From: Calditrichota bacterium | GTDB lineage: Bacteria; Zhuqueibacterota; JdFR-76; BMS3Abin05 | Assembly: GCA_013151735.1 (NCBI GenBank) | Contig: JAADHR010000199.1 | Location: forward strand, 8,178-72,177 | Direction of reading: 5' to 3' | Length of the DNA stretch: 64,000 nucleotides | Shown here: positions 1 to 64,000 of the stretch, in pieces | Position numbering within the stretch: position 1 is the first letter of the stretch | How the letters are laid out: every line of letters begins with the position of its first letter | Made by a program: the position numbers and the translations under genes | The notes under the pieces: model-generated | What the model was told of the DNA's origin: nothing | Seen by the model: the letters and a program-made list of their open reading frames with translations, nothing else | Databases searched by the model: none

Positions 1-278
1 TGCCGGCAGAATATGAAGGCGAAGAGATGGATATTGGTTACAACGCTCAGTACCTTATGGAAATTATCCGACATATTGATACGGACGAGGTTGTCCTTAT
101 GTTGGACACACCGATTTCTGCAGGAATTGTTTTGCCATCAGAACAATTGGAAAAAGAGGATTTTCTCCTTCTGGTAATGCCTGTTCGGTTAACGGAAACC
201 GAAGAAGTCGAAGAAAACGTTTCGGATGCAAATGAGTATACGGAAACATCCGACACCTCCGAAGAATATGAGTATTAG
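1..278 (+). CDS. dnaN: DNA polymerase III beta subunit (sliding clamp), C-terminal fragment; gene begins upstream of window
   Basis: Open frame from base 3 to stop at 276-278. C-terminal motif ...GYNAQYLMEII...VLMLDTPISAGIV is typical of DnaN domain III. recF follows 56 nt downstream, the canonical order. Confidence 0.8.
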   Translation, partial: PAEYEGEEMDIGYNAQYLMEIIRHIDTDEVVLMLDTPISAGIVLPSEQLEKEDFLLLVMPVRLTETEEVEENVSDANEYTETSDTSEEYEY

Positions 279-334
279 GGTGTAAGTAGCTGGTTTCCGC
301 AACAAAAAGTGTTATTTGAAAATTCAGGAATAGA

Positions 335-1467
335 ATGGTTTTAAAATCACTATATCTTCAACAATTTAGGAACTATTTGAAACAAAATTTCGTGTTCGAT
401 GAAGGCGTAAATGTGATTTATGGCTATAATGGGCAGGGAAAAACCAATCTTTTGGAAGCAATTGCTTATACGTGCATTACAAAGAGTTTTCGCACCAATT
501 CCGATGCAGATGTTATTCCTTTTCATGCGGATTTTTTTAAAATCACGTCAGATTTTATTTTTGATCAGGGCGTAAAAAAAACGGTTTCTTTAGAATACGT
601 ACAAGGGGAGGGAAAACGTGTTTTTGTTGATGGAGCCCGCGTTTCTTCTGCCTCAGAGATAATTGGTCTCTTTCCGATCGTTATTCTCACCCCGGAAAAC
701 GAAGTCATTACGTATGGAAGCCCGTCTGAGCGGCGGCGATTTTTGGATTTTATCTTGTCCCAGACGGATAAATCCTATTTTAATAATATTCAAAATTTTC
801 GAAGGGTGCTCCGGCAGCGCAACAGATTATTGGCCGATGCCCAGGAGAACCGATTTGGTTTCAGGGAGAGAATTGAACCGTGGAATATCGAGCTTTTCGA
901 ACTCAATAAACAAATTACAAAAAAACGGAAAGAATTTGTAAGGGATTTTCAGAAAATTTTACAGCCAATATTCAAACAGCTTACATTGGGACAGGAAGAA
1001 ATTTCCATCATCTATACGCCCTCTTTTAAAGAGGCCTTTTTTGAAAGGAACGTGTTTCTCCGTGAATTGGAGAAAAACATCAATTTTGAGATCATGCGTG
1101 GAAACACGCTCATTGGTCCCCACCGTGACGAAATTTCATTTTTGAACAATGGGTGGGATTTGCGAAAATTTGGTTCCCGGGGTCAGCACAGAACGGCTGT
1201 TATTGCCCTGAAGATTGCAGAATATTTTTACGTGTATCAAATCAAAAAAGAACGCCCCCTTTTTCTTCTGGATGATGTATATACAGAAATTGATAAAATC
1301 AGGGCAAAAAATATTACCGAGTATTTTACCCAAATAGGGCAGATATTTTTAACGACCAGCGATGTGGATTTAAAAATTGACACAGAACTGGAAAAAGAGA
1401 AAAAAATTTCCTATTTTTATATTGACCGTACACATCCGGTACCCCATACGGAGGTTGGACAACGTCC

Positions 1468-1471
<4 letters not shown>
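335..1471 (+). CDS. recF: DNA replication and repair protein RecF
   Basis: 378 aa. N-terminal Walker A GYNGQGKTNLLEAI. SMC-like ABC ATPase architecture. Position between dnaN and gyrB. Confidence 0.9.
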
Positions 1472-3715
<2,244 letters not shown>

Positions 3716-3771
3716 ACACGTGATGGCATGATTTAAACGATAAAACGATAATGTAAGGAAGAGACAAACGA

Positions 3772-6225
3772 ATGGCTGTAAATCGGGAAAGAGTTTTACC
3801 AGTTTTAATTGAAGACGAAATGAAGGGCTCCTATCTGGATTATTCCATGTCGGTTATTGTATCAAGGGCCCTTCCGGATGTTCGTGACGGACTGAAACCG
3901 GTTCACCGGCGTGTTCTTTACGGAATGTACAATTTGGGCCTGTTGCCCAACCGTCCCTATAAAAAAAGTGCAAGAATTGTGGGTGAGGTTCTGGGTAAGT
4001 ACCATCCTCATGGCGATACGGCTGTTTACGATTCGATGGTACGAATGGTACAGGATTTTTCTCTGCGGTACCCACTGGTGGATGGCCAGGGTAATTTTGG
4101 TTCCGTCGACGGGGATTCACCGGCCGCCATGCGATACACGGAAGCCCGCCTGGCACCCATCGCTCTGGAGCTGTTGCGCGACATCGAAAAAGATACGGTT
4201 GATTTTGTCCCGAATTTCGACGAAACCCTGAAAGAACCGGTTGTGCTCCCTTCCGTTCTGCCCAATCTTGTGGTGAATGGTGCCTCGGGAATTGCGGTGG
4301 GCATGGCGACGAACTTTCCGCCGCACAATCTGACGGAAGTAATCGATGGGTTGATTACCCTCATTGACAATCCGGAGGCTGCAGTCGAAGAAATTATGCA
4401 ATCGATTAAAGGCCCCGATTTTCCAACCGGAGCCATTATTTACGGCGCAGCCGAAATTCCGACCATTTACAAAACGGGACGGGGAAAATTAACCATTCGG
4501 GCTCGTGCGAATATTGAAACACAGAAAAATGGAAAAGAACGGATTATTGTTACGGAAATCCCGTACCAGGTGAACAAAAGCAACCTGCTCGAAAAAATGG
4601 GAGATCTGGTCCGGAATAAAAAAATCACCGGAATCAGCGATATTCGTGACGAATCGGATCGGGACGGCATGCGTGTCGTCATTGAGCTGAAACGCGACGC
4701 TCAGGCCGAGGTTGTGCTCAATCAACTCTACAAACACACGCAGATGCAGACCACCTTTGGTGTCATTATGCTGGCGTTGGTTGACGGGGCGCCCAAGGTA
4801 ATGAATCTGAAAGAATCCCTTCAGCATTTTGTCGATTTCCGGCATGAAGTGGTGGTGCGCCGCACAAAATTCGATCTGGACAAAGCGGAAAGACGGGCCC
4901 ACATTTTAGAGGGATTAAAAATTGCTCTGGACAATCTGGATGCCATTATTCAAACCATTCGAAAATCACGCGATCCCAAAACAGCCAAACACAACCTGAT
5001 GCGAAATTTTAAACTTTCCGAAATTCAGTCTCAGGCTATTTTGGACATGCGCCTCCAGCGTCTCACGGGGTTGGAGCGAAAAAAGATTGAAGATGAGTAT
5101 CTGGCAACCATTAAGCTCATCGCCGAATTAAAGGCCATTCTGGACAGCCGTTCCCTTCGGATGAAAATAGTTAAGGATGAGCTCATCGAGCTGCAGAAAA
5201 AATATGGGGATGAACGGCGAACCGAGATTATTAACAGTGCCGAGGACTTTCAAATTGAGGATCTGATCGCCGAAGAAGACATGGTGATTACCATATCCCA
5301 CGACGGGTTTATTAAGCGGTTTCCCGTTTCCGGGTACAAGCGGCAGATGCGCGGCGGCCGCGGTTACACGGGGGCCTCGCCCACCAGCGGGGATTTTGTG
5401 GAGCACCTGTTCATTGCTTCCACCCATCACTATATTTTGTTTTTCACAGATAGGGGAAAGTGCTACTGGTTGAAGGTTTACGAAATTCCGGAGGGCGGCC
5501 GTGCCTCCCGAGGGCGCTCGATCGTGAATCTTTTGGATGTCTCCAAGGGTGAAAATATCCGGGCCTTTTTGCCGGTGAAGGAATTCGACAATGAGCACTA
5601 TATTGTCATGGCCACCGAAAAGGGCCTGGTCAAGAAGACCAATCTTGAGGCATTCAGCCGGCCGCGGCGCGGCGGTATTGTGGCCATTTCCATCAATGAA
5701 GGCGACCGCCTCATTGAAGCCATGCTGACCAACGGGACTCAGGAGCTGTTGCTGGGGACGCTTTACGGAAAAGCAGTCCGGTTTAATGAATCGGAACTGC
5801 GGCAAATGGGACGCAATGCAGCAGGCGTTCGCGGAATTAGCCTGGCACCCGAGGACCGGGTCATTGGAATGGTTCCGGTTCAACGGGGGTCGACGCTTCT
5901 GGTTGTGACCGAACAGGGATACGGAAAGCGGAGCAAGATCGAGGACTACCGCTTAACCCATCGCGGAGGCAAGGGGATTATTGCCGTTAAAATAACGGAG
6001 CGTGTGGGCAAAATGATCGCCATGAAAGTGGTGATGGACAGTGACGATATTATGATCATTACGGCGCATGGTGTGGTTATTCGCCAGCCCGTGAAGGGAA
6101 TCTCCATTATTGGACGGAATACCCAAGGAATTCGTCTGATCCGTCTGGATGAAGGGGATCGCATTGCGGACGTGGCCCGGGTCATTAAGGAAAATACCAA
6201 CGGCAATGGAAAAGAACCTGAATAA
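3772..6225 (+). CDS. gyrA: DNA gyrase subunit A
   Basis: 817 aa. Active-site region [14 protein letters not shown]-like [11 protein letters not shown]-terminal beta-pinwheel repeats. Confidence 0.95.
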
Positions 6226-6272
6226 TCCGACAAAGAAGTGCCAGAAAAAAACACCAAGCGAAAGGTGATTGA

Positions 6273-7046
6273 ATGAAGAATAAAAAGCAGTTGCAATGGA
6301 TTGTACCTTTGATTGCCGTAATTTGGTTGGTTCCCTACCTTTTGTTTTCTGAGAAAGTGGAAGAAAAGGGTGTGGTTACCTATGTGGCGGGCCGGGTGAA
6401 AAAGAAGACGCCCAAAATCGAGAATTGGATCCCTGCCCATAAAAATACGCAGGTAATTCGCGGTGAAAAGGTCCGCACGTACCTTCGATCGCGTGCAGAG
6501 ATTAAATTAAGGGGTTTGGATATTATTCGTCTGGCACCGGAAACGACCATTGATATTGTGAAACTTTACGATGAATCCAAAGACTCGCAGATCAAAACGA
6601 CACAGATCAACATCGAGAGCGGCGACCTCTGGGCATCTGTTTCGAAAAAAAGCAAAAAAATGAAATTTAAACTGGATACGCCCGTTGCGGGTACCGCGAT
6701 CACCGGAACAAAACTGGAGGTCAGCTTTGGCTCCGATTCCAGCTCCGAAGTGCGGGTCTACAGGGGAGAAGTGAAGGTTTCCAATGCCAAAACGGATATG
6801 GACAGGTTAAAGCTAACCCCCAAATTGATCAAGCCCCACCAGATTCAGGGACCCCATCAAATCCAAGGTCCGCATGAAGTCACAATGGAAAAGTGGCTGT
6901 ATATTGTGAAGGAAATGCAGATGCTAAAAATCGACAAGCATGGAAAAGTAAAATATGCGGGTTCCTTTTCGCTGAAGCAAATGAAGAATAAAGCCGACTG
7001 GGTGAAATGGAATCTGAGCCGGGACAAGGCCCTTGGGATAAAATAG
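6273..7046 (+). CDS. membrane-anchored FecR-domain protein
   Basis: N-terminal TM helix, then a FecR-like beta-sandwich pattern (VAGTAITGTKLEVSF...SEVRVYRGEVKV). Contains a short tandem peptide repeat KPHQIQGPHQIQGPH. Confidence 0.5.
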   Translation: MKNKKQLQWIVPLIAVIWLVPYLLFSEKVEEKGVVTYVAGRVKKKTPKIENWIPAHKNTQVIRGEKVRTYLRSRAEIKLRGLDIIRLAPETTIDIVKLYDESKDSQIKTTQINIESGDLWASVSKKSKKMKFKLDTPVAGTAITGTKLEVSFGSDSSSEVRVYRGEVKVSNAKTDMDRLKLTPKLIKPHQIQGPHQIQGPHEVTMEKWLYIVKEMQMLKIDKHGKVKYAGSFSLKQMKNKADWVKWNLSRDKALGIK

Positions 7047-7119
7047 GCGCGTGTTTGACCCTTTACCAGCGGTGAATTCAAAACCATCATTCAACGAGCG
7101 ATCCTCTGGAAAGTAATGA

Positions 7120-7533
7120 ATGAAAGGGCGTAAAATGTTTGTTGAAATTCCTGTCCGAACCCACAATCACACCGAATTCATTCAACTGGACTCAGAAATC
7201 CAGAGTATTGTGGCAAAAAGCGGGGTGAAAAACGGGCTGTGTACCGTTTTTGCTCCTCACACGACCGCAGCCATTACCATTAACGAAAACGCGGATCCGG
7301 ATGTGGTTCGCGATATCATTGCCGAAACGGAAAAAATCATTCCCTGGAATGATGGGTATCACCACATGGAAGGAAATTCGGCGGCGCATATTAAATCCAG
7401 TCTGTTTGGAGCCTCTGAAACTGTTCTTATTCGGGACGGCCGCTTGAAACTGGGTACCTGGCAGTCCATCTATTTTTGTGAATTTGACGGTCCCCGTCAT
7501 CGAAAAGTTTGGATTCAGATTGTCGGTGACTAA
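7120..7533 (+). CDS. YjbQ/UPF0047 family protein (secondary thiamine-phosphate synthase-like)
   Basis: 137 aa, full-length match to the YjbQ family pattern (TVFAPHTTAAITINENADPDV...HIKSSLFG...IYFCEFDGPR). Confidence 0.8.
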   Translation: MKGRKMFVEIPVRTHNHTEFIQLDSEIQSIVAKSGVKNGLCTVFAPHTTAAITINENADPDVVRDIIAETEKIIPWNDGYHHMEGNSAAHIKSSLFGASETVLIRDGRLKLGTWQSIYFCEFDGPRHRKVWIQIVGD

Positions 7534-7555
7534 TTAATAAAAAAATGGATTAAAA

Positions 7556-7586
7556 GGATATCCCGTTTTACGGGATATTTTTTTAT
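7556..7586 (+). terminator. rho-independent terminator after the yjbQ-like gene
   Basis: Hairpin ATATCCCG-tttta-CGGGATAT (8-bp stem) immediately followed by TTTTTTT. Confidence 0.6.
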
Positions 7587-7644
7587 CTGCGAATGGTGGT
7601 TGGTTTTTCTGAATAACATCAGCTCAATTTGTGATTGAATTTAA

Positions 7645-8823
7645 ATGAAAAGCTTCCTTGCACTTTTTCTTCTGGCATTTGTCTTGCTGTTTGGCGTACC
7701 GCTGGTGCGTTTTTCGCGGTCAAAAATTGGCTTTGAAGCGGTCCCCTTTTACAGTGTTCTTTTTGTGCTCATTGGTATTTTCTTTAGCCAATCCGGATTA
7801 AACATTTTTACCGACAGGGTGTTAACCCAAATCTTTCCTCTGGTCGGATTCTCCCTCGGGTGGCTTGGCTTTTTGATGACCATCGATTTCGATATCCGGC
7901 TTGTCAGAAAAGTGGATTCCCGGGACATAATCTATTCTCTGATATTTTCGGCTGGCGCCTTTTTGGCGGTGGGTACAGGATTCTTTTTGGCGTTCAGAAT
8001 CTTTTTTCGCGGATTTTCTCCTGCAATGGCATGGCTCCTTGCTTCATTGTCTGTGACAACTTCTCCGGTACTTATCCGACTTCTGATTAAAAAACGCCGA
8101 AAACGCTCCCTGATTATTGAAAGATTGTCGTTGATTACCGTTTTGGGTGGGATTCTGGGCGTATTTGTTTATGGGCTGATTGTCAGTTTTTTGACGGGGA
8201 ATCTTTGGTGGCGAAATCTGATCTTTTCTCTCATTGTGGGAATCGGTTCCGGCCTTTTTATTAATTTGATGGTAATGGGTGCACGAAAACACAACGAAAT
8301 GTTGTTGTTTGTGTACGGTATTATTTTTCTCTCCAGCGGCCTGGCCGGGTTACTAAATATTTCCCCCTTGTTTGTGAACGCAATTGCCGGTATGGTTGTG
8401 GCCAACTCCTCTGTTAAGAGAAGCCGGGTTGCCGCCATTTTATACGAGGCCGAACCGTTAATCATTGTGCTGATTTATGTCTTTTTTGGGGCTCTCTGGA
8501 CGCTTCGTCCGGAAGAGTTGGGTACCCTTTTATGGCTGGCAGCAGGATTGGGTGTTCTGTATACCGTTCTTCGGTATGGAGGGAAATTCCTGGGCGCTCT
8601 TTTAATTAAAAAGCTTTACAACGAAAATGCGGTGTTTTTTGCAAATAACCTCATTTGTCAGATCTCGGTATTGCTGGCACTCTTAATTGATTTCCGCCTG
8701 GTCGCCCGCACAAACCGGGAATTTGTCAATGTCCTGTTTTTGGGGCTGTTTATTGCCGTGCTGATTTCGATGGTTGTTGCGTCCTATTTTTTGAATCGTG
8801 CGTTTAAGGAGCTGGCCGAATAA
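7645..8823 (+). CDS. cation:proton antiporter family membrane protein (CPA-type)
   Basis: 392 aa with ~11 predicted TM helices. Polytopic Na+/H+-exchanger-like profile. Paired with a second antiporter gene overlapping by 26 nt. Confidence 0.55.
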   Translation: MKSFLALFLLAFVLLFGVPLVRFSRSKIGFEAVPFYSVLFVLIGIFFSQSGLNIFTDRVLTQIFPLVGFSLGWLGFLMTIDFDIRLVRKVDSRDIIYSLIFSAGAFLAVGTGFFLAFRIFFRGFSPAMAWLLASLSVTTSPVLIRLLIKKRRKRSLIIERLSLITVLGGILGVFVYGLIVSFLTGNLWWRNLIFSLIVGIGSGLFINLMVMGARKHNEMLLFVYGIIFLSSGLAGLLNISPLFVNAIAGMVVANSSVKRSRVAAILYEAEPLIIVLIYVFFGALWTLRPEELGTLLWLAAGLGVLYTVLRYGGKFLGALLIKKLYNENAVFFANNLICQISVLLALLIDFRLVARTNREFVNVLFLGLFIAVLISMVVASYFLNRAFKELAE

Positions 8824-10105
8824 CATGTTTGAATTTATTGGATTTCTGCTCATAACCGCTGTCGGATATGTCACATTTTTAGGCAGACCCGCTTACGACG
8901 GAAATCTGATTACATTTGCTGTCGGATTTTTATTGCTGAGCGGGTACCTTCTTGGAAAACTGCTCCTTCGAATTAAATTTCCAAAATTGACGGGATATAT
9001 CCTTGCCGGCATCGTTTTTGGACCGTATATCTTCAGTTTTCTCACCAACCAAACCGTAGAGAAACTTCGGTTAATCGACGATCTGGCTTTGAGCATCATT
9101 GCGCTTTCTGCCGGTGGAGAGCTGCGTCTTTCACAGTTGAAAGAAGATTACCGGTCTTTGCTGTACATTACAATTATTCAAACAGCAGGCATGTTTGTGA
9201 TTATCACGACCCTGATTTATCTTTTTGCACCGGCTTTCAATTTTTTAAGAGACTTTTCGCGGTTGCAGATTTTTAGCGTATCCATGATTTTTGGAATTGT
9301 TCTGGTTACGAAATCTCCCTCGACTACAATTGCCATGATCAGCGAACTGAAGGCAAAGGGAAAATTCACCGAAATTGTTCTGGGAATCACTATCCTGAAG
9401 GATGTGGTGGTTATCCTGCTTTTTGCCCTCGTGTTTTCGCTGGCCCGGAAACTTCTTCAAGCCGATAATCCGGCAGAAAATCATTTAATGACCGCGTTAA
9501 TGATTGAATTATTTGGGTCGCTTTTGGTTGGAGGAGCAATCGGTTGGGTTTTGATAGAGTACTTGAAACACGGGATTCCCTATGTTTCGCTTTTCATCCT
9601 TGGAATAATCTTTTTTGTTTCAAAATTTGCCCCTTTGATTCATCTGAATATTTTATTAATTTTTATTGTTGCCGGATTTTTGATAGAAAATTTTACACCG
9701 TTGGGCGATCGTCTGCTCCGGATCATTGATCAGAGTTCCTTGATTATTTATGTCTTGTTTTTCGCTGTGGCAGGTGCCAGCCTGAATCTGGTGGCACTTA
9801 GGGAAACGTGGATGCTTGCTCTGTTGATTGTCTTGATCCGGATCCTTGCCGTTTGGAGCAGTACCCTGTTCGGAAGTATGGCGGCCCGGGCCATACCCGC
9901 TATTCGAAACTATTCGTGGATGGGGTTTGTCTCACAGGCCGGGGTTGGACTGGGGTTGGCCATCCTGGTGGAGCGGACCTTTCCGGGATGGGGGGCCGAT
10001 TTTAAAACCCTGATTCTGGCCGTGATTGCCATTAATCAAATTATTGGCCCTATTTTATTCAAATATGCACTGGTTAAATCAGGAGATGCACGAGTTCTTC
10101 AATGA
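8798..10105 (+). CDS. cation:proton antiporter (Na+/H+ exchanger family)
   Basis: 435 aa polytopic membrane protein. Start may instead be the ATG at 8825 (MFEFIGFLL). Confidence 0.6.
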   Translation: MRLRSWPNNMFEFIGFLLITAVGYVTFLGRPAYDGNLITFAVGFLLLSGYLLGKLLLRIKFPKLTGYILAGIVFGPYIFSFLTNQTVEKLRLIDDLALSIIALSAGGELRLSQLKEDYRSLLYITIIQTAGMFVIITTLIYLFAPAFNFLRDFSRLQIFSVSMIFGIVLVTKSPSTTIAMISELKAKGKFTEIVLGITILKDVVVILLFALVFSLARKLLQADNPAENHLMTALMIELFGSLLVGGAIGWVLIEYLKHGIPYVSLFILGIIFFVSKFAPLIHLNILLIFIVAGFLIENFTPLGDRLLRIIDQSSLIIYVLFFAVAGASLNLVALRETWMLALLIVLIRILAVWSSTLFGSMAARAIPAIRNYSWMGFVSQAGVGLGLAILVERTFPGWGADFKTLILAVIAINQIIGPILFKYALVKSGDARVLQ

Positions 10106-11061
10106 AACCCAAAATACTCATTACGCTCGGAGATTTTAACGGGATTGGCCCGGAGGTCACCCTGAAGGCTCTTTCGGATGAAACCCTGCTAAAAGCAGCG
10201 TCGCCGGTCTTGATTGGCTCTCAGCAAATTGTGGACTATTACACAGAATTGCTGGGATTGCAAAGATACGGATCCGATGTGGAAGTGATTGAGTGTGTGC
10301 CGGATGAAAAACTTCCGATTGATCCGGGGAAAATCTCGAAAAAGGCCGGAGAAATGAGCGCACGATTTCTCCAATGCGCCATTGACCGCGTGAAAAATAA
10401 TAAGGGCGACGCCATTGTGACCGCCCCTATTTCAAAAGAAGCGCTGTGGCTGGCCGGGTATCGCCGGTTTCCGGGTCAGACGGAATTTTTTGCGGCCGGT
10501 TTTGGTGTCAGGCGATTTGCCATGGTGCTCATCGCCGGAACGTTCAGGGTAAGTTTTACAACCACACACTATCCGATTCGGGACGTGGCCTCTCAACTGA
10601 CGGAGGAGAAAATAATTGAAACGACGCGGGCGGTGGTTCATGCGCTGCAACGGTTTTTTGGGATCCCTGATCCGAAAATTGCCGTATCTGCCTTGAATCC
10701 ACATGGGGGAGAACACGGAAAACTGGGCGATGAGGAAGAACGCATCATTCGTCCGGCCATAAATAAACTGATTGCCCTGGGTGTACAGGCAGAGGGACCC
10801 TTTCCGGCCGACACGCTTTTTACCCGTATCGACAAAAAGGATTTCGACGCCTATCTGGTACACTATCACGATCAGGGGATGATTCCTGTTAAAATGGTCG
10901 GTTTTGGAAGGGCTGTTAATTTTACGGCCGGGCTCCCGGTACCGCGTACCTCTCCCGATCACGGCACCGCATTTGATATCGCGGGTAAGGGAAAGGCTCA
11001 CGAACAAAGCATGAAGGAGGCCATTCAACTTGCTGTACAACTGGCTTCGCACAAAGGTTAA
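10102..11061 (+). CDS. pdxA: 4-hydroxythreonine-4-phosphate dehydrogenase
   Basis: 319 aa. N-terminus KILITLGDFNGIGPEV and metal-binding His motifs typical of PdxA. Confidence 0.85.
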   Translation: MKPKILITLGDFNGIGPEVTLKALSDETLLKAASPVLIGSQQIVDYYTELLGLQRYGSDVEVIECVPDEKLPIDPGKISKKAGEMSARFLQCAIDRVKNNKGDAIVTAPISKEALWLAGYRRFPGQTEFFAAGFGVRRFAMVLIAGTFRVSFTTTHYPIRDVASQLTEEKIIETTRAVVHALQRFFGIPDPKIAVSALNPHGGEHGKLGDEEERIIRPAINKLIALGVQAEGPFPADTLFTRIDKKDFDAYLVHYHDQGMIPVKMVGFGRAVNFTAGLPVPRTSPDHGTAFDIAGKGKAHEQSMKEAIQLAVQLASHKG

Positions 11062-11821
11062 AAAAGCGGCACCCTACGAAAAACTGGCGCATATTTACGA
11101 TTTTGTAATGCGCCACGTGGATTACGGGATGTGGGTCGACTATGTGTTGCAAATTTATGATGCGCTCCATTTTCAGCCAGAAAGTTTGCTGGATACCGCC
11201 TGCGGAACCGGAAGCTTTTTAATCCACATGCGGCACTCCATTCGCAACGTGTACGGATGCGACGGCTCGTTTCCGATGGTTCAACAGGCCCGAAAAAAGG
11301 AAAATCTTAATGAAATCCCTCTGTGGGTCGGAGATATGCGGCGAATCGGATTAAAAAAGAAAGTAAGCACGGTGGTTTGTTTGTACGACAGCATTAACTA
11401 CCTCCGCACGCCTGATGAAATCCAACTGGCTTTGGAAAATTTTTATGATATGACATTGCCCGGAGGTGTACTGATTTTTGATATCTGTACGATTCAAAAT
11501 TCCGAACTGAATTTTTCGAATTACTACGAAACAAAGAAAGAAAAGGATTTTGCCTACACCCGGTGGAGCCATTTTGATCGTAAAAAACAAATCCAGTATA
11601 CGGAGTTTCAAATAAAATTCAAAGGCGATGGGGCCCTGTACCACGAGGTCCACCGGCAGAGGATCTATCACACAGATACCTTTTTCGATCTTATCGAAAA
11701 AACAAAATGGAAGCTGGCATTTGCTTTAGACGGATTCTCGTTTGAACCAGCCAATCCCAATTCAAACAGAATTCATTTTGTCTTAAAAAAACAGGAAACA
11801 TCCGATGATTCGCTTTTTTAA
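11030..11821 (+). CDS. class I SAM-dependent methyltransferase
   Basis: 263 aa. Motif I LDTACGTGSF. Overlaps the pdxA 3' end by 32 nt. Confidence 0.6.
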   Translation: MLYNWLRTKVKKAAPYEKLAHIYDFVMRHVDYGMWVDYVLQIYDALHFQPESLLDTACGTGSFLIHMRHSIRNVYGCDGSFPMVQQARKKENLNEIPLWVGDMRRIGLKKKVSTVVCLYDSINYLRTPDEIQLALENFYDMTLPGGVLIFDICTIQNSELNFSNYYETKKEKDFAYTRWSHFDRKKQIQYTEFQIKFKGDGALYHEVHRQRIYHTDTFFDLIEKTKWKLAFALDGFSFEPANPNSNRIHFVLKKQETSDDSLF

Positions 11822-12455
11822 TGTGAGCTTTTTCTATCCCCGGGGCAGCGGTGTAAAAAATGTGAATCTTTTTCTTCGTAACGGAGAATTTCTCTTTCTG
11901 GTGGGTCCATCCGGTGCAGGAAAGAGTACCATTTTGAAGTTGATTTATCTGGAAGAATTTCCAACGCGTGGTCACATTCTTTTGGATGGGTACAACACGC
12001 AGGAGATTACGCCGCGGGACGTTCCGTACATTCGAAGAAAAATCGGGATGATTTTTCAGGACTTTAAACTGCTTCGGGACAGAAATGTATTTGATAATGT
12101 GGCATTTGCAATGGAAGTGATCGGGGCCCGGCGATCAAAAATAAACAAACGGGTTTTGGAAGTGCTGCGCGATGTGGGGCTGTCGCACAAAAAATTAAAG
12201 ATGCCCAGAGAATTGTCCGGAGGAGAGCAGCAGCGCGTGGCCATTGCCCGGGCTATTGTGAATGAACCGTTTGTAGTTTTGGCCGATGAGCCCACCGGCA
12301 ACCTGGATGAGGAAAACCGGGATGAAATTTTATCCCTGTTGAAGAAGATTAACAACCAGGGAACCTCAATTATTATGGCAACCCATAATTTTGAAATGGC
12401 CAAACAATCCGGTTGCCGGATAGTACGAATTGAAAATGGGATGATTTTATCATGA
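11805..12455 (+). CDS. ftsE: cell division ATP-binding protein FtsE
   Basis: 216 aa. Walker [13 protein letters not shown] signature [14 protein letters not shown], Walker B VVLADEPT. Followed by ftsX. Confidence 0.85.
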
Positions 12456-13312
12456 AGCTTTGGTACCCAATCCGCGAGGGATTTTCGAACTTAAAACGGT
12501 CGCGCAGTTCCGTGTGGGTGTCTGTTTTGACGATTTCTCTTTCACTCTGGTTGGTGGGGCTTTTTCTGATGGGTGCCTGGAATGGCTGGCAGTTTCTGCA
12601 GAATTTAAGGGATAAATTAGAGTTAGAGGTGTTCCTGGTGGACACGGTTCAGACACAGGAAGCCTATGACCTCCGAAAAATCATATTGAATATTCCGGGA
12701 GTCGACTCGGTACAGTTCATTTCGAAATATGCCGCCATGAAAAAATTTGAAAAGGAGTTTGGCGAAAATATTGAAGCTATTCTGGGCGAAAATCCTCTGC
12801 CCGCTTCATTTAAGATCCGGCTGAAAAAAAGTTACCATTCCAAGAAAAATGTTCAAAAAATAATCGGACAGATCAAAAAATTACCAGGGATTGAAGACGT
12901 TTCTTATCGTTACGATTTGTTAAAAATTATTGAAAAATACCTGAAACTGTTTTTTGGCGGCGGGGTTTTTCTGGGTATTATGATTGGGTTTCTTTCGATT
13001 CTTCTTATTGCTAACACGGTGCGAATGGCGATTATCAGCAGACGGGAAGAAATTCAGATTATGCGGCTGATTGGAGCGACACCGGCGTTCATTCGGCGGC
13101 CGTTTCTGGTTCAGGGATTCTTGCTGGGGCTTTTTGGAGGCGTGCTTTCGGTCCTTTTTCTGGGACTGGTTGTGTGGATTGTCAGACAATGGCTGGCCAT
13201 TACATTAGTAAATGAAAAGGAAATTTGGGCGTTTATTCTTGTTTGGGGAATTGTTTTGGGCATGATCGGAAGTTGGAGAGCCATTCGTCTGTATTTAAAA
13301 GAGAAGATTTAA
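12452..13312 (+). CDS. ftsX: cell division permease-like protein FtsX
   Basis: 286 aa. N-terminal TM, periplasmic domain, three C-terminal TM helices. Overlaps the ftsE stop by 4 nt. Confidence 0.8.
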
Positions 13313-13327
13313 AAATCGAAAATCTAC

Positions 13328-13356
13328 TTGACAAAAGCCATAAAAATTATTATTTT
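13328..13356 (+). promoter_or_regulatory. putative sigma70-type promoter upstream of hrcA-grpE-dnaJ
   Basis: TTGACA (13328-13333), 17-nt spacer, TATTTT (13351-13356). Short IR AGATT-gaa-AATCT starts 3 nt downstream. No canonical CIRCE (TTAGCACTC-N9-GAGTGCTAA) found. Confidence 0.3.
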
Positions 13357-13415
13357 AGAGATTGAAAATCTTGAAATTATCCATGGTTTTAAAAATGAAT
13401 TTTGGTAGGTGATCA

Positions 13416-14447
13416 GTGGTGACCGAAGAACTGAATAGTCGAGAAAAAGAAATCCTGCGTCTGATCGTTCATGATTTCATCCTCACAGCTACGCCTGTGA
13501 GTTCTCGCTCATTGCATAAAAATTATAAACTTGGGTACAGCCCGGCCACCATCCGAAACGTGATGATGGACCTGGAAGAACGGGGCTTTTTACAGCAGCC
13601 GCATATTTCAGCCGGACGGGTTCCCACAAATCTCGGTTATCGATTTTATGTGGATAGCCTGATGAAACCCGAACGATTGACTTCCCGGGAGAAAAAAATT
13701 ATTTTGGAGGACCTGAATACGGTCAGTTCCGACATTAATCATATCCTTGAACGGGCGTCGCAGCTGCTGGCAAAAATATCCAGGCAGTTGAGTGTAGTCC
13801 TTATCCCTCATTTTTACGAGGGAATTTTTGAAAAATTGGAGCTGGTTCCGATTTCTGGAAATCGCACCCTAATGGTCCTGAAATTACATTCGGGTCTGGT
13901 AAAAACGATTATGATGGAACTGGACTTTCAGATTTCCCGTAAAAAACTGGATACAACGGCCCGTATTTTGAACCGGCGCCTGTATGGTTTGAAACTGGGA
14001 GAGATTAAACGAACGATCGATCAACGTCTTCGGAATGTATCGGGCGGTCATGCGGATATGATTCAGTATTTTATTCATCAGGCAAATGACCTCTTTGATT
14101 TTGAAGAATGGGAAGAGGTGTATTACGGCGGCACACGGAATATTGTTCATCAACCGGAATTTACGGATCAGCGGCGGCTGGAATCGCTGATGACGCTGCT
14201 GGACAACCGGAAAAGCATTATTCAGTCGCTCACAAAAATTGGAAACAACCACAAAATTGTGGTTAAAATCGGTGAGGAAAATAGGGATTTAAACATTCAA
14301 CATTGCAGTCTGGTTACCACGTCGTACCACGTGGGAAGTGTACACGGAACCCTTGGAATTATTGGACCGACGCGAATGCGTTACTCAAAGATTATTCCGA
14401 TTGTCGATTACATGTCACAAGTGTTGAGTCATGTCTTAACCAATTAG
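13416..14447 (+). CDS. hrcA: heat-inducible transcription repressor HrcA
   Basis: 343 aa. N-terminal winged HTH (REKEILRLIVHDFILTATPVSSRSL). Followed by grpE and dnaJ as in the classical hrcA operon. Confidence 0.85.
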   Translation: MVTEELNSREKEILRLIVHDFILTATPVSSRSLHKNYKLGYSPATIRNVMMDLEERGFLQQPHISAGRVPTNLGYRFYVDSLMKPERLTSREKKIILEDLNTVSSDINHILERASQLLAKISRQLSVVLIPHFYEGIFEKLELVPISGNRTLMVLKLHSGLVKTIMMELDFQISRKKLDTTARILNRRLYGLKLGEIKRTIDQRLRNVSGGHADMIQYFIHQANDLFDFEEWEEVYYGGTRNIVHQPEFTDQRRLESLMTLLDNRKSIIQSLTKIGNNHKIVVKIGEENRDLNIQHCSLVTTSYHVGSVHGTLGIIGPTRMRYSKIIPIVDYMSQVLSHVLTN

Positions 14448-14454
14448 GGGATCC

Positions 14455-16177
<1,723 letters not shown>

Positions 16178-16376
16178 TAGAAGATAGCGGGGGGACTCCA
16201 CAATCAAAAAACGTGAAAAAATTAGAGAATATTTTCGATTTACACCCAACGAGCTTCGTATTCTCAGTATTTTTTCGCTGCTGTTTTTACTACTCCTTGC
16301 GTTTCGAGGCTATGAAAACTGGCGATGGGCGCATCGAAAAATTCCTCCGGACGTTCTCGCCTTTGAAAAAGAGTAC

Positions 16377-16634
16377 GTGAAGGCCGTTCGTGATGTAAAA
16401 CGGCAGAACTCCTCGAAGTTAAGGAATAAAGAACGTTCAGCCCGAGTTCGGATTGATCTGAACAGGGCGACACGAAGCGAATTGATTCGCTTGCCGGGAG
16501 TGGGCCCGAAAATGGCCGAGCGCATTCTCCTTTTTCGGAATGACCATGGGCCGTTTAAAAATAAACGCGATCTAATGCGGATAAAGGGGATTGGTAAAAA
16601 GAAGTTTAAAGCAATAGAGCCTTTTTTGAAATGA
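16377..16634 (+). CDS. ComEA-like helix-hairpin-helix DNA-binding protein (annotated from GTG; the reading frame stays open upstream)
   Basis: HhH motifs LNRATRSELIRLPGVGPKMAERIL and LMRIKGIGKKKFKAIEP. The frame is open back to 16188 and encodes a TM anchor ILSIFSLLFLLLLAF, but with no ATG/GTG/TTG. Confidence 0.65.
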   Translation: MKAVRDVKRQNSSKLRNKERSARVRIDLNRATRSELIRLPGVGPKMAERILLFRNDHGPFKNKRDLMRIKGIGKKKFKAIEPFLK

Positions 16635-16707
16635 AATAGACTGAAACCCGAATAGTTGCCAGTTACGATTTGAGCTGCAACACAAATTAGTTTAGACAGG
16701 AGGAAAA

Positions 16708-17358
16708 ATGACAGTTCCAACGACAAAACCAAGACCCAAAGGATCGATTGTTTACGAAATATTGATTGTGATTTTAAGTATTATTTTGATACTGACCATT
16801 TGGTATCCCAAAAAGGTCTGGCAAAAAATGGACAAGGATACGACTATCTGCCGGGATCGTATGCATCGGGTATACGATGCGGAGGTTTTGTACAACTACA
16901 AATACAGCACCTATTCGGATACTCTTGACTCTGTAATGCACTACATAAAAACGGACAATATTTTTAAAGAAGATACGGTGATGGCCGCTCTCCGCGACAC
17001 ATTTTTTGTAAAAATCTATCGCGATTATTTGCGCGATTACGCCAATATGGCCACGCAGAAAGCGACAGATTCTGCATTTAATGCGGTCTCCGATACCACG
17101 GACAGCTCAAAATTCTCTATTATTTATGCCATGCTGGATTCCATTAAACGCTGTCCCACCGTGGAACGTCCTTACAAAATTACGGTGGTTGATACATCCG
17201 CTGCAAAGGGAATCATTATTCAATGCCCCATTGACAGCACAGACATTGCAAAAGCAAATTCCAATTTCATCTTTCATTTTCTCGGGGGCGCCAGCCTGAA
17301 AAATCATGGCAAAATTGAAAACGGTGAGCCCAGTTGGACTGAGACAAAACGAAAATAA
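16708..17358 (+). CDS. hypothetical protein with type IV pilin-like N-terminus
   Basis: Basic leader MTVPTTKPRPK, then G, then a hydrophobic helix with Glu at +5 (G|SIVYEILIVILSIILIL). No other recognisable domain. Confidence 0.4.
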   Translation: MTVPTTKPRPKGSIVYEILIVILSIILILTIWYPKKVWQKMDKDTTICRDRMHRVYDAEVLYNYKYSTYSDTLDSVMHYIKTDNIFKEDTVMAALRDTFFVKIYRDYLRDYANMATQKATDSAFNAVSDTTDSSKFSIIYAMLDSIKRCPTVERPYKITVVDTSAAKGIIIQCPIDSTDIAKANSNFIFHFLGGASLKNHGKIENGEPSWTETKRK

Positions 17359-17511
17359 GGCCCGGCGCCGGGCAATGTAACAGAAACAAGCCGTTTACAG
17401 TTGCATTGTTTGAACACGCCAGTGCCTCGCTTTTTATAGAGATTTTCTGATGTCAAAAAATAAAATGGGGATGCGTAATCCTTAAAGACGTTGTTCCGAA
17501 AGGAAATACCG

Positions 17512-18453
17512 ATGAGTGAATCTGCTGTTGGTGCGGTTTTGGGAGAAAATGCTTTTCTCCTGGTTCAGTTGGGTCGATCTGAAAATGGATGGGTACTCGA
17601 AAATTTTGTGGAAATGAAACTTCCCCACAAATTTCGACTGCTTACCATGAATGACGAGACTCGCTTTCGAGAGATTCGTCAGATATTTCAGGAAAACCTG
17701 TCCCGGAATGGGTGGGTTCAAAAGGTGAGTACCGCCATAAATCCGGACCTTTTCTTTGTAAAAGAAGTCCCGGTTGACCCGAAACTGCCAGAAGATGATG
17801 TTGAAAGGCAGGTGTTTTGGGAAACCCAACAATTCTTGCCGGAGGATTTGAGCAAAAACTACAAGATTACATGGATCCGTGTTTTGCCGGAAAACCCACT
17901 TGTGGTATTGCTCATTTTTAGAAAGCTGGTGGTTGAACGGATTCAAGAGCTGTTTGAGGGAATGCAAAAAGATCTCCAACATATTGGCGTTCGTCAATTT
18001 ACCGCACTGACAGCAGTGGAAAAATTGTTTAAACCTAAAGGACGCCTCATCGGTCTGGCAGATGTTGGAAAAACCTCGGTCACCATTACCCTCTTAAGAG
18101 ATGGGACCTATTTTCGATCGAAAGAAATGGATCTGGATGATTACGAGGAAGATGTCCTGGAATCTGATCAAAATCTGTCCAAAGCCATCAATCGAGAACT
18201 CGATCGGCTGCTTCTTGAAGCTGAAATCAAGGAATCGGATTCCCCCATCTCGCAATTGTTTGTTCATGGCGAAAAAGCCAGCCCGGCCCTTGTTTCAGCC
18301 CTGACAGGAGGTCCGTCGCTGGAGGTAATCCTTCCCAATCCTTTTGAAGCCGTTGAGATTCCAGACGGACTGAAACATTCAGTAGGCGCTCTGGACAATC
18401 CGGCAAATTGGCTGGCCGGGTTTGGAGCGGCTTTGGAGGTGTTGGAGTCGTAA
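17512..18453 (+). CDS. PilM-like actin-fold protein (type IV pilus assembly ATPase-like)
   Basis: N-terminus AVGAVLGENAFLLVQLGRSENGWVLENFVEMKLP resembles the PilM/FtsA fold start. A second nucleotide-binding-like segment GLADVGKTSVTITLL. Start taken at the ATG preceded by AAGGAAA; the ORF track begins at 17491. Confidence 0.5.
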   Translation: MSESAVGAVLGENAFLLVQLGRSENGWVLENFVEMKLPHKFRLLTMNDETRFREIRQIFQENLSRNGWVQKVSTAINPDLFFVKEVPVDPKLPEDDVERQVFWETQQFLPEDLSKNYKITWIRVLPENPLVVLLIFRKLVVERIQELFEGMQKDLQHIGVRQFTALTAVEKLFKPKGRLIGLADVGKTSVTITLLRDGTYFRSKEMDLDDYEEDVLESDQNLSKAINRELDRLLLEAEIKESDSPISQLFVHGEKASPALVSALTGGPSLEVILPNPFEAVEIPDGLKHSVGALDNPANWLAGFGAALEVLES

Positions 18454-18552
18454 TTCAGAGCACACATCGTGTTTGGGAAGGCATAACTTTTCAGGGGGGG
18501 ATCAGTTGGGTGACCGGCGGAAGAGGGTCTCTTCTGAATTGGAGGAAATAGC

Positions 18553-19671
18553 ATGTTAAATGTAGATTTGCTGAAGGGAAAAGATATTCCTTTGGCAGAA
18601 GAAACGACTGAAATAAAGGAATCAGAATTTTTATCAGCTGAATACTTTGTTTCGGAAAAAGAAACTCTGGAAACAGCCGGGGAAGAGCCGGCGGAAAAAA
18701 CAGAACAACCTCTGGCAGAAGAAGACCATGGCAGAACGTCTCCGGAAGAGCCAGAGCAAACGGCGGTTAAGGAGGAAACCATTAAACAGCCGGTAGAAGA
18801 AGAGGATTTTGTTTTTCCAAAGAAAAGCAAATTTCCGATTATTCCGGTCGTACTGCTTTTTGCTATTGCTCTTATTGTATTGGCGTATTTCAGGTTTGTT
18901 TCAAATAAAAAGAGCGGGCCGGCTCCTGCAAACGTGGCGGTTACGGATACTACCAAGAGAGCGGTAACGCCTGCGGTAAAAGAAGCTGTTTCCCCGAAAG
19001 GAACAACGCATCAGACGGCCAAGGAAAAGATGGCACCGGTAGAAACCGCTCAACAGACAGTCGCCCCGGTTGCAGCCGGTCTCTCAAATGAAAAGAAAGC
19101 GGGTTTTGCCGCAGTCAATTTGTTCGGCAAGGTTTTGGGGGCGGTTCCATCAGGTGCGAAAATCGCTTTTCTCAGCTTTAACTCCGGCTATTTTACAATT
19201 GAATTGTATGCTCCCAAAAAAGAAATTCTAAAAGCCTTTCTGCAAAAGGCCAAAGCCAGTGTGCCCTCATTCAGCTATAAGATTGTGTCCAGCGATCTCG
19301 GGTTTTACAACGGCAAAAAAATGCACCACACCATTGTTTCGGGGCAAATTGCTCTTTCCGGCGGAACGGCTGCTTCCGGCAGTGTTCTGATGCGGGAAAA
19401 AGCAAAAGCGGCCCTTTTGGGTCTGGCCAAAACAGATCGGGTTCGCGTGCGCGAAATTCGACAATCGCCGCTTGTCACCGATGAAAAGGGAAAACATGTT
19501 CCAATGACTGTAAAGATTTCTGCATCGGCAGAAAACATCCAAAAATTTATTACCGATTTATTGAATCAGTATCAGAATGTGGGGGTCACAAGAATTTTGA
19601 TGAGCGCTTCCCGGTCAGGAAGGGCAAACCAGCAGGATGCGGCGCTCGATTTGAATCTCTTTTTTGAATGA
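18553..19671 (+). CDS. bitopic membrane protein with acidic N-terminal region (possible PilN/PilO-like partner of the PilM-like protein)
   Basis: 372 aa. ~95-aa acidic cytoplasmic region, one TM (IIPVVLLFAIALIVLAYF), an Ala/Pro/Thr-rich linker, and a ~200-aa periplasmic domain. Call rests on position and topology only. Confidence 0.35.
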   Translation: MLNVDLLKGKDIPLAEETTEIKESEFLSAEYFVSEKETLETAGEEPAEKTEQPLAEEDHGRTSPEEPEQTAVKEETIKQPVEEEDFVFPKKSKFPIIPVVLLFAIALIVLAYFRFVSNKKSGPAPANVAVTDTTKRAVTPAVKEAVSPKGTTHQTAKEKMAPVETAQQTVAPVAAGLSNEKKAGFAAVNLFGKVLGAVPSGAKIAFLSFNSGYFTIELYAPKKEILKAFLQKAKASVPSFSYKIVSSDLGFYNGKKMHHTIVSGQIALSGGTAASGSVLMREKAKAALLGLAKTDRVRVREIRQSPLVTDEKGKHVPMTVKISASAENIQKFITDLLNQYQNVGVTRILMSASRSGRANQQDAALDLNLFFE

Positions 19672-19677
19672 TGCAGG

Positions 19678-20253
19678 ATGCGCGTTATTGCCGGGCGATG
19701 GGGCGGAATTCGCTTAACCTTTCGCGAGCAAAAAGGGGTTCGGCCAACCACTGATCGGGTAAAGGAAACCCTCTTTGATATTATTTCCGATCGTCTTGCG
19801 GGCGCACGTGTATTAGACCTGTTTGCCGGAACGGGTTCCTGGGGTATCGAAGCGTTGAGCCGTGGGGCCAGAGAGGTCGTTTTTGTGGAAAAATTGCCCC
19901 GAATGATTCAGAATATACGGGAAAATCTGGAAAAAGTCCGCTGCACAGAAGGTTTTGAACTTATCCGGCAGGATGTGCGGCGGTTCCTGGAACAAACCAA
20001 ATATGAGGGGGAACCGTTCGATATTATTTTTGCAGATCCTCCCTATCATTTGAGATTAGGACAAGCAGTAATTTCAGCCCTTTCAAAACAAAGGTTTTTG
20101 GAGCGAAGGGGCATTTTTATTTTAAAACACGGCTCGAAAGAAAGACTAACCGAAACCCGCACCCTCAGGCTATTCCGGGTTAAAAAAATGGGTGAATCCC
20201 AATTGTCTTTTTTTGAGTTCGGGGAAACCGCGGAAAATACGATTGTCAAATAA
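19678..20253 (+). CDS. rsmD: 16S rRNA (guanine966-N2)-methyltransferase RsmD
   Basis: 191 aa. Family N-terminus MRVIAGRWGG..L. Motif I DLFAGTGSWGIE. DPPY motif IIFADPPY. Confidence 0.8.
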   Translation: MRVIAGRWGGIRLTFREQKGVRPTTDRVKETLFDIISDRLAGARVLDLFAGTGSWGIEALSRGAREVVFVEKLPRMIQNIRENLEKVRCTEGFELIRQDVRRFLEQTKYEGEPFDIIFADPPYHLRLGQAVISALSKQRFLERRGIFILKHGSKERLTETRTLRLFRVKKMGESQLSFFEFGETAENTIVK

Positions 20254-20269
20254 GATAAAAGGAAAAATT

Positions 20270-20779
20270 ATGAGACTGGCAATTTATCCGGGAACATTTG
20301 ATCCGATTACCCACGGCCATATCGATATTGCCGAACGAGCCGTGACGCTCTTTGACAAGGTTGTCATCACAATTGCAATAAATTCCTCAAAAAAACCACT
20401 CTTTACGGTGGATGAGAGAAAACAAATGATCGTCGAATCGGTGAGCCACCTTCCCAATATTGAAGTGGATGCCTTTGAGGGTCTGCTGATGGATTATGCA
20501 AAAATGAAAAAGGCCGCCGCCGTTATCCGCGGTCTCCGGGCGATTTCAGATTTTGAATATGAACTGCAAATGGCTCTCATGAATCGAAAATTGGCTGAAG
20601 ATGTGGTGACGGTTTTTCTGATGCCCAATGTCAAGTATACCTATTTGAATTCGACTATTGTCAAAGAAGTGGCCAGTTTTGGGGGAGATATTTCTGATCT
20701 GGTCCCTTCTGTGGTGGAGCAGCGTTTGAAGGAAAAGTTTTCCTTGTTGGCCAGTACGGGTACCAAAAATAACAAATAA
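20270..20779 (+). CDS. coaD: phosphopantetheine adenylyltransferase
   Basis: MRLAIYPGTFDPITHGHIDI (T/HxGH motif). The ORF-track start at 20192 overlaps rsmD; the internal ATG at 20270 matches the family N-terminus. Confidence 0.9.
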   Translation: MRLAIYPGTFDPITHGHIDIAERAVTLFDKVVITIAINSSKKPLFTVDERKQMIVESVSHLPNIEVDAFEGLLMDYAKMKKAAAVIRGLRAISDFEYELQMALMNRKLAEDVVTVFLMPNVKYTYLNSTIVKEVASFGGDISDLVPSVVEQRLKEKFSLLASTGTKNNK

Positions 20780-20786
20780 AAAAAGA

Positions 20787-21779
20787 ATGGAGAGAAAAAT
20801 GGAATTCATTCAATCGATTCGAAATAAAGCAAAAGAGCGGAAGCGGAAAATTGTGCTTCCCGAAGGGACCGAGGACCGCATGATTCGGGCTGCGGAGATC
20901 ATCAAAAAGGAAGGCATTGCGGAGATCACCCTTTTGGGTAACGAAAATGACATTCGCAGTAAGGCACAAAAACTGGGTGTGAATCTGGGGAATGTCACAA
21001 TCATTCATCCGGAAGAAAGCCCCGATTTCGATTCGTATGCAGAAACCTATTACGAACTGCGAAAGGAAAAGGGAATGACGCCGGAGCAAGCCCGCGAAAC
21101 CATGAAGAACCCGCTTTTTTTCGGAGCGATGCTGGTTAAAAAGCATATTGTCGATGGGAGTGTTGCCGGTTCTGTCCATACCACCGGAGACGTACTCCGG
21201 GCAGCCTTGCACATTATTGGTCTGGCCCCCGGAATTTCCGTCGTTTCCGGTGCATTTGCGATGGTGATTCCCGGCTGGGATCAGGTGTTTACCTTTGCCG
21301 ATAGTGCCGTTGTTCCGGATCCTACCCCTGAACAGTTAGCAGCCATTGCCAGAAGTTCGGCCCAAACCCACAAAAGTCTGACGGGAGAAGAACCCGTTGT
21401 GGCCATGCTTTCTTTTTCAACGAAAGGAAGCGCCAAACATCCCCGCGTCGATAAAGTGCTGGAAGCGTTGAGATTAGCGAAGGAGGCTGCCCCGAACCTT
21501 AAGATCGATGGTGAGCTTCAAGTGGATGCCGCCATTCTACCGGAAATCGGAGCCCGGAAGGCACCGGGTTCGGATGTGGCCGGGAAAGCCAATGTCCTTA
21601 TTTTTCCCGATCTGGATTCGGGCAACATCGGCTACAAATTGGTGAACCGGTTTGCCCGGGCAGCAGCCATCGGGCCGATTATTCAGGGGCTGAATCAGCC
21701 TGCGAATGATTTGTCCCGGGGTTGCAGTGTGGACGACATTGTAAACGTAGTGGCAATCTGTTCATTAATGGCAAAATAG
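20787..21779 (+). CDS. pta: phosphate acetyltransferase
   Basis: 330 aa. Pta-type catalytic domain (KIVLPEGTEDR...; C-terminal SRGCSVDDIVN). Confidence 0.85.
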   Translation: MERKMEFIQSIRNKAKERKRKIVLPEGTEDRMIRAAEIIKKEGIAEITLLGNENDIRSKAQKLGVNLGNVTIIHPEESPDFDSYAETYYELRKEKGMTPEQARETMKNPLFFGAMLVKKHIVDGSVAGSVHTTGDVLRAALHIIGLAPGISVVSGAFAMVIPGWDQVFTFADSAVVPDPTPEQLAAIARSSAQTHKSLTGEEPVVAMLSFSTKGSAKHPRVDKVLEALRLAKEAAPNLKIDGELQVDAAILPEIGARKAPGSDVAGKANVLIFPDLDSGNIGYKLVNRFARAAAIGPIIQGLNQPANDLSRGCSVDDIVNVVAICSLMAK

Positions 21780-21794
21780 GCGACAGGAGAAGCT

Positions 21795-22991
21795 ATGCAA
21801 CTGGCCGATCGGGTAAGGAGGATTCAGAGTTCAAAAACAGTGGGTATTTCGAATACGGTGCTGCGCCTGAGGCATGAAGGGAATCACGTGGTATCTTTTG
21901 GTGCAGGTGAACCCGATTTTGACACACCGGACTTCATTAAGCAGGCGGCTATTGAGGCCATTCAGAAGGGAAAAACAAAATATACGCAGGTGATGGGAAT
22001 CCCCGAACTTCGGGAGGCCATCGCAAGAAAATTGAAAAAAGACAATAATCTGGATTTTGATACGGACCAGATTGTGGTATCCACAGGCGGAAAACAGGCC
22101 CTGTTTAATGCGGTTCTTTCTCTTTGCCAGGAAGGGGACGAGGTGCTCGTCCCCACACCCTATTGGGTAAGTTACCCGGAGCAGGTGAAGCTGGCCGGAG
22201 CCTCACCGGTTTATGTCCCTTCGCGGGTTGAAAACGGGTTCAAAATAACGGCAGACGATTTAAAACGGGCCATCACCTCAAAGAGCAAACTCCTGATTTT
22301 TAACAGTCCCAACAATCCTTCCGGGGCGGTTTACGATCGGGAGTGGCTGCAGGACATTGCGACGGTGCTGGCCGAAACCTCTCTTGTTATTTTGACCGAC
22401 GAAATCTACGAAAAAATTGTATTCGATGGACGAACCCATGTTTCCCTGGCGTCATTTCCGGAAATCAAGAATCGGGTCGTCGTTGTCAATGGGGTTTCAA
22501 AGGCCTATGCCATGACGGGCTGGCGCATTGGTTATGCGGCCGGCCCCCGGGAAATTATTTCGGCCATGATTAAAATACAGGGACACAGCACCTCAAACCC
22601 GAACACGATCGCGCAGTGGGCAAGTGTGGCAGCCTTGAGCCATGACGCAAAAGAGGTACGGGATATGGTGGCCGAGTTTCAAAAGCGGCGGGATTATGTA
22701 TACCGGCGTCTTTCGCAAATGCCCGGCATTCACTGCAGAAAACCCGAAGGAACGTTCTATATTTTTCCAAAGGTCTCCGATTATTTTGGGAAAACCTATC
22801 ATTCCTACAGAATTTCAAATTCATTTGATTTTTGCCAGTTTTTACTGGAAGAAGAAAAGGTGGCGCTTATCCCCGGGGGGGCCTTTGGAATGGATTCATT
22901 TGTCCGGATCTCTTTTGCAACCTCCTTCCAGGAAATTGAGGAAGGAATGGATCGGATTGAGCGGGGACTTACAAAATTGTACTCTCGTTAA
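21795..22991 (+). CDS. pyridoxal-phosphate-dependent aminotransferase (class I, aspartate aminotransferase-like)
   Basis: 398 aa. Fold-type I motifs, including the PLP lysine region VVNGVSKAYAMTGWRIGY. Confidence 0.8.
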   Translation: MQLADRVRRIQSSKTVGISNTVLRLRHEGNHVVSFGAGEPDFDTPDFIKQAAIEAIQKGKTKYTQVMGIPELREAIARKLKKDNNLDFDTDQIVVSTGGKQALFNAVLSLCQEGDEVLVPTPYWVSYPEQVKLAGASPVYVPSRVENGFKITADDLKRAITSKSKLLIFNSPNNPSGAVYDREWLQDIATVLAETSLVILTDEIYEKIVFDGRTHVSLASFPEIKNRVVVVNGVSKAYAMTGWRIGYAAGPREIISAMIKIQGHSTSNPNTIAQWASVAALSHDAKEVRDMVAEFQKRRDYVYRRLSQMPGIHCRKPEGTFYIFPKVSDYFGKTYHSYRISNSFDFCQFLLEEEKVALIPGGAFGMDSFVRISFATSFQEIEEGMDRIERGLTKLYSR

Positions 22992-23178
22992 AACTGATTA
23001 AAGGGAACAGATTGGTAAGTCGATAATAATTAGGTACCAATTTATCTTTTAATGGAACAATATTTGTAGACATTTATTGCACAGATTCTGATTCACGCCC
23101 AAAGTGATCAGTTTTTACCGGATATTGTTCCCTTGTGAATCATTTTGAAACAGCCAGGGTTTGGCGTGGAGAGTACAG

Positions 23179-24306
23179 ATGGAAACGTTGGGTTTAAATG
23201 AAACACTCGTAATTGACCAGCGGAAATTCTATATTGAGACAAATTATATCGACGAGGAAAACCGGGTCGTCTCCCACGTGTTTGAAAATGGAATGCTTCT
23301 GGAAACACGGGAACGGAACCTTTATTCTGAAGTTAAAGAAGAACATATTCAAGAATCGGTAAAAGAACTTCAGCGGGAAAGTGTTCGGAGAATGGAAGTT
23401 CTTTTTTATGTTCAGAAAAAAGTGTGGCGAAAGAAGCACGCACTTTCATATAATAAATTGGGTGTTGTTTTTCTTCAAAAGAATCTGATTGCTGATGCCA
23501 AAAAGAATTTTCAGGAAGCCATTGCGATTGATGAAGACCTGATCGATGCACAAAAAAACCTGGCCATCGCTTTTATTAAAAATCAAGAGTTTGACCAGGC
23601 ACTTAAGGTGTTGAACCGTGCAATTGAGAAGGAACCCAATTTTCCCGACCTGCACAATTACAAAGGGATTGCCCTGTTGGGGAAAAAAAATTTTCTGGAT
23701 TCAATTCAGGCTTTTGAAACCGCCCTTTCGCTGAGCGAAAATTATCCGCTGGCGCACTTGAATATGGGGTTAACGTATTTGTCCGGGTTGGTTGAATCTC
23801 CTATTCATCCACAATTATTGCCATTAGAAGAACGTCAACAAAAATGTCTGGAGCACCTTAAAAGGGCGGCCGATCTCGACCGTGATTTGCGGATGCCTGA
23901 GTTTGATTCCGTTATCCGCCTGGTTCAGGATTCTCAATTTCGGGAGGCTTTGGATGAATTACTGGAAATTCACAGCAGCCGGGCATTCCGATTGAATTCC
24001 GTTCTTGAAAATGAATTTTATCTGAATTTCATGTTTGGGGGCAAAAGCAAAGATGAACAGGCGGTAGAAACATACATCGAAAATCTAAAGGCCGAAATTG
24101 CACGGTATCCGCGCTATCCCGATTTACACAACAACCTGGGAGTGGCGTATCTGATTCAGTGCCGAAATTTGTTCTTGCGCGCTCTGGAGGAATTTCGCCG
24201 GGCCATTAAATTAAATCCAAATTATAAACTGGCAAAGAAAAATTTGAAGCTGGCGGAAAATGAGGGCAAAGGTCTTCTCATTTTGTTGCGGGCGTTATTA
24301 AAATAG
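23179..24306 (+). CDS. tetratricopeptide-repeat protein
   Basis: Multiple TPR-like helical repeats. Start taken at ATG 23179 (METLGLNE); the ORF track lists a TTG at 23161. Confidence 0.55.
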   Translation: METLGLNETLVIDQRKFYIETNYIDEENRVVSHVFENGMLLETRERNLYSEVKEEHIQESVKELQRESVRRMEVLFYVQKKVWRKKHALSYNKLGVVFLQKNLIADAKKNFQEAIAIDEDLIDAQKNLAIAFIKNQEFDQALKVLNRAIEKEPNFPDLHNYKGIALLGKKNFLDSIQAFETALSLSENYPLAHLNMGLTYLSGLVESPIHPQLLPLEERQQKCLEHLKRAADLDRDLRMPEFDSVIRLVQDSQFREALDELLEIHSSRAFRLNSVLENEFYLNFMFGGKSKDEQAVETYIENLKAEIARYPRYPDLHNNLGVAYLIQCRNLFLRALEEFRRAIKLNPNYKLAKKNLKLAENEGKGLLILLRALLK

Positions 24307-24320
24307 GGTAAAATCCAATT

Positions 24321-24815
24321 ATGAAAGATCGATTTAAATTGGTGAAAATTTTTTTCTGGATATTTTTTTTAGGAACACTTGGCGTAACCAGCACCTTCGC
24401 ATCGGTAAAACAAATTTCCGTAACCCCCCTTTCTCCTGAAGCAGGCAAGGCCTCGGTTTATGAGATTGCTTTCAGCTTGACGGAATCCTTCCCCTCAACC
24501 GGACGTGTGGTTTTGGATTTTCCGGCTGATTTTGATTTGTCGCAGGCCATTCTGGCGGGTTCCCCTAATGTGAACGGTGGATTCAAGGTGTTTGTAGAGG
24601 GACAGAAAGTCATTGTGCGCCGAAGCGGCCTGGGTGCAGCGATAGCTGCCGGCCAATCGATTATCCTTCGTGTGGCAAATATTCGGAATCCGAAATCGGC
24701 TGGAACCTACAGTCTATCGTTTCAGGTGTTGGCCGGAAAGAGGGTTCTGGGAGAGGTAAATTCGGTCTCTTTTTCCGTGTTACCCAGGAAAAGGCCATTG
24801 AAACCCGTTCGGTAG
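24321..24815 (+). CDS. small secreted protein, paralog of the N-terminal domain of the downstream giant surface protein
   Basis: Signal peptide. Residues 28-140 align colinearly with residues 24-140 of the 25331 ORF (SV..V..S...AG....Y.V.F......G..VV.F.A.F.L......A.S....GGF...V.G..V...R.G.G......AG......AN..N...AG.Y.L...V). Confidence 0.5.
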   Translation: MKDRFKLVKIFFWIFFLGTLGVTSTFASVKQISVTPLSPEAGKASVYEIAFSLTESFPSTGRVVLDFPADFDLSQAILAGSPNVNGGFKVFVEGQKVIVRRSGLGAAIAAGQSIILRVANIRNPKSAGTYSLSFQVLAGKRVLGEVNSVSFSVLPRKRPLKPVR

Positions 24816-24878
24816 GAAGAAACCTTTACGAGGCGTTTGCCCCTTCGTAAGCGCAAAGTTTAAAATTGGGTTAAAAAA

Positions 24879-25070
24879 ATGAGAAAGATAAAATTTATTT
24901 TCTGGAAAGAACAGAATGAATGGCTTGGTTATTTGGAAGAATTTCCCGATTACTGGACAGAAGGAAAAACACTTGAAGAATTAAAAGATAATCTGAGGGA
25001 TCTTTACAAAGATTTGGCAGGTGGCGCCATTCCTTCTGTTCGCAAGGTGGACGAACTTGAAGTCGCATGA
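24879..25070 (+). CDS. hicB: HicB-like (UPF0150 fold) antitoxin
   Basis: 63 aa. Pattern FWKEQNEWLGYLEEFPDYWTEGKTLEELKDNLRDLYKDL matches the HicB N-terminal RNaseH-like fold. Stop overlaps the start of the following HicA gene (ATGA). Confidence 0.6.
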   Translation: MRKIKFIFWKEQNEWLGYLEEFPDYWTEGKTLEELKDNLRDLYKDLAGGAIPSVRKVDELEVA

Positions 25071-25246
25071 AAAGAAATGAGCTAATAAAGAGACTAAATC
25101 AGATGGGTTGTATTTTAATCCGTCATGGAGGCCGGCATGATTGGTATCAGAATCCGAAGACAAAACTATCACAACCAGTGCCCCGGCATAGAGAAATTAA
25201 CGATACGCTTGCAAAACATATTTTGAAGATGCTAAAAAACAAGTAG
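25067..25246 (+). CDS. hicA: HicA-family toxin (YcfA-like), 59 aa, absent from the ORF track because it is below the size cutoff
   Basis: Translation: MKRNELIKRLNQMGCILIRHGGRHDWYQNPKTKLSQPVPRHREINDTLAKHILKMLKNK. HicA signature: G-x-L-x-R-x-GG-x-H..Y-x-NP, then a catalytic-His-containing VPRH segment. ATG overlaps the hicB TGA. Confidence 0.7.
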   Translation: MKRNELIKRLNQMGCILIRHGGRHDWYQNPKTKLSQPVPRHREINDTLAKHILKMLKNK

Positions 25247-25255
25247 ATTTATTTT

Positions 25256-25288
25256 AATCTTGCGAAGGTTTCAAACCTTCGCAAGATT
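25256..25288 (+). terminator. perfect 33-nt palindrome (16-bp arms) between hicA and the giant ORF; terminator and/or operator
   Basis: AATCTTGCGAAGGTTT-C-AAACCTTCGCAAGATT. A TTTT tract lies 8 nt downstream. Sits 10 nt after the hicA stop and 43 nt before the giant ORF start. Confidence 0.5.
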
Positions 25289-25330
25289 AAACAGCCTTTT
25301 GTTCTTAACTTTTTAAATAATGGTTGCCCT

Positions 25331-28300
25331 ATGAAGCGATTGTTTGCAGTTTTAAATTTGTCTGTTCTTTTTTTAGTTTTTTCTGGTAATGTGTTTGCCC
25401 AATCTGTTGATGCCGTTACGCTTTCAACTGCAAAAGCGGGTGAAAACGCGATTTATACCGTTACGTTCACACCGTCAGCCACAAATTTCGTGCCCAATAA
25501 CGGCAAGATAGTGGTTACCTTTGACGCAGGTTTCACGTTGAATTCGGTTACGATCGCTTCGTCTTCCACGATGGATGGGGGGTTTTCCATTTCGGTAGCG
25601 GGCGATTCCGTTACCTTTACCCGGGATGGAACGGGTACGCCTTCCGCTGCAGGTGCACAGGTGGATATTTCATTTGCGAATGTGGGCAATAATCAGATTG
25701 CCGGATCCTACAATTTAAAAGTGACGATCAAACAAAATGACGATACGCCAATTGAGACAATTGGTACAAAATCCTTTACCATTACCCCAGCCGATTTGGA
25801 TCATTTTGCGTTTGGGGCCATTTCCCCCCAAACAGCCGGTACCAATTTTCAGATTACCATTACGGCCCAGGATGCCTACAATAACACGATTACAACTGCA
25901 AATTATTCTTTAACTCTGATCGATGACACCGGTACCCTGACCACAATTGCGGCTGGCAGTTGGTTGAATGGTGTCATTTCACCCACAGTCAATATTACAA
26001 AGGCCACAGCTTCGGATAAAATTACAGCTACAGCAAACGGGATTTCTTCAACTTCCGGGAGTTTTGCAGTAAATCCCGCAGGGGTCAGCAGTTTCGAGTT
26101 TGCGACCATTGCTTCACCCCAAACAGCGGGATCGGCATTTTCCGTAACCATTACGGCGAAGGATGCCTACGATAATGTGGCCACGGGATTTTCCGGGTCA
26201 GTTAATTTAACCGTAAATAAAGGGGATATCTCACCGGCTTCCTCTGGAATTTTTTCTTCAGGAACTAAGACCGTCAGTGTCACCATAAACACCGCCAATA
26301 CCGACATTCAAATAACAGCCGACGATGGCAGCGGCCACACGGGAACCTCCAACACATTTAATGTCAATCCCGGGCCCGTGGCCTCTTTTGCTATTTCGGC
26401 AATCAGTTCGCAGGCGGCGGGCGAACCCTTCACCATTACAGTAACGGCCAAAGATGCACAGGGCAATACGGCCACCTCCTTTGCCGGTACGGTGGACATT
26501 TCTGACGGAACGAATACCATTTCGCCCGCCACAAGCGGAAGCTTTTCCAACGGACTCTGGAGCGGCAGTGTGACCATTACGGGCACGCAAACCGGCAACA
26601 CCATTACGGTAACCAATTCGGCTGGAGCGGAAACGGGCACATCCAATGCATTTGATGTGACGGCTTCGGACGTTGCCTACTTTACCGTTTCCACGATTTC
26701 ATCTCCTCAAACGGCCGGTACGGCTTTTTCCATTACCATTACGGCCAAAGATGCCAACGGCAACACGGCCGCTTCCTTTACGGGAACCGCGTCTCTTTCC
26801 GATTCGACGGGAACCATTTCACCCAAACTGACCAGAGCTTTTACCAACGGGACACTGACAGATACCGTAACCATTACACAATCGTTTACAAACAACCAAA
26901 TTGTGGTGTCAGCCGTTGGGAAATCCGGCTCCTCCAATGCGTTTGATGTGAATCCCGGCGCGCTGGATCATTTCACGCTGGATGCGATTAATTCACCCCA
27001 AACGGCCGGTACGGCATTTGACATTACGATTACGGCCAAAGATGCCTTTGAAAATACAATTACGTCCTACAGCGGGACACCCACGATCTCCAACACCACG
27101 GGGACCATTTCCCCGACCACTGCCGGTGCTTTTTCAAACGGGGTGCGGACCGAGTCGGTCACTATTACAAAAGCCGCATCCAGCGACCAGATTACGGTGA
27201 CTGACGGGGCGGTTACGGGCAGTTCCAACACCTTTACGGTTCAGGCCGGTGCGCTGGATCACATTGTCATTGAAGATGCCCCGGGCGGAACCGGAGCGCC
27301 GGTTGGGGCGCTTTCGAAAACCACGGATCAAAATGTGTCCCTGTTTGCCATTGGGTACGATGCCAACAACAATTACGTGGAAGACGTGAGCGTGTCCTGG
27401 AGTGTTTCTGGCGGGATTGGAACGGTGTCTCCTGCCACCGGAACGAACACCGTTTTTAATCCCACAACGGTGGGGAGCGGGACGGTTTCGGCAGATGATG
27501 GCAGCGGGCACACAGATGATACCGGCACGATTACCGTGACGGCAGGAGCTCTTGCGAGCCTGCAAATTCGGGATTCGGCAGGCGGCGCAGGGTCTGTGGT
27601 TGGAAATTACCTGATGACAACGGATCAATCGCTGACCGTGTACGCCGCCGGCTACGATGCCGATGGAAACTACATTTCCGATCAATCGGTCACCTGGTCT
27701 TCAACCGGCCTGACACCTTCGCTCAGCGGAACGGCGACATCATCCACATTTTCACCGACGGCCACCGGAAGCGGCACCATTACCGCAACAAGCGGCAGCC
27801 TTTCAGCCCACACGGGAGCGATTACGGTTTCAGCCGGAGCCCTGGCGGCGATCAAAATCCGTGATGAAGCCGGAGGGGGCGGATCGGAAGTGGGTGCTGT
27901 TTCGATGACCACCGACGATTCCCGTACCTTTTATGCGGCCGGTTACGATGCCGAGGGCAATTACAAAGAAGATATTTCCGTCACCTGGGCATCTACCGGA
28001 AATCTTTCCCCTGCCGTTTCGTCAACAGGAACCAGTGTGACGTTTTCGCCTGACAGCGCCAATCGATCGGGCACCATCACCGCTGATGCCGGAAGCGGCA
28101 TTACAGATGCCACAGGAACAATTTCAGTCTCAGTGGGGGCCTTGAAATATGTAAAAATTGTGGCGGGTGCCACCGGAAACGGAGCGGAGTACACCACGGG
28201 CACTTTTTCGCCGGGTGATCAGCAGACCTTTCACGCGGCCGGTTACGACGCCGACGGTAACTACATTGCGGACGAATCCGTGGCCTGGAGTTTGACCGGT

Positions 28301-31300
28301 TCCATTGGAAGTCTGAGCGATGCGACAGGAACAAGCACGGTCTTTACGGCAACCACAGTCGGTCAGGGAAGCATCACAGCGGACCACGCCACGGCCCTGG
28401 ATGATGCGACGGGAACCCTTACGGTGGTTGAGGGAAATCTGGATCACATTGTCATTCGCGATGCTCCGGGTGGAGCCGGTAATGTGGTTGGAAACGTCAA
28501 TCTGACGGCCGACCAGTCGATTACGCTTTACGCGGCCGGTTACGATGCCGCAGACAATTATCTGGGCGATTACAGTGCAACCTGGTCACTTGCTTCCGGA
28601 AATCTGGCTCCGGTTCCCAGTGGCTCGGCCAGCAGTTTTACCTTCAATCCGACCACAGCCCCTGCTTCCGGGGTCATTCAGGCCAGTTACAATGCCATTA
28701 CGGATGTTACGGGAACGATTTCCGTTTCAGTAGGCGCTCTGGCAAAGGTTCAAATCCGAACGGCAGCGAATGGCGGCGGGGTTGAAGTTACCACGCACAC
28801 CATGACCACGGATGAAACCTTTACCGTGTGGGCGGCCGGTTACGATGCCGACGATAATTTCATTGCGGATACAACGGTCAGCTGGACTTCAACCGGGCTT
28901 ACCCCGGCCCTTTCCTCAAGCGGAAGAAGTGTCACCCTTGATCCCACCGCTCCGGGGACAGCCACCGTAACGGCCACAGAACCCAATTCCGGCCTGACGG
29001 ACAACACAGGAGCCATTGTGATCAATCCGGGAGCCATCACGCACCTTCTGGTAAGGAGCGAAGCCGGCGGGGGCGGAATGGAGGTGGGCGATATGACACT
29101 CACCCTGGACGATAAACTGACCCTCTACGCGGCGGGGTATGATGCCGAGAATAATTACTCGCGGGATGTGGTAGCAACGTGGAGTGTAAGCACCGGTAAT
29201 TTGGATGCTCCCAGTCCTGCAACAGGAACCAGTACGGTTTTTGCCCCCTCGACTCCCGAAACCAGCGGCAAAATTCGGGCGGACAGCACAGGCCTGATCG
29301 GAGACGAAACCGGTACGTTAACAGTGGGCAATGTGTCGTACGTGAAAATTCGGGACGCGGCAAACGGGGCCGGAAGCGAAGTGGGGGATCGAACCCTGAC
29401 GGCCGACGAATCTCTGACCCTTTACGCGGCCGGTTACGATGCCGGGGGGAATTACGTGGGCGATGTGTCGGTCACATGGAGCAGCACGGGTTCGTTAGCC
29501 CCGGCTATCTCGGGGGTAACCGGTACGAGTGTGACATTTTCACCCACAACGGCACCGGCAAGCGGCACAATTTTGGCGGATCACGCGACGGCAACAGACG
29601 ACGTGACCGGTACCATTACCGTCACGCCGGGGGTGCCGGTGGGTACCATTTCCCTTTCTGCTTCACCCACAGCCATTCCGGCGGATGGCAGCAGTACATC
29701 CACCATTACATCCGGTGTCATAAAAGATGCGGACGGCAATCCTGTGGCTCAGGGAACGCTGATTACCGTTAGCACAAGTTTAGGAACCATTATCACGGCA
29801 GACGCCAGTGCGTCCTACACAGGCACCCAGGTAGCTGCGAATGCCAGCGGACAAATTAGCTTCACACTTCAGGCTCCCGCTTCGGGCGGAACGGCCTACA
29901 TTTCGGCTGCCAGTGTGGGCGGAAGTGCCACCGGCAGCACGACCGTGCAGATTACAAATCTTAGAATTGTGAGTATTTCGTCGGATTTTTCATCGGTCAG
30001 TCAGGGTCAAACCAACATTCCCGTACGAATGGTGGTTGAAAATCTGGGGAGTGCGGCCCTGCAAAATGCCACCGCGAACCTCACATTTACCGATGTCGCC
30101 AGTAACGATCGCACGGGTGAGTATTCCGGGATCTCCCAAACCGGGATCTCCGTTGCTGCCGGAGAGACCAAGACCCTGACTTTTTCCGTTTCCGTTGGGG
30201 GCTCGGCGTCACTGGGCTCGATTATTATTGACGGGAATATCAGCGGTACGGTCGACGGAAATTCTGTTGGAACCAGCGGCGCCGGAACGCCCTACAGCTG
30301 GGTGGTACAAACACCAGCCGCTCTGGAAGTGCTTTCCGTTCAAACCACACCGGACAGTGTCAGTCAGGGCCAGCAAGGTATTTCGGTTGTTTTGACGGCC
30401 CGAAATACAGGGCAAGCCGCGGCATCGATTGACTCGATTAAATTATCCTTTAAAATAGGTGCTACAACGGTTACCAGTGAGTACATTCAATCGCAGGCGT
30501 CGGGAAACCCGGTTCAAATTGCGGGGGGCGCAACCGAACAGTTTGAAATGAAAGTGGATGTTTCTGCCTCTGCCACAACCGGAACGGTCAACTTGGATGG
30601 CGCGATTTACGGAAAAGACGCCAATTCATCTGCGGCTGTTGTTGATGTTGGTGCAGCGTCAACCGATTCCTGGGTGGTCACACAGGCAGCCGCCTTTCAA
30701 ATTACGGCTCTGATTCCCTCCCAATACAAAGTGACCTCGGGGCAAACGCGAAGCTGGACCGTCAAAATGGCGGTGGAAAATAATAGCAGTTCCGCTATCG
30801 ATTTGGATTTGGATCCGGCAAAAACCTATCTCAAATTTGTGATTGGGAGTGATGTGACGTCGCAATATTCAATAACCTACCCGACCGCTCTTTTGGGAGG
30901 GGGAATCCGCTTGAATGCCGGGGCAAAAGATACCCTAAAATTTGTAGTGAATATTACCGGAACAACAACAGGAATTGCAGCCATTAATGGAGTTGTGACG
31001 GGAACAGACGTGATTTCCGGCAAGGCCATTACAGACAACACAAATGATACGGGATCAGGGTCGGTTACGGTGCAGACACCGGCATCTGTGAATGTAACGT
31101 CGGTGGTTCCTTCACAGGATTCCGTAAGCAGCGGTCAAACCGCAACATGGAATGTAACGGTGACCGTAGAAAATACCGGACAGAGCGCGGCCACCCTTTC
31201 GCTCGACAGCACACTCCTGAGCTTTCGGAAAGGAACCGGGTACGTCTTTCTCAAGCCGTCTCAATTTCAAGGCGGGGGTCTGGTTCTGAATGGAAATTCT

Positions 31301-34300
31301 TCGGGCACACTGATTTTTTCAATTACAAAAACCACGACTTTTTCCGGAACAGACAGCATTGACGCAACAGTCGGTTTTTTTGAAAATAACAGTGGTCGTT
31401 ACGTTGTGGCCAACACGGCGGCCGGAAATTACGGTACCGTGATTGTGCAGACGCCTGCCGCCTTTTCTATTCTCAGTGTTCACCCGTCGCAGCCAACCGT
31501 TACACAACATCAAACCAACACCTGGACCGCGACAGTTGTGGTTAAGAATACCGGACAAAGCCGGGCTGTAATTGATTTTCAACAGGCGAGCACCTTTTTA
31601 TCATTCTCCAAAAACGGAACCCCCCTTTCTGATTATGCCGTTCAGCAACCCTCTGCTCTGGAAGGAAGTGGTGGAAGTATTCTCTACGGGGGGAAAACGG
31701 ACAGTCTTACATTTGTGATTGCCACCACCGGTGCCGATACGGGGTCAATTACCATTCATGCGACCCTTGCGGGTACCGAGGCGAACAGCGGACGGTCGGT
31801 GAGTACGAATACGTTTGGCGGAAATAGCGGGCTTGTGGAGGTTCAGGCGCCGCCGGTTTTGTCGTACATTGCGGCGTCCTTAAGTCCCAAGAGTGTGAAT
31901 CGCGGGAGCAATGCATCTTTTGAAGTGCGGGTGCGAAATTCGGGAGGGGCCACACTGGTACTGTCTCCCTCGGAAACAAAATTTAGTTTTTCGGACGGTG
32001 TCCATTCCTTTGAAGCCTTTTTGAACGAGAATGTGGTCACCGAAGTTCAGCCGGGTGATACGACCCTGGTTTTTGTGTCCACCCTTGTTCCCGAACTGCT
32101 GGCTACGGGAAACTACACACCTGACATTACGCTCAGCGGAACGCAGAATGGGAATGCATTTCAGGCCAATTTGACGACCGGAACCAATGAGCTGGCCGTT
32201 CTTGAGAAGGCCGTTCTGGATATCGTGTCCATTACTCCTTCCCAAACCCAGGTGACAAGCGGACAGACCCGGCAATGGTATATTTGGATGAATGTGGCCA
32301 ACAACGGGGGCTCGAGCGTCCGCCTCGATAGTACCCAGGTTCATTTGTTCATCGGAACAGAAGTAACGGACGAATATTCCATTACCGTTCCCACCGGTTT
32401 TTGGCAGCAGGACGGCACGGAAAATCCCGTTCTTCAGGGAAATGAGACGGGTACACTGCGTTTTGTGGTAACTCACACCGGGTCTACCACTGGGCCGGCA
32501 ACCATTCAGGGCCGGCTTTGGGTGACCGATCAGGTTAGTCACGACCAGCTCTTTGTTCAAACGGATGGCGGGGCAGGGACGGTTCGCGTGCAGTCGCCGG
32601 CCGAATTAAAAATCAATTACACCATTGTTTCTCAGGCAGCCGTTACCATTGGGCAAACCGAGGATTGGTTTGTAACCCTTAATCTTTCAAATAAAGGCGA
32701 GAGCAGTCTTCGGATTGACACAACCCGGGCGAAGACCTACCTTACTTTTACCATTAACGGGCAACCGGTTCAGGATTTTGTAGTGAAACAACCTACCGAG
32801 CTTTCCAACGGGAGCCTCATTTTACAGGGGGGGGAATCCGCCAGATTGGTTTTTACGATTGATTCAACGACCAGCCGAACGGGATATTGCGTCATTCACG
32901 CACATGTTACGGGGGTGGAAGTCAACTCCGATTCCCTGATTGTGGATGAGAATTATGATTCGGGTTGGAATGGGGTTAATGTGCAGTCAGAGTCCAGTGT
33001 TCAGATTGTGAGTACGGAAAATCTTGCATTTAATGCACCGAACGTGAATACGGGTCAAACATTTAATATTCGTGTCCGTGTCCGAAACAATGGCGGGGAG
33101 GCCATTAAAAATGTAAAGGTGGCTCTTGCGTCTACGGGCCGTTCTATTTTTACGTCGCCGAGAACCATTACCCGGATTAATGCGGGCCTTTCGTATTCTT
33201 TAAACTTTTCGATAAGGGCATCGAGCGATTTTGATTCTACAGAAATATTTACCTCGCGGTTGTTGGAGGCCTATTCGGCAAATACCGGTGACACGATTAC
33301 CGTTGCGCCCGCTGCAGATTCAACCGATACCACAACATTTGCGAAAATCCAAAAACCGGCCGCGCTCGTGATTAGGGAGGTTTATCCCTCACAAGATCGG
33401 GTTTTGGCCAGCCAGACCGACGAATGGCAGGTCTTTGTGGTGGTACAGGATACCGGACAGGCCAATATCCTGCTGAATGATTTTAAAAATACCGACATTG
33501 TCTTTCAGATTAATGGGCAGAACCAGGGAGATTATCTAATTGAAGCCCCGGACTCGCTCCGCGGTGGTGGTCAGGAACTGGTGGGAGGGCAAACGGACAC
33601 ACTGGTTTATCGAATCAAAGCCACCGGCCATTTGGGGGGAACCGCCACCATTTTGGCCACCTTAAACGGCCGGGATGTAAACAGCCTGCACACGCTTTCC
33701 GCGTCCAATAGCACCAGCATCCTGGTCCAAACCTCGGCAGCGATCCAAATTATTAACACAACCATTTCATCCCCTCACGTGGTGGATAATGGAAATGCAG
33801 AAGTCAATCTGAAGCAGCAATTTACGGTAAATGTGTTTGTAGAAAATAAGGGGAACGAACGGGTCGATAGTGTGAAAGTCCGATTGCGAACAAAAGGCCA
33901 TTCACAGTTGCTGGATTCCCTTCGCACAATTCCTACAATTCCGGCCCGATCCATTCGGTTCGCTCAATTCGATGTAATCGCCGATTCGGCAGAAAATCTT
34001 CTGGGGGAAGAGTTCGATTCACGATTGATCAGCGGAAAGGCGTTTGTGAGCCACTTACCGGCCGTTCTTTCCGAAGCCTTGGATTCCGTAGCCGTGGCCC
34101 GGATTGAGAAACCGGCGCAACTGGAGGTTGTGGGAAGTTTAAACGATCAGGACGGTATTTTGTCGGCCAATCAGACCTTTGAGGTTCGGGCCGATGTCGT
34201 AAACAAGGGGCGCTCCGGAACAATTGGTTCCGGGACCATTGCAGTGGAATTGCCTGAAAATTATCGGCTGCTCCGCAATGGCGACACCCTTTCCGTAAGT

Positions 34301-36685
34301 GGGGATACCACAACCTTTTCCGTTGGCACGCGTGTGACGTGGAAAGTGCTGACGCCGCAAGCTACTCAGGGGCCGGACACATTGTTTTTAAAGCTATTAA
34401 CCGCGCCCAAAGATGAAAATACACTAAAAGCCGCAGCGGTTATCCAGGCACAAGATACACTCATTGTAAATACAATTGGAACCAGCCAGATTGCCAGTAG
34501 CGGTGCCGTTGTGAATCCTCCGGGGGCACGGGATGGGGTTGTTTCGACAGAAGAAGAATTTACGGTGGTCACACATATTTCAGCCACGCCCAATCTCACC
34601 CAATTGAAGGGCGAATTGACCATTCCTCAGGGTTACGTGTATTTGTCGCCAAAAATAAAAAGTGTTCAGGGTGATTCTATCGTCTGGACTATTCGTTCGC
34701 CGGAAATTCAGGATCAGGAGACCAAGTATCTTCGCATTACCGCCCGGGGGACGGACGAATCGGGTACGCTGGTGGAAAGCAGTGTGGACAGCATTTCCAT
34801 TCGCGCCGTCAAGCGGGCTAATCTTTCTCTGGATGTTTACATTACCGAACCACAGGGTGCCAAGGACGGCGTGCTGACGGTGGGCCAGCCCTTCATTGTC
34901 CGCGCGCTGGTTACAAACAGCGGACAAGCCGGGGTGTACGGCACGGGGAAGGTCAAAATAATTTTTGGTGCTACAGGTGTTTCCACGAACGAGCCGCTGG
35001 AAAAAGAATTTACGCCGGGTATCCCTGTCGATTGGCGGGTACAGGCGCCCGATACGGTGACAACTGAAGCCCTTATTCGGGTGCAGATCAGCGCTGTTCC
35101 GTATGACGAAAATTCAAACCGGCTTAGCTTTGTTTCGGTGGACAGCAGAAATTTGCGTGTAGAAACCGTCCAATCGGCAAAACTAACGAATACGTTGTCC
35201 ATCTCCAGTCCTGAAGGAGCAAAAGACGGTATTATTTCCACATCTCAGGAATTTCTTGTGGAAGCGGTGGTTCAATCCGAGAATTGTTCCCGGATCACCT
35301 CCGAACTGATTCTTCCGGCGGATTTTTACACAGAGAACCGTGTGAAGAATGCCAACCCCGGTTATTTTGTGGTGTCGTGGCTGGTGCGGGCGCCATCAGA
35401 GCCAAAATCCCCGGTACCGATAAAGGTTATTTCCCGGGCGTATGATGCCAATGATGATACGCTTCGAATCATTAGCCAGCCGGATAGCGTAGAGGTGACC
35501 ACCGTCAGCCGGGCCAATGTGGCGGTGAACGTTTCCATCACCGATCCGCCCGAAGCAGCCAATGGCATTGTTTCCACCCAGGAGGAATTTACGGTTACGG
35601 GTGTTCTTCAAAATCTCGGTCTGGCGAATTTTGAAACAGAGGGGTCGTTGAAAATCATTCTTCCGAAAGGTTTTGTCCTGAAGAGCGACACTATTCAGGA
35701 AACACAGCTCTATCGGGTAAGCTGGCGGGTACAGGCGCCTGAGCAGCCCACACGCTCTCCTCAAAATATTCGGATAGAACTTGTGCAGGCACCGAAGGAT
35801 GAAAACACCAATAAATCGTCCTTTGTTTCGGCGTCCTTTGATGAAATAGCCTTGACCGTGGAAACGAAAAAATTTACGATTTTAAAATGGGGCGATTTTA
35901 ATCAACCCTCGGTCGTGAAAGGCCAAAAAAATATTGCCGTTTTGGGGTTGATCTTAAAAAACCTGGGACTTCCCGGATCGAATGATGTGTGGCTGAGCGG
36001 ACTGCGGATTCAAATCCAAAATCGGAAAGGGAATCTGATTTCCCCCAAAGGCAATTTTGAACGGATTTGGATTGCACCGGCCATGTATCCCGATCAGGTT
36101 CTGGCGGAAAGCCTGAATCCCCAGAATAATCCGGTGGAATTTTCATTTTCCAGTCCGCTGGTTGTAAGAGCCGTCAAAAATGATTCCATTGCCGTTTTTG
36201 TGGATTTGTCACCCAATTCCAAACTGACCGATTTCTTGATTGCGTTTGACGGGGTAAAGGATGTTACGGCAATAGACGGCGTCTCCAAACGTCCCGTCCT
36301 GATTACCGACGCTGCCGGAAATCCGTTGGAAACCCTGAAGGTACAATCCGACTTTACGGTGGTTCTGAATTCAAATTTTGAAAAAACCTTCGGAAATTAT
36401 CCCAATCCTTTTGGAGAGATTGGAAAAGAGACGACCCGGTTTGTCTATTATTTTGACCGGGCCACCGATGGTCAGATTCAGATTTTTACATTAACCGGAG
36501 ATCTGGTCTGGACGAAAGCCATCGAAGCGAATAAACAAACCGGGGCCAAGGGACTTCACGACGGAGACATTGTCTGGGATGGCACCAATTTATCGGGTCT
36601 GAAGGTGGTGAATGGTGTTTATATTGCGGTTCTGACCACGAAGAGCGGGAAAAAGGCATTTACCAAGATTGCTGTTGTTAAATAA
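25331..36685 (+). CDS. giant (3784 aa) repeat-rich cell-surface protein with T9SS-type C-terminal sorting domain
   Basis: Signal peptide. Five ~96-aa repeats (ISPQTAGTAF.ITITAKDA.GN). Eight ~100-aa Big_2-like repeats (IRDAAGG.GSEVG...YAAGYDA.GNY). One Big_1/invasin-like domain. ~20 CARDB-like ~115-aa domains. C-terminal NYPNPF...GVYIAVLTTKSGKKAFTKIAVVK, a Por_Secre_tail-type CTD. Confidence 0.85.
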   Translation: MKRLFAVLNLSVLFLVFSGNVFAQSVDAVTLSTAKAGENAIYTVTFTPSATNFVPNNGKIVVTFDAGFTLNSVTIASSSTMDGGFSISVAGDSVTFTRDGTGTPSAAGAQVDISFANVGNNQIAGSYNLKVTIKQNDDTPIETIGTKSFTITPADLDHFAFGAISPQTAGTNFQITITAQDAYNNTITTANYSLTLIDDTGTLTTIAAGSWLNGVISPTVNITKATASDKITATANGISSTSGSFAVNPAGVSSFEFATIASPQTAGSAFSVTITAKDAYDNVATGFSGSVNLTVNKGDISPASSGIFSSGTKTVSVTINTANTDIQITADDGSGHTGTSNTFNVNPGPVASFAISAISSQAAGEPFTITVTAKDAQGNTATSFAGTVDISDGTNTISPATSGSFSNGLWSGSVTITGTQTGNTITVTNSAGAETGTSNAFDVTASDVAYFTVSTISSPQTAGTAFSITITAKDANGNTAASFTGTASLSDSTGTISPKLTRAFTNGTLTDTVTITQSFTNNQIVVSAVGKSGSSNAFDVNPGALDHFTLDAINSPQTAGTAFDITITAKDAFENTITSYSGTPTISNTTGTISPTTAGAFSNGVRTESVTITKAASSDQITVTDGAVTGSSNTFTVQAGALDHIVIEDAPGGTGAPVGALSKTTDQNVSLFAIGYDANNNYVEDVSVSWSVSGGIGTVSPATGTNTVFNPTTVGSGTVSADDGSGHTDDTGTITVTAGALASLQIRDSAGGAGSVVGNYLMTTDQSLTVYAAGYDADGNYISDQSVTWSSTGLTPSLSGTATSSTFSPTATGSGTITATSGSLSAHTGAITVSAGALAAIKIRDEAGGGGSEVGAVSMTTDDSRTFYAAGYDAEGNYKEDISVTWASTGNLSPAVSSTGTSVTFSPDSANRSGTITADAGSGITDATGTISVSVGALKYVKIVAGATGNGAEYTTGTFSPGDQQTFHAAGYDADGNYIADESVAWSLTGSIGSLSDATGTSTVFTATTVGQGSITADHATALDDATGTLTVVEGNLDHIVIRDAPGGAGNVVGNVNLTADQSITLYAAGYDAADNYLGDYSATWSLASGNLAPVPSGSASSFTFNPTTAPASGVIQASYNAITDVTGTISVSVGALAKVQIRTAANGGGVEVTTHTMTTDETFTVWAAGYDADDNFIADTTVSWTSTGLTPALSSSGRSVTLDPTAPGTATVTATEPNSGLTDNTGAIVINPGAITHLLVRSEAGGGGMEVGDMTLTLDDKLTLYAAGYDAENNYSRDVVATWSVSTGNLDAPSPATGTSTVFAPSTPETSGKIRADSTGLIGDETGTLTVGNVSYVKIRDAANGAGSEVGDRTLTADESLTLYAAGYDAGGNYVGDVSVTWSSTGSLAPAISGVTGTSVTFSPTTAPASGTILADHATATDDVTGTITVTPGVPVGTISLSASPTAIPADGSSTSTITSGVIKDADGNPVAQGTLITVSTSLGTIITADASASYTGTQVAANASGQISFTLQAPASGGTAYISAASVGGSATGSTTVQITNLRIVSISSDFSSVSQGQTNIPVRMVVENLGSAALQNATANLTFTDVASNDRTGEYSGISQTGISVAAGETKTLTFSVSVGGSASLGSIIIDGNISGTVDGNSVGTSGAGTPYSWVVQTPAALEVLSVQTTPDSVSQGQQGISVVLTARNTGQAAASIDSIKLSFKIGATTVTSEYIQSQASGNPVQIAGGATEQFEMKVDVSASATTGTVNLDGAIYGKDANSSAAVVDVGAASTDSWVVTQAAAFQITALIPSQYKVTSGQTRSWTVKMAVENNSSSAIDLDLDPAKTYLKFVIGSDVTSQYSITYPTALLGGGIRLNAGAKDTLKFVVNITGTTTGIAAINGVVTGTDVISGKAITDNTNDTGSGSVTVQTPASVNVTSVVPSQDSVSSGQTATWNVTVTVENTGQSAATLSLDSTLLSFRKGTGYVFLKPSQFQGGGLVLNGNSSGTLIFSITKTTTFSGTDSIDATVGFFENNSGRYVVANTAAGNYGTVIVQTPAAFSILSVHPSQPTVTQHQTNTWTATVVVKNTGQSRAVIDFQQASTFLSFSKNGTPLSDYAVQQPSALEGSGGSILYGGKTDSLTFVIATTGADTGSITIHATLAGTEANSGRSVSTNTFGGNSGLVEVQAPPVLSYIAASLSPKSVNRGSNASFEVRVRNSGGATLVLSPSETKFSFSDGVHSFEAFLNENVVTEVQPGDTTLVFVSTLVPELLATGNYTPDITLSGTQNGNAFQANLTTGTNELAVLEKAVLDIVSITPSQTQVTSGQTRQWYIWMNVANNGGSSVRLDSTQVHLFIGTEVTDEYSITVPTGFWQQDGTENPVLQGNETGTLRFVVTHTGSTTGPATIQGRLWVTDQVSHDQLFVQTDGGAGTVRVQSPAELKINYTIVSQAAVTIGQTEDWFVTLNLSNKGESSLRIDTTRAKTYLTFTINGQPVQDFVVKQPTELSNGSLILQGGESARLVFTIDSTTSRTGYCVIHAHVTGVEVNSDSLIVDENYDSGWNGVNVQSESSVQIVSTENLAFNAPNVNTGQTFNIRVRVRNNGGEAIKNVKVALASTGRSIFTSPRTITRINAGLSYSLNFSIRASSDFDSTEIFTSRLLEAYSANTGDTITVAPAADSTDTTTFAKIQKPAALVIREVYPSQDRVLASQTDEWQVFVVVQDTGQANILLNDFKNTDIVFQINGQNQGDYLIEAPDSLRGGGQELVGGQTDTLVYRIKATGHLGGTATILATLNGRDVNSLHTLSASNSTSILVQTSAAIQIINTTISSPHVVDNGNAEVNLKQQFTVNVFVENKGNERVDSVKVRLRTKGHSQLLDSLRTIPTIPARSIRFAQFDVIADSAENLLGEEFDSRLISGKAFVSHLPAVLSEALDSVAVARIEKPAQLEVVGSLNDQDGILSANQTFEVRADVVNKGRSGTIGSGTIAVELPENYRLLRNGDTLSVSGDTTTFSVGTRVTWKVLTPQATQGPDTLFLKLLTAPKDENTLKAAAVIQAQDTLIVNTIGTSQIASSGAVVNPPGARDGVVSTEEEFTVVTHISATPNLTQLKGELTIPQGYVYLSPKIKSVQGDSIVWTIRSPEIQDQETKYLRITARGTDESGTLVESSVDSISIRAVKRANLSLDVYITEPQGAKDGVLTVGQPFIVRALVTNSGQAGVYGTGKVKIIFGATGVSTNEPLEKEFTPGIPVDWRVQAPDTVTTEALIRVQISAVPYDENSNRLSFVSVDSRNLRVETVQSAKLTNTLSISSPEGAKDGIISTSQEFLVEAVVQSENCSRITSELILPADFYTENRVKNANPGYFVVSWLVRAPSEPKSPVPIKVISRAYDANDDTLRIISQPDSVEVTTVSRANVAVNVSITDPPEAANGIVSTQEEFTVTGVLQNLGLANFETEGSLKIILPKGFVLKSDTIQETQLYRVSWRVQAPEQPTRSPQNIRIELVQAPKDENTNKSSFVSASFDEIALTVETKKFTILKWGDFNQPSVVKGQKNIAVLGLILKNLGLPGSNDVWLSGLRIQIQNRKGNLISPKGNFERIWIAPAMYPDQVLAESLNPQNNPVEFSFSSPLVVRAVKNDSIAVFVDLSPNSKLTDFLIAFDGVKDVTAIDGVSKRPVLITDAAGNPLETLKVQSDFTVVLNSNFEKTFGNYPNPFGEIGKETTRFVYYFDRATDGQIQIFTLTGDLVWTKAIEANKQTGAKGLHDGDIVWDGTNLSGLKVVNGVYIAVLTTKSGKKAFTKIAVVK
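25799..27236 (+). repeat. intragenic tandem repeat block A (5 copies, ~288-nt period)
   Basis: Recurring CAAAC(A/G)GCCGGTAC..TTT.CATTAC.ATTACGGCCAAAGATGCC at roughly 25831, 26118, 26413, 26718 and 27000. Confidence 0.6.
27237..29636 (+). repeat. intragenic tandem repeat block B (8 copies, ~300-nt period, Big_2-like Ig domains)
   Basis: Recurring TACGC(G/C)GCCGGTTACGATGCCGA(C/G)GG.AA.TAC encoding YAAGYDADGNY. Unit starts near 27240, 27545, 27845, 28150, 28440, 28740, 29045 and 29340. Confidence 0.6.
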
Positions 36686-36697
36686 GAAGGTTTTAGA

Positions 36698-38605
36698 ATG
36701 AAGAAAAATTTCACATATTATTTTCTTGGATTGTTTTTTCTAGTGTTGCTCCACCCGGGTTTTGCACAGGATGGAAGCGGCGGTTACGCCAGTATATTCG
36801 CGAACGGAGCAGGCGCCAGACAATTGGGAATGGGGGGAGCAGCGGTCGCTTTTCCACAGGATGCCACCACCATTTTTTGGAACCCGGCAGGAATGGAACA
36901 GCTTCAACGCCAAAGCTTTACCGCCTATTATGCCTCTCTTATGCTTGGGACATCCTACAACTACCTCGGCTATGTGTACCCCACTCTAAATATTGGAACA
37001 TTTGGAATGGGGGTTTCAAGAATTTCGACCGGTGACATTCCCTATCGGGAGAATCACTATGTGGAATTGGGCACATTCGGTTATAATCAGGAAGAATTTT
37101 ATTTTTCTTACGCTAAAAATATCCGTGATTGGTTTGTTGCCGGTGCCAATGTCAAGATCGAACGTCAGGTGATAGGCCAGGATTCCGATATTGGATTTGG
37201 AATTGATGTGGCGGCATTTTATAAACCTGATTTTGCCTCGGAGTGGCTGCAGAATTTACAGGTGGGGGCCATTTATCAGAATGCCTATGCTCCGCGCCTG
37301 CGGTTGCGCCAAAGTGTAGATTACATGCCAAGCCGGCTGCGGTTAGGAGTGGCAAAAACCCTCTATTTTACGAACGATACGTCCCCTTTTGTTGTGCTGA
37401 TGGATCTGGAAAAGGGTGATCAGCTGCCGTTTAAATTCCATTTGGGACTGGAGTACAGCTACAACGGCCAGGCCATGCTTCGGTTGGGACTGAATGACCG
37501 GGGCCTTTCGTTTGGTGCAGGGGCGGTTTACAATCAGTTTGAATTGGATTATTCCTACGGAAGGATCGATTCCAAAGGCGTTTTGGGGGGAAGTCACCGG
37601 ATTTCATTTGTTGTGAATATTGGAAAGAGCCGTTCCGAGAAAATTCAATTAATTGAAGCCCAGCGCCGAAAAGAGCTGGAAGAACAAATTGCCCGGGAAA
37701 ACGAACGCCGCAGGCAGGCACAGATCAGAAAACTCCTGGATGAAGGGAAGTCTCTGTATGCCAATGCCGATTATTTTAAGGCGCTCGTAAAATTCCAGCA
37801 GGTTTTGGAATTGGATAAGAGCAATCCCGAAGCCCTGGAAATGGCGGATGAAACCAAGGCCCGGATGGACGAACTTCGCGAAAAGGAAATGGAGCAGCAG
37901 CTTTCGAAAATCCAGGAAGAACGCCAGCGCAAGCAAATTCAAAGCTATGTGGACAAACATGTGAACAAAGGATTGGAATATCTGAAACAGGGAGATTATG
38001 TTTCCGCCATTGATGAATGGAATTTGGCTTTGGAACGACAACCGGACAGCCAGCAGATCAAGCAGTACATCGAAAGTGCCCAAAATGAACTGCTGACCCG
38101 GATTAACGGTCTTATTTCCAAAGCGGACGAGCTGGCCAAAAAGGGGAATTTCCCTGAGGCCAATAAGCTCTACAATCAGGCCCTGCTGCTCAGCCAGAAC
38201 GATAGCGTCCGCAAGGAAGAAATTCGCAAAAAAATGGCGGAGCTGGAGAAAAAACTCAATATGTACGATTATTACCAATCCGGCCTGATTGCCTATCGTT
38301 CGGAGGACTGGAAAACGGCGATGAAGAATTTTGAGCGGGCCCTGAAACTCAATCCAAAGGATCCGAAAATTCAACGTTATTATAAGGATGCCGAACGACA
38401 CGCCATGGCCCGCAAGCAGCAAATGACGCCGGAAATGGAAAAAAAGTTTAATAAGGCTCTTCAACTCTACGTGGATGATCGAATCGAGGAGGCGTTGAAA
38501 ATCTGGGAGAGTCTGCTGGAAAAACAACCTTACAACAAAGATATAATTGACGCGATTGACATGGCCAAAAAACAACTTCAAGAACGGCAGAAAGCTCGAA
38601 AGTAA
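36698..38605 (+). CDS. PorV/PorQ-like outer-membrane beta-barrel fused to a C-terminal coiled-coil/TPR domain
   Basis: Signal peptide. N-terminal ~310 aa with the PorV/PorQ-family signature (ARQLGMGGAAVAFPQDATTIFWNPAG) and an alternating beta-strand pattern. C-terminal ~300 aa is coiled coil plus TPR. Starts 12 nt after the giant CTD-cargo gene. Confidence 0.55.
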   Translation: MKKNFTYYFLGLFFLVLLHPGFAQDGSGGYASIFANGAGARQLGMGGAAVAFPQDATTIFWNPAGMEQLQRQSFTAYYASLMLGTSYNYLGYVYPTLNIGTFGMGVSRISTGDIPYRENHYVELGTFGYNQEEFYFSYAKNIRDWFVAGANVKIERQVIGQDSDIGFGIDVAAFYKPDFASEWLQNLQVGAIYQNAYAPRLRLRQSVDYMPSRLRLGVAKTLYFTNDTSPFVVLMDLEKGDQLPFKFHLGLEYSYNGQAMLRLGLNDRGLSFGAGAVYNQFELDYSYGRIDSKGVLGGSHRISFVVNIGKSRSEKIQLIEAQRRKELEEQIARENERRRQAQIRKLLDEGKSLYANADYFKALVKFQQVLELDKSNPEALEMADETKARMDELREKEMEQQLSKIQEERQRKQIQSYVDKHVNKGLEYLKQGDYVSAIDEWNLALERQPDSQQIKQYIESAQNELLTRINGLISKADELAKKGNFPEANKLYNQALLLSQNDSVRKEEIRKKMAELEKKLNMYDYYQSGLIAYRSEDWKTAMKNFERALKLNPKDPKIQRYYKDAERHAMARKQQMTPEMEKKFNKALQLYVDDRIEEALKIWESLLEKQPYNKDIIDAIDMAKKQLQERQKARK

Positions 38606-38607
38606 CC

Positions 38608-41600
38608 GTGTTCAAGAAAATTAAAAAAGAAGAACTTCGGGTTCCGGCCTCCATTGAACACCTGAAGGACCTGAGAAAATTCATCGAGAAAATTGGCAAA
38701 AAACACCGCATTCCGGATAAAATTGTCAATAGCTTCAAATTGGCAATTGATGAAGCCAGTACCAACATCATTCGTCATGCGTACCGGGATTCCTCCGGCG
38801 AAATCCTGCTTCGTGTCATTATCCGAAAAACCAGCGTCACCGTTTCTCTTATCGATCATGGCCGATTTTTTGATCCGAATAATGTGAAGGATCCCGATCT
38901 CAAGCGCTATGTAGCCATCGGAAAGCGGGGCGGGCTGGGTATTTTTATGATTCGGAAGTTGGTCGACGATATTGAATACTACCGTACCGGTGAGGGAAAT
39001 GAACTTCGGTTAACCAAAAAAATTGAAAAAAAGCGCAAAGCAAAAATTAGTGTTCCTTCTATTCCGGGTTCGCTGCGAATAAAATACTATTCCTATTCTG
39101 CAGCGATCCTCTCAACGCTGATTATTTTAGGCTATTTTTATTTTTTCTTCCAGCGAAGTGAGCAAATTCTGGATCAGACATTTGCACAGGGAGAAGCCGC
39201 CGTAAAGGTTCTGGCAAAAAACAGCACCAACTGGATCGGCACGGCAGCGGAGCTCAACCTGAATAAAGAAGTGAAAGTGATTCTTACCCAAAATCCAAAA
39301 CTGTTGACCTATGCCGTAGTTGTGGACAAAAATGGTGTGGTGAAGGGGTCAACCGATTTCGATCTGTTTCGGGTCTTTAAGCCCTATTCGGGTGTTGTGA
39401 CAGAAAAGGTCTTCGGAGAAGAGCGGGCTTTGGTTCGGCTGCCAAATGGCGAAAAAGAATATATGATTAGCAAGCCCATTTACGTAATTGATCATACCGT
39501 TCCAAATTCAAAACGATTTATGGGCAGAGCCTATGTATTTATTTCAAGCAGGCAGGTAAATCATTGGATTCATCAAAAACGCACAGATGATCTGCGTGTA
39601 GCGCTTTTGCTCCTGCTTTTTGGAAATATTGGGGTGGCGCTGTTAATTACGCTGATTATCAGCCCCTTTCGGAAATTGGCAAGCTGGGTGCGAAATGCCA
39701 GTGAGGGCAATATTGAAGATGAGATGGAAATTGATTCCTCGGACGAAATTGGGGAAATTGCTCAGGCGTTTAATGAAATCACGTATAAATTTCGGAAATC
39801 ACAGCAAAGCCTGCAAGATCAGGAACGCCTGAAACATGAAATGCATTTGGCGCAGGAAATTCAACAAACCCTGCTCCCGGCGAAATTTCCAAAAAGACGG
39901 GGATTCGAAATCTCATCTTATTATGAGTCGGCAAAGGAAGTAGGGGGGGACTATTACGATTTTGTGGAGATTGATCCGGATCGTCTGGGGGTGGTTATTG
40001 CCGATGTGTCGGGAAAAGGAGTCCCCGGTTCGCTGGTCATGACGATGATTCGTACGGCTCTGCGCACAGAGGCCAGGGGAACCTATTCGGCAGCTGAAAC
40101 GCTGAGAAAGGTGAATCGATTCATCATGGGGGATATTAAAAAGGGAATGTTTGTGACGGTTTTTTACACCATTCTGAATTCCCGAAACAGAAGTCTGACC
40201 TATGCCAGTGCAGGCCATAACCCCATGATCCTGTATCGTCCCAGCACAAAAAAAACCTACTATTTAAATCCGAGGGGATTTCCGGTTGGGATCAGCCTCA
40301 ATGATGAGGAACTCTTCGACAAGTCGCTGGAAGATGATTCCATCCGGTTGGCAAAGGGGGATATTGTCATCATTTACACCGATGGAGTAACCGAGGCCAT
40401 GAACTCCAGGCGGGAACTCTTTGGGGAAGAGCGTCTGCTGGAAGCTGTTCGCCGGTATGGAAATTTGAGCGCAGAAGAGTTCGTAGCCAAACTTCGGGAA
40501 GAAATTGTCTCCTTCACGGAAGGCCAGATTCAATACGATGACATTTCGCTCGTGGTGATTAAAGAAAACATGGATCAGGAAGAAGAGTACGAGGAACGCG
40601 CCCGTGAGGCCTATTATCAGGTACTCAACGGTGTTTCCGCGACGCAGGCCTGTAAGAATGTGGGCCTTTCCTTCAATACCTTCAAAAAATACAAGGAAAA
40701 ATTTGAAGAGGTCGGGGTTGATAATTTTCGTTCGGACTATGAGGCCACGGCCGTTGAAGCCAAGCACTTAAGTATTGAAGAACAAACGAAGATATTCGAT
40801 ATCATCAAGAAGCATCCGGATTACGGTCCCAGGCGAATTGCGGAATTACTTGCCACCGACACCTATGGCAATATGACTATTTCTGAAAACCGGGTTTACG
40901 GTGAACTGGTTCGCCTGAAGTTGAATACGAAACAGCTTCGCGAAAATTTCGTGGTGCGGAATAAACATAAGCGCAAATTCAAACCTCCCGGAACCCCAAT
41001 GCTTACTCTGGATGGACGGGTTATCATTGATAATGCGCCGGCGAAATTATCGGCTCCCATTCTGAGAGAACCCGAAGAAGAATCCTCTGTTGAGAAAACC
41101 GAAGAATTCAACGGAGAAACACTCTCCGCTGAAATAGAAGAAATTACATCGACGGAAGGATTGGGTCTGGAAGTAGGTGAGGCAGAATCCGCACAGGAGA
41201 AACCGCCGCGTCCAAGGGCGAAAAGGCGGGAAGAAAAGTCCTTAATGGATGAAGATATTGAAGAAATTATTCTTTCAGACCCCGTGGATGTTTTCGATAA
41301 AAATAAGGGAATGGAAACAGAGCCGGAAGAAGAACTTTTGGGGGATGAAAATGATGAAGAAAAAACCGACCTTTCGGAGATCGAGGGAATTGAGGTTTTG
41401 GAACGCACACATGCCCGGGATGTGAGTAATATGGATTCTGACAAAATCGAATCATCAAAAAAGGAAATGGATTTGGATCAGAGAGAGGAAAGCGGCACAT
41501 CTCTAAAAAAATTGTTTGAGTCGCTGAATATGGCGGGTGATGGCGAAGATGTTTCGGAGAGTGAATCCGGAGAAGAAGAGCTCGACCTGCTGCAGTATTC

Positions 41601-42369
41601 CATTTTGGAAGATGGTGACTTGTTGGAGGAAGGCGAATTTTCGGATCAGGGAATGCAAGCAGACAAAACGGAATCGGAACCCGCAACAGGAGAAATCCCG
41701 CCAGCTGAAGAAATCTTCCCGAATGGAAACTCAGAAAAAAGCGACGAGGAACCGGAACCGGAGATTTCCCTGGAGAAAATATTTGGACAATTAAGTGTGC
41801 AGGGTGAAGAGGACGTTGAAGACCGTTCCGTACAAGAAAACTTCAATAGAATTGAAGATTTGGTCGATAATATAATTGTTGAGGAGGAGGAAATTGAGGG
41901 GGTCTTGGAGAGCGAGGATACTGAAAAAATCCAAGAGAAACAGAAAACCATTCCCAAAAAAGAAATAGATGAAGCCTCAAAGGTAAAACGCCTCCTGCTA
42001 ACGGGATTACGGTTCTATCTGGATAAAGATTTTAAAAAGGCCATTGCTGTTTTCAAAAAGATTATCGATGAGTATCCCGATCATTTCGAAGCGCATTACA
42101 ATTTGGGTAATGCCTATTTCAGAATGAAGGATTTTGACAAGGCCGAGCGGGAATACCTGAAGGTGATCGAAATCGATCCGTCATTCACGGATGCCCATGA
42201 AAATTTGGGTGTCATTTATGCCAACCGCAAGGACTTTAAAAAAGCCATTCAAATCTGGAAAAAGATCCTGGAAATCAAGCCGGATCGGAAGGATGTGAAA
42301 AAAAATATTGAAAAGGCCCTAAAATTGAGTAAAAGTCAAAAACATAAAGAAACCACAACAACTGAATGA
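38608..42369 (+). CDS. multidomain signalling protein: RsbW-like GHKL Ser kinase + TM + periplasmic sensor + TM + HAMP + SpoIIE/PP2C phosphatase + transposase-like HTH fragment + acidic linker + TPR
   Basis: GTG start 2 nt after the upstream stop. N-terminus SFKLAIDEASTNIIRHAY (anti-sigma kinase HATPase). TM helices near aa 160-185 and 330-355. HAMP. PP2C motifs DYYDF, IADVSGKGVPGS, IYTDGVTEA. Acidic low-complexity region aa ~820-1110. C-terminal TPRs. Confidence 0.75.
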   Translation: MFKKIKKEELRVPASIEHLKDLRKFIEKIGKKHRIPDKIVNSFKLAIDEASTNIIRHAYRDSSGEILLRVIIRKTSVTVSLIDHGRFFDPNNVKDPDLKRYVAIGKRGGLGIFMIRKLVDDIEYYRTGEGNELRLTKKIEKKRKAKISVPSIPGSLRIKYYSYSAAILSTLIILGYFYFFFQRSEQILDQTFAQGEAAVKVLAKNSTNWIGTAAELNLNKEVKVILTQNPKLLTYAVVVDKNGVVKGSTDFDLFRVFKPYSGVVTEKVFGEERALVRLPNGEKEYMISKPIYVIDHTVPNSKRFMGRAYVFISSRQVNHWIHQKRTDDLRVALLLLLFGNIGVALLITLIISPFRKLASWVRNASEGNIEDEMEIDSSDEIGEIAQAFNEITYKFRKSQQSLQDQERLKHEMHLAQEIQQTLLPAKFPKRRGFEISSYYESAKEVGGDYYDFVEIDPDRLGVVIADVSGKGVPGSLVMTMIRTALRTEARGTYSAAETLRKVNRFIMGDIKKGMFVTVFYTILNSRNRSLTYASAGHNPMILYRPSTKKTYYLNPRGFPVGISLNDEELFDKSLEDDSIRLAKGDIVIIYTDGVTEAMNSRRELFGEERLLEAVRRYGNLSAEEFVAKLREEIVSFTEGQIQYDDISLVVIKENMDQEEEYEERAREAYYQVLNGVSATQACKNVGLSFNTFKKYKEKFEEVGVDNFRSDYEATAVEAKHLSIEEQTKIFDIIKKHPDYGPRRIAELLATDTYGNMTISENRVYGELVRLKLNTKQLRENFVVRNKHKRKFKPPGTPMLTLDGRVIIDNAPAKLSAPILREPEEESSVEKTEEFNGETLSAEIEEITSTEGLGLEVGEAESAQEKPPRPRAKRREEKSLMDEDIEEIILSDPVDVFDKNKGMETEPEEELLGDENDEEKTDLSEIEGIEVLERTHARDVSNMDSDKIESSKKEMDLDQREESGTSLKKLFESLNMAGDGEDVSESESGEEELDLLQYSILEDGDLLEEGEFSDQGMQADKTESEPATGEIPPAEEIFPNGNSEKSDEEPEPEISLEKIFGQLSVQGEEDVEDRSVQENFNRIEDLVDNIIVEEEEIEGVLESEDTEKIQEKQKTIPKKEIDEASKVKRLLLTGLRFYLDKDFKKAIAVFKKIIDEYPDHFEAHYNLGNAYFRMKDFDKAEREYLKVIEIDPSFTDAHENLGVIYANRKDFKKAIQIWKKILEIKPDRKDVKKNIEKALKLSKSQKHKETTTTE

Positions 42370-42444
42370 AAAAAATAATATTGATTTTTTCTGTAAATTC
42401 ATTTATATTAGCGTGAGTCATTATTCTCATAAAGGAGACAATCA

Positions 42445-43131
42445 ATGGAAGGAATCCAGGTATCGGTATCCAAAACAGGCCCTCAAAACAGCGTATCCGT
42501 TATAAAAGTAGGGGGCTATATTGATACAACGACTTCTGCTGAATTAGAACGTGCTCTCGATCACCTATTGCGGGCGGGGAATTACAATATCGTGGTTGAC
42601 CTGGGTAATGTGGACTACATCAGTAGTGCCGGCTGGGGTATTTTTATCAGTGAAATCAAGGGCATTCGGGAGAAAAACGGAGACCTCAAACTGGCAAATA
42701 TGATTCCGGATGTTTATGAAGTTTTTGAACTTTTGGAGTTTCACTATATTCTAAAAGCATTTGATTCCATTGAAGAAGCCGTTCGTGACTTTAACAAAGA
42801 TTCCCTGGGAAAAAGCGTTGCTGAATTTCAAGCAGATTCATCGACAAATGAATCCCTGCCGGAAGAAAGTCAGGCACAAATCCCCAATGAGGGCGTTTCC
42901 GATATTTCATCGGCTCAGACGACGGTTTCAAAAAAGAGCCTTCAGGAGAAAATTCGCCAGGCGGTTATGGACAAGCCGGATGCCAGTCTTCTGGAAATAA
43001 AAAATGATTTAAATACTGAAAAATATGGTTTTACCAAAATCGGAATGTTCCGTCTCTGGAAGGAATTGGGGAAGTTGGGTCTGGGTTCAAAGAAAAAAAG
43101 AATCGCCTTTTTCAAAAAGCATGCATTTTAG
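42445..43131 (+). CDS. STAS-domain anti-sigma-factor antagonist (RsbV/SpoIIAA-like) with ~110-aa C-terminal extension
   Basis: N-terminal 115 aa has STAS fold hallmarks (VIKVGGYIDTTTSAELERAL...DLGNVDYISSAGWGIF; phosphorylatable Ser context DYISSAG). C-terminal region is Ser/Glu-rich, then a basic helical segment. Confidence 0.75.
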   Translation: MEGIQVSVSKTGPQNSVSVIKVGGYIDTTTSAELERALDHLLRAGNYNIVVDLGNVDYISSAGWGIFISEIKGIREKNGDLKLANMIPDVYEVFELLEFHYILKAFDSIEEAVRDFNKDSLGKSVAEFQADSSTNESLPEESQAQIPNEGVSDISSAQTTVSKKSLQEKIRQAVMDKPDASLLEIKNDLNTEKYGFTKIGMFRLWKELGKLGLGSKKKRIAFFKKHAF

Positions 43132-43445
43132 GGCTGCCCCCCATTCAACAAAATTAGCGATTGCCTCATTTTTTTTCCGCACTATCCCATCCAGGGGGCA
43201 AAATCTTCACAAAAACAATTGATTTTCAATAAAATTTTTCTTATTATTTTTCTACCATCGTGGATTGTGCAAACAGTTTTATCATAATAAATTGTGGCGG
43301 TTATTCAAGACAATCAAGGGAAAAACACGGCTTTTTTATATCCTATTTTTCCTTTGAATTTACACGTTATTTTTGAATACCGATTTTTAGACTCTGTGCA
43401 ATTGTTTAAATTCTTTAATCCAAAACGTCCTGGAGGGCATTAGAA

Positions 43446-44702
43446 ATGAGTTATAAACATGTGAAGGTTCCCGATCGCGGTGAAAAGATTACAGTTATAG
43501 ACGGAAAAGTATCCGTTCCCGACAATCCGATTATTCCGTTTATTGAAGGGGATGGAACCGGCCCGGATATTTGGCGGGCGGCAAAAATGGTTCTGGATGC
43601 CAGTGTTGAAAAGGCTTACGGCGGAAAGCGGAAGATTGAGTGGATGGAGGTGTATGCGGGTGAAAAGGCGCATGATCTGTACAACGAGTGGCTTCCGGAA
43701 GAAACCGTAAAAGCCATTTCGGAGTATATTATTGCCATCAAGGGGCCGTTAACAACGCCTGTTGGAGGGGGATTTAGAAGTCTGAATGTAACGCTCCGCA
43801 AGGTGTTGGATCTGTATGCCTGTGTGCGCCCCGTGAAGTATTATCAGGGTGTACCCAGCCCCGTAAAACACCCGGAAAAAATGGATGTGATTATCTACCG
43901 AGAGAATACGGAAGATGTTTATTCGGGGATTGAATGGCGCGAGGGCACGGACGAAGCGCTGGAAGTGATTAAATTCCTTGAAGATAAAATGGGGGTAAAG
44001 GTGCGTAAAGATTCGGGGGTCGGCATCAAACCCATCAGTGAATATGGATCGAAACGTCTGGTCCGCAAAGCCATTCAGTTTGCTCTGGAAAGCGGTCGCG
44101 AAAGCGTTACGCTGATGCACAAGGGAAATATCATGAAGTACACCGAAGGCGCTTTTAAGGATTGGGGCTATGAAGTAGCCAAAGAAGAATTTGGCGACAA
44201 AACTATTTCCGAAGCTGAGCTCTGGGATAAATATGACGGTAAAATGCCCGAAGGGAAGGTTCTGATAAAGGATCGAATTGCCGACAATATGTTTCAGCAG
44301 GTTTTGACCCGAACAGACGAATACGATATTATTGCCACACCCAATCTCAATGGCGATTATATTTCGGATGCCTGCGCGGCACAAGTGGGCGGCCTTGGAA
44401 TGGCTCCCGGAGCAAATATCGGCGATTATATTGGCTTATTCGAAGCAACCCATGGAACGGCCCCCAAGTATGCCGGGCTGGACAAAGTAAATCCCGGTTC
44501 ACTTATACTTTCCGGGGTGATGATGCTTCAATATATGGGGTGGAAAGAAGCGGGTGAACTTATCGAAAAAGCCATCTCTGAGACGATTCAACAGAAGCGT
44601 GTTACGTATGATTTGCACCGTCAAATCGAAGGAGCCACCCTGTTGAAATGCTCTGAATTTGGTGCTGCTATTGTTGAAAATATGGATAAATTCGTAAAAT
44701 AG
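43446..44702 (+). CDS. icd: isocitrate dehydrogenase (NADP-dependent, prokaryotic type)
   Basis: 418 aa. N-terminus [29 protein letters not shown]. Homodimeric IDH motifs ([21 protein letters not shown]). Confidence 0.9.
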
Positions 44703-44740
44703 CCGTGTAAAAGAAATGGAATCAATTAGGGAGATCACTC

Positions 44741-45169
44741 GTGGAAACAGTCTATCCTAAAGCAGATGTGTCCAAACGAGTCATTGCGTTTTTGATTGAC
44801 CTGGCCGTTTATGTTGTGGTTTTGGTACTGCTCTATTTTTGGCTTGGTCTCGGAGACTATTTGACCGGACTTATTGCAGGTCTTTACATCGTTTTTCGGG
44901 ACGGCTTGTTTAACGGTCAAAGCATCGGAAAGAGACTCATGGGCCAGCGAGTGATAAATTTGGCTGCAGACAGCCCGTGTTCTTTTACGGATTCAGCAAA
45001 ACGAAATATTGTATTGTATCTTCCGAATCTTTTTCGGTTTGTTCATTTTCTGGGTGGAATTATTGGCCTGGTGATTGTTGCACTGGAGCTTTATTTTATT
45101 TTTTCAAATGAAAAAGGTCTTCGGTGGGGCGATCAATTCGCAGATACCCAGGTCGTGGATGAGGAATAA
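44741..45169 (+). CDS. RDD-family membrane protein
   Basis: 142 aa. N-terminal KRVIAFLIDL, two to three TM helices, conserved R-D-G stretch (FRDGLFNGQSIGKRLMG). Confidence 0.55.
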   Translation: METVYPKADVSKRVIAFLIDLAVYVVVLVLLYFWLGLGDYLTGLIAGLYIVFRDGLFNGQSIGKRLMGQRVINLAADSPCSFTDSAKRNIVLYLPNLFRFVHFLGGIIGLVIVALELYFIFSNEKGLRWGDQFADTQVVDEE

Positions 45170-45194
45170 CGCAAAAATCTGAAAGCAACTGAAA

Positions 45195-45219
45195 AAGGCA
45201 GAGAAATCTGCCTTTTTTT
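45195..45219 (+). terminator. rho-independent terminator
   Basis: AAGGCAGA-gaaa-TCTGCCTT followed by TTTTT, 26 nt after the RDD gene stop. Confidence 0.6.
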
Positions 45220-45274
45220 ATAAAAACGTTTTTCCAGCAGATTGGGAGAACATTTTGAGTGGGATAGTCTATAA

Positions 45275-47402
<2,128 letters not shown>

Positions 47403-47531
47403 CGGGTGGGGAGTCGGCCTTGCATGTTTTCCCCCCAAAATGGTAGAATAGTCGGACTGCGAGCCCTTCGGCACGGGTAGAATAGTCGTGTTTTTCAAGA
47501 AAATATATGTCATGGAGAGGCCAAAAATTTG

Positions 47532-47560
47532 TTGACATAGAGGCAAAATATTTGTATATT
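47532..47560 (+). promoter_or_regulatory. sigma70-type promoter driving the tRNA-Ser cluster
   Basis: TTGACA (47532-37), 17-nt spacer, TATATT (47555-60). The first tRNA starts 25 nt downstream. Confidence 0.5.
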
Positions 47561-47584
47561 TAAAGTCGCTTATGCGGAGTTTTT

Positions 47585-47668
47585 GGAGGGCTAGTCCTAA
47601 TTGGTAAGGCGGCGGTCTTGAAAACCGCTGGGCGTTTGCCCTTGGGGGTTCGAGTCCCTCGCCCTCCG
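47585..47668 (+). tRNA. tRNA-Ser (anticodon TGA)
   Basis: Manual cloverleaf: acceptor GGAGGGC/GCCCTCC. Anticodon stem GCGGT/ACCGC with loop CTTGAAA. Long variable arm (GGGC-GTTT-GCCC). T-loop TTCGAGT. Confidence 0.75.
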
Positions 47669-47717
47669 CAAAGGACAAGGAAGAGAGAGACGTTATTTGA
47701 CATAAAATTGCCTGAGA

Positions 47718-47804
47718 GGAGAGGTGGCCGAGCTGGCTTAAGGCGGCGGTCTCGAAAACCGCTTCACGCTTGTCGTGACGGGGGTTCGAATCCCTCCCTC
47801 TCCG
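47718..47804 (+). tRNA. tRNA-Ser (anticodon CGA)
   Basis: Acceptor GGAGAGG/CCTCTCC. Anticodon loop CTCGAAA. Long variable arm. T-loop TTCGAAT. Confidence 0.75.
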
Positions 47805-47920
47805 CAATTAAAATCCGGCTTGTCGGCACTTTTAAACGTGCGAAAAAGACGCAGCTCCGGTAAGAAGCTGTGAATCTGCATGGGCGGATTAAGACTAATT
47901 TTTAATGAAATCATTGGCCT

Positions 47921-48007
47921 GGAGAGGTGGCCGAGTGGTTGAAGGCAGCGGCCTGCTAAGCCGTTGTAGGCGTCAGTCTACCGTGGGTTCGAATCCCACC
48001 CTCTCCG
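47921..48007 (+). tRNA. tRNA-Ser (anticodon GCT)
   Basis: Acceptor GGAGAGG/CCTCTCC. D-arm GCCGAGTGGTTGAAGGC. Anticodon loop CTGCTAA. Long variable arm. T-loop TTCGAAT. Confidence 0.75.
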
Positions 48008-48026
48008 CGAACAACTTCGAGAACGT

Positions 48027-48380
48027 ATGGATTATGAGCTAAAACATATCGATGCCTGGTCCGTGGCAAAAACCCTTTTTGTTATTTTTCTGATTTTGGG
48101 TTTTCTGCTGGGCATTTTATACGTGCTGCTCCTGGCGGGTATTTCAAATATTGCGGGCAATTTCGGGAGTGAGTTCGGTTCGGAAATCCCGCACATGGGC
48201 GGGGCCTTTTTGTTGTTTCTCTCTGTTTTTATGGCGGTTTTTATCGCTGTTCTCTATGCAATTATAGGGGCAATTTTTGCGGTTTTGTACAATATTCTGG
48301 TCGGATGGATTGGCGGCATTAAAGTTGAGTTGGAAGGAGATGAGAGTCAGCTATCATCGAAGGAAGAAATTGTAGGGTAA
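48027..48380 (+). CDS. small hypothetical membrane protein
   Basis: 117 aa with three predicted TM helices. Stop abuts the gltX start with no spacer. Confidence 0.4.
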   Translation: MDYELKHIDAWSVAKTLFVIFLILGFLLGILYVLLLAGISNIAGNFGSEFGSEIPHMGGAFLLFLSVFMAVFIAVLYAIIGAIFAVLYNILVGWIGGIKVELEGDESQLSSKEEIVG

Positions 48381-49808
48381 ATGGATAATTCTCAATCGGA
48401 TATTCGAGTTCGTTTTGCACCAAGCCCAACCGGTTATCTGCATATTGGCGGGGCGCGGACGGCAATTTTCAATTGGCTGTTTGCCCGAAAAACAGGTGGA
48501 AAATTCTTCCTTCGAATTGAGGATACAGATCGGGCCAGAAGTTCTCAGGAAGTAGTTGATGCGATCTTTGAAAGCCTAAATTGGCTGGGGCTGAATTGGG
48601 ACGGTGAACCTTGGTACCAATCCCGGCGCTTTGATATTTATCGGAAATACGCGGAAGAACTTGTTCAAAAACGAAAGGCTTATCACTGCTATTGCGGAAA
48701 TGATGAAAGCTCTGCCGCGTCGGAAGACCCCTCCGAACAGAATAAATGCCAGTGTTACTTGTTGACGGTAAAGGAGAAAGAAGAACTGGACCGGAAGGGG
48801 GTTCCACGGGCCGTTCGATTCTGGGTTCCCGATGGCACAACCGTCGTTGACGATCAGGTTTACGGCTCGATGGAATTTAATAATTCCGAAATTGAGAATT
48901 TTGTCATTCTGCGTTCCGATGGAATTCCAACCTACCATCTGGCGATGGTTGTGGACGATCATGATATGGGAATTACCCATGTGATTCGCGGTGAGGATCA
49001 TATTTCGAATACGCCGAAACACGTTTTGCTGTATCATGCACTGGGTTGGACGCCCCCGCAATATGCGCACGTTCCGTTGATTTTGGGGGGAGATAAAAAG
49101 CGCCTCAGCAAACGCCACGGCGCTGCTTCGGTAATGGAATATGCCGAAATGGGAATCCTGCCGGAGGCCATGGTAAATTATCTCGCACTTCTGGGATGGT
49201 CGCCCGGAAACGATCGGGAAATCTTCACGATTCCTGAGCTCATTGAGGCGTTTTCAATTAGTGGTATTTCACGGAAAAGCGCCATTTTTGATCCTAAAAA
49301 ACTGGAATGGGTCAACAGCGAACACCTGAAAATTTATCCGACGGATAAACTGTTGGAAAAGGTGCTGCCCTCGCTTCTGGAATCGCATCTCATTACCGAT
49401 TTCGATGCGGAACGAAAAGTACCATATCTGCTTGACGTGCTGGATCTTTTTAAAAATCGAATGAAAACCACCAGGGATTTAGCCAAATATGGCCGATATT
49501 TTTTTAAGGATCCGGACAGATATGACGAAAAAGCTCTTCAGAAATATTGGGAGGGCCGGGAAACAAAAGAACGGCTGAAGAAGTTAAAGGATCGACTGGC
49601 TTCTCTGGAAGACTTTAAAGCCGACAAAATTGAAGAGGTTACACGATCGTTGGCATCGGAGATGGAAGTGCCGGCGGCAAAATTAATTCACCCGATGCGG
49701 ATTTTGTTGACAGGGTTTTCGGTTAGTCCGGGGCTGTTTGAAATGATGGAGGTGTTGGGTAAAGACACTTGCATTCGGCGAGTTGAGCGGGGTTTAAAGG
49801 TGTTGTAG
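48381..49808 (+). CDS. gltX: glutamyl-tRNA synthetase
   Basis: 475 aa. HIGH motif PSPTGYLHIGGARTA. KMSKS variant RLSKRHG. Class I catalytic core and anticodon-binding domain. Confidence 0.9.
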   Translation: MDNSQSDIRVRFAPSPTGYLHIGGARTAIFNWLFARKTGGKFFLRIEDTDRARSSQEVVDAIFESLNWLGLNWDGEPWYQSRRFDIYRKYAEELVQKRKAYHCYCGNDESSAASEDPSEQNKCQCYLLTVKEKEELDRKGVPRAVRFWVPDGTTVVDDQVYGSMEFNNSEIENFVILRSDGIPTYHLAMVVDDHDMGITHVIRGEDHISNTPKHVLLYHALGWTPPQYAHVPLILGGDKKRLSKRHGAASVMEYAEMGILPEAMVNYLALLGWSPGNDREIFTIPELIEAFSISGISRKSAIFDPKKLEWVNSEHLKIYPTDKLLEKVLPSLLESHLITDFDAERKVPYLLDVLDLFKNRMKTTRDLAKYGRYFFKDPDRYDEKALQKYWEGRETKERLKKLKDRLASLEDFKADKIEEVTRSLASEMEVPAAKLIHPMRILLTGFSVSPGLFEMMEVLGKDTCIRRVERGLKVL

Positions 49809-49814
49809 GGATTA

Positions 49815-49885
49815 CTGGGGAGTCGTCTAATGGCAAGACAGCGGACTCTGGATCCGTCGATCGGGGTTCGAATCCCTGCTCCCCA
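49815..49885 (+). tRNA. tRNA-Gln (anticodon CTG)
   Basis: Acceptor TGGGGAG/CTCCCCA. D-stem GTCT/AGAC. Anticodon stem GCGGA/TCCGT with loop CTCTGGA. T-loop TTCGAAT. Begins 7 nt after the gltX stop. Confidence 0.7.
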
Positions 49886-49902
49886 GCATGTTTTTTCATG
49901 TG

Positions 49903-49976
49903 TGCGCCCATAGCTCAACTGGACAGAGCATCTGACTTCGGATCAGAGGGTTGGGGGTTCGAGTCCTCCTGGGCGC
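49903..49976 (+). tRNA. tRNA-Arg (anticodon TCG)
   Basis: Acceptor GCGCCCA/TGGGCGC. D-stem GCTC/GAGC. Anticodon stem TCTGA/TCAGA with loop CTTCGGA. T-loop TTCGAGT. Confidence 0.75.
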
Positions 49977-49994
49977 ACAAGATGTACACGATTT

Positions 49995-50070
49995 GGCGCA
50001 TTCGTCTAGTGGCCTAGGACGCTGGCCTCTCACGTCGGTAACACGGGTTCGACTCCCGTATGCGCCGCCA
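49995..50070 (+). tRNA. tRNA-Glu (anticodon CTC), CCA encoded
   Basis: Acceptor GGCGCAT/ATGCGCC. Glu-type D-arm GTCTAGTGGCCTAGGAC. Anticodon loop CTCTCAC (the stem has two G-U pairs). T-stem ACGGG/CCCGT. 3-prime CCA present. Confidence 0.65.
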
Positions 50071-50073
50071 TTT

Positions 50074-50150
50074 GCGCCCGTAGTTCAACTGGAAAGAACA
50101 CCTGACTACGGATCAGAAGGTTGGGGGTTCGAGTCCCTCCGGGCGCACCA
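50074..50150 (+). tRNA. tRNA-Arg (anticodon ACG), CCA encoded
   Basis: Acceptor GCGCCCG/CGGGCGC. D-stem GTTC/GAAC. Anticodon loop CTACGGA. T-loop TTCGAGT. 3-prime CCA present. Confidence 0.75.
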
Positions 50151-50623
50151 TGATGAGTACCAGAGATGAAACCGTCCACACGTACTGGATGGGCAAAGCC
50201 TTGGAAGAGGCCGGAAAGGCTTATGATGAAGGGGAGGTTCCCGTAGGGGCGGTGGTTGTTTGGGAAAACCGGATCATTGGACGGGGACACAATCAAACGG
50301 AAGCGTTGCAGGATCCCACCGCTCATGCAGAAATTCTGGCGATTACAGCCGCCGCAAGCTTTTTGTCTTCATGGCGCCTTGAGGGAGTTTCGTTGTATGT
50401 CACGTTAGAACCGTGTCCCATGTGTGCAGGCGCCATTGTTAATTCAAGAATACCTACATTGGTTTTTGGGGCATTTGATCCCAAACGGGGCGCCTGTGGA
50501 TCACTCTACAATATCGTACAGGATGAGCGGCTTAATCATCGGGTGCAGCTTATTTCGGGGGTGTTGGCTGAAGAATCCTCGGATTTACTTCGGCAGTTTT
50601 TTAAGGAGCTCAGAATATTCTGA
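50150..50623 (+). CDS. tadA: tRNA-specific adenosine deaminase TadA
   Basis: 157 aa. CDA-fold zinc motifs HAEILAI and [10 protein letters not shown]-terminal [12 protein letters not shown] aligns with the E. coli TadA N-terminus. The start codon overlaps the last base of the encoded CCA of tRNA-Arg(ACG). Confidence 0.85.
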
Positions 50624-50676
50624 GCGAAGGTATCCGGATCAGAAAAGACGGGTAGGTTTTAGAAACAGATCGGTTT

Positions 50677-50762
50677 GGAGAGGTGTCCGAGCGGCTGAAG
50701 GAGCACGCCTGGAGAGCGTGTGTACCCTCCGGGTACCGTGGGTTCAAATCCCACCCTCTCCG
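50677..50762 (+). tRNA. tRNA-Ser (anticodon GGA)
   Basis: Acceptor GGAGAGG/CCTCTCC. Anticodon stem CACGC/GCGTG with loop CTGGAGA. Long variable arm. T-loop TTCAAAT. Confidence 0.75.
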
Positions 50763-50768
50763 CTATTT

Positions 50769-50841
50769 GGGGCAGTAGCTCAGCTGGGAGAGCGCTTCCC
50801 TCGCACGGAAGAGGCCGGCGGTTCGAATCCGCTCTGCTCCA
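50769..50841 (+). tRNA. tRNA-Ala (anticodon CGC)
   Basis: Acceptor GGGGCAG/CTGCTCC with G3:U70 Ala identity pair. D-stem GCTC/GAGC. Anticodon stem CTTCC/GGAAG with loop CTCGCAC. T-loop TTCGAAT. Confidence 0.75.
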
Positions 50842-50877
50842 CAAAATCCTAAAACAACACTGGAATTTGCCATCGGC

Positions 50878-50994
50878 TTTGATCAATGGGCAAGTCCTCC
50901 GCAATGGGAAGGTGCTCAACTCCGTCAGGACCGGAAGGGAGCAGCGGTCGGCATTCGGACCATGTGCCGGAGGGGTGCTTGCCCATTGATTGAA
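50878..50994 (+). ncRNA. ffs: signal recognition particle RNA (small 4.5S-type, ffs)
   Basis: Long hairpin closed by ATCAATGGGCAAG / CTTGCCCATTGAT. Contains the conserved domain IV motif GTCAGGACCGGAAGGGAGCAGC (E. coli: GUCAGGUCCGGAAGGAAGCAGC). Located immediately upstream of dnaX, as in many bacteria. Confidence 0.7.
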
Positions 50995-51051
50995 GCCGGC
51001 AAGGGTTTAAAAATTCCGGATGTGAATTGTCTGCATTAAAGAATACAGCCT

Positions 51052-52812
51052 ATGGCCTATCAAGTTCTGGCGCTTAAGTGGCGTCCATCATTATTTGAAC
51101 AGGTGGTGGCACAAGACCATGTCACCCGCACCCTCCAAAATGCAATTTCGAGCGGCCGAATTGCCAATGCCTATCTTTTCTCCGGGCCAAGAGGGGTTGG
51201 GAAAACCACAACAGCCCGTATCTTTGCCAAAGCGTTAAACTGCAAAGAGGGCCCCACACCCACACCCTGTAATACCTGCACAAATTGTTTGGAAATTGCC
51301 GGCGGGCGGAGCATGGATGTCATTGAAATTGACGGCGCCTCAAACCGGGGTATTGACGAAATTCGGAACTTGCGGGAAAATATCCGGTATGCCCCATCCA
51401 ACAGCCGATACAAAATCTATATTGTTGATGAAGTCCACATGCTCACCACTGAGGCCTTTAATGCCCTTCTGAAAACCCTGGAAGAGCCTCCCCAACATGT
51501 GGTTTTTATTTTCGCAACAACCGAACCCCACAAAGTACCGGCTACCATTCTGTCGCGCTGTCAGCGTTTCGATTTCAAGCGCATTCCTCTCCAGGTGATT
51601 ATTGATCATTTAAAATTCATCTGCGAAGATGAAAAAATCGGAATCGACGAAGAATCGCTTCTGGTTATCGCCAAAAAGGCAGATGGGAGTATGAGGGATG
51701 CACAAAGCCTTCTGGATCAGATTATCTCCTTTTCGGGTGAAACGGTTGTGATTGACGATGTGCTTCAGGCGCTCGGCGTTATTCAACAGGACCTGTATTT
51801 TGAATTTACGGACATTGTAAAATCCCAATCCATTAAAAAAGCGCTTGATTTTATCGATAGATTTATTGCGCAGGGCTACGACATTTCAGGCTTCTTGATG
51901 GGTTTGGTGGAACATCTTCGAAACAAGCTGTTTGTTCTGTCGATGAATTCGACGAAGCTTTTGGAGGTCTCCGAAGCCTCAAAAACCCGGTATCTGGAAG
52001 AAAAAGATCAGTTTTCCGAAGAGGACCTGCTGCGATTTATTCAAGTCATCTCCGAAACAGAAGCCACCATCAAACGAAGCTCAAATCCGCGGCTAAAGCT
52101 CGAAATCATGGCCGTGAAATTAATTAAAATGGATCGCTCCGTAACCATTTCCGATTTGGTGGAAAAGATTTCAAAAATAGGTGCGGGCAAAAAAGGCGCT
52201 TTACTGACGGGTGAATCCCACAATCCGCCTCCCAAAGTGCCGGATTTTTTTGGCGGAAAGTCTGCACCGCCGCCTTCTAAGGTTCCACCACGCATGGCTC
52301 AGCCTCAAAAAGCCGTCAGGCCCGTGGAAGCAGAGGGATCCGGAAACCAGCTTCAAAATGAAGGAGGCGAAGAAACAGATGAACCCTCGTCTTTGCGGGT
52401 GGGGGATTCGGCGGAATCGTATTCCGCGGCACCTGTAACGGACCTGAAAGAAATTCAAAGCCGGTGGAACGAAATTCTGGAGGCTGTCAAACGAAAAAAA
52501 ATGACACTTGGCTTTTTTTTGCAGGAAGGATATCCGATAAAATTGACGGGAAACACTCTGGAAATTATGTTCGATAAATCGAACGGTTTTCACCTAAATG
52601 CCGTTCAAAAAGAACGGGATATTCTTACACAGGTATTGGCGGATTTACTGAATCAGACGTTTTCTTTGAAATTTAGCAGGGGAACGCTGGACGCGGCTGC
52701 TCCGAAAGCAGGGGCATCGGATGAACCGGCACGGGCTGCTCCGGTAAAAAAAAATGGTCTTGACCCGAAGGTACAAAAAATTTTACAAATGTTCGATGGT
52801 GAATTGTTGTAA
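51052..52812 (+). CDS. dnaX: DNA polymerase III subunits gamma/tau
   Basis: 586 aa. Walker A GPRGVGKTT. Zinc module CNTCTNC. Sensor/DExx motifs. C-terminal tau domains. Confidence 0.9.
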   Translation: MAYQVLALKWRPSLFEQVVAQDHVTRTLQNAISSGRIANAYLFSGPRGVGKTTTARIFAKALNCKEGPTPTPCNTCTNCLEIAGGRSMDVIEIDGASNRGIDEIRNLRENIRYAPSNSRYKIYIVDEVHMLTTEAFNALLKTLEEPPQHVVFIFATTEPHKVPATILSRCQRFDFKRIPLQVIIDHLKFICEDEKIGIDEESLLVIAKKADGSMRDAQSLLDQIISFSGETVVIDDVLQALGVIQQDLYFEFTDIVKSQSIKKALDFIDRFIAQGYDISGFLMGLVEHLRNKLFVLSMNSTKLLEVSEASKTRYLEEKDQFSEEDLLRFIQVISETEATIKRSSNPRLKLEIMAVKLIKMDRSVTISDLVEKISKIGAGKKGALLTGESHNPPPKVPDFFGGKSAPPPSKVPPRMAQPQKAVRPVEAEGSGNQLQNEGGEETDEPSSLRVGDSAESYSAAPVTDLKEIQSRWNEILEAVKRKKMTLGFFLQEGYPIKLTGNTLEIMFDKSNGFHLNAVQKERDILTQVLADLLNQTFSLKFSRGTLDAAAPKAGASDEPARAAPVKKNGLDPKVQKILQMFDGELL

Positions 52813-52829
52813 ACTGGAGGATAGAATCA

Positions 52830-53168
52830 ATGGCAAAGCCCAATTTATCCGCTTTATTAGGGCAAATGCAAAAAATGCAGGAGCAATTGCAGAAAGCTCA
52901 GGAAGAATTAGAAACAATTGAAGTTGAGGGAAGCTCCGGCGGCGGGATGGTTACCGTTCTGGCAAACGGAAAGCGCGAAATTAAGCGAATCCAGATCGAC
53001 CCGGAAGTGGTTGATCCGGACGATGTTGAAATGTTAGAGGATTTGATTGTAGCGGCTGTAAATCAGGCTCTGGAAAAGGCCGAACAGGCCGCCAATGACC
53101 ATCTCAATCAAACCACAGGCGGAATGTTGTCCAATCTGCCCGGTGGTTTTAAAATTCCGGGATTTTAG
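52830..53168 (+). CDS. ybaB: nucleoid-associated protein YbaB/EbfC
   Basis: 112 aa. Pattern MQKMQEQLQKAQEEL...VEGSSGGGMVTV typical of YbaB. Canonical dnaX-ybaB-recR order. Confidence 0.85.
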   Translation: MAKPNLSALLGQMQKMQEQLQKAQEELETIEVEGSSGGGMVTVLANGKREIKRIQIDPEVVDPDDVEMLEDLIVAAVNQALEKAEQAANDHLNQTTGGMLSNLPGGFKIPGF

Positions 53169-53174
53169 TCAGGA

Positions 53175-53774
53175 ATGCAGTTTTATTCGTCGGAATCGCT
53201 TGAAACCCTGATTAGTGAGTTTTCGAAATTGCCCGGGATCGGGCGCAAATCGGCCCAGCGGTTAGCCTTTTACCTGTTGAAGCAGTCCCGGGAAGAGGTT
53301 GCTGCCCTTGCACAGGCCCTGATCGACGTAAAAGACAAGACGCGGCTGTGCTCCGTCTGTTTTAATATTACGGAGATTGATCCCTGTCCGATCTGTCGGG
53401 ATGTTTCCCGTGACCATGCCACTATTTGTGTGGTTGAAGAAGCGAACGACATTTTGGCGATTGAAAAAACGGGCATGTACCGGGGTGTGTATCACGTACT
53501 GGGCGGGGTGTTGTCGCCGCTGGACGGAATCGGGCCGGAAAATTTGCGAATAAAGGAACTGCTGTCGCGGCTGACGGAGGAGGTTCAGGAAATTATTCTG
53601 GCCACCAACCCGGATGTGGAAGGAGAGGCCACGGCACTTTATCTTCAAAAGCTGATCAAACCGCTCGGGAAAAAGGTGACCCGGCTGGCAAGAGGCATTC
53701 CTGCCGGGAGTGATCTTGAATTTATAGATGAACTGACGCTTTCGCGTGCCCTTGAAGGGCGAAATGTTTTGTGA
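53175..53774 (+). CDS. recR: recombination protein RecR
   Basis: 199 aa. HhH motif [15 protein letters not shown]4 zinc finger CSVC...CPIC. Toprim domain. Confidence 0.9.
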
Positions 53775-53779
53775 CTTGA

Positions 53780-54421
53780 GTGATAGGGAAGAGCGTGTCG
53801 TTGCTTAATGCTACACCAAATCAATTGTCGATTATTCGTATCATTTTAACCCCCTTTTTTGCATGGACATTCCTTACCGACAACCTTCATTGGAAAATTG
53901 TTTCTGCCGTTATTTTTACAATTGCCGCAATTACCGATTGGTACGACGGCCATGTGGCCCGCAAATACGGGCTCACCAGCATGTGGGGGCGATTTCTGGA
54001 TCCCCTGGCCGATAAAATTCTGGTTCTGACCGCCTTCTTTGTCTGTGCCTTTGCCGGCGAAATTTCCTTCTGGATGGTCTGGGTCATTGTGATTCGCGAT
54101 GTTCTGGTGACCGGATTGCGGTGGTATGCCATGTTCAAAAAACAGCCTATTCGCACCTCCTACACGGCCAAGGCAAAAACAACCAGCCAGATGGTCACAC
54201 TTTTTGTCCTGATTGCGTATCCGATCATGGTGGATTTTGCGAATCGGGGTGTCATTTGGCTGGCCGGAATTGTCCGCGTTTTCGAATCACTGGCCATTAT
54301 TGACATCCTGATGTGGATTGTCGTTCTTTTAACGGTTTTGACGGGCGTTCAATATTTGATTGAAAATAGGGGACATCTGAAAACGCTGTTCTGGGATGTC
54401 TTTCATGTATTCGGTACATAG
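53780..54421 (+). CDS. pgsA: CDP-alcohol phosphatidyltransferase (CDP-diacylglycerol--glycerol-3-phosphate 3-phosphatidyltransferase-like)
   Basis: 213 aa. CDP-OH transferase motif DWYDGHVARKYGLTSMWGRFLDPLADK. Multiple TM helices. Confidence 0.8.
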   Translation: MIGKSVSLLNATPNQLSIIRIILTPFFAWTFLTDNLHWKIVSAVIFTIAAITDWYDGHVARKYGLTSMWGRFLDPLADKILVLTAFFVCAFAGEISFWMVWVIVIRDVLVTGLRWYAMFKKQPIRTSYTAKAKTTSQMVTLFVLIAYPIMVDFANRGVIWLAGIVRVFESLAIIDILMWIVVLLTVLTGVQYLIENRGHLKTLFWDVFHVFGT

Positions 54422-54547
54422 AATCGGGTCCGGTTCCGTGGCCAAACACAGAAAGCAGACGGGCTGATCAAACGGCCGCCAATCCGTCTCCGGTGAGGTT
54501 GCCGCCGGCAAACCATTGGTCTCATTAAAAATAACCGGGAATTCCTT

Positions 54548-54997
54548 ATGAAAACATGGATCGCCAAATTCTTATCGACAACAGCTTTTACCGGATTGTT
54601 TCCAATTGCTCCCGGAACCGTGGGAAGCCTGGTCACCCTTGCCCTCTTGTGGTTTCTGCCGCCCCTTTCTCCCTCCCTTCTGCTGAGTGCCGCCCTGATC
54701 GTATTTTTGGTTGGAATCTGGAGCTCGGGCATCACCGAAAAAGCCATGGGAAAAGAAGATCCCGGATCCGTTAACATCGATGAAGACCTTGGGATGTTGA
54801 TTTCACTTGTTGCCCTGCCCAAAACGGTTCTCTGGTGGGGAGCGGCTTTTTTGATTTTTAGATTTCTGGATATTACCAAGCCCTGGCCGGCTAAACAGTC
54901 CCAGGCCCTGGGCGGAGGGTTGGGCATTATGATAGACGATGTTATTGTCGCTGTTTACACCAATCTTCTCTTACAGCTTGTGCGGGTGTTTTTCTGA
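54548..54997 (+). CDS. pgpA: phosphatidylglycerophosphatase A
   Basis: 149 aa. PgpA family pattern TAFTGLFPIAPGTVGSL...DITKPWP. Follows pgsA. Confidence 0.8.
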   Translation: MKTWIAKFLSTTAFTGLFPIAPGTVGSLVTLALLWFLPPLSPSLLLSAALIVFLVGIWSSGITEKAMGKEDPGSVNIDEDLGMLISLVALPKTVLWWGAAFLIFRFLDITKPWPAKQSQALGGGLGIMIDDVIVAVYTNLLLQLVRVFF

Positions 54998-56244
54998 TGA
55001 AAGCAGAAATCCTTACCATTGGCGATGAAATTCTACTGGGCCAAATTGTCAACACAAACGCGACCTTTATTAGCCAAAAGCTGGTCCAGTTAGGCGTAGA
55101 TCCCCGGTGGATTACGGTAGTAGGGGATTCGGAAACAGAAATCCTCGATGCACTAAAAATTGCCTTTACGCGGGCGGACGTTCTGGTTGTTACCGGCGGA
55201 CTCGGCCCGACCCACGATGACATCACCAAATATGCTGTGGCAAAATTCTTCAACTCGCCCATTGTCTTCAACAAGGACCTTTTTGAGAGACTGCGCAAAG
55301 GCTTCGCGGAACGAGGATGGGTCATGCCTGCCGTGAATCGGAATCAGGCAGAGGTGCCGCAGAAGGCGACGATTCTTCCCAATCCGATCGGAACGGCCCC
55401 CGGGCTTCTTTTTGAGGAATCGGGAAAGGTTTGTTTTGTCTTGCCCGGTGTTCCGGCGGAAATGGAACGGCTCATCCAGGATTCGGTTATTCCCTTTTTG
55501 CGTACCCATTCTTCGTCTGAAAAGAGCTGCCTTTCCTACAAAACCCTTCGCACGACCGGCATTTCTGAATCCAGATTGGTGGAAAAACTCGGCGATCTTC
55601 AACCGATTCAGCAGCTTGTCAGAGTGGCGTTTCTTCCCCATTACTACGGCGTAGATTTGCGGCTAACAGTCAGGGATTCTTCAAAAGAGGCCTGCGAAAG
55701 AAGGCTTCGTAAGGCGGAACGTCTCATTCGCAGCAGGATTGATTTGTACATTTACGGAGAGAATGATGAGACTCTCGAACAGAAAGTGGCCGAACTTTTG
55801 TTCAAAATGCACGCCACCATAGCGGTGGCCGAATCGTGCACGGGGGGGTTATTATCCCATAAACTTACAAACGTTCCGGGAAGCTCCGCCTATTTTCTGG
55901 GGGGAGTTGTTGCTTACAGCAATTCGGCCAAAATGGCGGTACTGGGTGTTCAGGCCGAGACCCTTCGTCAATTTGGTGCCGTCAGCGAGCAAACGGCAAA
56001 AGAAATGGCAGAGGGGGTAAGAACCCTTCTGGGAGCAGATTTTGCCCTTTCCACAACGGGAATCGCCGGCCCAACCGGAGGGACAAAAGAAAAACCCGTT
56101 GGATTGGTGTTCATCGGTTTTTCCGATGGCACAACGACTACGGCAAAAAAATTTATTTTCTCCAACGATCGTCTGGCAAATAAGGAACGCTCATCCTACG
56201 CCGCCCTTGAATTCCTCCGCCGTCACATACAAAAAATTATTTGA
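54997..56244 (+). CDS. cinA: CinA family protein (competence/damage-inducible; NMN amidohydrolase PncC domain)
   Basis: 415 aa. N-terminal MocF-like MKAEILTIGDEIL. C-terminal CinA/PncC domain with AVAESCTGGLL. Located upstream of recA, as commonly seen. Confidence 0.85.
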   Translation: MKAEILTIGDEILLGQIVNTNATFISQKLVQLGVDPRWITVVGDSETEILDALKIAFTRADVLVVTGGLGPTHDDITKYAVAKFFNSPIVFNKDLFERLRKGFAERGWVMPAVNRNQAEVPQKATILPNPIGTAPGLLFEESGKVCFVLPGVPAEMERLIQDSVIPFLRTHSSSEKSCLSYKTLRTTGISESRLVEKLGDLQPIQQLVRVAFLPHYYGVDLRLTVRDSSKEACERRLRKAERLIRSRIDLYIYGENDETLEQKVAELLFKMHATIAVAESCTGGLLSHKLTNVPGSSAYFLGGVVAYSNSAKMAVLGVQAETLRQFGAVSEQTAKEMAEGVRTLLGADFALSTTGIAGPTGGTKEKPVGLVFIGFSDGTTTTAKKFIFSNDRLANKERSSYAALEFLRRHIQKII

Positions 56245-56274
56245 TAATAGTAAATTAATTATTTAAATTATTAA

Positions 56275-56835
56275 ATGATTCGGTCATTTATTGCAATTGA
56301 AATTCCCGATTTTATTCGGTCTCACATTGCCGATCTGCAGGATGAAATGCGCCGGTTTCATGCCCATGTGAGTTGGGTAAACTCCGGAAATATTCATGTC
56401 ACACTGAAATTTTTGGGTGACATTCGGGAATCGCTTGTTCCGCAGATTGGAGATGTGCTGGGTGAAATTTCTTCTCACACGCGTCCTTTTACCATTACAA
56501 TTGAAAACCTGGGATTTTTCCCGAATGCGAAGCGGCCACGGGTGTTGTGGGTGGGAGTGACGGACCGGCAGCAGCTCAAAACTCTCTACAACGAAATCGA
56601 AGACGGCCTGTCTCACCTGGGTTTTAGCCGGGAAAAAAGAGGTTTTACACCCCATCTCACCATTGGCCGCGTCCGACATCCCGGCGGAATAGAGGAGGTG
56701 GTTGCCCGAATGCAAACCCTCTCTTTTCAACCGGGATCGTTTGAGGCAAAAGAGGTAGTGCTGATCAGAAGCACTTTAAAGCCCACGGGGGCTGTCTATA
56801 ATCCCCTTGGACGATTCGAATTTAATGGGGACTGA
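56275..56835 (+). CDS. thpR: RNA 2',3'-cyclic phosphodiesterase (2H family, LigT/ThpR)
   Basis: 186 aa. Two H-x-T-x motifs (HVTLKF, HLTIGR). Confidence 0.75.
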   Translation: MIRSFIAIEIPDFIRSHIADLQDEMRRFHAHVSWVNSGNIHVTLKFLGDIRESLVPQIGDVLGEISSHTRPFTITIENLGFFPNAKRPRVLWVGVTDRQQLKTLYNEIEDGLSHLGFSREKRGFTPHLTIGRVRHPGGIEEVVARMQTLSFQPGSFEAKEVVLIRSTLKPTGAVYNPLGRFEFNGD

Positions 56836-56865
56836 AATCACTTAAATAACCCTGGAAGGAAGAAC

Positions 56866-57906
56866 ATGGCAAACGAAAAAGAGGAAAAGTTAAAGGCGTT
56901 AGATTTGGCGATTTCTCAAATTGATCGCCAGTTTGGAAAAGGCTCGATTATGCGTCTGGGAGCCGATCGGGTGATTCCGGATATTGAGGTCATTCCGACG
57001 GGCTCCATTGCATTGGATGCAGCTCTTGGTGTGGGCGGAGTTCCACGGGGCCGAATTATCGAGATTTTCGGACCGGAGTCCTCCGGAAAGACCACATTGT
57101 CACTTCATATCATCGCGGAAGCGCAAAAGGCCGGTGGACTGGCTGCGTTCATCGATGCCGAGCACGCTCTGGATGTCAAATACGCTCACAACCTGGGTGT
57201 GGATACAGATAACCTGCTCATTTCGCAGCCGGATACGGGCGAGCAGGCCCTCGAAATCACGGAAACCCTGGTGCGGAGCGGCGCCCTGGACTTGATTGTG
57301 GTCGATTCTGTTGCCGCGCTGGTTCCCCGGGCAGAGATTGAAGGTGAGATGGGGGATGCCCAGATGGGACTTCAGGCCCGGCTCATGTCGCAGGCCATGC
57401 GTAAACTGGCGGGAGCAATTTCAAAGGCCAAAACCAGCGTCATCTTTATTAATCAGATTCGCGAAAAAATCGGCGTGATGTTTGGGAATCCCGAAACCAC
57501 CACCGGTGGGCGGGCGCTGAAATTTTACACCACCATCCGAATGGATATTCGGCGGATCGCATCGTTAAAAAGCGGCGACAGTATTGTGGGTAACCGCACG
57601 CGCGTGAAGGTGGTGAAAAATAAGGTAGCTCCGCCGTTTCGGGAAGCGGAGTTCGACATCATGTACGGCACAGGCATTTCCCACGTGGGAGAACTGATTG
57701 ATCTGGCTGTGGAGAAAAAAATCATTCAGAAAAGCGGGGCCTGGTATTCCTACGGAGACGAAAGACTGGGACAGGGGCGCGAAAATGTGCGGATGTTCCT
57801 CAAAGAAACGCCTGAGATGTTGAAGGAAATTGATGAAAAAGTCAGGCGGGCTCTGGGCCTTATTCCCGAAAAAGAGGGGGAAACAAAGGCACCCGGCGCA
57901 GAATAA
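56866..57906 (+). CDS. recA: recombinase RecA
   Basis: 346 aa. Walker [10 protein letters not shown]. Typical L1/L2 loop regions. Confidence 0.95.
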
Positions 57907-57994
57907 ATTCCTGTTGCTTTCAAACAGGATTTGCTTGAAACAGGGTCTGAACGAAAACACCATGTGCACCTGATGGGTTGCCGGCGCAAGGTGT

Positions 57995-58729
57995 ATGGGC
58001 ACATTCACCGATCTCCGGAAACTTTGCAGCACCAGTAGTCATTCACGACGCATTGTGTTTCGTTCGGACACGAAACAGGGCCTTTCGTTGGAAGATCATT
58101 TAAAAAAAACCATTACGAAAATAGAACAGCAAAAGGGACGCAAAGATCGTGTCTCTATTTTTTTAAATGGGGAATTTGGTTTTGGGATTCACCAGAATTT
58201 ACTCATCGATTTGGATTTATTTCGCGGCAAAAGTCTGAGTGAAGAAGAAATTACTGAAATCCTGAAAACCGAAGAACGTGCCTCTGCCAAGGAAAAGGCG
58301 TTTCGTTGGTTGTCGTACCGGAGCCACAGTCAGAAGGAAATTGCGCAGAAGCTGCAGCGGGCTAAATTCAGCCAGGACACGATTGAATGGACACTCGCGG
58401 AACTTAACAGGCTGAAATTTCTGGATGATGAAGGGTTTGCGCGGATGTACGCGCACGACCGGCTGCTCAAGCGGCCCATTGGCAAGCGGCTTCTTAAACG
58501 GGAGCTTCAGCAAAAGGGCATCAACCCGGAAACGGCGGATCGGGTTGTGGAAGAGGCCTATTCGGAAAAATCAGAGGCGGAGCTGGCAGAGACTCTTTTG
58601 AAAAAAAAGGCACGGGCGTATGCCCGATTTGAGCCTCAGAAGGCCCGTCAAAAGGCGGCTAATTTTTTGGCCCAGCGGGGATTTGGCTGGGACGTCATTT
58701 CGGAAGCGCTTGAAAAATTTAAAACATGA
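57995..58729 (+). CDS. recX: regulatory protein RecX (start uncertain; may be further downstream)
   Basis: Three-helix repeat pattern typical of RecX (VSIFLNGEFGFGI...KAFRWLSYRSHSQKEIAQKL...FLDDEGFARMYAHDRL). Position after recA. The first ~25 residues of the track ORF look non-native. Confidence 0.65.
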   Translation: MGTFTDLRKLCSTSSHSRRIVFRSDTKQGLSLEDHLKKTITKIEQQKGRKDRVSIFLNGEFGFGIHQNLLIDLDLFRGKSLSEEEITEILKTEERASAKEKAFRWLSYRSHSQKEIAQKLQRAKFSQDTIEWTLAELNRLKFLDDEGFARMYAHDRLLKRPIGKRLLKRELQQKGINPETADRVVEEAYSEKSEAELAETLLKKKARAYARFEPQKARQKAANFLAQRGFGWDVISEALEKFKT

Positions 58730-58756
58730 AAATCACCCAAAGAAAGAGAGGTAGGA

Positions 58757-59245
58757 ATGAAAAACCGGTTGTCCTGGTTTGGAGCCGGCGTCTTGCTGGC
58801 TGTTCTGAATCTGATCGTGTTTGCACGGGTTGTTACCAATCGGCCGATAGGTGCGTCAACCACGTATCCGTACCTGGCTGATCTATTGGCTGGTTTAAAA
58901 AACAGCGCCTATTTTTTGAAAATTCAAACGCCGGGGCACTGGGAGATGATTTTCCTGCTGGGTGCTTTTTTGGCCGGATTGGTGGCCTCTCTCGCATTTG
59001 GTGATTTTAAGCTCACCTCCATTCACGAACGCTGGAAAAAACACAAAGGCGATTCCTCGGCCGTTCGGCTGATCTGGGCCTTTGTGGGCGGATTTATTCT
59101 GATTTTTGGCGCCCGGATGGCCGGCGGCTGCACCAGCGGACACATTCTGTCCGGCGGAATGCAGATGGCTGTCAGCAGCCTGGTTTTCGGCCTGTTTGTC
59201 GTGGTCGGGTTAATTGTGACGGGAAAAATCTTTTATAAAAAATAG
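58757..59245 (+). CDS. YeeE/YedE family membrane protein (first half of the split sulfur-related transporter family)
   Basis: 162 aa. Four TM helices. GGCTSG motif characteristic of YeeE/YedE. Confidence 0.6.
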   Translation: MKNRLSWFGAGVLLAVLNLIVFARVVTNRPIGASTTYPYLADLLAGLKNSAYFLKIQTPGHWEMIFLLGAFLAGLVASLAFGDFKLTSIHERWKKHKGDSSAVRLIWAFVGGFILIFGARMAGGCTSGHILSGGMQMAVSSLVFGLFVVVGLIVTGKIFYKK

Positions 59246-59256
59246 AGGATTTCAAA

Positions 59257-59796
59257 ATGTTTCTGACGATTTTAATTTTGGGATTTTTGTTTGGTTTGAT
59301 TTTACAGCGGGCGCGGCTGAATACCTTTGACACAATCGGCGGATTTGCCATGTTGGAAGATTTGACGGTCGCAAAAGCCTTGTTGGTAGCCGTCGGCGTG
59401 GGGGCTATTCTCTTAAGCCTTGAAATCTGGTTGGGATGGGCCTCCTTTCATGTCAAGCCTCTGATTGTGGGCGGGGTGGTGGCAGGCGGTTTGATTTTCG
59501 GTGCCGGAATGGCGATTTTGGGCTACTGCCCGGGAACACTGGCAGTTTCGCTCGGCGAAGGCGCGATCGACGCCTTTGTGGGCATCCTGGGGGGTCTGTT
59601 TGGCGGATTGGTTTTTACCTGGCTTTTTCCCGGGATGAAATCGATTCTGGGTCCCAATTTGGGAAAACTTTCGATCGGCAGCCTTCTGGGAGGGCATCCG
59701 GCCGTCAATTTTGTTGCGGCGCTGGTTGTGGGAGGTGTTTTCATTTGGTTTGCATTTTACCTGGATGGAATCGAAAAAAAGCGGATAAAAAATTAA
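59257..59796 (+). CDS. YeeE/YedE family membrane protein (second half)
   Basis: 179 aa. TM-rich, with GYCPGT motif. Tandem partner of the preceding gene. Confidence 0.6.
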   Translation: MFLTILILGFLFGLILQRARLNTFDTIGGFAMLEDLTVAKALLVAVGVGAILLSLEIWLGWASFHVKPLIVGGVVAGGLIFGAGMAILGYCPGTLAVSLGEGAIDAFVGILGGLFGGLVFTWLFPGMKSILGPNLGKLSIGSLLGGHPAVNFVAALVVGGVFIWFAFYLDGIEKKRIKN

Positions 59797-60092
59797 TGTT
59801 CATTTATTTGATTGATTTTAATCCCTAAAATTTTATATTTTTTAAACAGTTGTTTTTGGCCTGAATAATTCATTAGCCACAAAGTCACGAAAACACAAAG
59901 GTATAATAAATAAAAAGATAAATAAATATTCATTAAAACAGAAAAACATGCAGGACGAACTGAGTTTCAAATAACCAATTATTCTAATCGGTATAACCTT
60001 CGTGATTTAGGGTCTTCGTGGCGAAAATTTATGAATAATGCAGGTTGAGAAGAGAAAACGGTTTTATTCATGAGAAAAGGATTGTTGTTTTT

Positions 60093-62711
60093 ATGAATTC
60101 AAAGGAAATTCGTCAGTCGTTTTTGGATTATTTCAAAAGCAAAGATCATAAAATTGTTCCCAGTGCACCGGTGGTTCCCATCGATGATCCCACCCTTCTG
60201 TTTACAAATGCCGGAATGAATCAATTCAAGAAGATATTCCTGGGATTGGAGAAACCTGACTATCCGCGTGTGGCCGATTCTCAAAAATGCATTCGCGTCA
60301 GCGGCAAGCACAACGATCTGGAAGAGGTGGGGAAAGACACCTACCATCACACCTTTTTTGAAATGCTTGGAAACTGGTCGTTTGGGGACTACTACAAAAA
60401 AGAGGCTATTGCCTTTGCCTGGGAGCTTCTCACGGAGGTGTGGAAACTTCCGAAGGAAAAGCTCTGGGTCACCGTGTACAAAGACGATGACGAAGCGGAG
60501 CAACTCTGGAAAACAACAACCGATGTGGCCGCGGGCCAGGTCCTTCGATTTGGGGAAAAGGAGAATTTTTGGGAAATGGGTGAAACCGGTCCCTGCGGTC
60601 CGTGTTCTGAAATTCACATCGATCTGGGTCCCGGGCACTGTGACAAACAGGGCGTGCCGGGGCACGTGTGTCAGGTAAACGGGGATTGCAGCCGTTACAT
60701 CGAGCTCTGGAATCTGGTTTTCATCCAGTATAATCGACAGGAAGACGGAAGCCTGAACGAATTGCCGTCCCGGCATGTGGACACCGGAATGGGTTTCGAG
60801 CGAATTGTGGCGGTTTTACAGGGCGTCCCTTCCAATTACGACACCGATTTGTTCCAGCCGATTATTCAGGCAATCTCTGAGCTTTCTGGTGTGGCGTATC
60901 CGGGTCCCGATGGCGGTGTAGCACACCGGGTAATTGCAGATCATGTGCGCGCCCTCAGCTTTGCGATTGCCGATGGGGCCCTGCCGTCTAACGAAGGGCG
61001 CGGCTATGTACTCAGGCGTATCCTCCGGCGGGCCGCCCGCTACGGACGCAAGCTGAACATGAAAGAACCATTTATTTACAAACTGGTTCCTGTTTTGGTA
61101 GATGTAATGGGCGAGGCGTATCCGGAATTACGGGAAAAACACCAGTTTGTGTCCATGGTAATTCAATCGGAAGAAGAAAGCTTTGGAAATACGCTGGATC
61201 GCGGGATTGAAATCTTTGAAAAAACAGCAGCCGATTTGAAAAAGAATAACCAGACCCAATTTCCCGGATTTGCTGCCTTCCGTCTGTACGACACCTACGG
61301 ATTTCCTCTGGACTTGACCCAGCTGATGGCTGAAGAACAGGGCCTTACGGTGGATTACGAGGGTTTTGAGAAGGCCATGGCGGAGCAGCGAAAACGAGCC
61401 AAAGAGGCCCAAAAATTTAGGTACGAAGCGCACGAGTTTTTCAAAGAAGGAGAAACCAGTCCCCACTCCGAATTTGTCGGTTATGAAAAATTAAAAGAAA
61501 CCGTTCATCTGGTTGCTTTTTCTGGAAATGAATTTCTCCTGGACAAAACCCCGTTTTACGGAGAGTCCGGCGGCCAGGTGGGAGATACGGGTGTGGTTTA
61601 CACCCCGGATGGGCATTTCAGGGTGAGGGTTGTGGACACCCAGAAAAGCGGAAATATGATTATTCATATTGGCAAAATCGAGCGCGGAAGTTTCGAAGAT
61701 GTGAAGAACAAAGAGCTTATTGCCGAAGTTGACCGCGAGCGGCGGAAATCTATCGCCAGAAATCACACCGCCACCCACTTGCTTCACAAGGCCTTGCGAA
61801 CCGTTCTCGGAGGGCATGTTCACCAGGCGGGTTCGCTGGTAGCTCCCGATCATTTGCGCTTCGATTTGACGCACTTCGAACGAATTGCCGCGGAACAATT
61901 GGATGAAGTTGAGCGCCTGGTCAATGAAGCCGTTCGGGAAAATTACAGGGTGGAGGTTTTAACGCTTCCTTACAATGAGGCGAAAAAACTCGGAGCAGTA
62001 GCCCTGTTTGGTGAAAAATACGGGGATATTGTGCGGGTTATAAAAATTGACGACTACAGCATGGAATTCTGCGGGGGAACACATCTTAACTTTACCGGAG
62101 AAATTGGCTATTTCCGGATTTTGTCTGAGTCCAGTGTGGCTTCCGGCGTGCGCCGCATTGAGGCGGTTACGGGAGTGGCGGCCGATGAACTGCTTCGCCG
62201 GGAAAAACACGAGTTGGAGGCGTTACGCCAGAAATTGGCCGCCACAGCGGAGGATTCCGTTCAGCGGTTAGAACAGGTCCTTCAGGAGAAAAAGGCTCTG
62301 GAAAAGGAGCTTCTGAATGCCCAGCTCAAGCTTGCCCAAACTGAATTGGACAGCCTCGTTCAACAGTCCGAAGAAGTGGATGGTTTTAAAGTGGTTGCCA
62401 ACCGCCTTCCTGTGGGAACCGTGGGCGAGCTGAAGCAGATCGGCGATGTGCTGCGCAGCAAATTAAAATCCGGTGTGGGTGTACTGGGGTCTGAAATTAA
62501 TGGCAAACCGTTTCTCCTCTGTGTAGTAACGGATGATTTGATCCAAACAAAGAAACTGAAAGCAGGGGATGTGGTAAAGCGCCTGGGAAAATACATTGGC
62601 GGCGGTGGCGGCGGCAATCCAAGAATGGCTCAGGCGGGCGGAAAAGATGTGAAAAACCTGGATAAAGCTCTTCAGAAAACACGCGATGTTGTTCTGGAAT
62701 TGCTGGGATAG
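60093..62711 (+). CDS. alaS: alanyl-tRNA synthetase
   Basis: Start at the internal ATG (MNSKEIRQSFLDYF) rather than the track start at 60045. Class II motifs. Editing domain HTATHLLH...CGGTH. C-terminal DHHA1-like GGGGGN. Confidence 0.9.
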   Translation: MNSKEIRQSFLDYFKSKDHKIVPSAPVVPIDDPTLLFTNAGMNQFKKIFLGLEKPDYPRVADSQKCIRVSGKHNDLEEVGKDTYHHTFFEMLGNWSFGDYYKKEAIAFAWELLTEVWKLPKEKLWVTVYKDDDEAEQLWKTTTDVAAGQVLRFGEKENFWEMGETGPCGPCSEIHIDLGPGHCDKQGVPGHVCQVNGDCSRYIELWNLVFIQYNRQEDGSLNELPSRHVDTGMGFERIVAVLQGVPSNYDTDLFQPIIQAISELSGVAYPGPDGGVAHRVIADHVRALSFAIADGALPSNEGRGYVLRRILRRAARYGRKLNMKEPFIYKLVPVLVDVMGEAYPELREKHQFVSMVIQSEEESFGNTLDRGIEIFEKTAADLKKNNQTQFPGFAAFRLYDTYGFPLDLTQLMAEEQGLTVDYEGFEKAMAEQRKRAKEAQKFRYEAHEFFKEGETSPHSEFVGYEKLKETVHLVAFSGNEFLLDKTPFYGESGGQVGDTGVVYTPDGHFRVRVVDTQKSGNMIIHIGKIERGSFEDVKNKELIAEVDRERRKSIARNHTATHLLHKALRTVLGGHVHQAGSLVAPDHLRFDLTHFERIAAEQLDEVERLVNEAVRENYRVEVLTLPYNEAKKLGAVALFGEKYGDIVRVIKIDDYSMEFCGGTHLNFTGEIGYFRILSESSVASGVRRIEAVTGVAADELLRREKHELEALRQKLAATAEDSVQRLEQVLQEKKALEKELLNAQLKLAQTELDSLVQQSEEVDGFKVVANRLPVGTVGELKQIGDVLRSKLKSGVGVLGSEINGKPFLLCVVTDDLIQTKKLKAGDVVKRLGKYIGGGGGGNPRMAQAGGKDVKNLDKALQKTRDVVLELLG

Positions 62712-62881
62712 TTTGACAATTAATTTAGAGGAAAGAGGATTTGCCGCAGAATAATGAAAGGCCTATAAATTTCGTTTAGGCCCTGCAGTAAACTTGAGCC
62801 CAGAGGGTTTTAGAATGAAAGAAAGAATTTGAATTCTTAACATTTAATCGTGAGCAAATGGCTTGATAACGAGGCAGGAAA

Positions 62882-63628
62882 TTGACAAGGACCTACGAGA
62901 AGCTGTTAAAAATATGTGAAGACAGGGGGGCTGGCTATTTTGTGCTTTTTGATCCGGATAACTATGCTCGGGATAAAGTGGGTGAACATGCAGCTCTGGC
63001 GGAAGAGTCCGGTGTGGATGCCATTCTGGTCGGAGGAAGCCTTCTTTTCGACAATCACTTCAACGCGTTTATCAAAAAGGTGAAAGAATACACGCACCTG
63101 CCGGTTATTATTTTCCCGGGAAGTTCCCGGCAGATTTCCCCGTATGCGGATGCCATTTTGTTTCTGTCCCTGATCAGTGGTAGAAATTCCAACTACCTGA
63201 TCGGTGAACAGGTTATTGCCGCCCCGATTATTCGGGCGTTGAAACTGGAACCCATTTCTACCGGCTATGTTCTGGTGGAATCGGGGAATACAACCACGGT
63301 GGAGTATTTGAGCGGAACCCGTCCCATTCCCCGCAACAAGGCCGAAATCGCGGTCGCCCATGCTCTGGCGGCCGAGTACCTGGGGATGAAAATGCTCTAT
63401 TTTGAAGCGGGAAGCGGGGCAGAATTTTCGGTACCCACGGACATGATTCAAGCCGTTTCAGACCAGACGCGTTTGCCGATAATTGTTGGCGGGGGTATCC
63501 GGACTCCGGAAGAAGCTCATGAAAAGGTTCAGGCTGGGGCCTCTTTCATTGTAACCGGAAATATCCTGGAGAGAAAGCATGACCCGGATTTACTCCATGC
63601 GTTTTCCGATGCGGTCCACAAAGTGTAA
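62882..63628 (+). CDS. geranylgeranylglyceryl/heptaprenylglyceryl phosphate synthase family (PcrB/GGGPS)
   Basis: 248 aa, TTG start. TIM-barrel prenyltransferase motifs (VLFDPD, GGS, YFEAGSGA, IIVGGGIRT) matching the PcrB/GGGPS family along its full length. Confidence 0.7.
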   Translation: MTRTYEKLLKICEDRGAGYFVLFDPDNYARDKVGEHAALAEESGVDAILVGGSLLFDNHFNAFIKKVKEYTHLPVIIFPGSSRQISPYADAILFLSLISGRNSNYLIGEQVIAAPIIRALKLEPISTGYVLVESGNTTTVEYLSGTRPIPRNKAEIAVAHALAAEYLGMKMLYFEAGSGAEFSVPTDMIQAVSDQTRLPIIVGGGIRTPEEAHEKVQAGASFIVTGNILERKHDPDLLHAFSDAVHKV

Positions 63629-63663
63629 ACCCTAAAAGAGAGATTGCAGAAAGCGGTTTTTTT

Positions 63664-64000
63664 ATGATTATTGATATTCACTCTCATATTCTTCCGGCCT
63701 ATGACGACGGCGCAATGGATGAGGAAATGACGCGGAAAATGCTCCATCAAGCCTTTGAAGGCGGAACCCGGGAGATTGTTTCAACCTCTCATATTTTGAG
63801 CAATGCGGATTATAACCGGCAGTCTGAAATTTTCGAAAAATTTGAACGGGTGAAAAAAATTGCGCAGCAAGACCATCTGGACATGAAATTTCATCTGGCA
63901 TCGGAAATTTACATGCACCCGGATACCGTTGTGGACCAGCAAATTTCAACGTTCAACAACAATAGAAAATACATGTTGGTGGAGTTCTCCCTTCGCACCA
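63664..64000 (+). CDS. PHP-domain protein-tyrosine phosphatase (CpsB/YwqE-like), 3-prime truncated by window end
   Basis: N-terminal MIIDIHSHILPAYDDGA metal-binding motif typical of CpsB/CapC-type Mn-dependent tyrosine phosphatases. Confidence 0.6.
   Translation, partial: MIIDIHSHILPAYDDGAMDEEMTRKMLHQAFEGGTREIVSTSHILSNADYNRQSEIFEKFERVKKIAQQDHLDMKFHLASEIYMHPDTVVDQQISTFNNNRKYMLVEFSLRT

Follow-up and report, generated by a model that had tools for sequence, protein, structure and literature searches.

Why a PorV/PorQ-type outer-membrane barrel should carry a long helical arm of its own, and why its gene should lie between those for a giant surface protein and an inner-membrane sensor, are the questions raised by a locus in the 64-kb stretch of DNA analysed here (the window). 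A preliminary description had singled out this gene as an unusual fusion of a PorV/PorQ-like barrel with a coiled-coil/TPR domain, directly behind its putative cargo; the protein is referred to below as barrel-TPR, and the features of the surrounding module are collected in Table 1.

Table 1. Coordinates of the module and its parts, in positions of the window
Feature	Position	Strand	Description and basis
TPR protein, 381 aa	23161..24306	+	Pfam TPR_11/TPR_1/TPR_2; no signal peptide seen
Small secreted protein, 164 aa	24321..24815	+	Paralogous to the giant protein's N-terminal domain
Giant surface protein, 3784 aa (11.35 kb)	25331..36685	+	Signal peptide, Ig-like repeats, C-terminal T9SS type A domain
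C-terminal domain (CTD) of the giant protein, aa 3690-3784	36398..36682	+	NYPNPF ... WDG.N..G..V.NGVY ... TKIAVVK
Spacer GAAGGTTTTAGA, 12 nt	36686..36697	+	Giant stop codon to barrel-TPR ATG
Barrel-TPR protein, 635 aa	36698..38605	+	ATG start; four parts: signal peptide, plug, barrel, helical arm
Sec signal peptide of barrel-TPR, aa 1-23	36698..36766	+	Translation; ends in HPGFA before QD
N-terminal plug (hatch), aa 27-70	36776..36907	+	Conservation and model
14-stranded PorV/PorQ-family beta-barrel, aa 71-308	36908..37621	+	NF033709, AlphaFold2, Foldseek, PDB profile search
All-helical C-terminal arm, aa 311-635	37628..38602	+	Model helices 312-634, TPR Pfam matches
Inner-membrane partner-switching sensor, 1253 aa	38608..42369	+	Pfam, NCBIfam, hydropathy
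Periplasmic domain of the sensor, aa 182-332	39151..39603	+	Between two predicted TM helices
STAS-domain anti-sigma-factor antagonist, 228 aa	42445..43131	+	STAS 15-112 and a tail of ~115 aa

Architecture and family of the barrel-TPR protein

The barrel-TPR gene is real, with homologues at 95-25% identity that span the full length of its product; a 310-aa antisense ORF opposite it (37649..38581) most probably arises spuriously from the K/E-rich coding strand. The translated signal peptide contains no lipobox cysteine, and the AlphaFold2 model (pLDDT 87.2) opens with a helix at residues 2-17 and a low-pLDDT stretch at 23-26, followed by short helices (33-68) that precede strand 1 of the barrel. 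Conservation peaks in the plug (2.78 bits per column), where D55 and W61-N62-P63-A64-G65, the FadL-type WNPAG motif, are nearly invariant. Fourteen main strands occupy residues 72-308, strands 3 (101-117) and 4 (123-143) being unusually long, and residues 312-634 are modelled solely as helices; the high-confidence barrel and the family match described below, at residues 37-307, agree with the earlier division of the protein into a barrel of ~310 aa and a helical/TPR part.

The PorV/PorQ-like character claimed for the barrel is borne out by sequence and structure alike. Barrel-TPR scores 137.5 bits against the NCBIfam PorV/PorQ family model NF033709 (cut-off 90; profile positions 10-325 of 326), which is also matched by all 52 of its aligned relatives (E ≤ 1e-5), and Foldseek ranks two PorV chains from T9SS translocon structures first: 8gl6_F (E 7e-12, TM-score on target 0.62) and 6h3i_F (E 6e-11, TM-score 0.68). 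FadL and TodX rank behind them (E 3e-8 or weaker, TM 0.42-0.52), and PorV is the sole barrel recovered by a profile search of PDB sequences (E 9e-28). Passage of the family cut-off together with the plugged, 14-stranded FadL-type fold places the protein in the PorV/PorQ subfamily. Scores against the PorV (NF033710, 60.9 bits, cut-off 250), PorQ (NF033711, 74.6, cut-off 220) and PorV2 (NF052325, 74.1, cut-off 325) equivalog models all fall short, as does that against Pfam PorV (PF19572, 24.7, cut-off 27), and barrel-TPR is therefore neither a characterised PorV nor a PorQ or PorV2. UPF0164 (PF03687) is matched by 18 of the 52 relatives (best E 1.6e-8), with no match by barrel-TPR itself at E ≤ 0.01; Toluene_X (PF03349) is matched by three relatives and not by barrel-TPR, leaving the protein outside FadL/TodX.

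The arm opens with a stalk helix of 44 residues and continues with five TPR hairpins, joined by long connector helices, at approximately residues 345-378, 418-451, 472-505, 522-555 and 582-615 (delimited by eye and by conservation). Pfam TPR_1/TPR_2 matches lie at 421-450 and 525-555, and the 34-residue motifs score above the Pfam cut-offs for TPR_2 (65.2 bits, cut-off 27), TPR_1 (38.1, cut-off 27.8) and TPR_14 (45.6, cut-off 23.5), with helix pairs in the model; the PDB profile search also matched consensus TPR proteins, down to E 1e-74. The fifth TPR is the best conserved unit of the arm, conserved positions being mostly canonical structural TPR residues, with no specific binding surface standing out, and the TPRs of some family members match the BamD and BepA models. 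In outer-membrane proteins an even strand number puts a C-terminal extension on the periplasmic side; the arm of barrel-TPR is accordingly predicted, from this established topology and the even strand number of its barrel, to lie in the periplasm.

Gene neighbourhood and distribution of the module

The earlier view that the upstream gene encodes the cargo is supported by the gene product itself, a putative cargo or partner of barrel-TPR, which combines a signal peptide (MKRLFAVLNLSVLFLVFSGNVFA before QS) with a T9SS type A CTD (TIGR04183, 23.8 bits, cut-off 23), and which has Pfam matches to Invasin_D3 and CARDB. This CTD is conserved in an alignment of 15 CTDs, comprising that of the window and those from 14 other loci upstream of barrel-TPR; the giant CTDs of all ten relatives tested match T9SS CTD models, seven reaching the TIGR04183 cut-off, and the PorZ and PorU models, at their C-termini, often give the best matches. 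The giant protein alone carries this CTD in the 64-kb window, and a CTD-bearing giant gene lies directly upstream of barrel-TPR in all related loci with a visible flank. Stand-alone PorV-like barrels are likewise found directly behind CTD proteins at nine loci (L017, L021, L022, L035, L036, L053, L054, L063 and L087). In most relatives the distance between the giant and barrel-TPR genes ranges from a 7-nt overlap to 15 nt. The 12-nt spacer of the window contains no terminator-like site, and no promoter or terminator signal stood out from background in scans of the module's surroundings; the spacing noted in the preliminary description holds and shows tight operon linkage, whereas the translational coupling read from it is not proven by the gap alone.

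Further upstream, the small secreted protein, for which no Pfam match was found, aligns with residues 27-153 of the giant protein (E 3e-18), and its counterpart lies ahead of the giant gene in L004, L092 and L093. The TPR gene ahead of it, possibly the first gene of an extended module, has an orthologue at the same position in L004 (E 1e-67) and L092.

No T9SS core gene (SprA/Sov, PorK/L/M/N or PorU) is present among the annotated genes of the window; a T9SS is presumed in the host from the giant CTD and from GyrB, which puts the host within the FCB group, close to Calditrichaeota and candidate division KSB1, where the T9SS has been reported in a review (PMC12398890). Rfam and tRNA scans of the window detected only tRNAs and the SRP RNA, unrelated to the module.

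The sensor gene starts 2 nt past the barrel-TPR stop codon. Its product comprises, in order, an RsbW-like Ser kinase (12-137), a TM helix (163-181), the periplasmic domain, a second TM helix (333-351), a HAMP domain, a PP2C/SpoIIE phosphatase (457-652), an HTH-like region (671-779), an acidic disordered region and TPRs (~1120-1240). The periplasmic domain, a possible docking site for either the TPR arm or the giant CTD, is conserved with the flanking TM and HAMP segments in most orthologues; it is not uniform, being an sCache_3_2 domain in L009 and not alignable in L013. The STAS protein (Pfam STAS, 62 bits; TIGR00377, 61.6 bits), whose gene is kept after that of the sensor in relatives, is the presumed substrate of both the sensor kinase and the phosphatase.

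This order of giant CTD protein, barrel-TPR, RsbW-kinase/HAMP/PP2C sensor and STAS protein is kept down to ~25% identity, mainly in the FCB group (Calditrichia, Ignavibacteria, Latescibacteria), and a sensor orthologue is directly downstream of barrel-TPR in at least 23 loci. A kinase/HAMP/PP2C gene adjoins barrel-TPR in L001-L006, L009-L014 and L016, and in all 11 loci recovered from metagenomes with a six-sequence, TPR-only alignment. Where the kinase/PP2C sensor is missing, the product of the next gene is again located in the inner membrane and has a periplasmic domain of 150-190 aa: a HAMP-cyclase takes the sensor's place in L019, and four Elusimicrobiota loci have a FliF/FliG-like protein as the next gene, with MotA/MotB further downstream in L007 and L015, the two of these loci in which that stretch is annotated. 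Some members of the barrel-TPR family thus come from Elusimicrobiota, a phylum that, to our knowledge, is not known to possess a T9SS.

The fusion of barrel and TPR arm proved genuine but not rare: a search for further examples recovered the full architecture in at least 120 clusters at 50% identity, a large unnamed subfamily, with the arm homologous over its entire length in 22 loci. A scan of genome contigs keyed on the WNPAG barrel motif gave 80 loci, 12 of them fusions, the dominance of stand-alone PorV-like barrels in this set being due to the choice of that motif as query; stand-alone PorV/PorQ proteins of 350-370 aa are present in Calditrichaeota and other FCB lineages. Sister PorV-like barrels carry OmpA, SH3 or FlgT_C tails at the same C-terminal position. 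No description of the barrel-TPR family or module was found in the literature on PorV-like or PorQ-like fusions and on T9SS with partner switching.

Proposed function and alternatives

PorQ–PorZ, PorV–PorU and SprF–SprB provide precedents for the holding of proteins at the cell surface by outer-membrane barrels. By extension, the reading that we favour, and to which we give about an even chance, is that barrel-TPR is dedicated to the giant protein as its PorQ-like anchor or shuttle, with a periplasmic TPR arm that couples the barrel to an inner-membrane partner. The barrel would bind the type A CTD of the giant Ig-repeat protein after its passage across the outer membrane and would then keep the protein on the cell surface, while the stalk helix and the five TPR hairpins would hang into the periplasm as a protein-binding arm. 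The likeliest partner of this arm would be the ~150-aa periplasmic domain of the next-encoded sensor, a contact that we infer from synteny. Through its fused RsbW-kinase, HAMP and PP2C domains, the sensor would set the phosphorylation state of the STAS protein, such that the condition of the surface fibre (whether present, loaded, pulled or lost) could be coupled across the envelope, in either direction, to a cytoplasmic partner-switching output. Cognate PorV-like barrels have been proposed to retain uncleaved CTDs (PMC10202324), and signalling from a CTD, that of PorA, to the periplasmic part of a sensor, PorY, is a further precedent (PMC12152298). Weighing against this reading are the equivalog scores far below cut-off, the lack of T9SS core genes in the window, an arm whose conserved positions mark out no particular binding surface, the variability of the sensor's periplasmic domain and the occurrence of family members in Elusimicrobiota. 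A role for the plugged 14-stranded barrel as the translocon of the giant protein is unlikely on grounds of pore size.

Several known systems share parts of this arrangement. With PorV (Flavobacterium johnsoniae Fjoh_1555; 6H3I, 8GL6 chain F) and PorQ, barrel-TPR has in common the plugged 14-stranded FadL-type barrel and the NF033709 match, and it is paired, as in PorQ–PorZ and PorV–PorU, with a type A-like CTD protein; however, it falls far below the equivalog cut-offs, its 325-aa TPR arm is absent from PorV and PorQ, and its operon partners are a single giant cargo gene and two signalling genes, with no T9SS core genes. A giant adhesin gene followed by its own FadL-type anchoring barrel recalls SprB–SprF and PorP–PG1035–PorE, and PorP-like barrels, which anchor type B CTD proteins, often pair with the periplasmic TPR-containing tether PorE, a TPR/OmpA protein (PMC9143113). 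Barrel-TPR nonetheless belongs to another barrel subfamily (the PorP model is touched by only three of 52 family members), its partner CTD is of type A rather than type B, and its TPRs are fused to the barrel instead of residing in a separate lipoprotein, with no OmpA domain, although sister barrels carry one. In Treponema pallidum, TP0548, TP0859 and TP0865 (UPF0164) likewise combine a FadL-type 14-stranded barrel with a presumed periplasmic helical TPR domain, a tail reported to be unique among FadL members in Pfam (PMC8407342). Compared by description and Pfam, those tails are a single short three-helix bundle, whereas five TPR units are found here, and the Treponema proteins, for which a transport function has been proposed, have neither CTD cargo nor T9SS. 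The barrel-TPR family extends the T. pallidum observation.

Parallels for the signalling side are more distant. In FecA–FecR–FecI, an outer-membrane barrel with a periplasmic extension communicates with an inner-membrane protein that has a periplasmic domain, and in LapA–LapG–LapD a HAMP-containing inner-membrane protein controls whether a giant adhesin stays in its outer-membrane pore; there is no homology to either, barrel-TPR being neither TonB-dependent nor TolC-like, and the output here is a partner-switching kinase/phosphatase rather than an anti-sigma factor or c-di-GMP receptor. SypE is a cytoplasmic protein with a central receiver domain, and the SypE–SypA pair, with its single-domain STAS target, controls a surface/biofilm trait rather than a classical sigma factor. 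The sensor resembles SypE of Vibrio fischeri in uniting an RsbW-like kinase and a PP2C phosphatase in one polypeptide acting on a STAS protein (PMC10120452), but differs in its centre, which is a TM–periplasmic domain–TM–HAMP unit, and in the HTH-like region, long acidic segment and TPRs that come after it.

Gene order fits equally well with an unlikely alternative in which barrel-TPR is an anchor or chaperone without a signalling role and the sensor reads the giant CTD directly as it accumulates in the periplasm, a secretion feedback like that described for PorA, whose CTD activates PorXY–SigP by binding the sensor PorY in the periplasm (PMC12152298). The arm would then be a periplasmic dock or chaperone for unsecreted giant protein, or a link to the translocon, of which SprE/PorW, a TPR lipoprotein, forms a periplasmic extension (PMC10994853). 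This leaves unexplained why the arm keeps an inner-membrane partner with a periplasmic domain as its neighbour even where the output is a cyclase or FliG/MotAB, and why a cell-wall-binding OmpA domain occupies the same position in sister barrels. It is improbable that barrel-TPR is instead the general PorV of the organism, a shuttle for all type A CTD substrates with an arm that merely stabilises docking on the T9SS translocon: although the closest solved structures and sequences are those of PorV in complex with SprA, and strands 3 and 4 share the length seen in PorV, the PorV equivalog score is far below its cut-off, the PorQ and PorV2 models score slightly higher than that of PorV, linkage to one giant gene is strict in every locus, and ordinary stand-alone PorV/PorQ proteins occur in Calditrichaeota and other FCB lineages.

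An importer of hydrophobic small molecules, its arm handing substrate to a periplasmic carrier, would be compatible with the FadL-type fold and NPA-containing plug, with the UPF0164 and Toluene_X matches among relatives and with the periplasmic TPR-bearing helical tail found in three of five T. pallidum FadL-like proteins (PMC8407342); we regard it as quite improbable, as PorV ranks above FadL in structure and sequence searches, barrel-TPR itself lacks a UPF0164 match, and a transporter model does not account for the constant association with a CTD-bearing giant protein. Incidental adjacency to the giant gene is the premise of a further reading, which appears highly improbable, as an envelope tether or outer-membrane biogenesis accessory such as a FadL-like FCB-type BAM subunit with BamD-like TPRs. 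Foldseek does return Bacteroidota BAM FadL-like subunits (9n2d_B, 9hjm_F, 9hiv_F) and BamD (3qky), and TPRs of some family members match BamD/BepA models, but these Foldseek matches fall 5-7 orders of magnitude short of those to PorV, and giant/sensor synteny conserved across phyla is unexpected for a housekeeping BAM subunit.

Implications for surface-to-cell communication

The barrel-TPR gene is always found between the genes for a giant surface protein and for a signalling protein of the inner membrane, an arrangement suggestive of a previously undescribed link between a surface fibre and the cell interior. A broader and more tentative possibility is an unrecognised trans-envelope relay, in which a barrel-held fibre would be coupled, mechanically or conformationally, via the TPR arm to exchangeable inner-membrane modules, with barrel-TPR as the outer-membrane end; the modules seen are the partner-switching kinase/phosphatase of the window, a nucleotide cyclase and, in Elusimicrobiota, a FliF/FliG-like rotor with MotAB stators. 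If such a relay exists, it would represent a new class of surface-contact sensing device, and, in the motor variant, a stator-driven surface machine distinct from the flagellum and based on T9SS-type cargo–anchor pairs.

How T9SS-anchored surface proteins communicate with the cell interior is a largely open field, as are the periplasmic connections of barrels such as SprF or PorQ. The proposed coupling provides a testable model, comprising CTD–barrel binding, binding of the arm to the periplasmic domain of the sensor, and STAS phosphorylation as the read-out. The analysis also defines a large protein family, currently annotated merely as ‘PorV/PorQ family protein’ or ‘tetratricopeptide repeat protein’, in which, across many uncultured lineages of the FCB group, the gene for a PorV/PorQ-type barrel with its own arm is consistently flanked by those for a giant CTD protein and an inner-membrane transducer.

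Architecture of the barrel-TPR protein

The gene placed at 36698–38605 in the preliminary description was borne out as a plus-strand ORF with an ATG start and a 635-residue product, and full-length homologues ranging from 95% to about 23% identity establish this barrel-TPR gene as real. An antisense 310-residue ORF (37649..38581, minus strand) overlapping the TPR-coding half is most likely an artefact of the coding strand's K/E-rich codon usage. The product opens with a Sec signal peptide (MKKNFTYYFLGLFFLVLLHPGFA, then QD) without a lipobox, and matches the NCBIfam PorV/PorQ family model NF033709 almost end to end (residues 37–307; 137.5 bits vs a cut-off of 90); the NCBIfam cut-offs for PorQ (74.6 vs 220), PorV2 (74.1 vs 325) and PorV (60.9 vs 250) are missed by a wide margin, Pfam PorV falls narrowly under threshold (24.7 vs 27), and Pfam TPR_2, TPR_1 and TPR_14 all score well over theirs.

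The preliminary description had proposed a PorV/PorQ-like β-barrel, and the AlphaFold2 model computed from a 52-sequence family alignment (mean pLDDT 87.2) duly contains 14 main strands between residues 72 and 308, the longest being strands 3 (101–117) and 4 (123–143), preceded by a plug of short helices (33–68). Residues 312–634 of the model are exclusively helical, opening with a 44-residue helix that leaves the last barrel strand and continuing through five TPR hairpins (about 345–378, 418–451, 472–505, 522–555 and 582–615), each leading through a connector helix to the next. Across 45 relatives sharing <60% identity, conservation, measured as information in bits per column, is highest in the plug (2.78), followed by the distal TPR5 (2.19), the barrel (2.08), TPR1–TPR4 (1.8–2.0) and the connector helices (1.4–1.6). 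Plug residues D55 and W61-N62-P63-A64-G65 are nearly invariant in the alignment, the WNPAG stretch corresponding to the NPA hatch motif found in FadL-type barrels; conserved residues of the arm occupy mostly canonical structural TPR positions.

Foldseek places PorV of the Flavobacterium johnsoniae translocon at the top of the PDB matches (8gl6_F, E 6.7e-12, TM-score on target 0.62; 6h3i_F, E 6.0e-11, 0.68), so that the best structural match is to a T9SS component as had been supposed, followed by FadL, TodX and CymD (E 3e-8 to 1e-5; TM-scores 0.42–0.52), with the helical half resembling generic TPR proteins. PorV is also the sole barrel recovered when the alignment profile is searched against all PDB sequences (E 9e-28). 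By general outer-membrane protein topology, an even number of strands, with the N-terminal plug inserted from the periplasmic side, should leave the C-terminal arm in the periplasm; barrel identity and a periplasmic arm are together assigned high confidence.

The fusion family and related C-terminal adaptors

Far from a curiosity, the fusion defines a family: a word-indexed search for other PorV-TPR fusions returned ∼50 full-length relatives of 600–700 residues, from sources including bacterium BMS3Abin05 (79% identity), Calditrichia, Latescibacteria DG_63, ‘Bacteroidetes’ MAGs and Elusimicrobiota, named, where labelled, ‘PorV/PorQ family protein’ or ‘tetratricopeptide repeat protein’. An exhaustive profile search of 1.84 billion cluster representatives gave at least 150 matches, all listed ones with E ≤ 2e-117; among the matches listed, at least about 120 are end-to-end, single-stretch matches of 600–700 residues, and a few versions of 1160–1280 residues carry longer TPR arrays. 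Pfam matches among the 52 aligned members are divided between UPF0164, the Treponema FadL-like family (18/52), PorV (9/52) and Toluene_X (3/52), and the barrel thus sits between these families in sequence space.

At their C-termini, other PorV-like barrels have domains of different kinds: OmpA in the protein P0080 and at loci L051 (9875-11506) and L068 (8838-10676), with a TSP_3 repeat ahead of it in P0080 and L051; SH3 in the protein P0055; and FlgT_C at locus L022 (1356-2696). The OmpA-tailed barrel of L051 follows a CTD protein of >3257 residues. These domains occupy the same C-terminal position, so PorV-like barrels repeatedly come equipped with a periplasmic adaptor or tether, a design of which the TPR arm is one version.

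Gene order, the giant protein and inner-membrane partners

Features of the window and of the 1253-residue sensor
Feature	Position	Strand	Remarks
FecR-domain protein	6273-7046		257 aa; directly after gyrA
Pilus-like cluster	16708-19671		
PilM_2-like protein	17491-18453		in pilus-like cluster
TPR protein	23161..24306	+	381 aa; recurs at same position in L004, L092
Secreted paralogue of giant N-terminal domain	24321..24815	+	164 aa; E 3e-18 to giant aa 27-153
Giant protein	25331..36685	+	3784 aa
12-nt spacer	between 25331..36685 and 36698..38605	+	GAAGGTTTTAGA
Barrel-TPR protein	36698..38605	+	635 aa
Sensor	38608..42369	+	GTG start, 1253 aa; begins 2 nt past barrel-TPR stop
RsbW-like serine kinase	sensor aa 12-137		cytoplasm
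TM helix	sensor aa 163-181		membrane
Sensor domain	sensor aa 182-332		periplasm
TM helix	sensor aa 333-351		membrane
HAMP	sensor aa 346-390		cytoplasm
PP2C/SpoIIE phosphatase	sensor aa 457-652		cytoplasm
Sensor tail	sensor aa 671-1253; window 40618-42369		
HTH_32/IS481-transposase-like region	sensor aa 671-779		cytoplasm
Highly acidic, probably disordered stretch	sensor aa about 800-1110		~300 aa; cytoplasm
TPRs	sensor aa about 1120-1240		cytoplasm
STAS protein	42445..43131	+	228 aa; next after sensor
tRNA cluster	47585-50842		nine genes
SRP RNA	50888-50987		
CDP-alcohol phosphatidyltransferase	53780-54421		
PcrB-family protein	62882-63628		prenylglyceryl-phosphate synthase-like

ORF and phmmer analysis of 100 fetched loci revealed, where flanks are visible and with the exceptions given below, the order giant CTD protein, barrel-TPR protein, RsbW-kinase/HAMP/PP2C membrane protein and STAS protein. 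This four-gene order is present in L001-L006, L009-L014 and L016 and in all 11 metagenome-scan loci (L090-L100), at least 23 independent loci in total, down to about 25% identity. The upstream giants span 1970–3800 residues and at most loci stop between 7 nt inside and 15 nt before the barrel-TPR start; wider gaps are the exceptions (124 nt in L003, 287 nt in L007). Just upstream of the window's giant gene lies that for the 164-residue paralogue, itself preceded by the 381-residue TPR gene; the paralogue recurs in L004, L092 and L093, the TPR gene not being seen in the last. Given this recurrence, the module may comprise six genes rather than four.

The giant protein carries a signal peptide (MKRLFAVLNLSVLFLVFSGNVFA, then QS), Ig-like domains (Invasin_D3, CARDB) and a CTD that passes the T9SS type A model TIGR04183 (23.8 bits vs a cut-off of 23), and comparison of the window's ORFs found no second one with a CTD of this type. 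The pattern NYPNPF ... IYTL.G.LV ... WDG.N..G..V.NGVY ... K.AV.K ends the giants upstream of the barrel-TPR gene at 14 other loci; all ten relatives' CTDs scanned match T9SS CTD models, seven reaching the TIGR04183 cut-off. Giant CTDs (L003, L004, L013 and others) frequently find their top NCBIfam match at the C-terminus of the PorZ or PorU model; a review names PorZ and PorU as the two T9SS proteins that keep their CTD, which stays bound to PorQ and PorV (PMC10202324). These scores are a hint only and could be a model-length effect, as longer models simply collect more bits.

Pfam, NCBIfam and hydropathy assign the sensor a kinase and phosphatase on one polypeptide, followed by a STAS anti-sigma antagonist with a 115-residue tail; this resembles SypE-SypA of Vibrio fischeri (PMC10120452), although a transmembrane sensing module stands where SypE has a central receiver. 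No sigma factor gene was found near the sensor/STAS pair.

Where the PP2C sensor is absent, the next gene still encodes an inner-membrane protein with a periplasmic domain. An uncultured bacterium (L019, 6787-13264) retains the same architecture, with a 1031-residue Por_Secre_tail protein, a 596-residue barrel-TPR protein and a 518-residue TM/HAMP/adenylate-guanylate cyclase, nucleotide-cyclase output replacing PP2C/kinase and STAS. At four Elusimicrobiota loci (L007, 2994-20062; L015, 1965-12501; L023, 9860-15355; L041, 9902-15768), the barrel-TPR protein is followed by a FliG-like protein featuring a signal peptide, ∼170 periplasmic residues, one TM helix, FliG_M, FliG_C and TPRs, and then by a large protein (591–1655 residues) without a Pfam match. 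In L007 and L015, the two whose remaining downstream genes were annotated, this large protein is succeeded by MotA and MotB, with FlbD ahead of them in L007; no further flagellar genes were seen among the annotated genes of the Elusimicrobiota flanks. This variant may represent a machine that is driven by stators but is not a flagellum, and that is attached to a giant protein at the surface.

Stand-alone PorV-like barrels lie directly behind CTD proteins at nine loci (L017, L021, L022, L035, L036, L053, L054, L063, L087). In Bacteroidetes and Kryptoniota MAGs (L066, 9968-16557; L069, 4222-10810; L076, 9890-16465), a ∼350-residue barrel lies upstream of a PP2C sensor, STAS protein, RsbW-like kinase and second PP2C, and in L056, L067 and L074 the gene immediately after the barrel is a STAS gene. 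PorV-like barrels are therefore linked to partner switching outside the fusion family as well.

At the start of the window stand recF, gyrB and gyrA, suggesting that it lies just past the replication origin; its content is otherwise housekeeping, with all annotated genes on the plus strand. GyrB shares 87% identity with bacterium BMS3Abin05, unclassified in NCBI, and 72–77% with candidate division KSB1 and Calditrichaeota, which assigns the organism to the FCB group, where T9SS is reported (reviewed in PMC12398890); its presence in this genome is something we infer, as no T9SS core genes lie within the 64-kb window. Further window features include the tRNA cluster and SRP RNA; a small cluster resembling type IV pilus or pseudopilus genes, encoding a 216-residue protein with a prepilin-like N-terminus (G, then SIVYE and a hydrophobic helix), the PilM_2-like protein and a 372-residue protein that has a single TM helix and matches no Pfam family; and the FecR-domain gene, with no ECF sigma factor or TonB-dependent receptor among its annotated neighbours. 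The window also holds CDP-alcohol phosphatidyltransferase and PcrB-family genes, PcrB homologues of FCB-group bacteria having been discussed in connection with ether lipids.

Proposed role and competing explanations

On the reading with the best support, the barrel would serve as cognate PorQ-like receptor and anchor for the giant protein's CTD, and the periplasmic TPR arm would link the resulting outer-membrane complex with the inner-membrane product of the next gene, through that product's periplasmic domain. Each step has a close counterpart in the literature. Cognate PorV-like barrels have been proposed to shield and retain CTDs, as for PorZ/PorQ and for type B CTDs with PorP-SprF (PMC10202324); PorP-like barrels act as anchors for giant adhesins, SprB among them, often together with the TPR/OmpA tether PorE (PMC9143113); and a CTD can serve as periplasmic ligand of an inner-membrane sensor, as PorA does for PorY (PMC12152298). 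Functional pairing of the giant and barrel-TPR proteins is probable; direct coupling of arm and sensor is a more tentative step, and the proposal as a whole is evenly poised.

Alternatively, the sensor might read the CTD itself, leaving the TPR arm only as a dock or chaperone, which we consider unlikely. That the protein is the organism's general PorV is appreciably less probable, given the failed equivalog cut-offs and a gene tied to one cargo gene. A FadL-like small-molecule importer, the role proposed for the T. pallidum relatives, in which a helical TPR tail has been described as unique (PMC8407342), is marginally more doubtful again, since the CTD partner is invariant, and a BAM-associated or purely structural tether seems the most improbable, Foldseek matches to BAM subunits being much weaker.

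The proposed cognate CTD anchor with a coupling arm combines the known and the new: the barrel clearly comes from a known superfamily, members of the fusion family already carry the database label PorV/PorQ family protein, and what is new is the barrel and TPR arm on a single polypeptide in fixed association with a partner-switching sensor. Neither PorV/PorQ-TPR fusions nor a T9SS-linked partner-switching module were found described in the literature. A conserved module with exchangeable inner-membrane partners would be a moderate surprise to a T9SS specialist, and makes it possible to test how T9SS proteins anchored in the outer membrane connect to the cell interior.

Follow-up and report, generated by a model that had tools for sequence, protein, structure and literature searches.

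A conserved bipartite helix-turn-helix homologous to transposase N-termini in a predicted partner-switching enzyme of Calditrichota

The usual end point of a partner-switching module is a sigma factor. The closest described systems are built around a fused enzyme: SypE of Vibrio fischeri is a fused kinase/phosphatase whose STAS partner, SypA, is the downstream effector with a still unknown target (PMC10120452), and in HsbR/HsbA and CrsR/CrsA fused kinase and PP2C enzymes act on a STAS protein (PMC10120452, PMC6482189). We analyzed a 64,000-nt stretch of DNA from a Calditrichota bacterium (hereafter, the window), in which the ORF at 38608-42369 encodes a 1253-aa protein that its Pfam domains assign to the partner-switching enzymes, as a SypE-like, bifunctional and membrane-bound member; this gene and the protein domains, the promoter-like element and the two upstream cluster partners described below lie on the + strand. 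As in SypE, an RsbW-type N-terminal kinase and a PP2C domain C-terminal to it share one polypeptide, and as in SypE/SypA and HsbR/HsbA, a cognate single STAS protein, the likely effector, is encoded alongside at a cell-surface or biofilm locus. The input differs, since a two-TM extracytoplasmic sensor with a HAMP domain takes the place of the receiver (REC) domain of the SypE/HsbR type (the host protein has no Pfam match to Response_reg), and the enzyme additionally contains an HTH region, an acidic intrinsically disordered region (IDR) and a TPR domain. A literature search for this enzyme architecture found no description.

The domain order read from Pfam and the sequence is kinase, TM, sensor, TM, HAMP, PP2C, bipartite HTH, acidic IDR and TPR. 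The anti-sigma-like RsbW/SpoIIAB-type serine kinase domain (aa 12-137; 38641-39018) matches PF13581 (HATPase_c_2) over the full model (1-127 of 127, E=1.8e-28) and the NCBIfam RsbW model at 1.9e-17, and the PP2C/SpoIIE serine phosphatase domain (aa 457-652; 39976-40563) matches PF07228 over nearly its full length (2-190 of 192, E=4e-50); both activities are predicted from these matches. The region between them (39079-39777) comprises TM1 (aa 158-182), the extracytoplasmic sensor (aa 183-330), TM2 (aa 331-354) and HAMP (aa 346-390; PF00672, 7.8e-9). The TM segments are hydrophobic stretches read from the sequence, and in the homologue P0172 an sCache_3_2 domain occupies the position of the sensor. 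On the C-terminal side, the acidic IDR (aa 813-1120; 41044-41967), delineated by its charge and poor conservation, contains 74 Glu and 26 Asp in 308 residues (net charge -69) and is followed by the TPR domain (aa 1125-1235; 41980-42312; TPR_2 3.4e-19, TPR_1 1.1e-18, and others). The full-length query finds a 100%-identical database entry, 'SpoIIE family protein phosphatase [Calditrichaeota bacterium]', and family proteins are named 'SpoIIE family phosphatase' or 'TPR protein'; the HTH domain is missing from these annotations because all of its Pfam HTH scores are sub-threshold. Queried with only the 182-aa segment, a word-indexed protein search gave no match, which we ascribe to a limit of the search and not to absence, as the full-length query does have a match.

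The segment between the PP2C domain and the acidic IDR (aa 655-812) is, by sequence comparison, a bipartite HTH and a homologue of the DNA-binding N-termini of IS481/IS3/IS630 transposases. The original prediction had placed a transposase-like double HTH at 40560-41040, which corresponds to aa 651-811 of the ORF, and the three peptides that it quoted are present. An acidic helix (aa 655-672; 40570-40623; net charge -5; helix 3-19 of the AF2 model) joins the PP2C domain to the module. HTH1 (aa 673-705; 40624-40722; HTH_23/28/29-like; AF2 helices 24-31 and 35-48), at which the match to the IS481 model begins, has a recognition helix that differs between clades. The connector helix (aa 706-722; 40723-40773; AF2 helix 50-65) bears a nearly invariant VEAKH, with V62, E63, K65 and H66 (A1 numbering) invariant or near-invariant. 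HTH2 (aa 723-785; 40774-40962) is winged-HTH-like (HTH_32/HTH_21-like, with an HTH_32 match at aa 691-764), with an insert of the LNTEKYG type and, as a fourth helix, LNTKQLRE. Its recognition-helix region is nearly invariant across two phyla, a pattern that suits a conserved protein partner no less than a DNA site; the polar residues of HTH2 (ELVRxRLNTxxLRE) are near-invariant across phyla. The AF2 model of the 158-aa module consists of eight helices arranged as HTH-connector-HTH (pLDDT 76.6), and the HTH unit is basic (net charge +6, pI 9.4).

The homology is supported by several comparisons. The module matches the NCBIfam IS481 transposase model NF033577 at model positions 9-115 of 284 (E=8e-11), followed by the models for IS3 (1e-5), IS630 (7e-5) and ISNCY (5e-3); the best-scoring named models are thus transposases, and the IS481 scores are far ahead of any regulator family. 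In a set of 35 family members, mutually <80% identical and 44-75% identical to the window protein, all 35 match the IS481 model over the same 107 model positions (1e-8 to 1e-12). A family profile compared by hhalign with 112 IS481 transposases gave a probability of 87% (E=4e-6), aligning family positions 4-120 colinearly with transposase residues 6-119, and tblastn recovered an annotated Streptomyces IS481 transposase (E=2e-5); identity to the transposases is about 24-30% only. As in the N-termini of IS481/IS3/IS630 transposases, two HTHs (HTH_23/28 and HTH_32/21) occur in the same order and spacing, and with the IS481-type enzymes the module shares the ...Y..L.R..LN... end of HTH2 and colinearity over about 110 residues. 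The transposase-like double HTH was thereby borne out. The expected Pfam matches do exist, although all lie under the gathering thresholds: HTH_32 at 20.1 bits (cut-off 33.7), HTH_29 at 18.1 (28.1), HTH_21 at 16.1 (28.1), HTH_23 at 14.3 (24.6), and HTH_28 also sub-threshold; HTH_32 is matched at E<0.01 by 22 of the 35 members. Foldseek with the whole 158-aa model yielded no significant match (E>=0.7, TM about 0.3), probably owing to flexibility in how the two lobes lie to each other. Its top-ranked neighbours, Pax6, Pax5 and the Tc3 transposase, are non-significant and serve as a hint only; paired-domain and Tc1-mariner proteins (Pax/Tc3) resemble the module in having two three-helix units and a linker, a purely architectural likeness with no sequence similarity detected. 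The sub-threshold Pfam scores and the Foldseek result are also observations that weigh against a DNA output. The only profile matches among PDB sequences (acetyltransferases, E=2e-3) were spurious, their alignment falling on a His-tag/linker region. A generic helical linker that merely scores on HTH models, by chance or composition, would be in line with the sub-threshold Pfam scores, the Foldseek result and the spurious PDB matches; it is nevertheless highly improbable in view of the uniform IS481 matches, the independent hhalign and tblastn results and the two HTH units predicted by AF2.

We compared the module with the rest of the enzyme among the 120 closest homologues; some 1800 more homologues have E<=1e-10. 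It is present at the same position in all 120 (100% occupancy), with a column conservation of 66-82%, near that of the PP2C domain (72-92%), whereas the acidic region, a real linker, shows 14-38% with an occupancy of 0.46-0.89. The module contains 22 invariant residues over the 35-sequence set, and its dN of 0.08 is about 3 times lower than the 0.27 of the acidic region, which we read as purifying selection; these are dN contrasts only, as dN/dS is not properly computable because dS is saturated even against the closest relative. The module is encoded in at least 226 species genomes (KSB1/Zhuqueibacterota and Calditrichota), and a module profile at E<=1e-3 matched 331 proteins (one per 50%-identity cluster) of 1.84 billion, mostly of the same enzyme family. 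Within 40000-41600, no relevant IS-type inverted or direct repeats flank the module; the repeats present are GAA-rich low-complexity tracts and one 12-nt chance inverted repeat. Neither a GC or composition shift at the module nor mobility (variable presence or position) was seen, and gene order is fixed in about 70 loci.

These data bear on the suggestion that an IS insertion, recent or ancient, decayed into an inert in-frame linker. The matches to transposase models and the low-complexity region that follows the module speak for it, but the module comes close to the PP2C domain in conservation and occurs in every one of the closest homologues and throughout the 226 genomes, which refutes a decayed linker; the invariant residues, the low dN, and the lack of terminal repeats, composition change and any rve remnant (see below) point the same way, and we consider this reading virtually untenable. 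The ancient insertion offered as one possibility in the original prediction therefore did not hold up, either in the search for flanking repeats or in the comparison with the 120 closest homologues, all of which carry the same segment. The module is instead, as its sequence conservation indicates, an ancient, integral, cytoplasmic domain of the enzyme; it is not an IS remnant and gives no sign that a mobile element inserted into the gene.

HTH2 is followed by a basic tail motif, KPPGTPMLTLDG (aa 792-803; 40981-41016), with the family consensus PPGTPxLTLxG and invariant residues K138, P140, G141, T142, P143, T146, L147 and G149 (A1 numbering); AF2 confidence is low here (pLDDT 53-57). Its occurrence tracks the C-terminal TPR domain, and sister subfamilies lack it entirely. 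This stretch had been read as the start of a 'PGELWHID'-type integrase core, with the first DDE aspartate. We rejected that assignment because the HMM and HH alignments to transposases stop upstream, at LNT (aa ~774-780), because hhalign, when forced to extend past HTH2, matches no more than PG to the VPG of the transposases, with a confidence of zero, and because the Asp is replaced by S, N, T, G or A in distant family members while the PPGTPxLTLxG frame is retained. The accompanying statement that the catalytic core is absent and gives way to an acidic low-complexity region proved correct: against the rve HMM, aa 780-1253 reach 0.7 bits (positive control, E=2e-13), and the whole-protein IS481 score of 39.8-42.5 bits is far from the 224-bit cut-off for the DDE enzyme.

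Transposase ancestry of the module is plausible but unproven. In one scenario, the module came from an IS481-like transposase gene that was captured when the family arose, with a core-start vestige, PG...D, reused as the tail motif; such a capture would be compatible with either an output or a docking role. It draws on the fact that the best named models are transposases, with IS481 well above regulator families, on the colinearity of the entire N-terminal architecture with transposase residues 6-119, and on the PG dipeptide, whose spacing (31 residues from LN to D) equals that of a Klebsiella IS481 copy, a tblastn alignment spanning the motif at E=0.08. Against these stand the profile alignments that end before the motif and the zero-confidence extension, the variable Asp, and the sister subfamilies wholly without PPGTPxLTLxG. 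Moreover, of the 150 best module-profile matches in 1.84 billion proteins, 144 were newly returned, and not one of these contains an rve, IS481-type catalytic domain; closest outside the family are tandem-HTH glycosyltransferases and proteins that consist of HTHs only. HTH_23/28/32 units also occur in non-transposase proteins such as Patescibacteria glycosyltransferases, so that descent may have run either way. We hold the capture scenario tentatively, as possible but on balance doubtful. Of the 'domesticated DNA-binding module' proposed originally, the conserved, basic, bipartite HTH integral to the protein stands, and descent from a transposase is at most plausible. The module further differs from IS481-type transposases in lacking a DDE/rve core, terminal repeats and mobility, in occupying a single syntenic locus after a PP2C domain, and in its LNTEKYG-type insert and PPGTPxLTLxG tail, which were not seen in transposases.

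The gene directly 3' of the sensor gene, in this position in 73 of 82 related loci examined, encodes a STAS protein. Its anti-sigma-factor-antagonist domain (aa 1-118; 42445-42798) matches PF01740 at 4.8e-17 and TIGR00377 at 61.6 bits, over the cut-off, and its model resembles SpoIIAA/RsbV by Foldseek (E=7e-9, TM 0.83-0.92). Ser60-Ser61 in the sequence DYISSAGWG are invariant and form the putative phosphorylation site, and we infer from domains and synteny that this protein is the substrate of the adjacent host kinase and PP2C domains. At its C-terminus lies a basic winged HTH (aa 162-228; 42928-43131; net charge +10, pI 10.2) that is a paralogue of the sensor HTH2 (hhalign 97.8%, E=1e-12 over 69 columns; BLASTP E=2e-5) and is modeled by AF2 with the matching four-helix pattern (pLDDT 76-90). 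A domain common to enzyme and substrate is equally expected from docking. Fusion variants keep HTH and STAS together, as sensors with three STAS domains, in which STAS comes right after the retained HTH, or as STAS proteins with two HTHs.

The genes upstream are surface-related. First comes a gene for a repetitive surface protein of 3784 aa that bears a T9SS type A sorting domain (25331-36685; TIGR04183, 30.5 bits, cut-off 23), then one for an outer-membrane protein of the PorV/PorQ family whose C-terminus is extended by a TPR region (36698-38605; NF033709, 137.5 bits, cut-off 90). Nearly every related locus has the PorV/PorQ-family gene in synteny with the sensor, and related loci also conserve, upstream of the sensor gene, the last 600 aa of the giant protein. 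The genes characterized in this conserved cluster are the giant T9SS cargo, the PorV-like protein, the sensor, STAS-HTH and often icd; no sigma-factor gene was seen among them, though a switch target may be encoded elsewhere in the genome. The STAS-HTH gene has a sigma-70-type promoter-like element (TTGATT, 17 nt, TATATT; 42381-42409); of 73 orthologous sensor-STAS intergenic regions, 38 contain TTGACTTT and 62 contain TATATT. A k-mer search of these 73 regions found this promoter as the only conserved element and no operator, an observation that counts against DNA output. A perfect 19+1+19 palindrome before the giant gene (25253-25291) was considered as an HTH operator and rejected, its half-sites recurring in the window not above chance; it is likelier to be the terminator of HicA, since the stop of that toxin gene lies 7 nt before it and a T-rich run comes after it. 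An Rfam scan of 23-46 kb found no RNA family.

The most likely interpretation, which we hold with roughly even confidence, is that the ancient, integral bipartite HTH would act with the winged HTH of the STAS protein as the DNA-binding output of the switch, without a sigma factor. We take the HTHs as the output because the examined part of the cluster contains no sigma factor and both partners carry basic HTHs. The STAS protein encoded by the next gene would be the substrate of both the kinase and the PP2C domain, with the extracytoplasmic sensor setting the balance between these two, and the phosphorylation state of Ser60 would decide whether the STAS-winged HTH is retained at the membrane by the kinase domain or is released. 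The paired-like HTH of the sensor and the winged HTH of the STAS protein could then bind nucleic acid, probably DNA, and so link transcription of the neighbouring giant T9SS adhesin/PorV cluster, or of other targets, to signals from the envelope. The acidic region, at -69, may compete intramolecularly for the basic HTHs, and the invariant PPGTPxLTLxG may be a ligand of the C-terminal TPR domain. The enzyme is tethered to the membrane, and its access to DNA would therefore be restricted.

The main rival is homotypic docking, in which the sensor HTH2 and the STAS winged HTH bind each other or a common protein, tethering the substrate to an enzyme that has both to phosphorylate and to dephosphorylate it, and DNA binding has been lost. 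The paralogous domain in both enzyme and substrate is consistent with it, as are the near-invariant polar residues of HTH2 across phyla and the variants with STAS fused in cis right after the HTH, a fusion that would replace the need for docking; a precedent comes from PPM phosphatases, for which docking interfaces set the substrate specificity toward STAS proteins (PMC11418112). Both units are strongly basic, however, so that a homotypic contact must overcome charge repulsion; the full bipartite layout including HTH1 is retained, as in the DNA-binding N-termini of transposases, and the variants fused to three STAS domains still keep the HTH. We judge docking a serious but rather unlikely alternative. 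An elaboration of the DNA-binding output, which we consider improbable as a whole, would make the STAS protein a phospho-controlled winged-HTH transcription factor with which a paired-like sensor HTH, exapted from an IS481-type transposase, co-binds or competes at shared DNA, the acidic region a DNA mimic and PPGTPxLTLxG/TPR a latch, so that the state of the giant T9SS protein would feed into expression across KSB1 and Calditrichota.

Related HTHs on an enzyme and its STAS substrate, with no sigma-factor gene among the cluster genes examined, point to a direct output route that has yet to be described. At least 226 species-level genomes from two phyla that have received little study share the architecture, and its tie to a giant T9SS surface protein suggests that it probably controls a major cell-envelope trait. 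The module is also a candidate bacterial case of a signalling protein reusing a DNA-binding module of the transposase type, if descent ran in that direction. ToxR/CadC-type regulators are membrane-tethered one-component proteins with an OmpR-like winged helix and without enzymatic domains or a STAS partner; like them, the host enzyme combines a cytoplasmic DNA-binding-type domain, putative in this case, with TM segments and an extracytoplasmic sensor. SypA and HsbA are STAS-only proteins, whereas the STAS partner described here is fused to a winged HTH, and a sigma-free switch with nucleic-acid binding as its read-out, if true, would suggest an effector step for SypA-like STAS proteins.

The double HTH of the original prediction lies within the 1253-aa sensor (38608-42369, plus strand, GTG start), in which nt 40560-41040 correspond to residues 651-811, and all of the quoted peptides were found. 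The sensor begins with an RsbW/SpoIIAB-type kinase domain (aa 12-137; HATPase_c_2, E=1.8e-28, Pfam/NCBIfam), followed by two hydrophobic segments on either side of a ~150-aa extracytoplasmic region, a HAMP domain (aa 346-390, Pfam/NCBIfam) and a PP2C/SpoIIE phosphatase domain (aa 457-652, E=4e-50). The HTH segment (aa 655-812; hereafter the module) is located between this phosphatase domain and a 308-aa acidic region with a net charge of -69, and a TPR domain (Pfam/NCBIfam) forms the C-terminus. Two minus-strand ORFs, 40264-40767 (167 aa) and 40896-41444 (182 aa), overlap the region of the module; lying opposite a strongly conserved coding frame and the GA-rich acidic region, they are most likely spurious.

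The proposed likeness to transposases was confirmed for both HTH units. The NCBIfam IS481-transposase model matches the sensor segment over positions 9-115 of 284 (E=8e-11), ahead of the IS3, IS630, ISNCY and IS21 models. Each of the 35 diverse family members hits this stretch of the model too (best E=1e-12), and 26 of the 35 also match the IS3 model. When the family profile was compared with a profile of 112 IS481 transposases, module positions 4-120 paired with transposase residues 6-119 (87% probability, E=4e-6), and a tblastn search of 72,556 plasmids matched a Streptomyces sequence annotated as an IS481 transposase (E=2e-5). The Pfam models HTH_32, HTH_29, HTH_21, HTH_28 and HTH_23 were matched as well, but all under their gathering thresholds, which is why the module carries no HTH annotation in the identical public entry, 'SpoIIE family protein phosphatase [Calditrichaeota bacterium]'. 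A word-indexed homology search with a 182-aa segment as the sole query returned zero matches at E<=1e-3 despite the 100% identical full-length entry; negatives from this search with short or low-complexity-flanked queries are not trustworthy. AlphaFold2, run on the 35-sequence alignment, modeled eight helices comprising a linker helix, HTH1, a connector and a four-helix HTH2 (mean pLDDT 76.6). Foldseek with this whole two-lobed model gave no significant match; its top-ranked, non-significant entries were the bipartite DNA binders Pax6, Pax5 and Tc3 transposase.

Two further parts of the original prediction were not borne out. First, the module is not an ancient IS insertion decayed into a linker. 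When the 120 best sensor homologues (overall identity 42-100%) were aligned, residues 651-800 showed an occupancy of 1.00 and a column conservation of 0.66-0.82, compared with 0.72-0.92 for the PP2C domain and 0.14-0.38 for the acidic region. Twenty-two module columns are invariant across the 35 sequences, which are <80% identical to one another and 44-75% identical to the window protein. Relative to the closest relative, dN is 0.083 in the module and 0.267 in the acidic region, dS being saturated. Neither inverted or direct repeats flanking the module nor a GC anomaly at it were found, and tests for a catalytic core, terminal repeats and mobility, which would place it in the IS481 transposase family, were all negative. 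Second, the reading of one residue as the first DDE aspartate of a transposase core was not supported. The HMM and HH alignments stop at LNT (aa ~774-780), ~15 residues ahead of KPPGTPMLTLDG, and forced extension places the family PPG opposite the transposase VPG with zero confidence. A single tblastn alignment, with an IS481 pseudogene of Klebsiella, spans the motif with identical LN-to-D spacing, at only E=0.08. The motif KPPGTPxLTLDG (40981-41016) is near-invariant in the sensor subfamily; distant members retain the PPGTPxLTLxG frame with the Asp replaced by S, N, T, G or A, and sister subfamilies lack the motif entirely. The rve HMM found no match in sensor aa 780-1253 and detected a control transposase at 2e-13. 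The motif is real, but it does not count as evidence of a leftover catalytic core. It is present in subfamilies ending in TPR (136 proteins have both) and missing where STAS domains end the protein (0 of 8 STAS-fused proteins) or TPR is lacking; from this co-occurrence, a correlation confounded by phylogeny, we hypothesize that the motif may serve as a ligand for the TPR domain of the same protein.

When one genome per GTDB species was scanned, 226 genomes proved to encode a module relative. They carry the labels KSB1/Zhuqueibacterota or Calditrichota/Caldithrix and, in the case of some MAGs, Deferribacteres or Cytophagia. Exhaustive search of 1.84 billion representative proteins with the module profile gave only 331 matches at E<=1e-3, and we classified those 144 of the 150 best matches that were newly returned. 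These are chiefly of the same kinase-PP2C family as the sensor, and include a subfamily without TPR, one with three STAS domains fused after the HTH (e.g. P0183), giant versions of 1.6-2.3 kaa, STAS-HTH proteins and, in Patescibacteria, tandem-HTH proteins, standalone or fused to family-2 glycosyltransferases. No IS481-type catalytic domain is present in any of the 144; therefore, we assign the module to a cellular branch of the transposase-type HTH superfamily, its descent from a transposase being possible but not shown. The nearest relatives outside the sensor family are Patescibacteria proteins (P0210, P0222, P0237, P0241, P0204 and P0208) with two tandem transposase-type double-HTH units fused to family-2 glycosyltransferases, a further non-transposase use of the module that is again tied to surface polysaccharides.

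Directly after the sensor gene, the STAS-HTH gene (42445-43131) encodes a 228-aa protein. Its N-terminal part is a STAS domain that scores above the TIGR00377 cut-off; the model of this domain superposes on SpoIIAA/RsbV (TM 0.83-0.92, E=7e-9). The domain retains the Ser-Ser pair in DYISSAGWG, the canonical phosphorylation motif. A disordered acidic linker connects it to a basic, four-helix C-terminal domain (net +10, pI 10.2) that, by sequence comparison, is a paralogue of sensor HTH2. The two match by BLASTP (E=2e-5) and, with 73 orthologues, by profile-profile alignment (97.8% probability, E=1e-12) over 69 columns that take in a common LNTEKYG insert and an L-N/G-S/T-K-x-x-R end. Since the C-terminal domain has negligible similarity to transposases (4.5%), it and sensor HTH2 are each other's closest relatives.

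The same gene order, namely giant surface protein, ~640-aa protein, sensor, STAS-HTH gene and often icd, occurs in 73 of the 82 related loci that were examined. In the window, the upstream pair (25331-38605) consists of a repetitive 3784-aa protein ending in a T9SS type A sorting domain and a 635-aa PorV/PorQ-family protein with an unusual C-terminal TPR extension. Because, in nearly all related loci, the sensor gene has this pair ahead of it, the four genes look like a single conserved functional cluster. The STAS-HTH gene is probably transcribed separately, given a predicted, strongly conserved sigma-70-type promoter in the intergenic region that separates it from the sensor gene (TTGACTTTT, ~17 nt, TATATT; 42381-42409); across two phyla (L001-L084), TATATT is found in 62 of 73 loci and TTGACTTT in 38 of 73. 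Variant loci have a ParA/MinD-like ATPase and STAS-only proteins in place of STAS-HTH. In two of them (L002, 6001-13582; L086, 5985-9361), either three fused STAS domains or nothing comes after the sensor HTH, the neighbours are the ATPase, a TPR protein and two STAS-only proteins, and the giant-protein/PorV-like pair upstream is kept. P0225, a STAS-HTH-coiled-coil-HTH protein, is encoded by the last gene of an exopolysaccharide export locus (L085, 1674-7034; polysaccharide deacetylase, Bac_transf, Poly_export and Wzz/GNVR), a placement resembling that of sypA in the Vibrio syp locus. The theme common to module loci is control of cell-surface structures.

Upstream of the giant gene, a 164-aa protein (24321-24815), secreted-looking by its hydrophobic N-terminus, is paralogous to the giant protein over the latter's N-terminal ~130 residues (BLASTP E=2e-18, 30% identity). 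Between the two lies a HicB-like (UPF0150, weak match)/HicA toxin (PF07927, 43 bits) pair (24879-25291), with a perfect palindrome of 19+1+19 nt (25253-25291) after HicA and ~40 nt upstream of the giant gene ATG. Its half-site recurs in the window not above chance, and we rejected it as an operator, the simplest reading being that it is probably the terminator of the HicA toxin gene. No operator for the HTHs was found.

The cluster has a complete set of kinase, phosphatase and STAS protein, with the module on the enzyme and its paralogue on the substrate, both conserved and charged. The HTHs would be the output of this switch. We favor output through nucleic-acid binding, at roughly even confidence with the descriptive part included, because the bipartite architecture of a DNA-binding region is retained whole, both HTH units are basic, no sigma-factor gene was seen among the cluster genes examined, and there are known fused-enzyme systems whose downstream effector is the STAS protein. 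The near-invariant polar residues of HTH2 and the STAS domains fused in cis in the variants fit equally well with the main rival, in which the common domain is a docking device between the enzyme and its STAS substrate, an explanation we regard as possible but distinctly less probable. For signalling research, the unannotated, conserved HTH pair carried by the two partners of this phylum-wide switch is a lead worth following, and a literature search found no published description of this kinase-PP2C-HTH-TPR plus STAS-wHTH architecture. The closest parallels, SypE/SypA and HsbR/HsbA, are fused kinase/phosphatase systems that also control the cell surface (PMC10120452; PMC6482189). The sensor and STAS-HTH protein would work like a SypE/SypA-type switch, from which they differ in that the input is a membrane sensor with HAMP instead of a receiver domain, the sensor carries HTH, acidic and TPR extensions, and the substrate is a STAS-wHTH protein.
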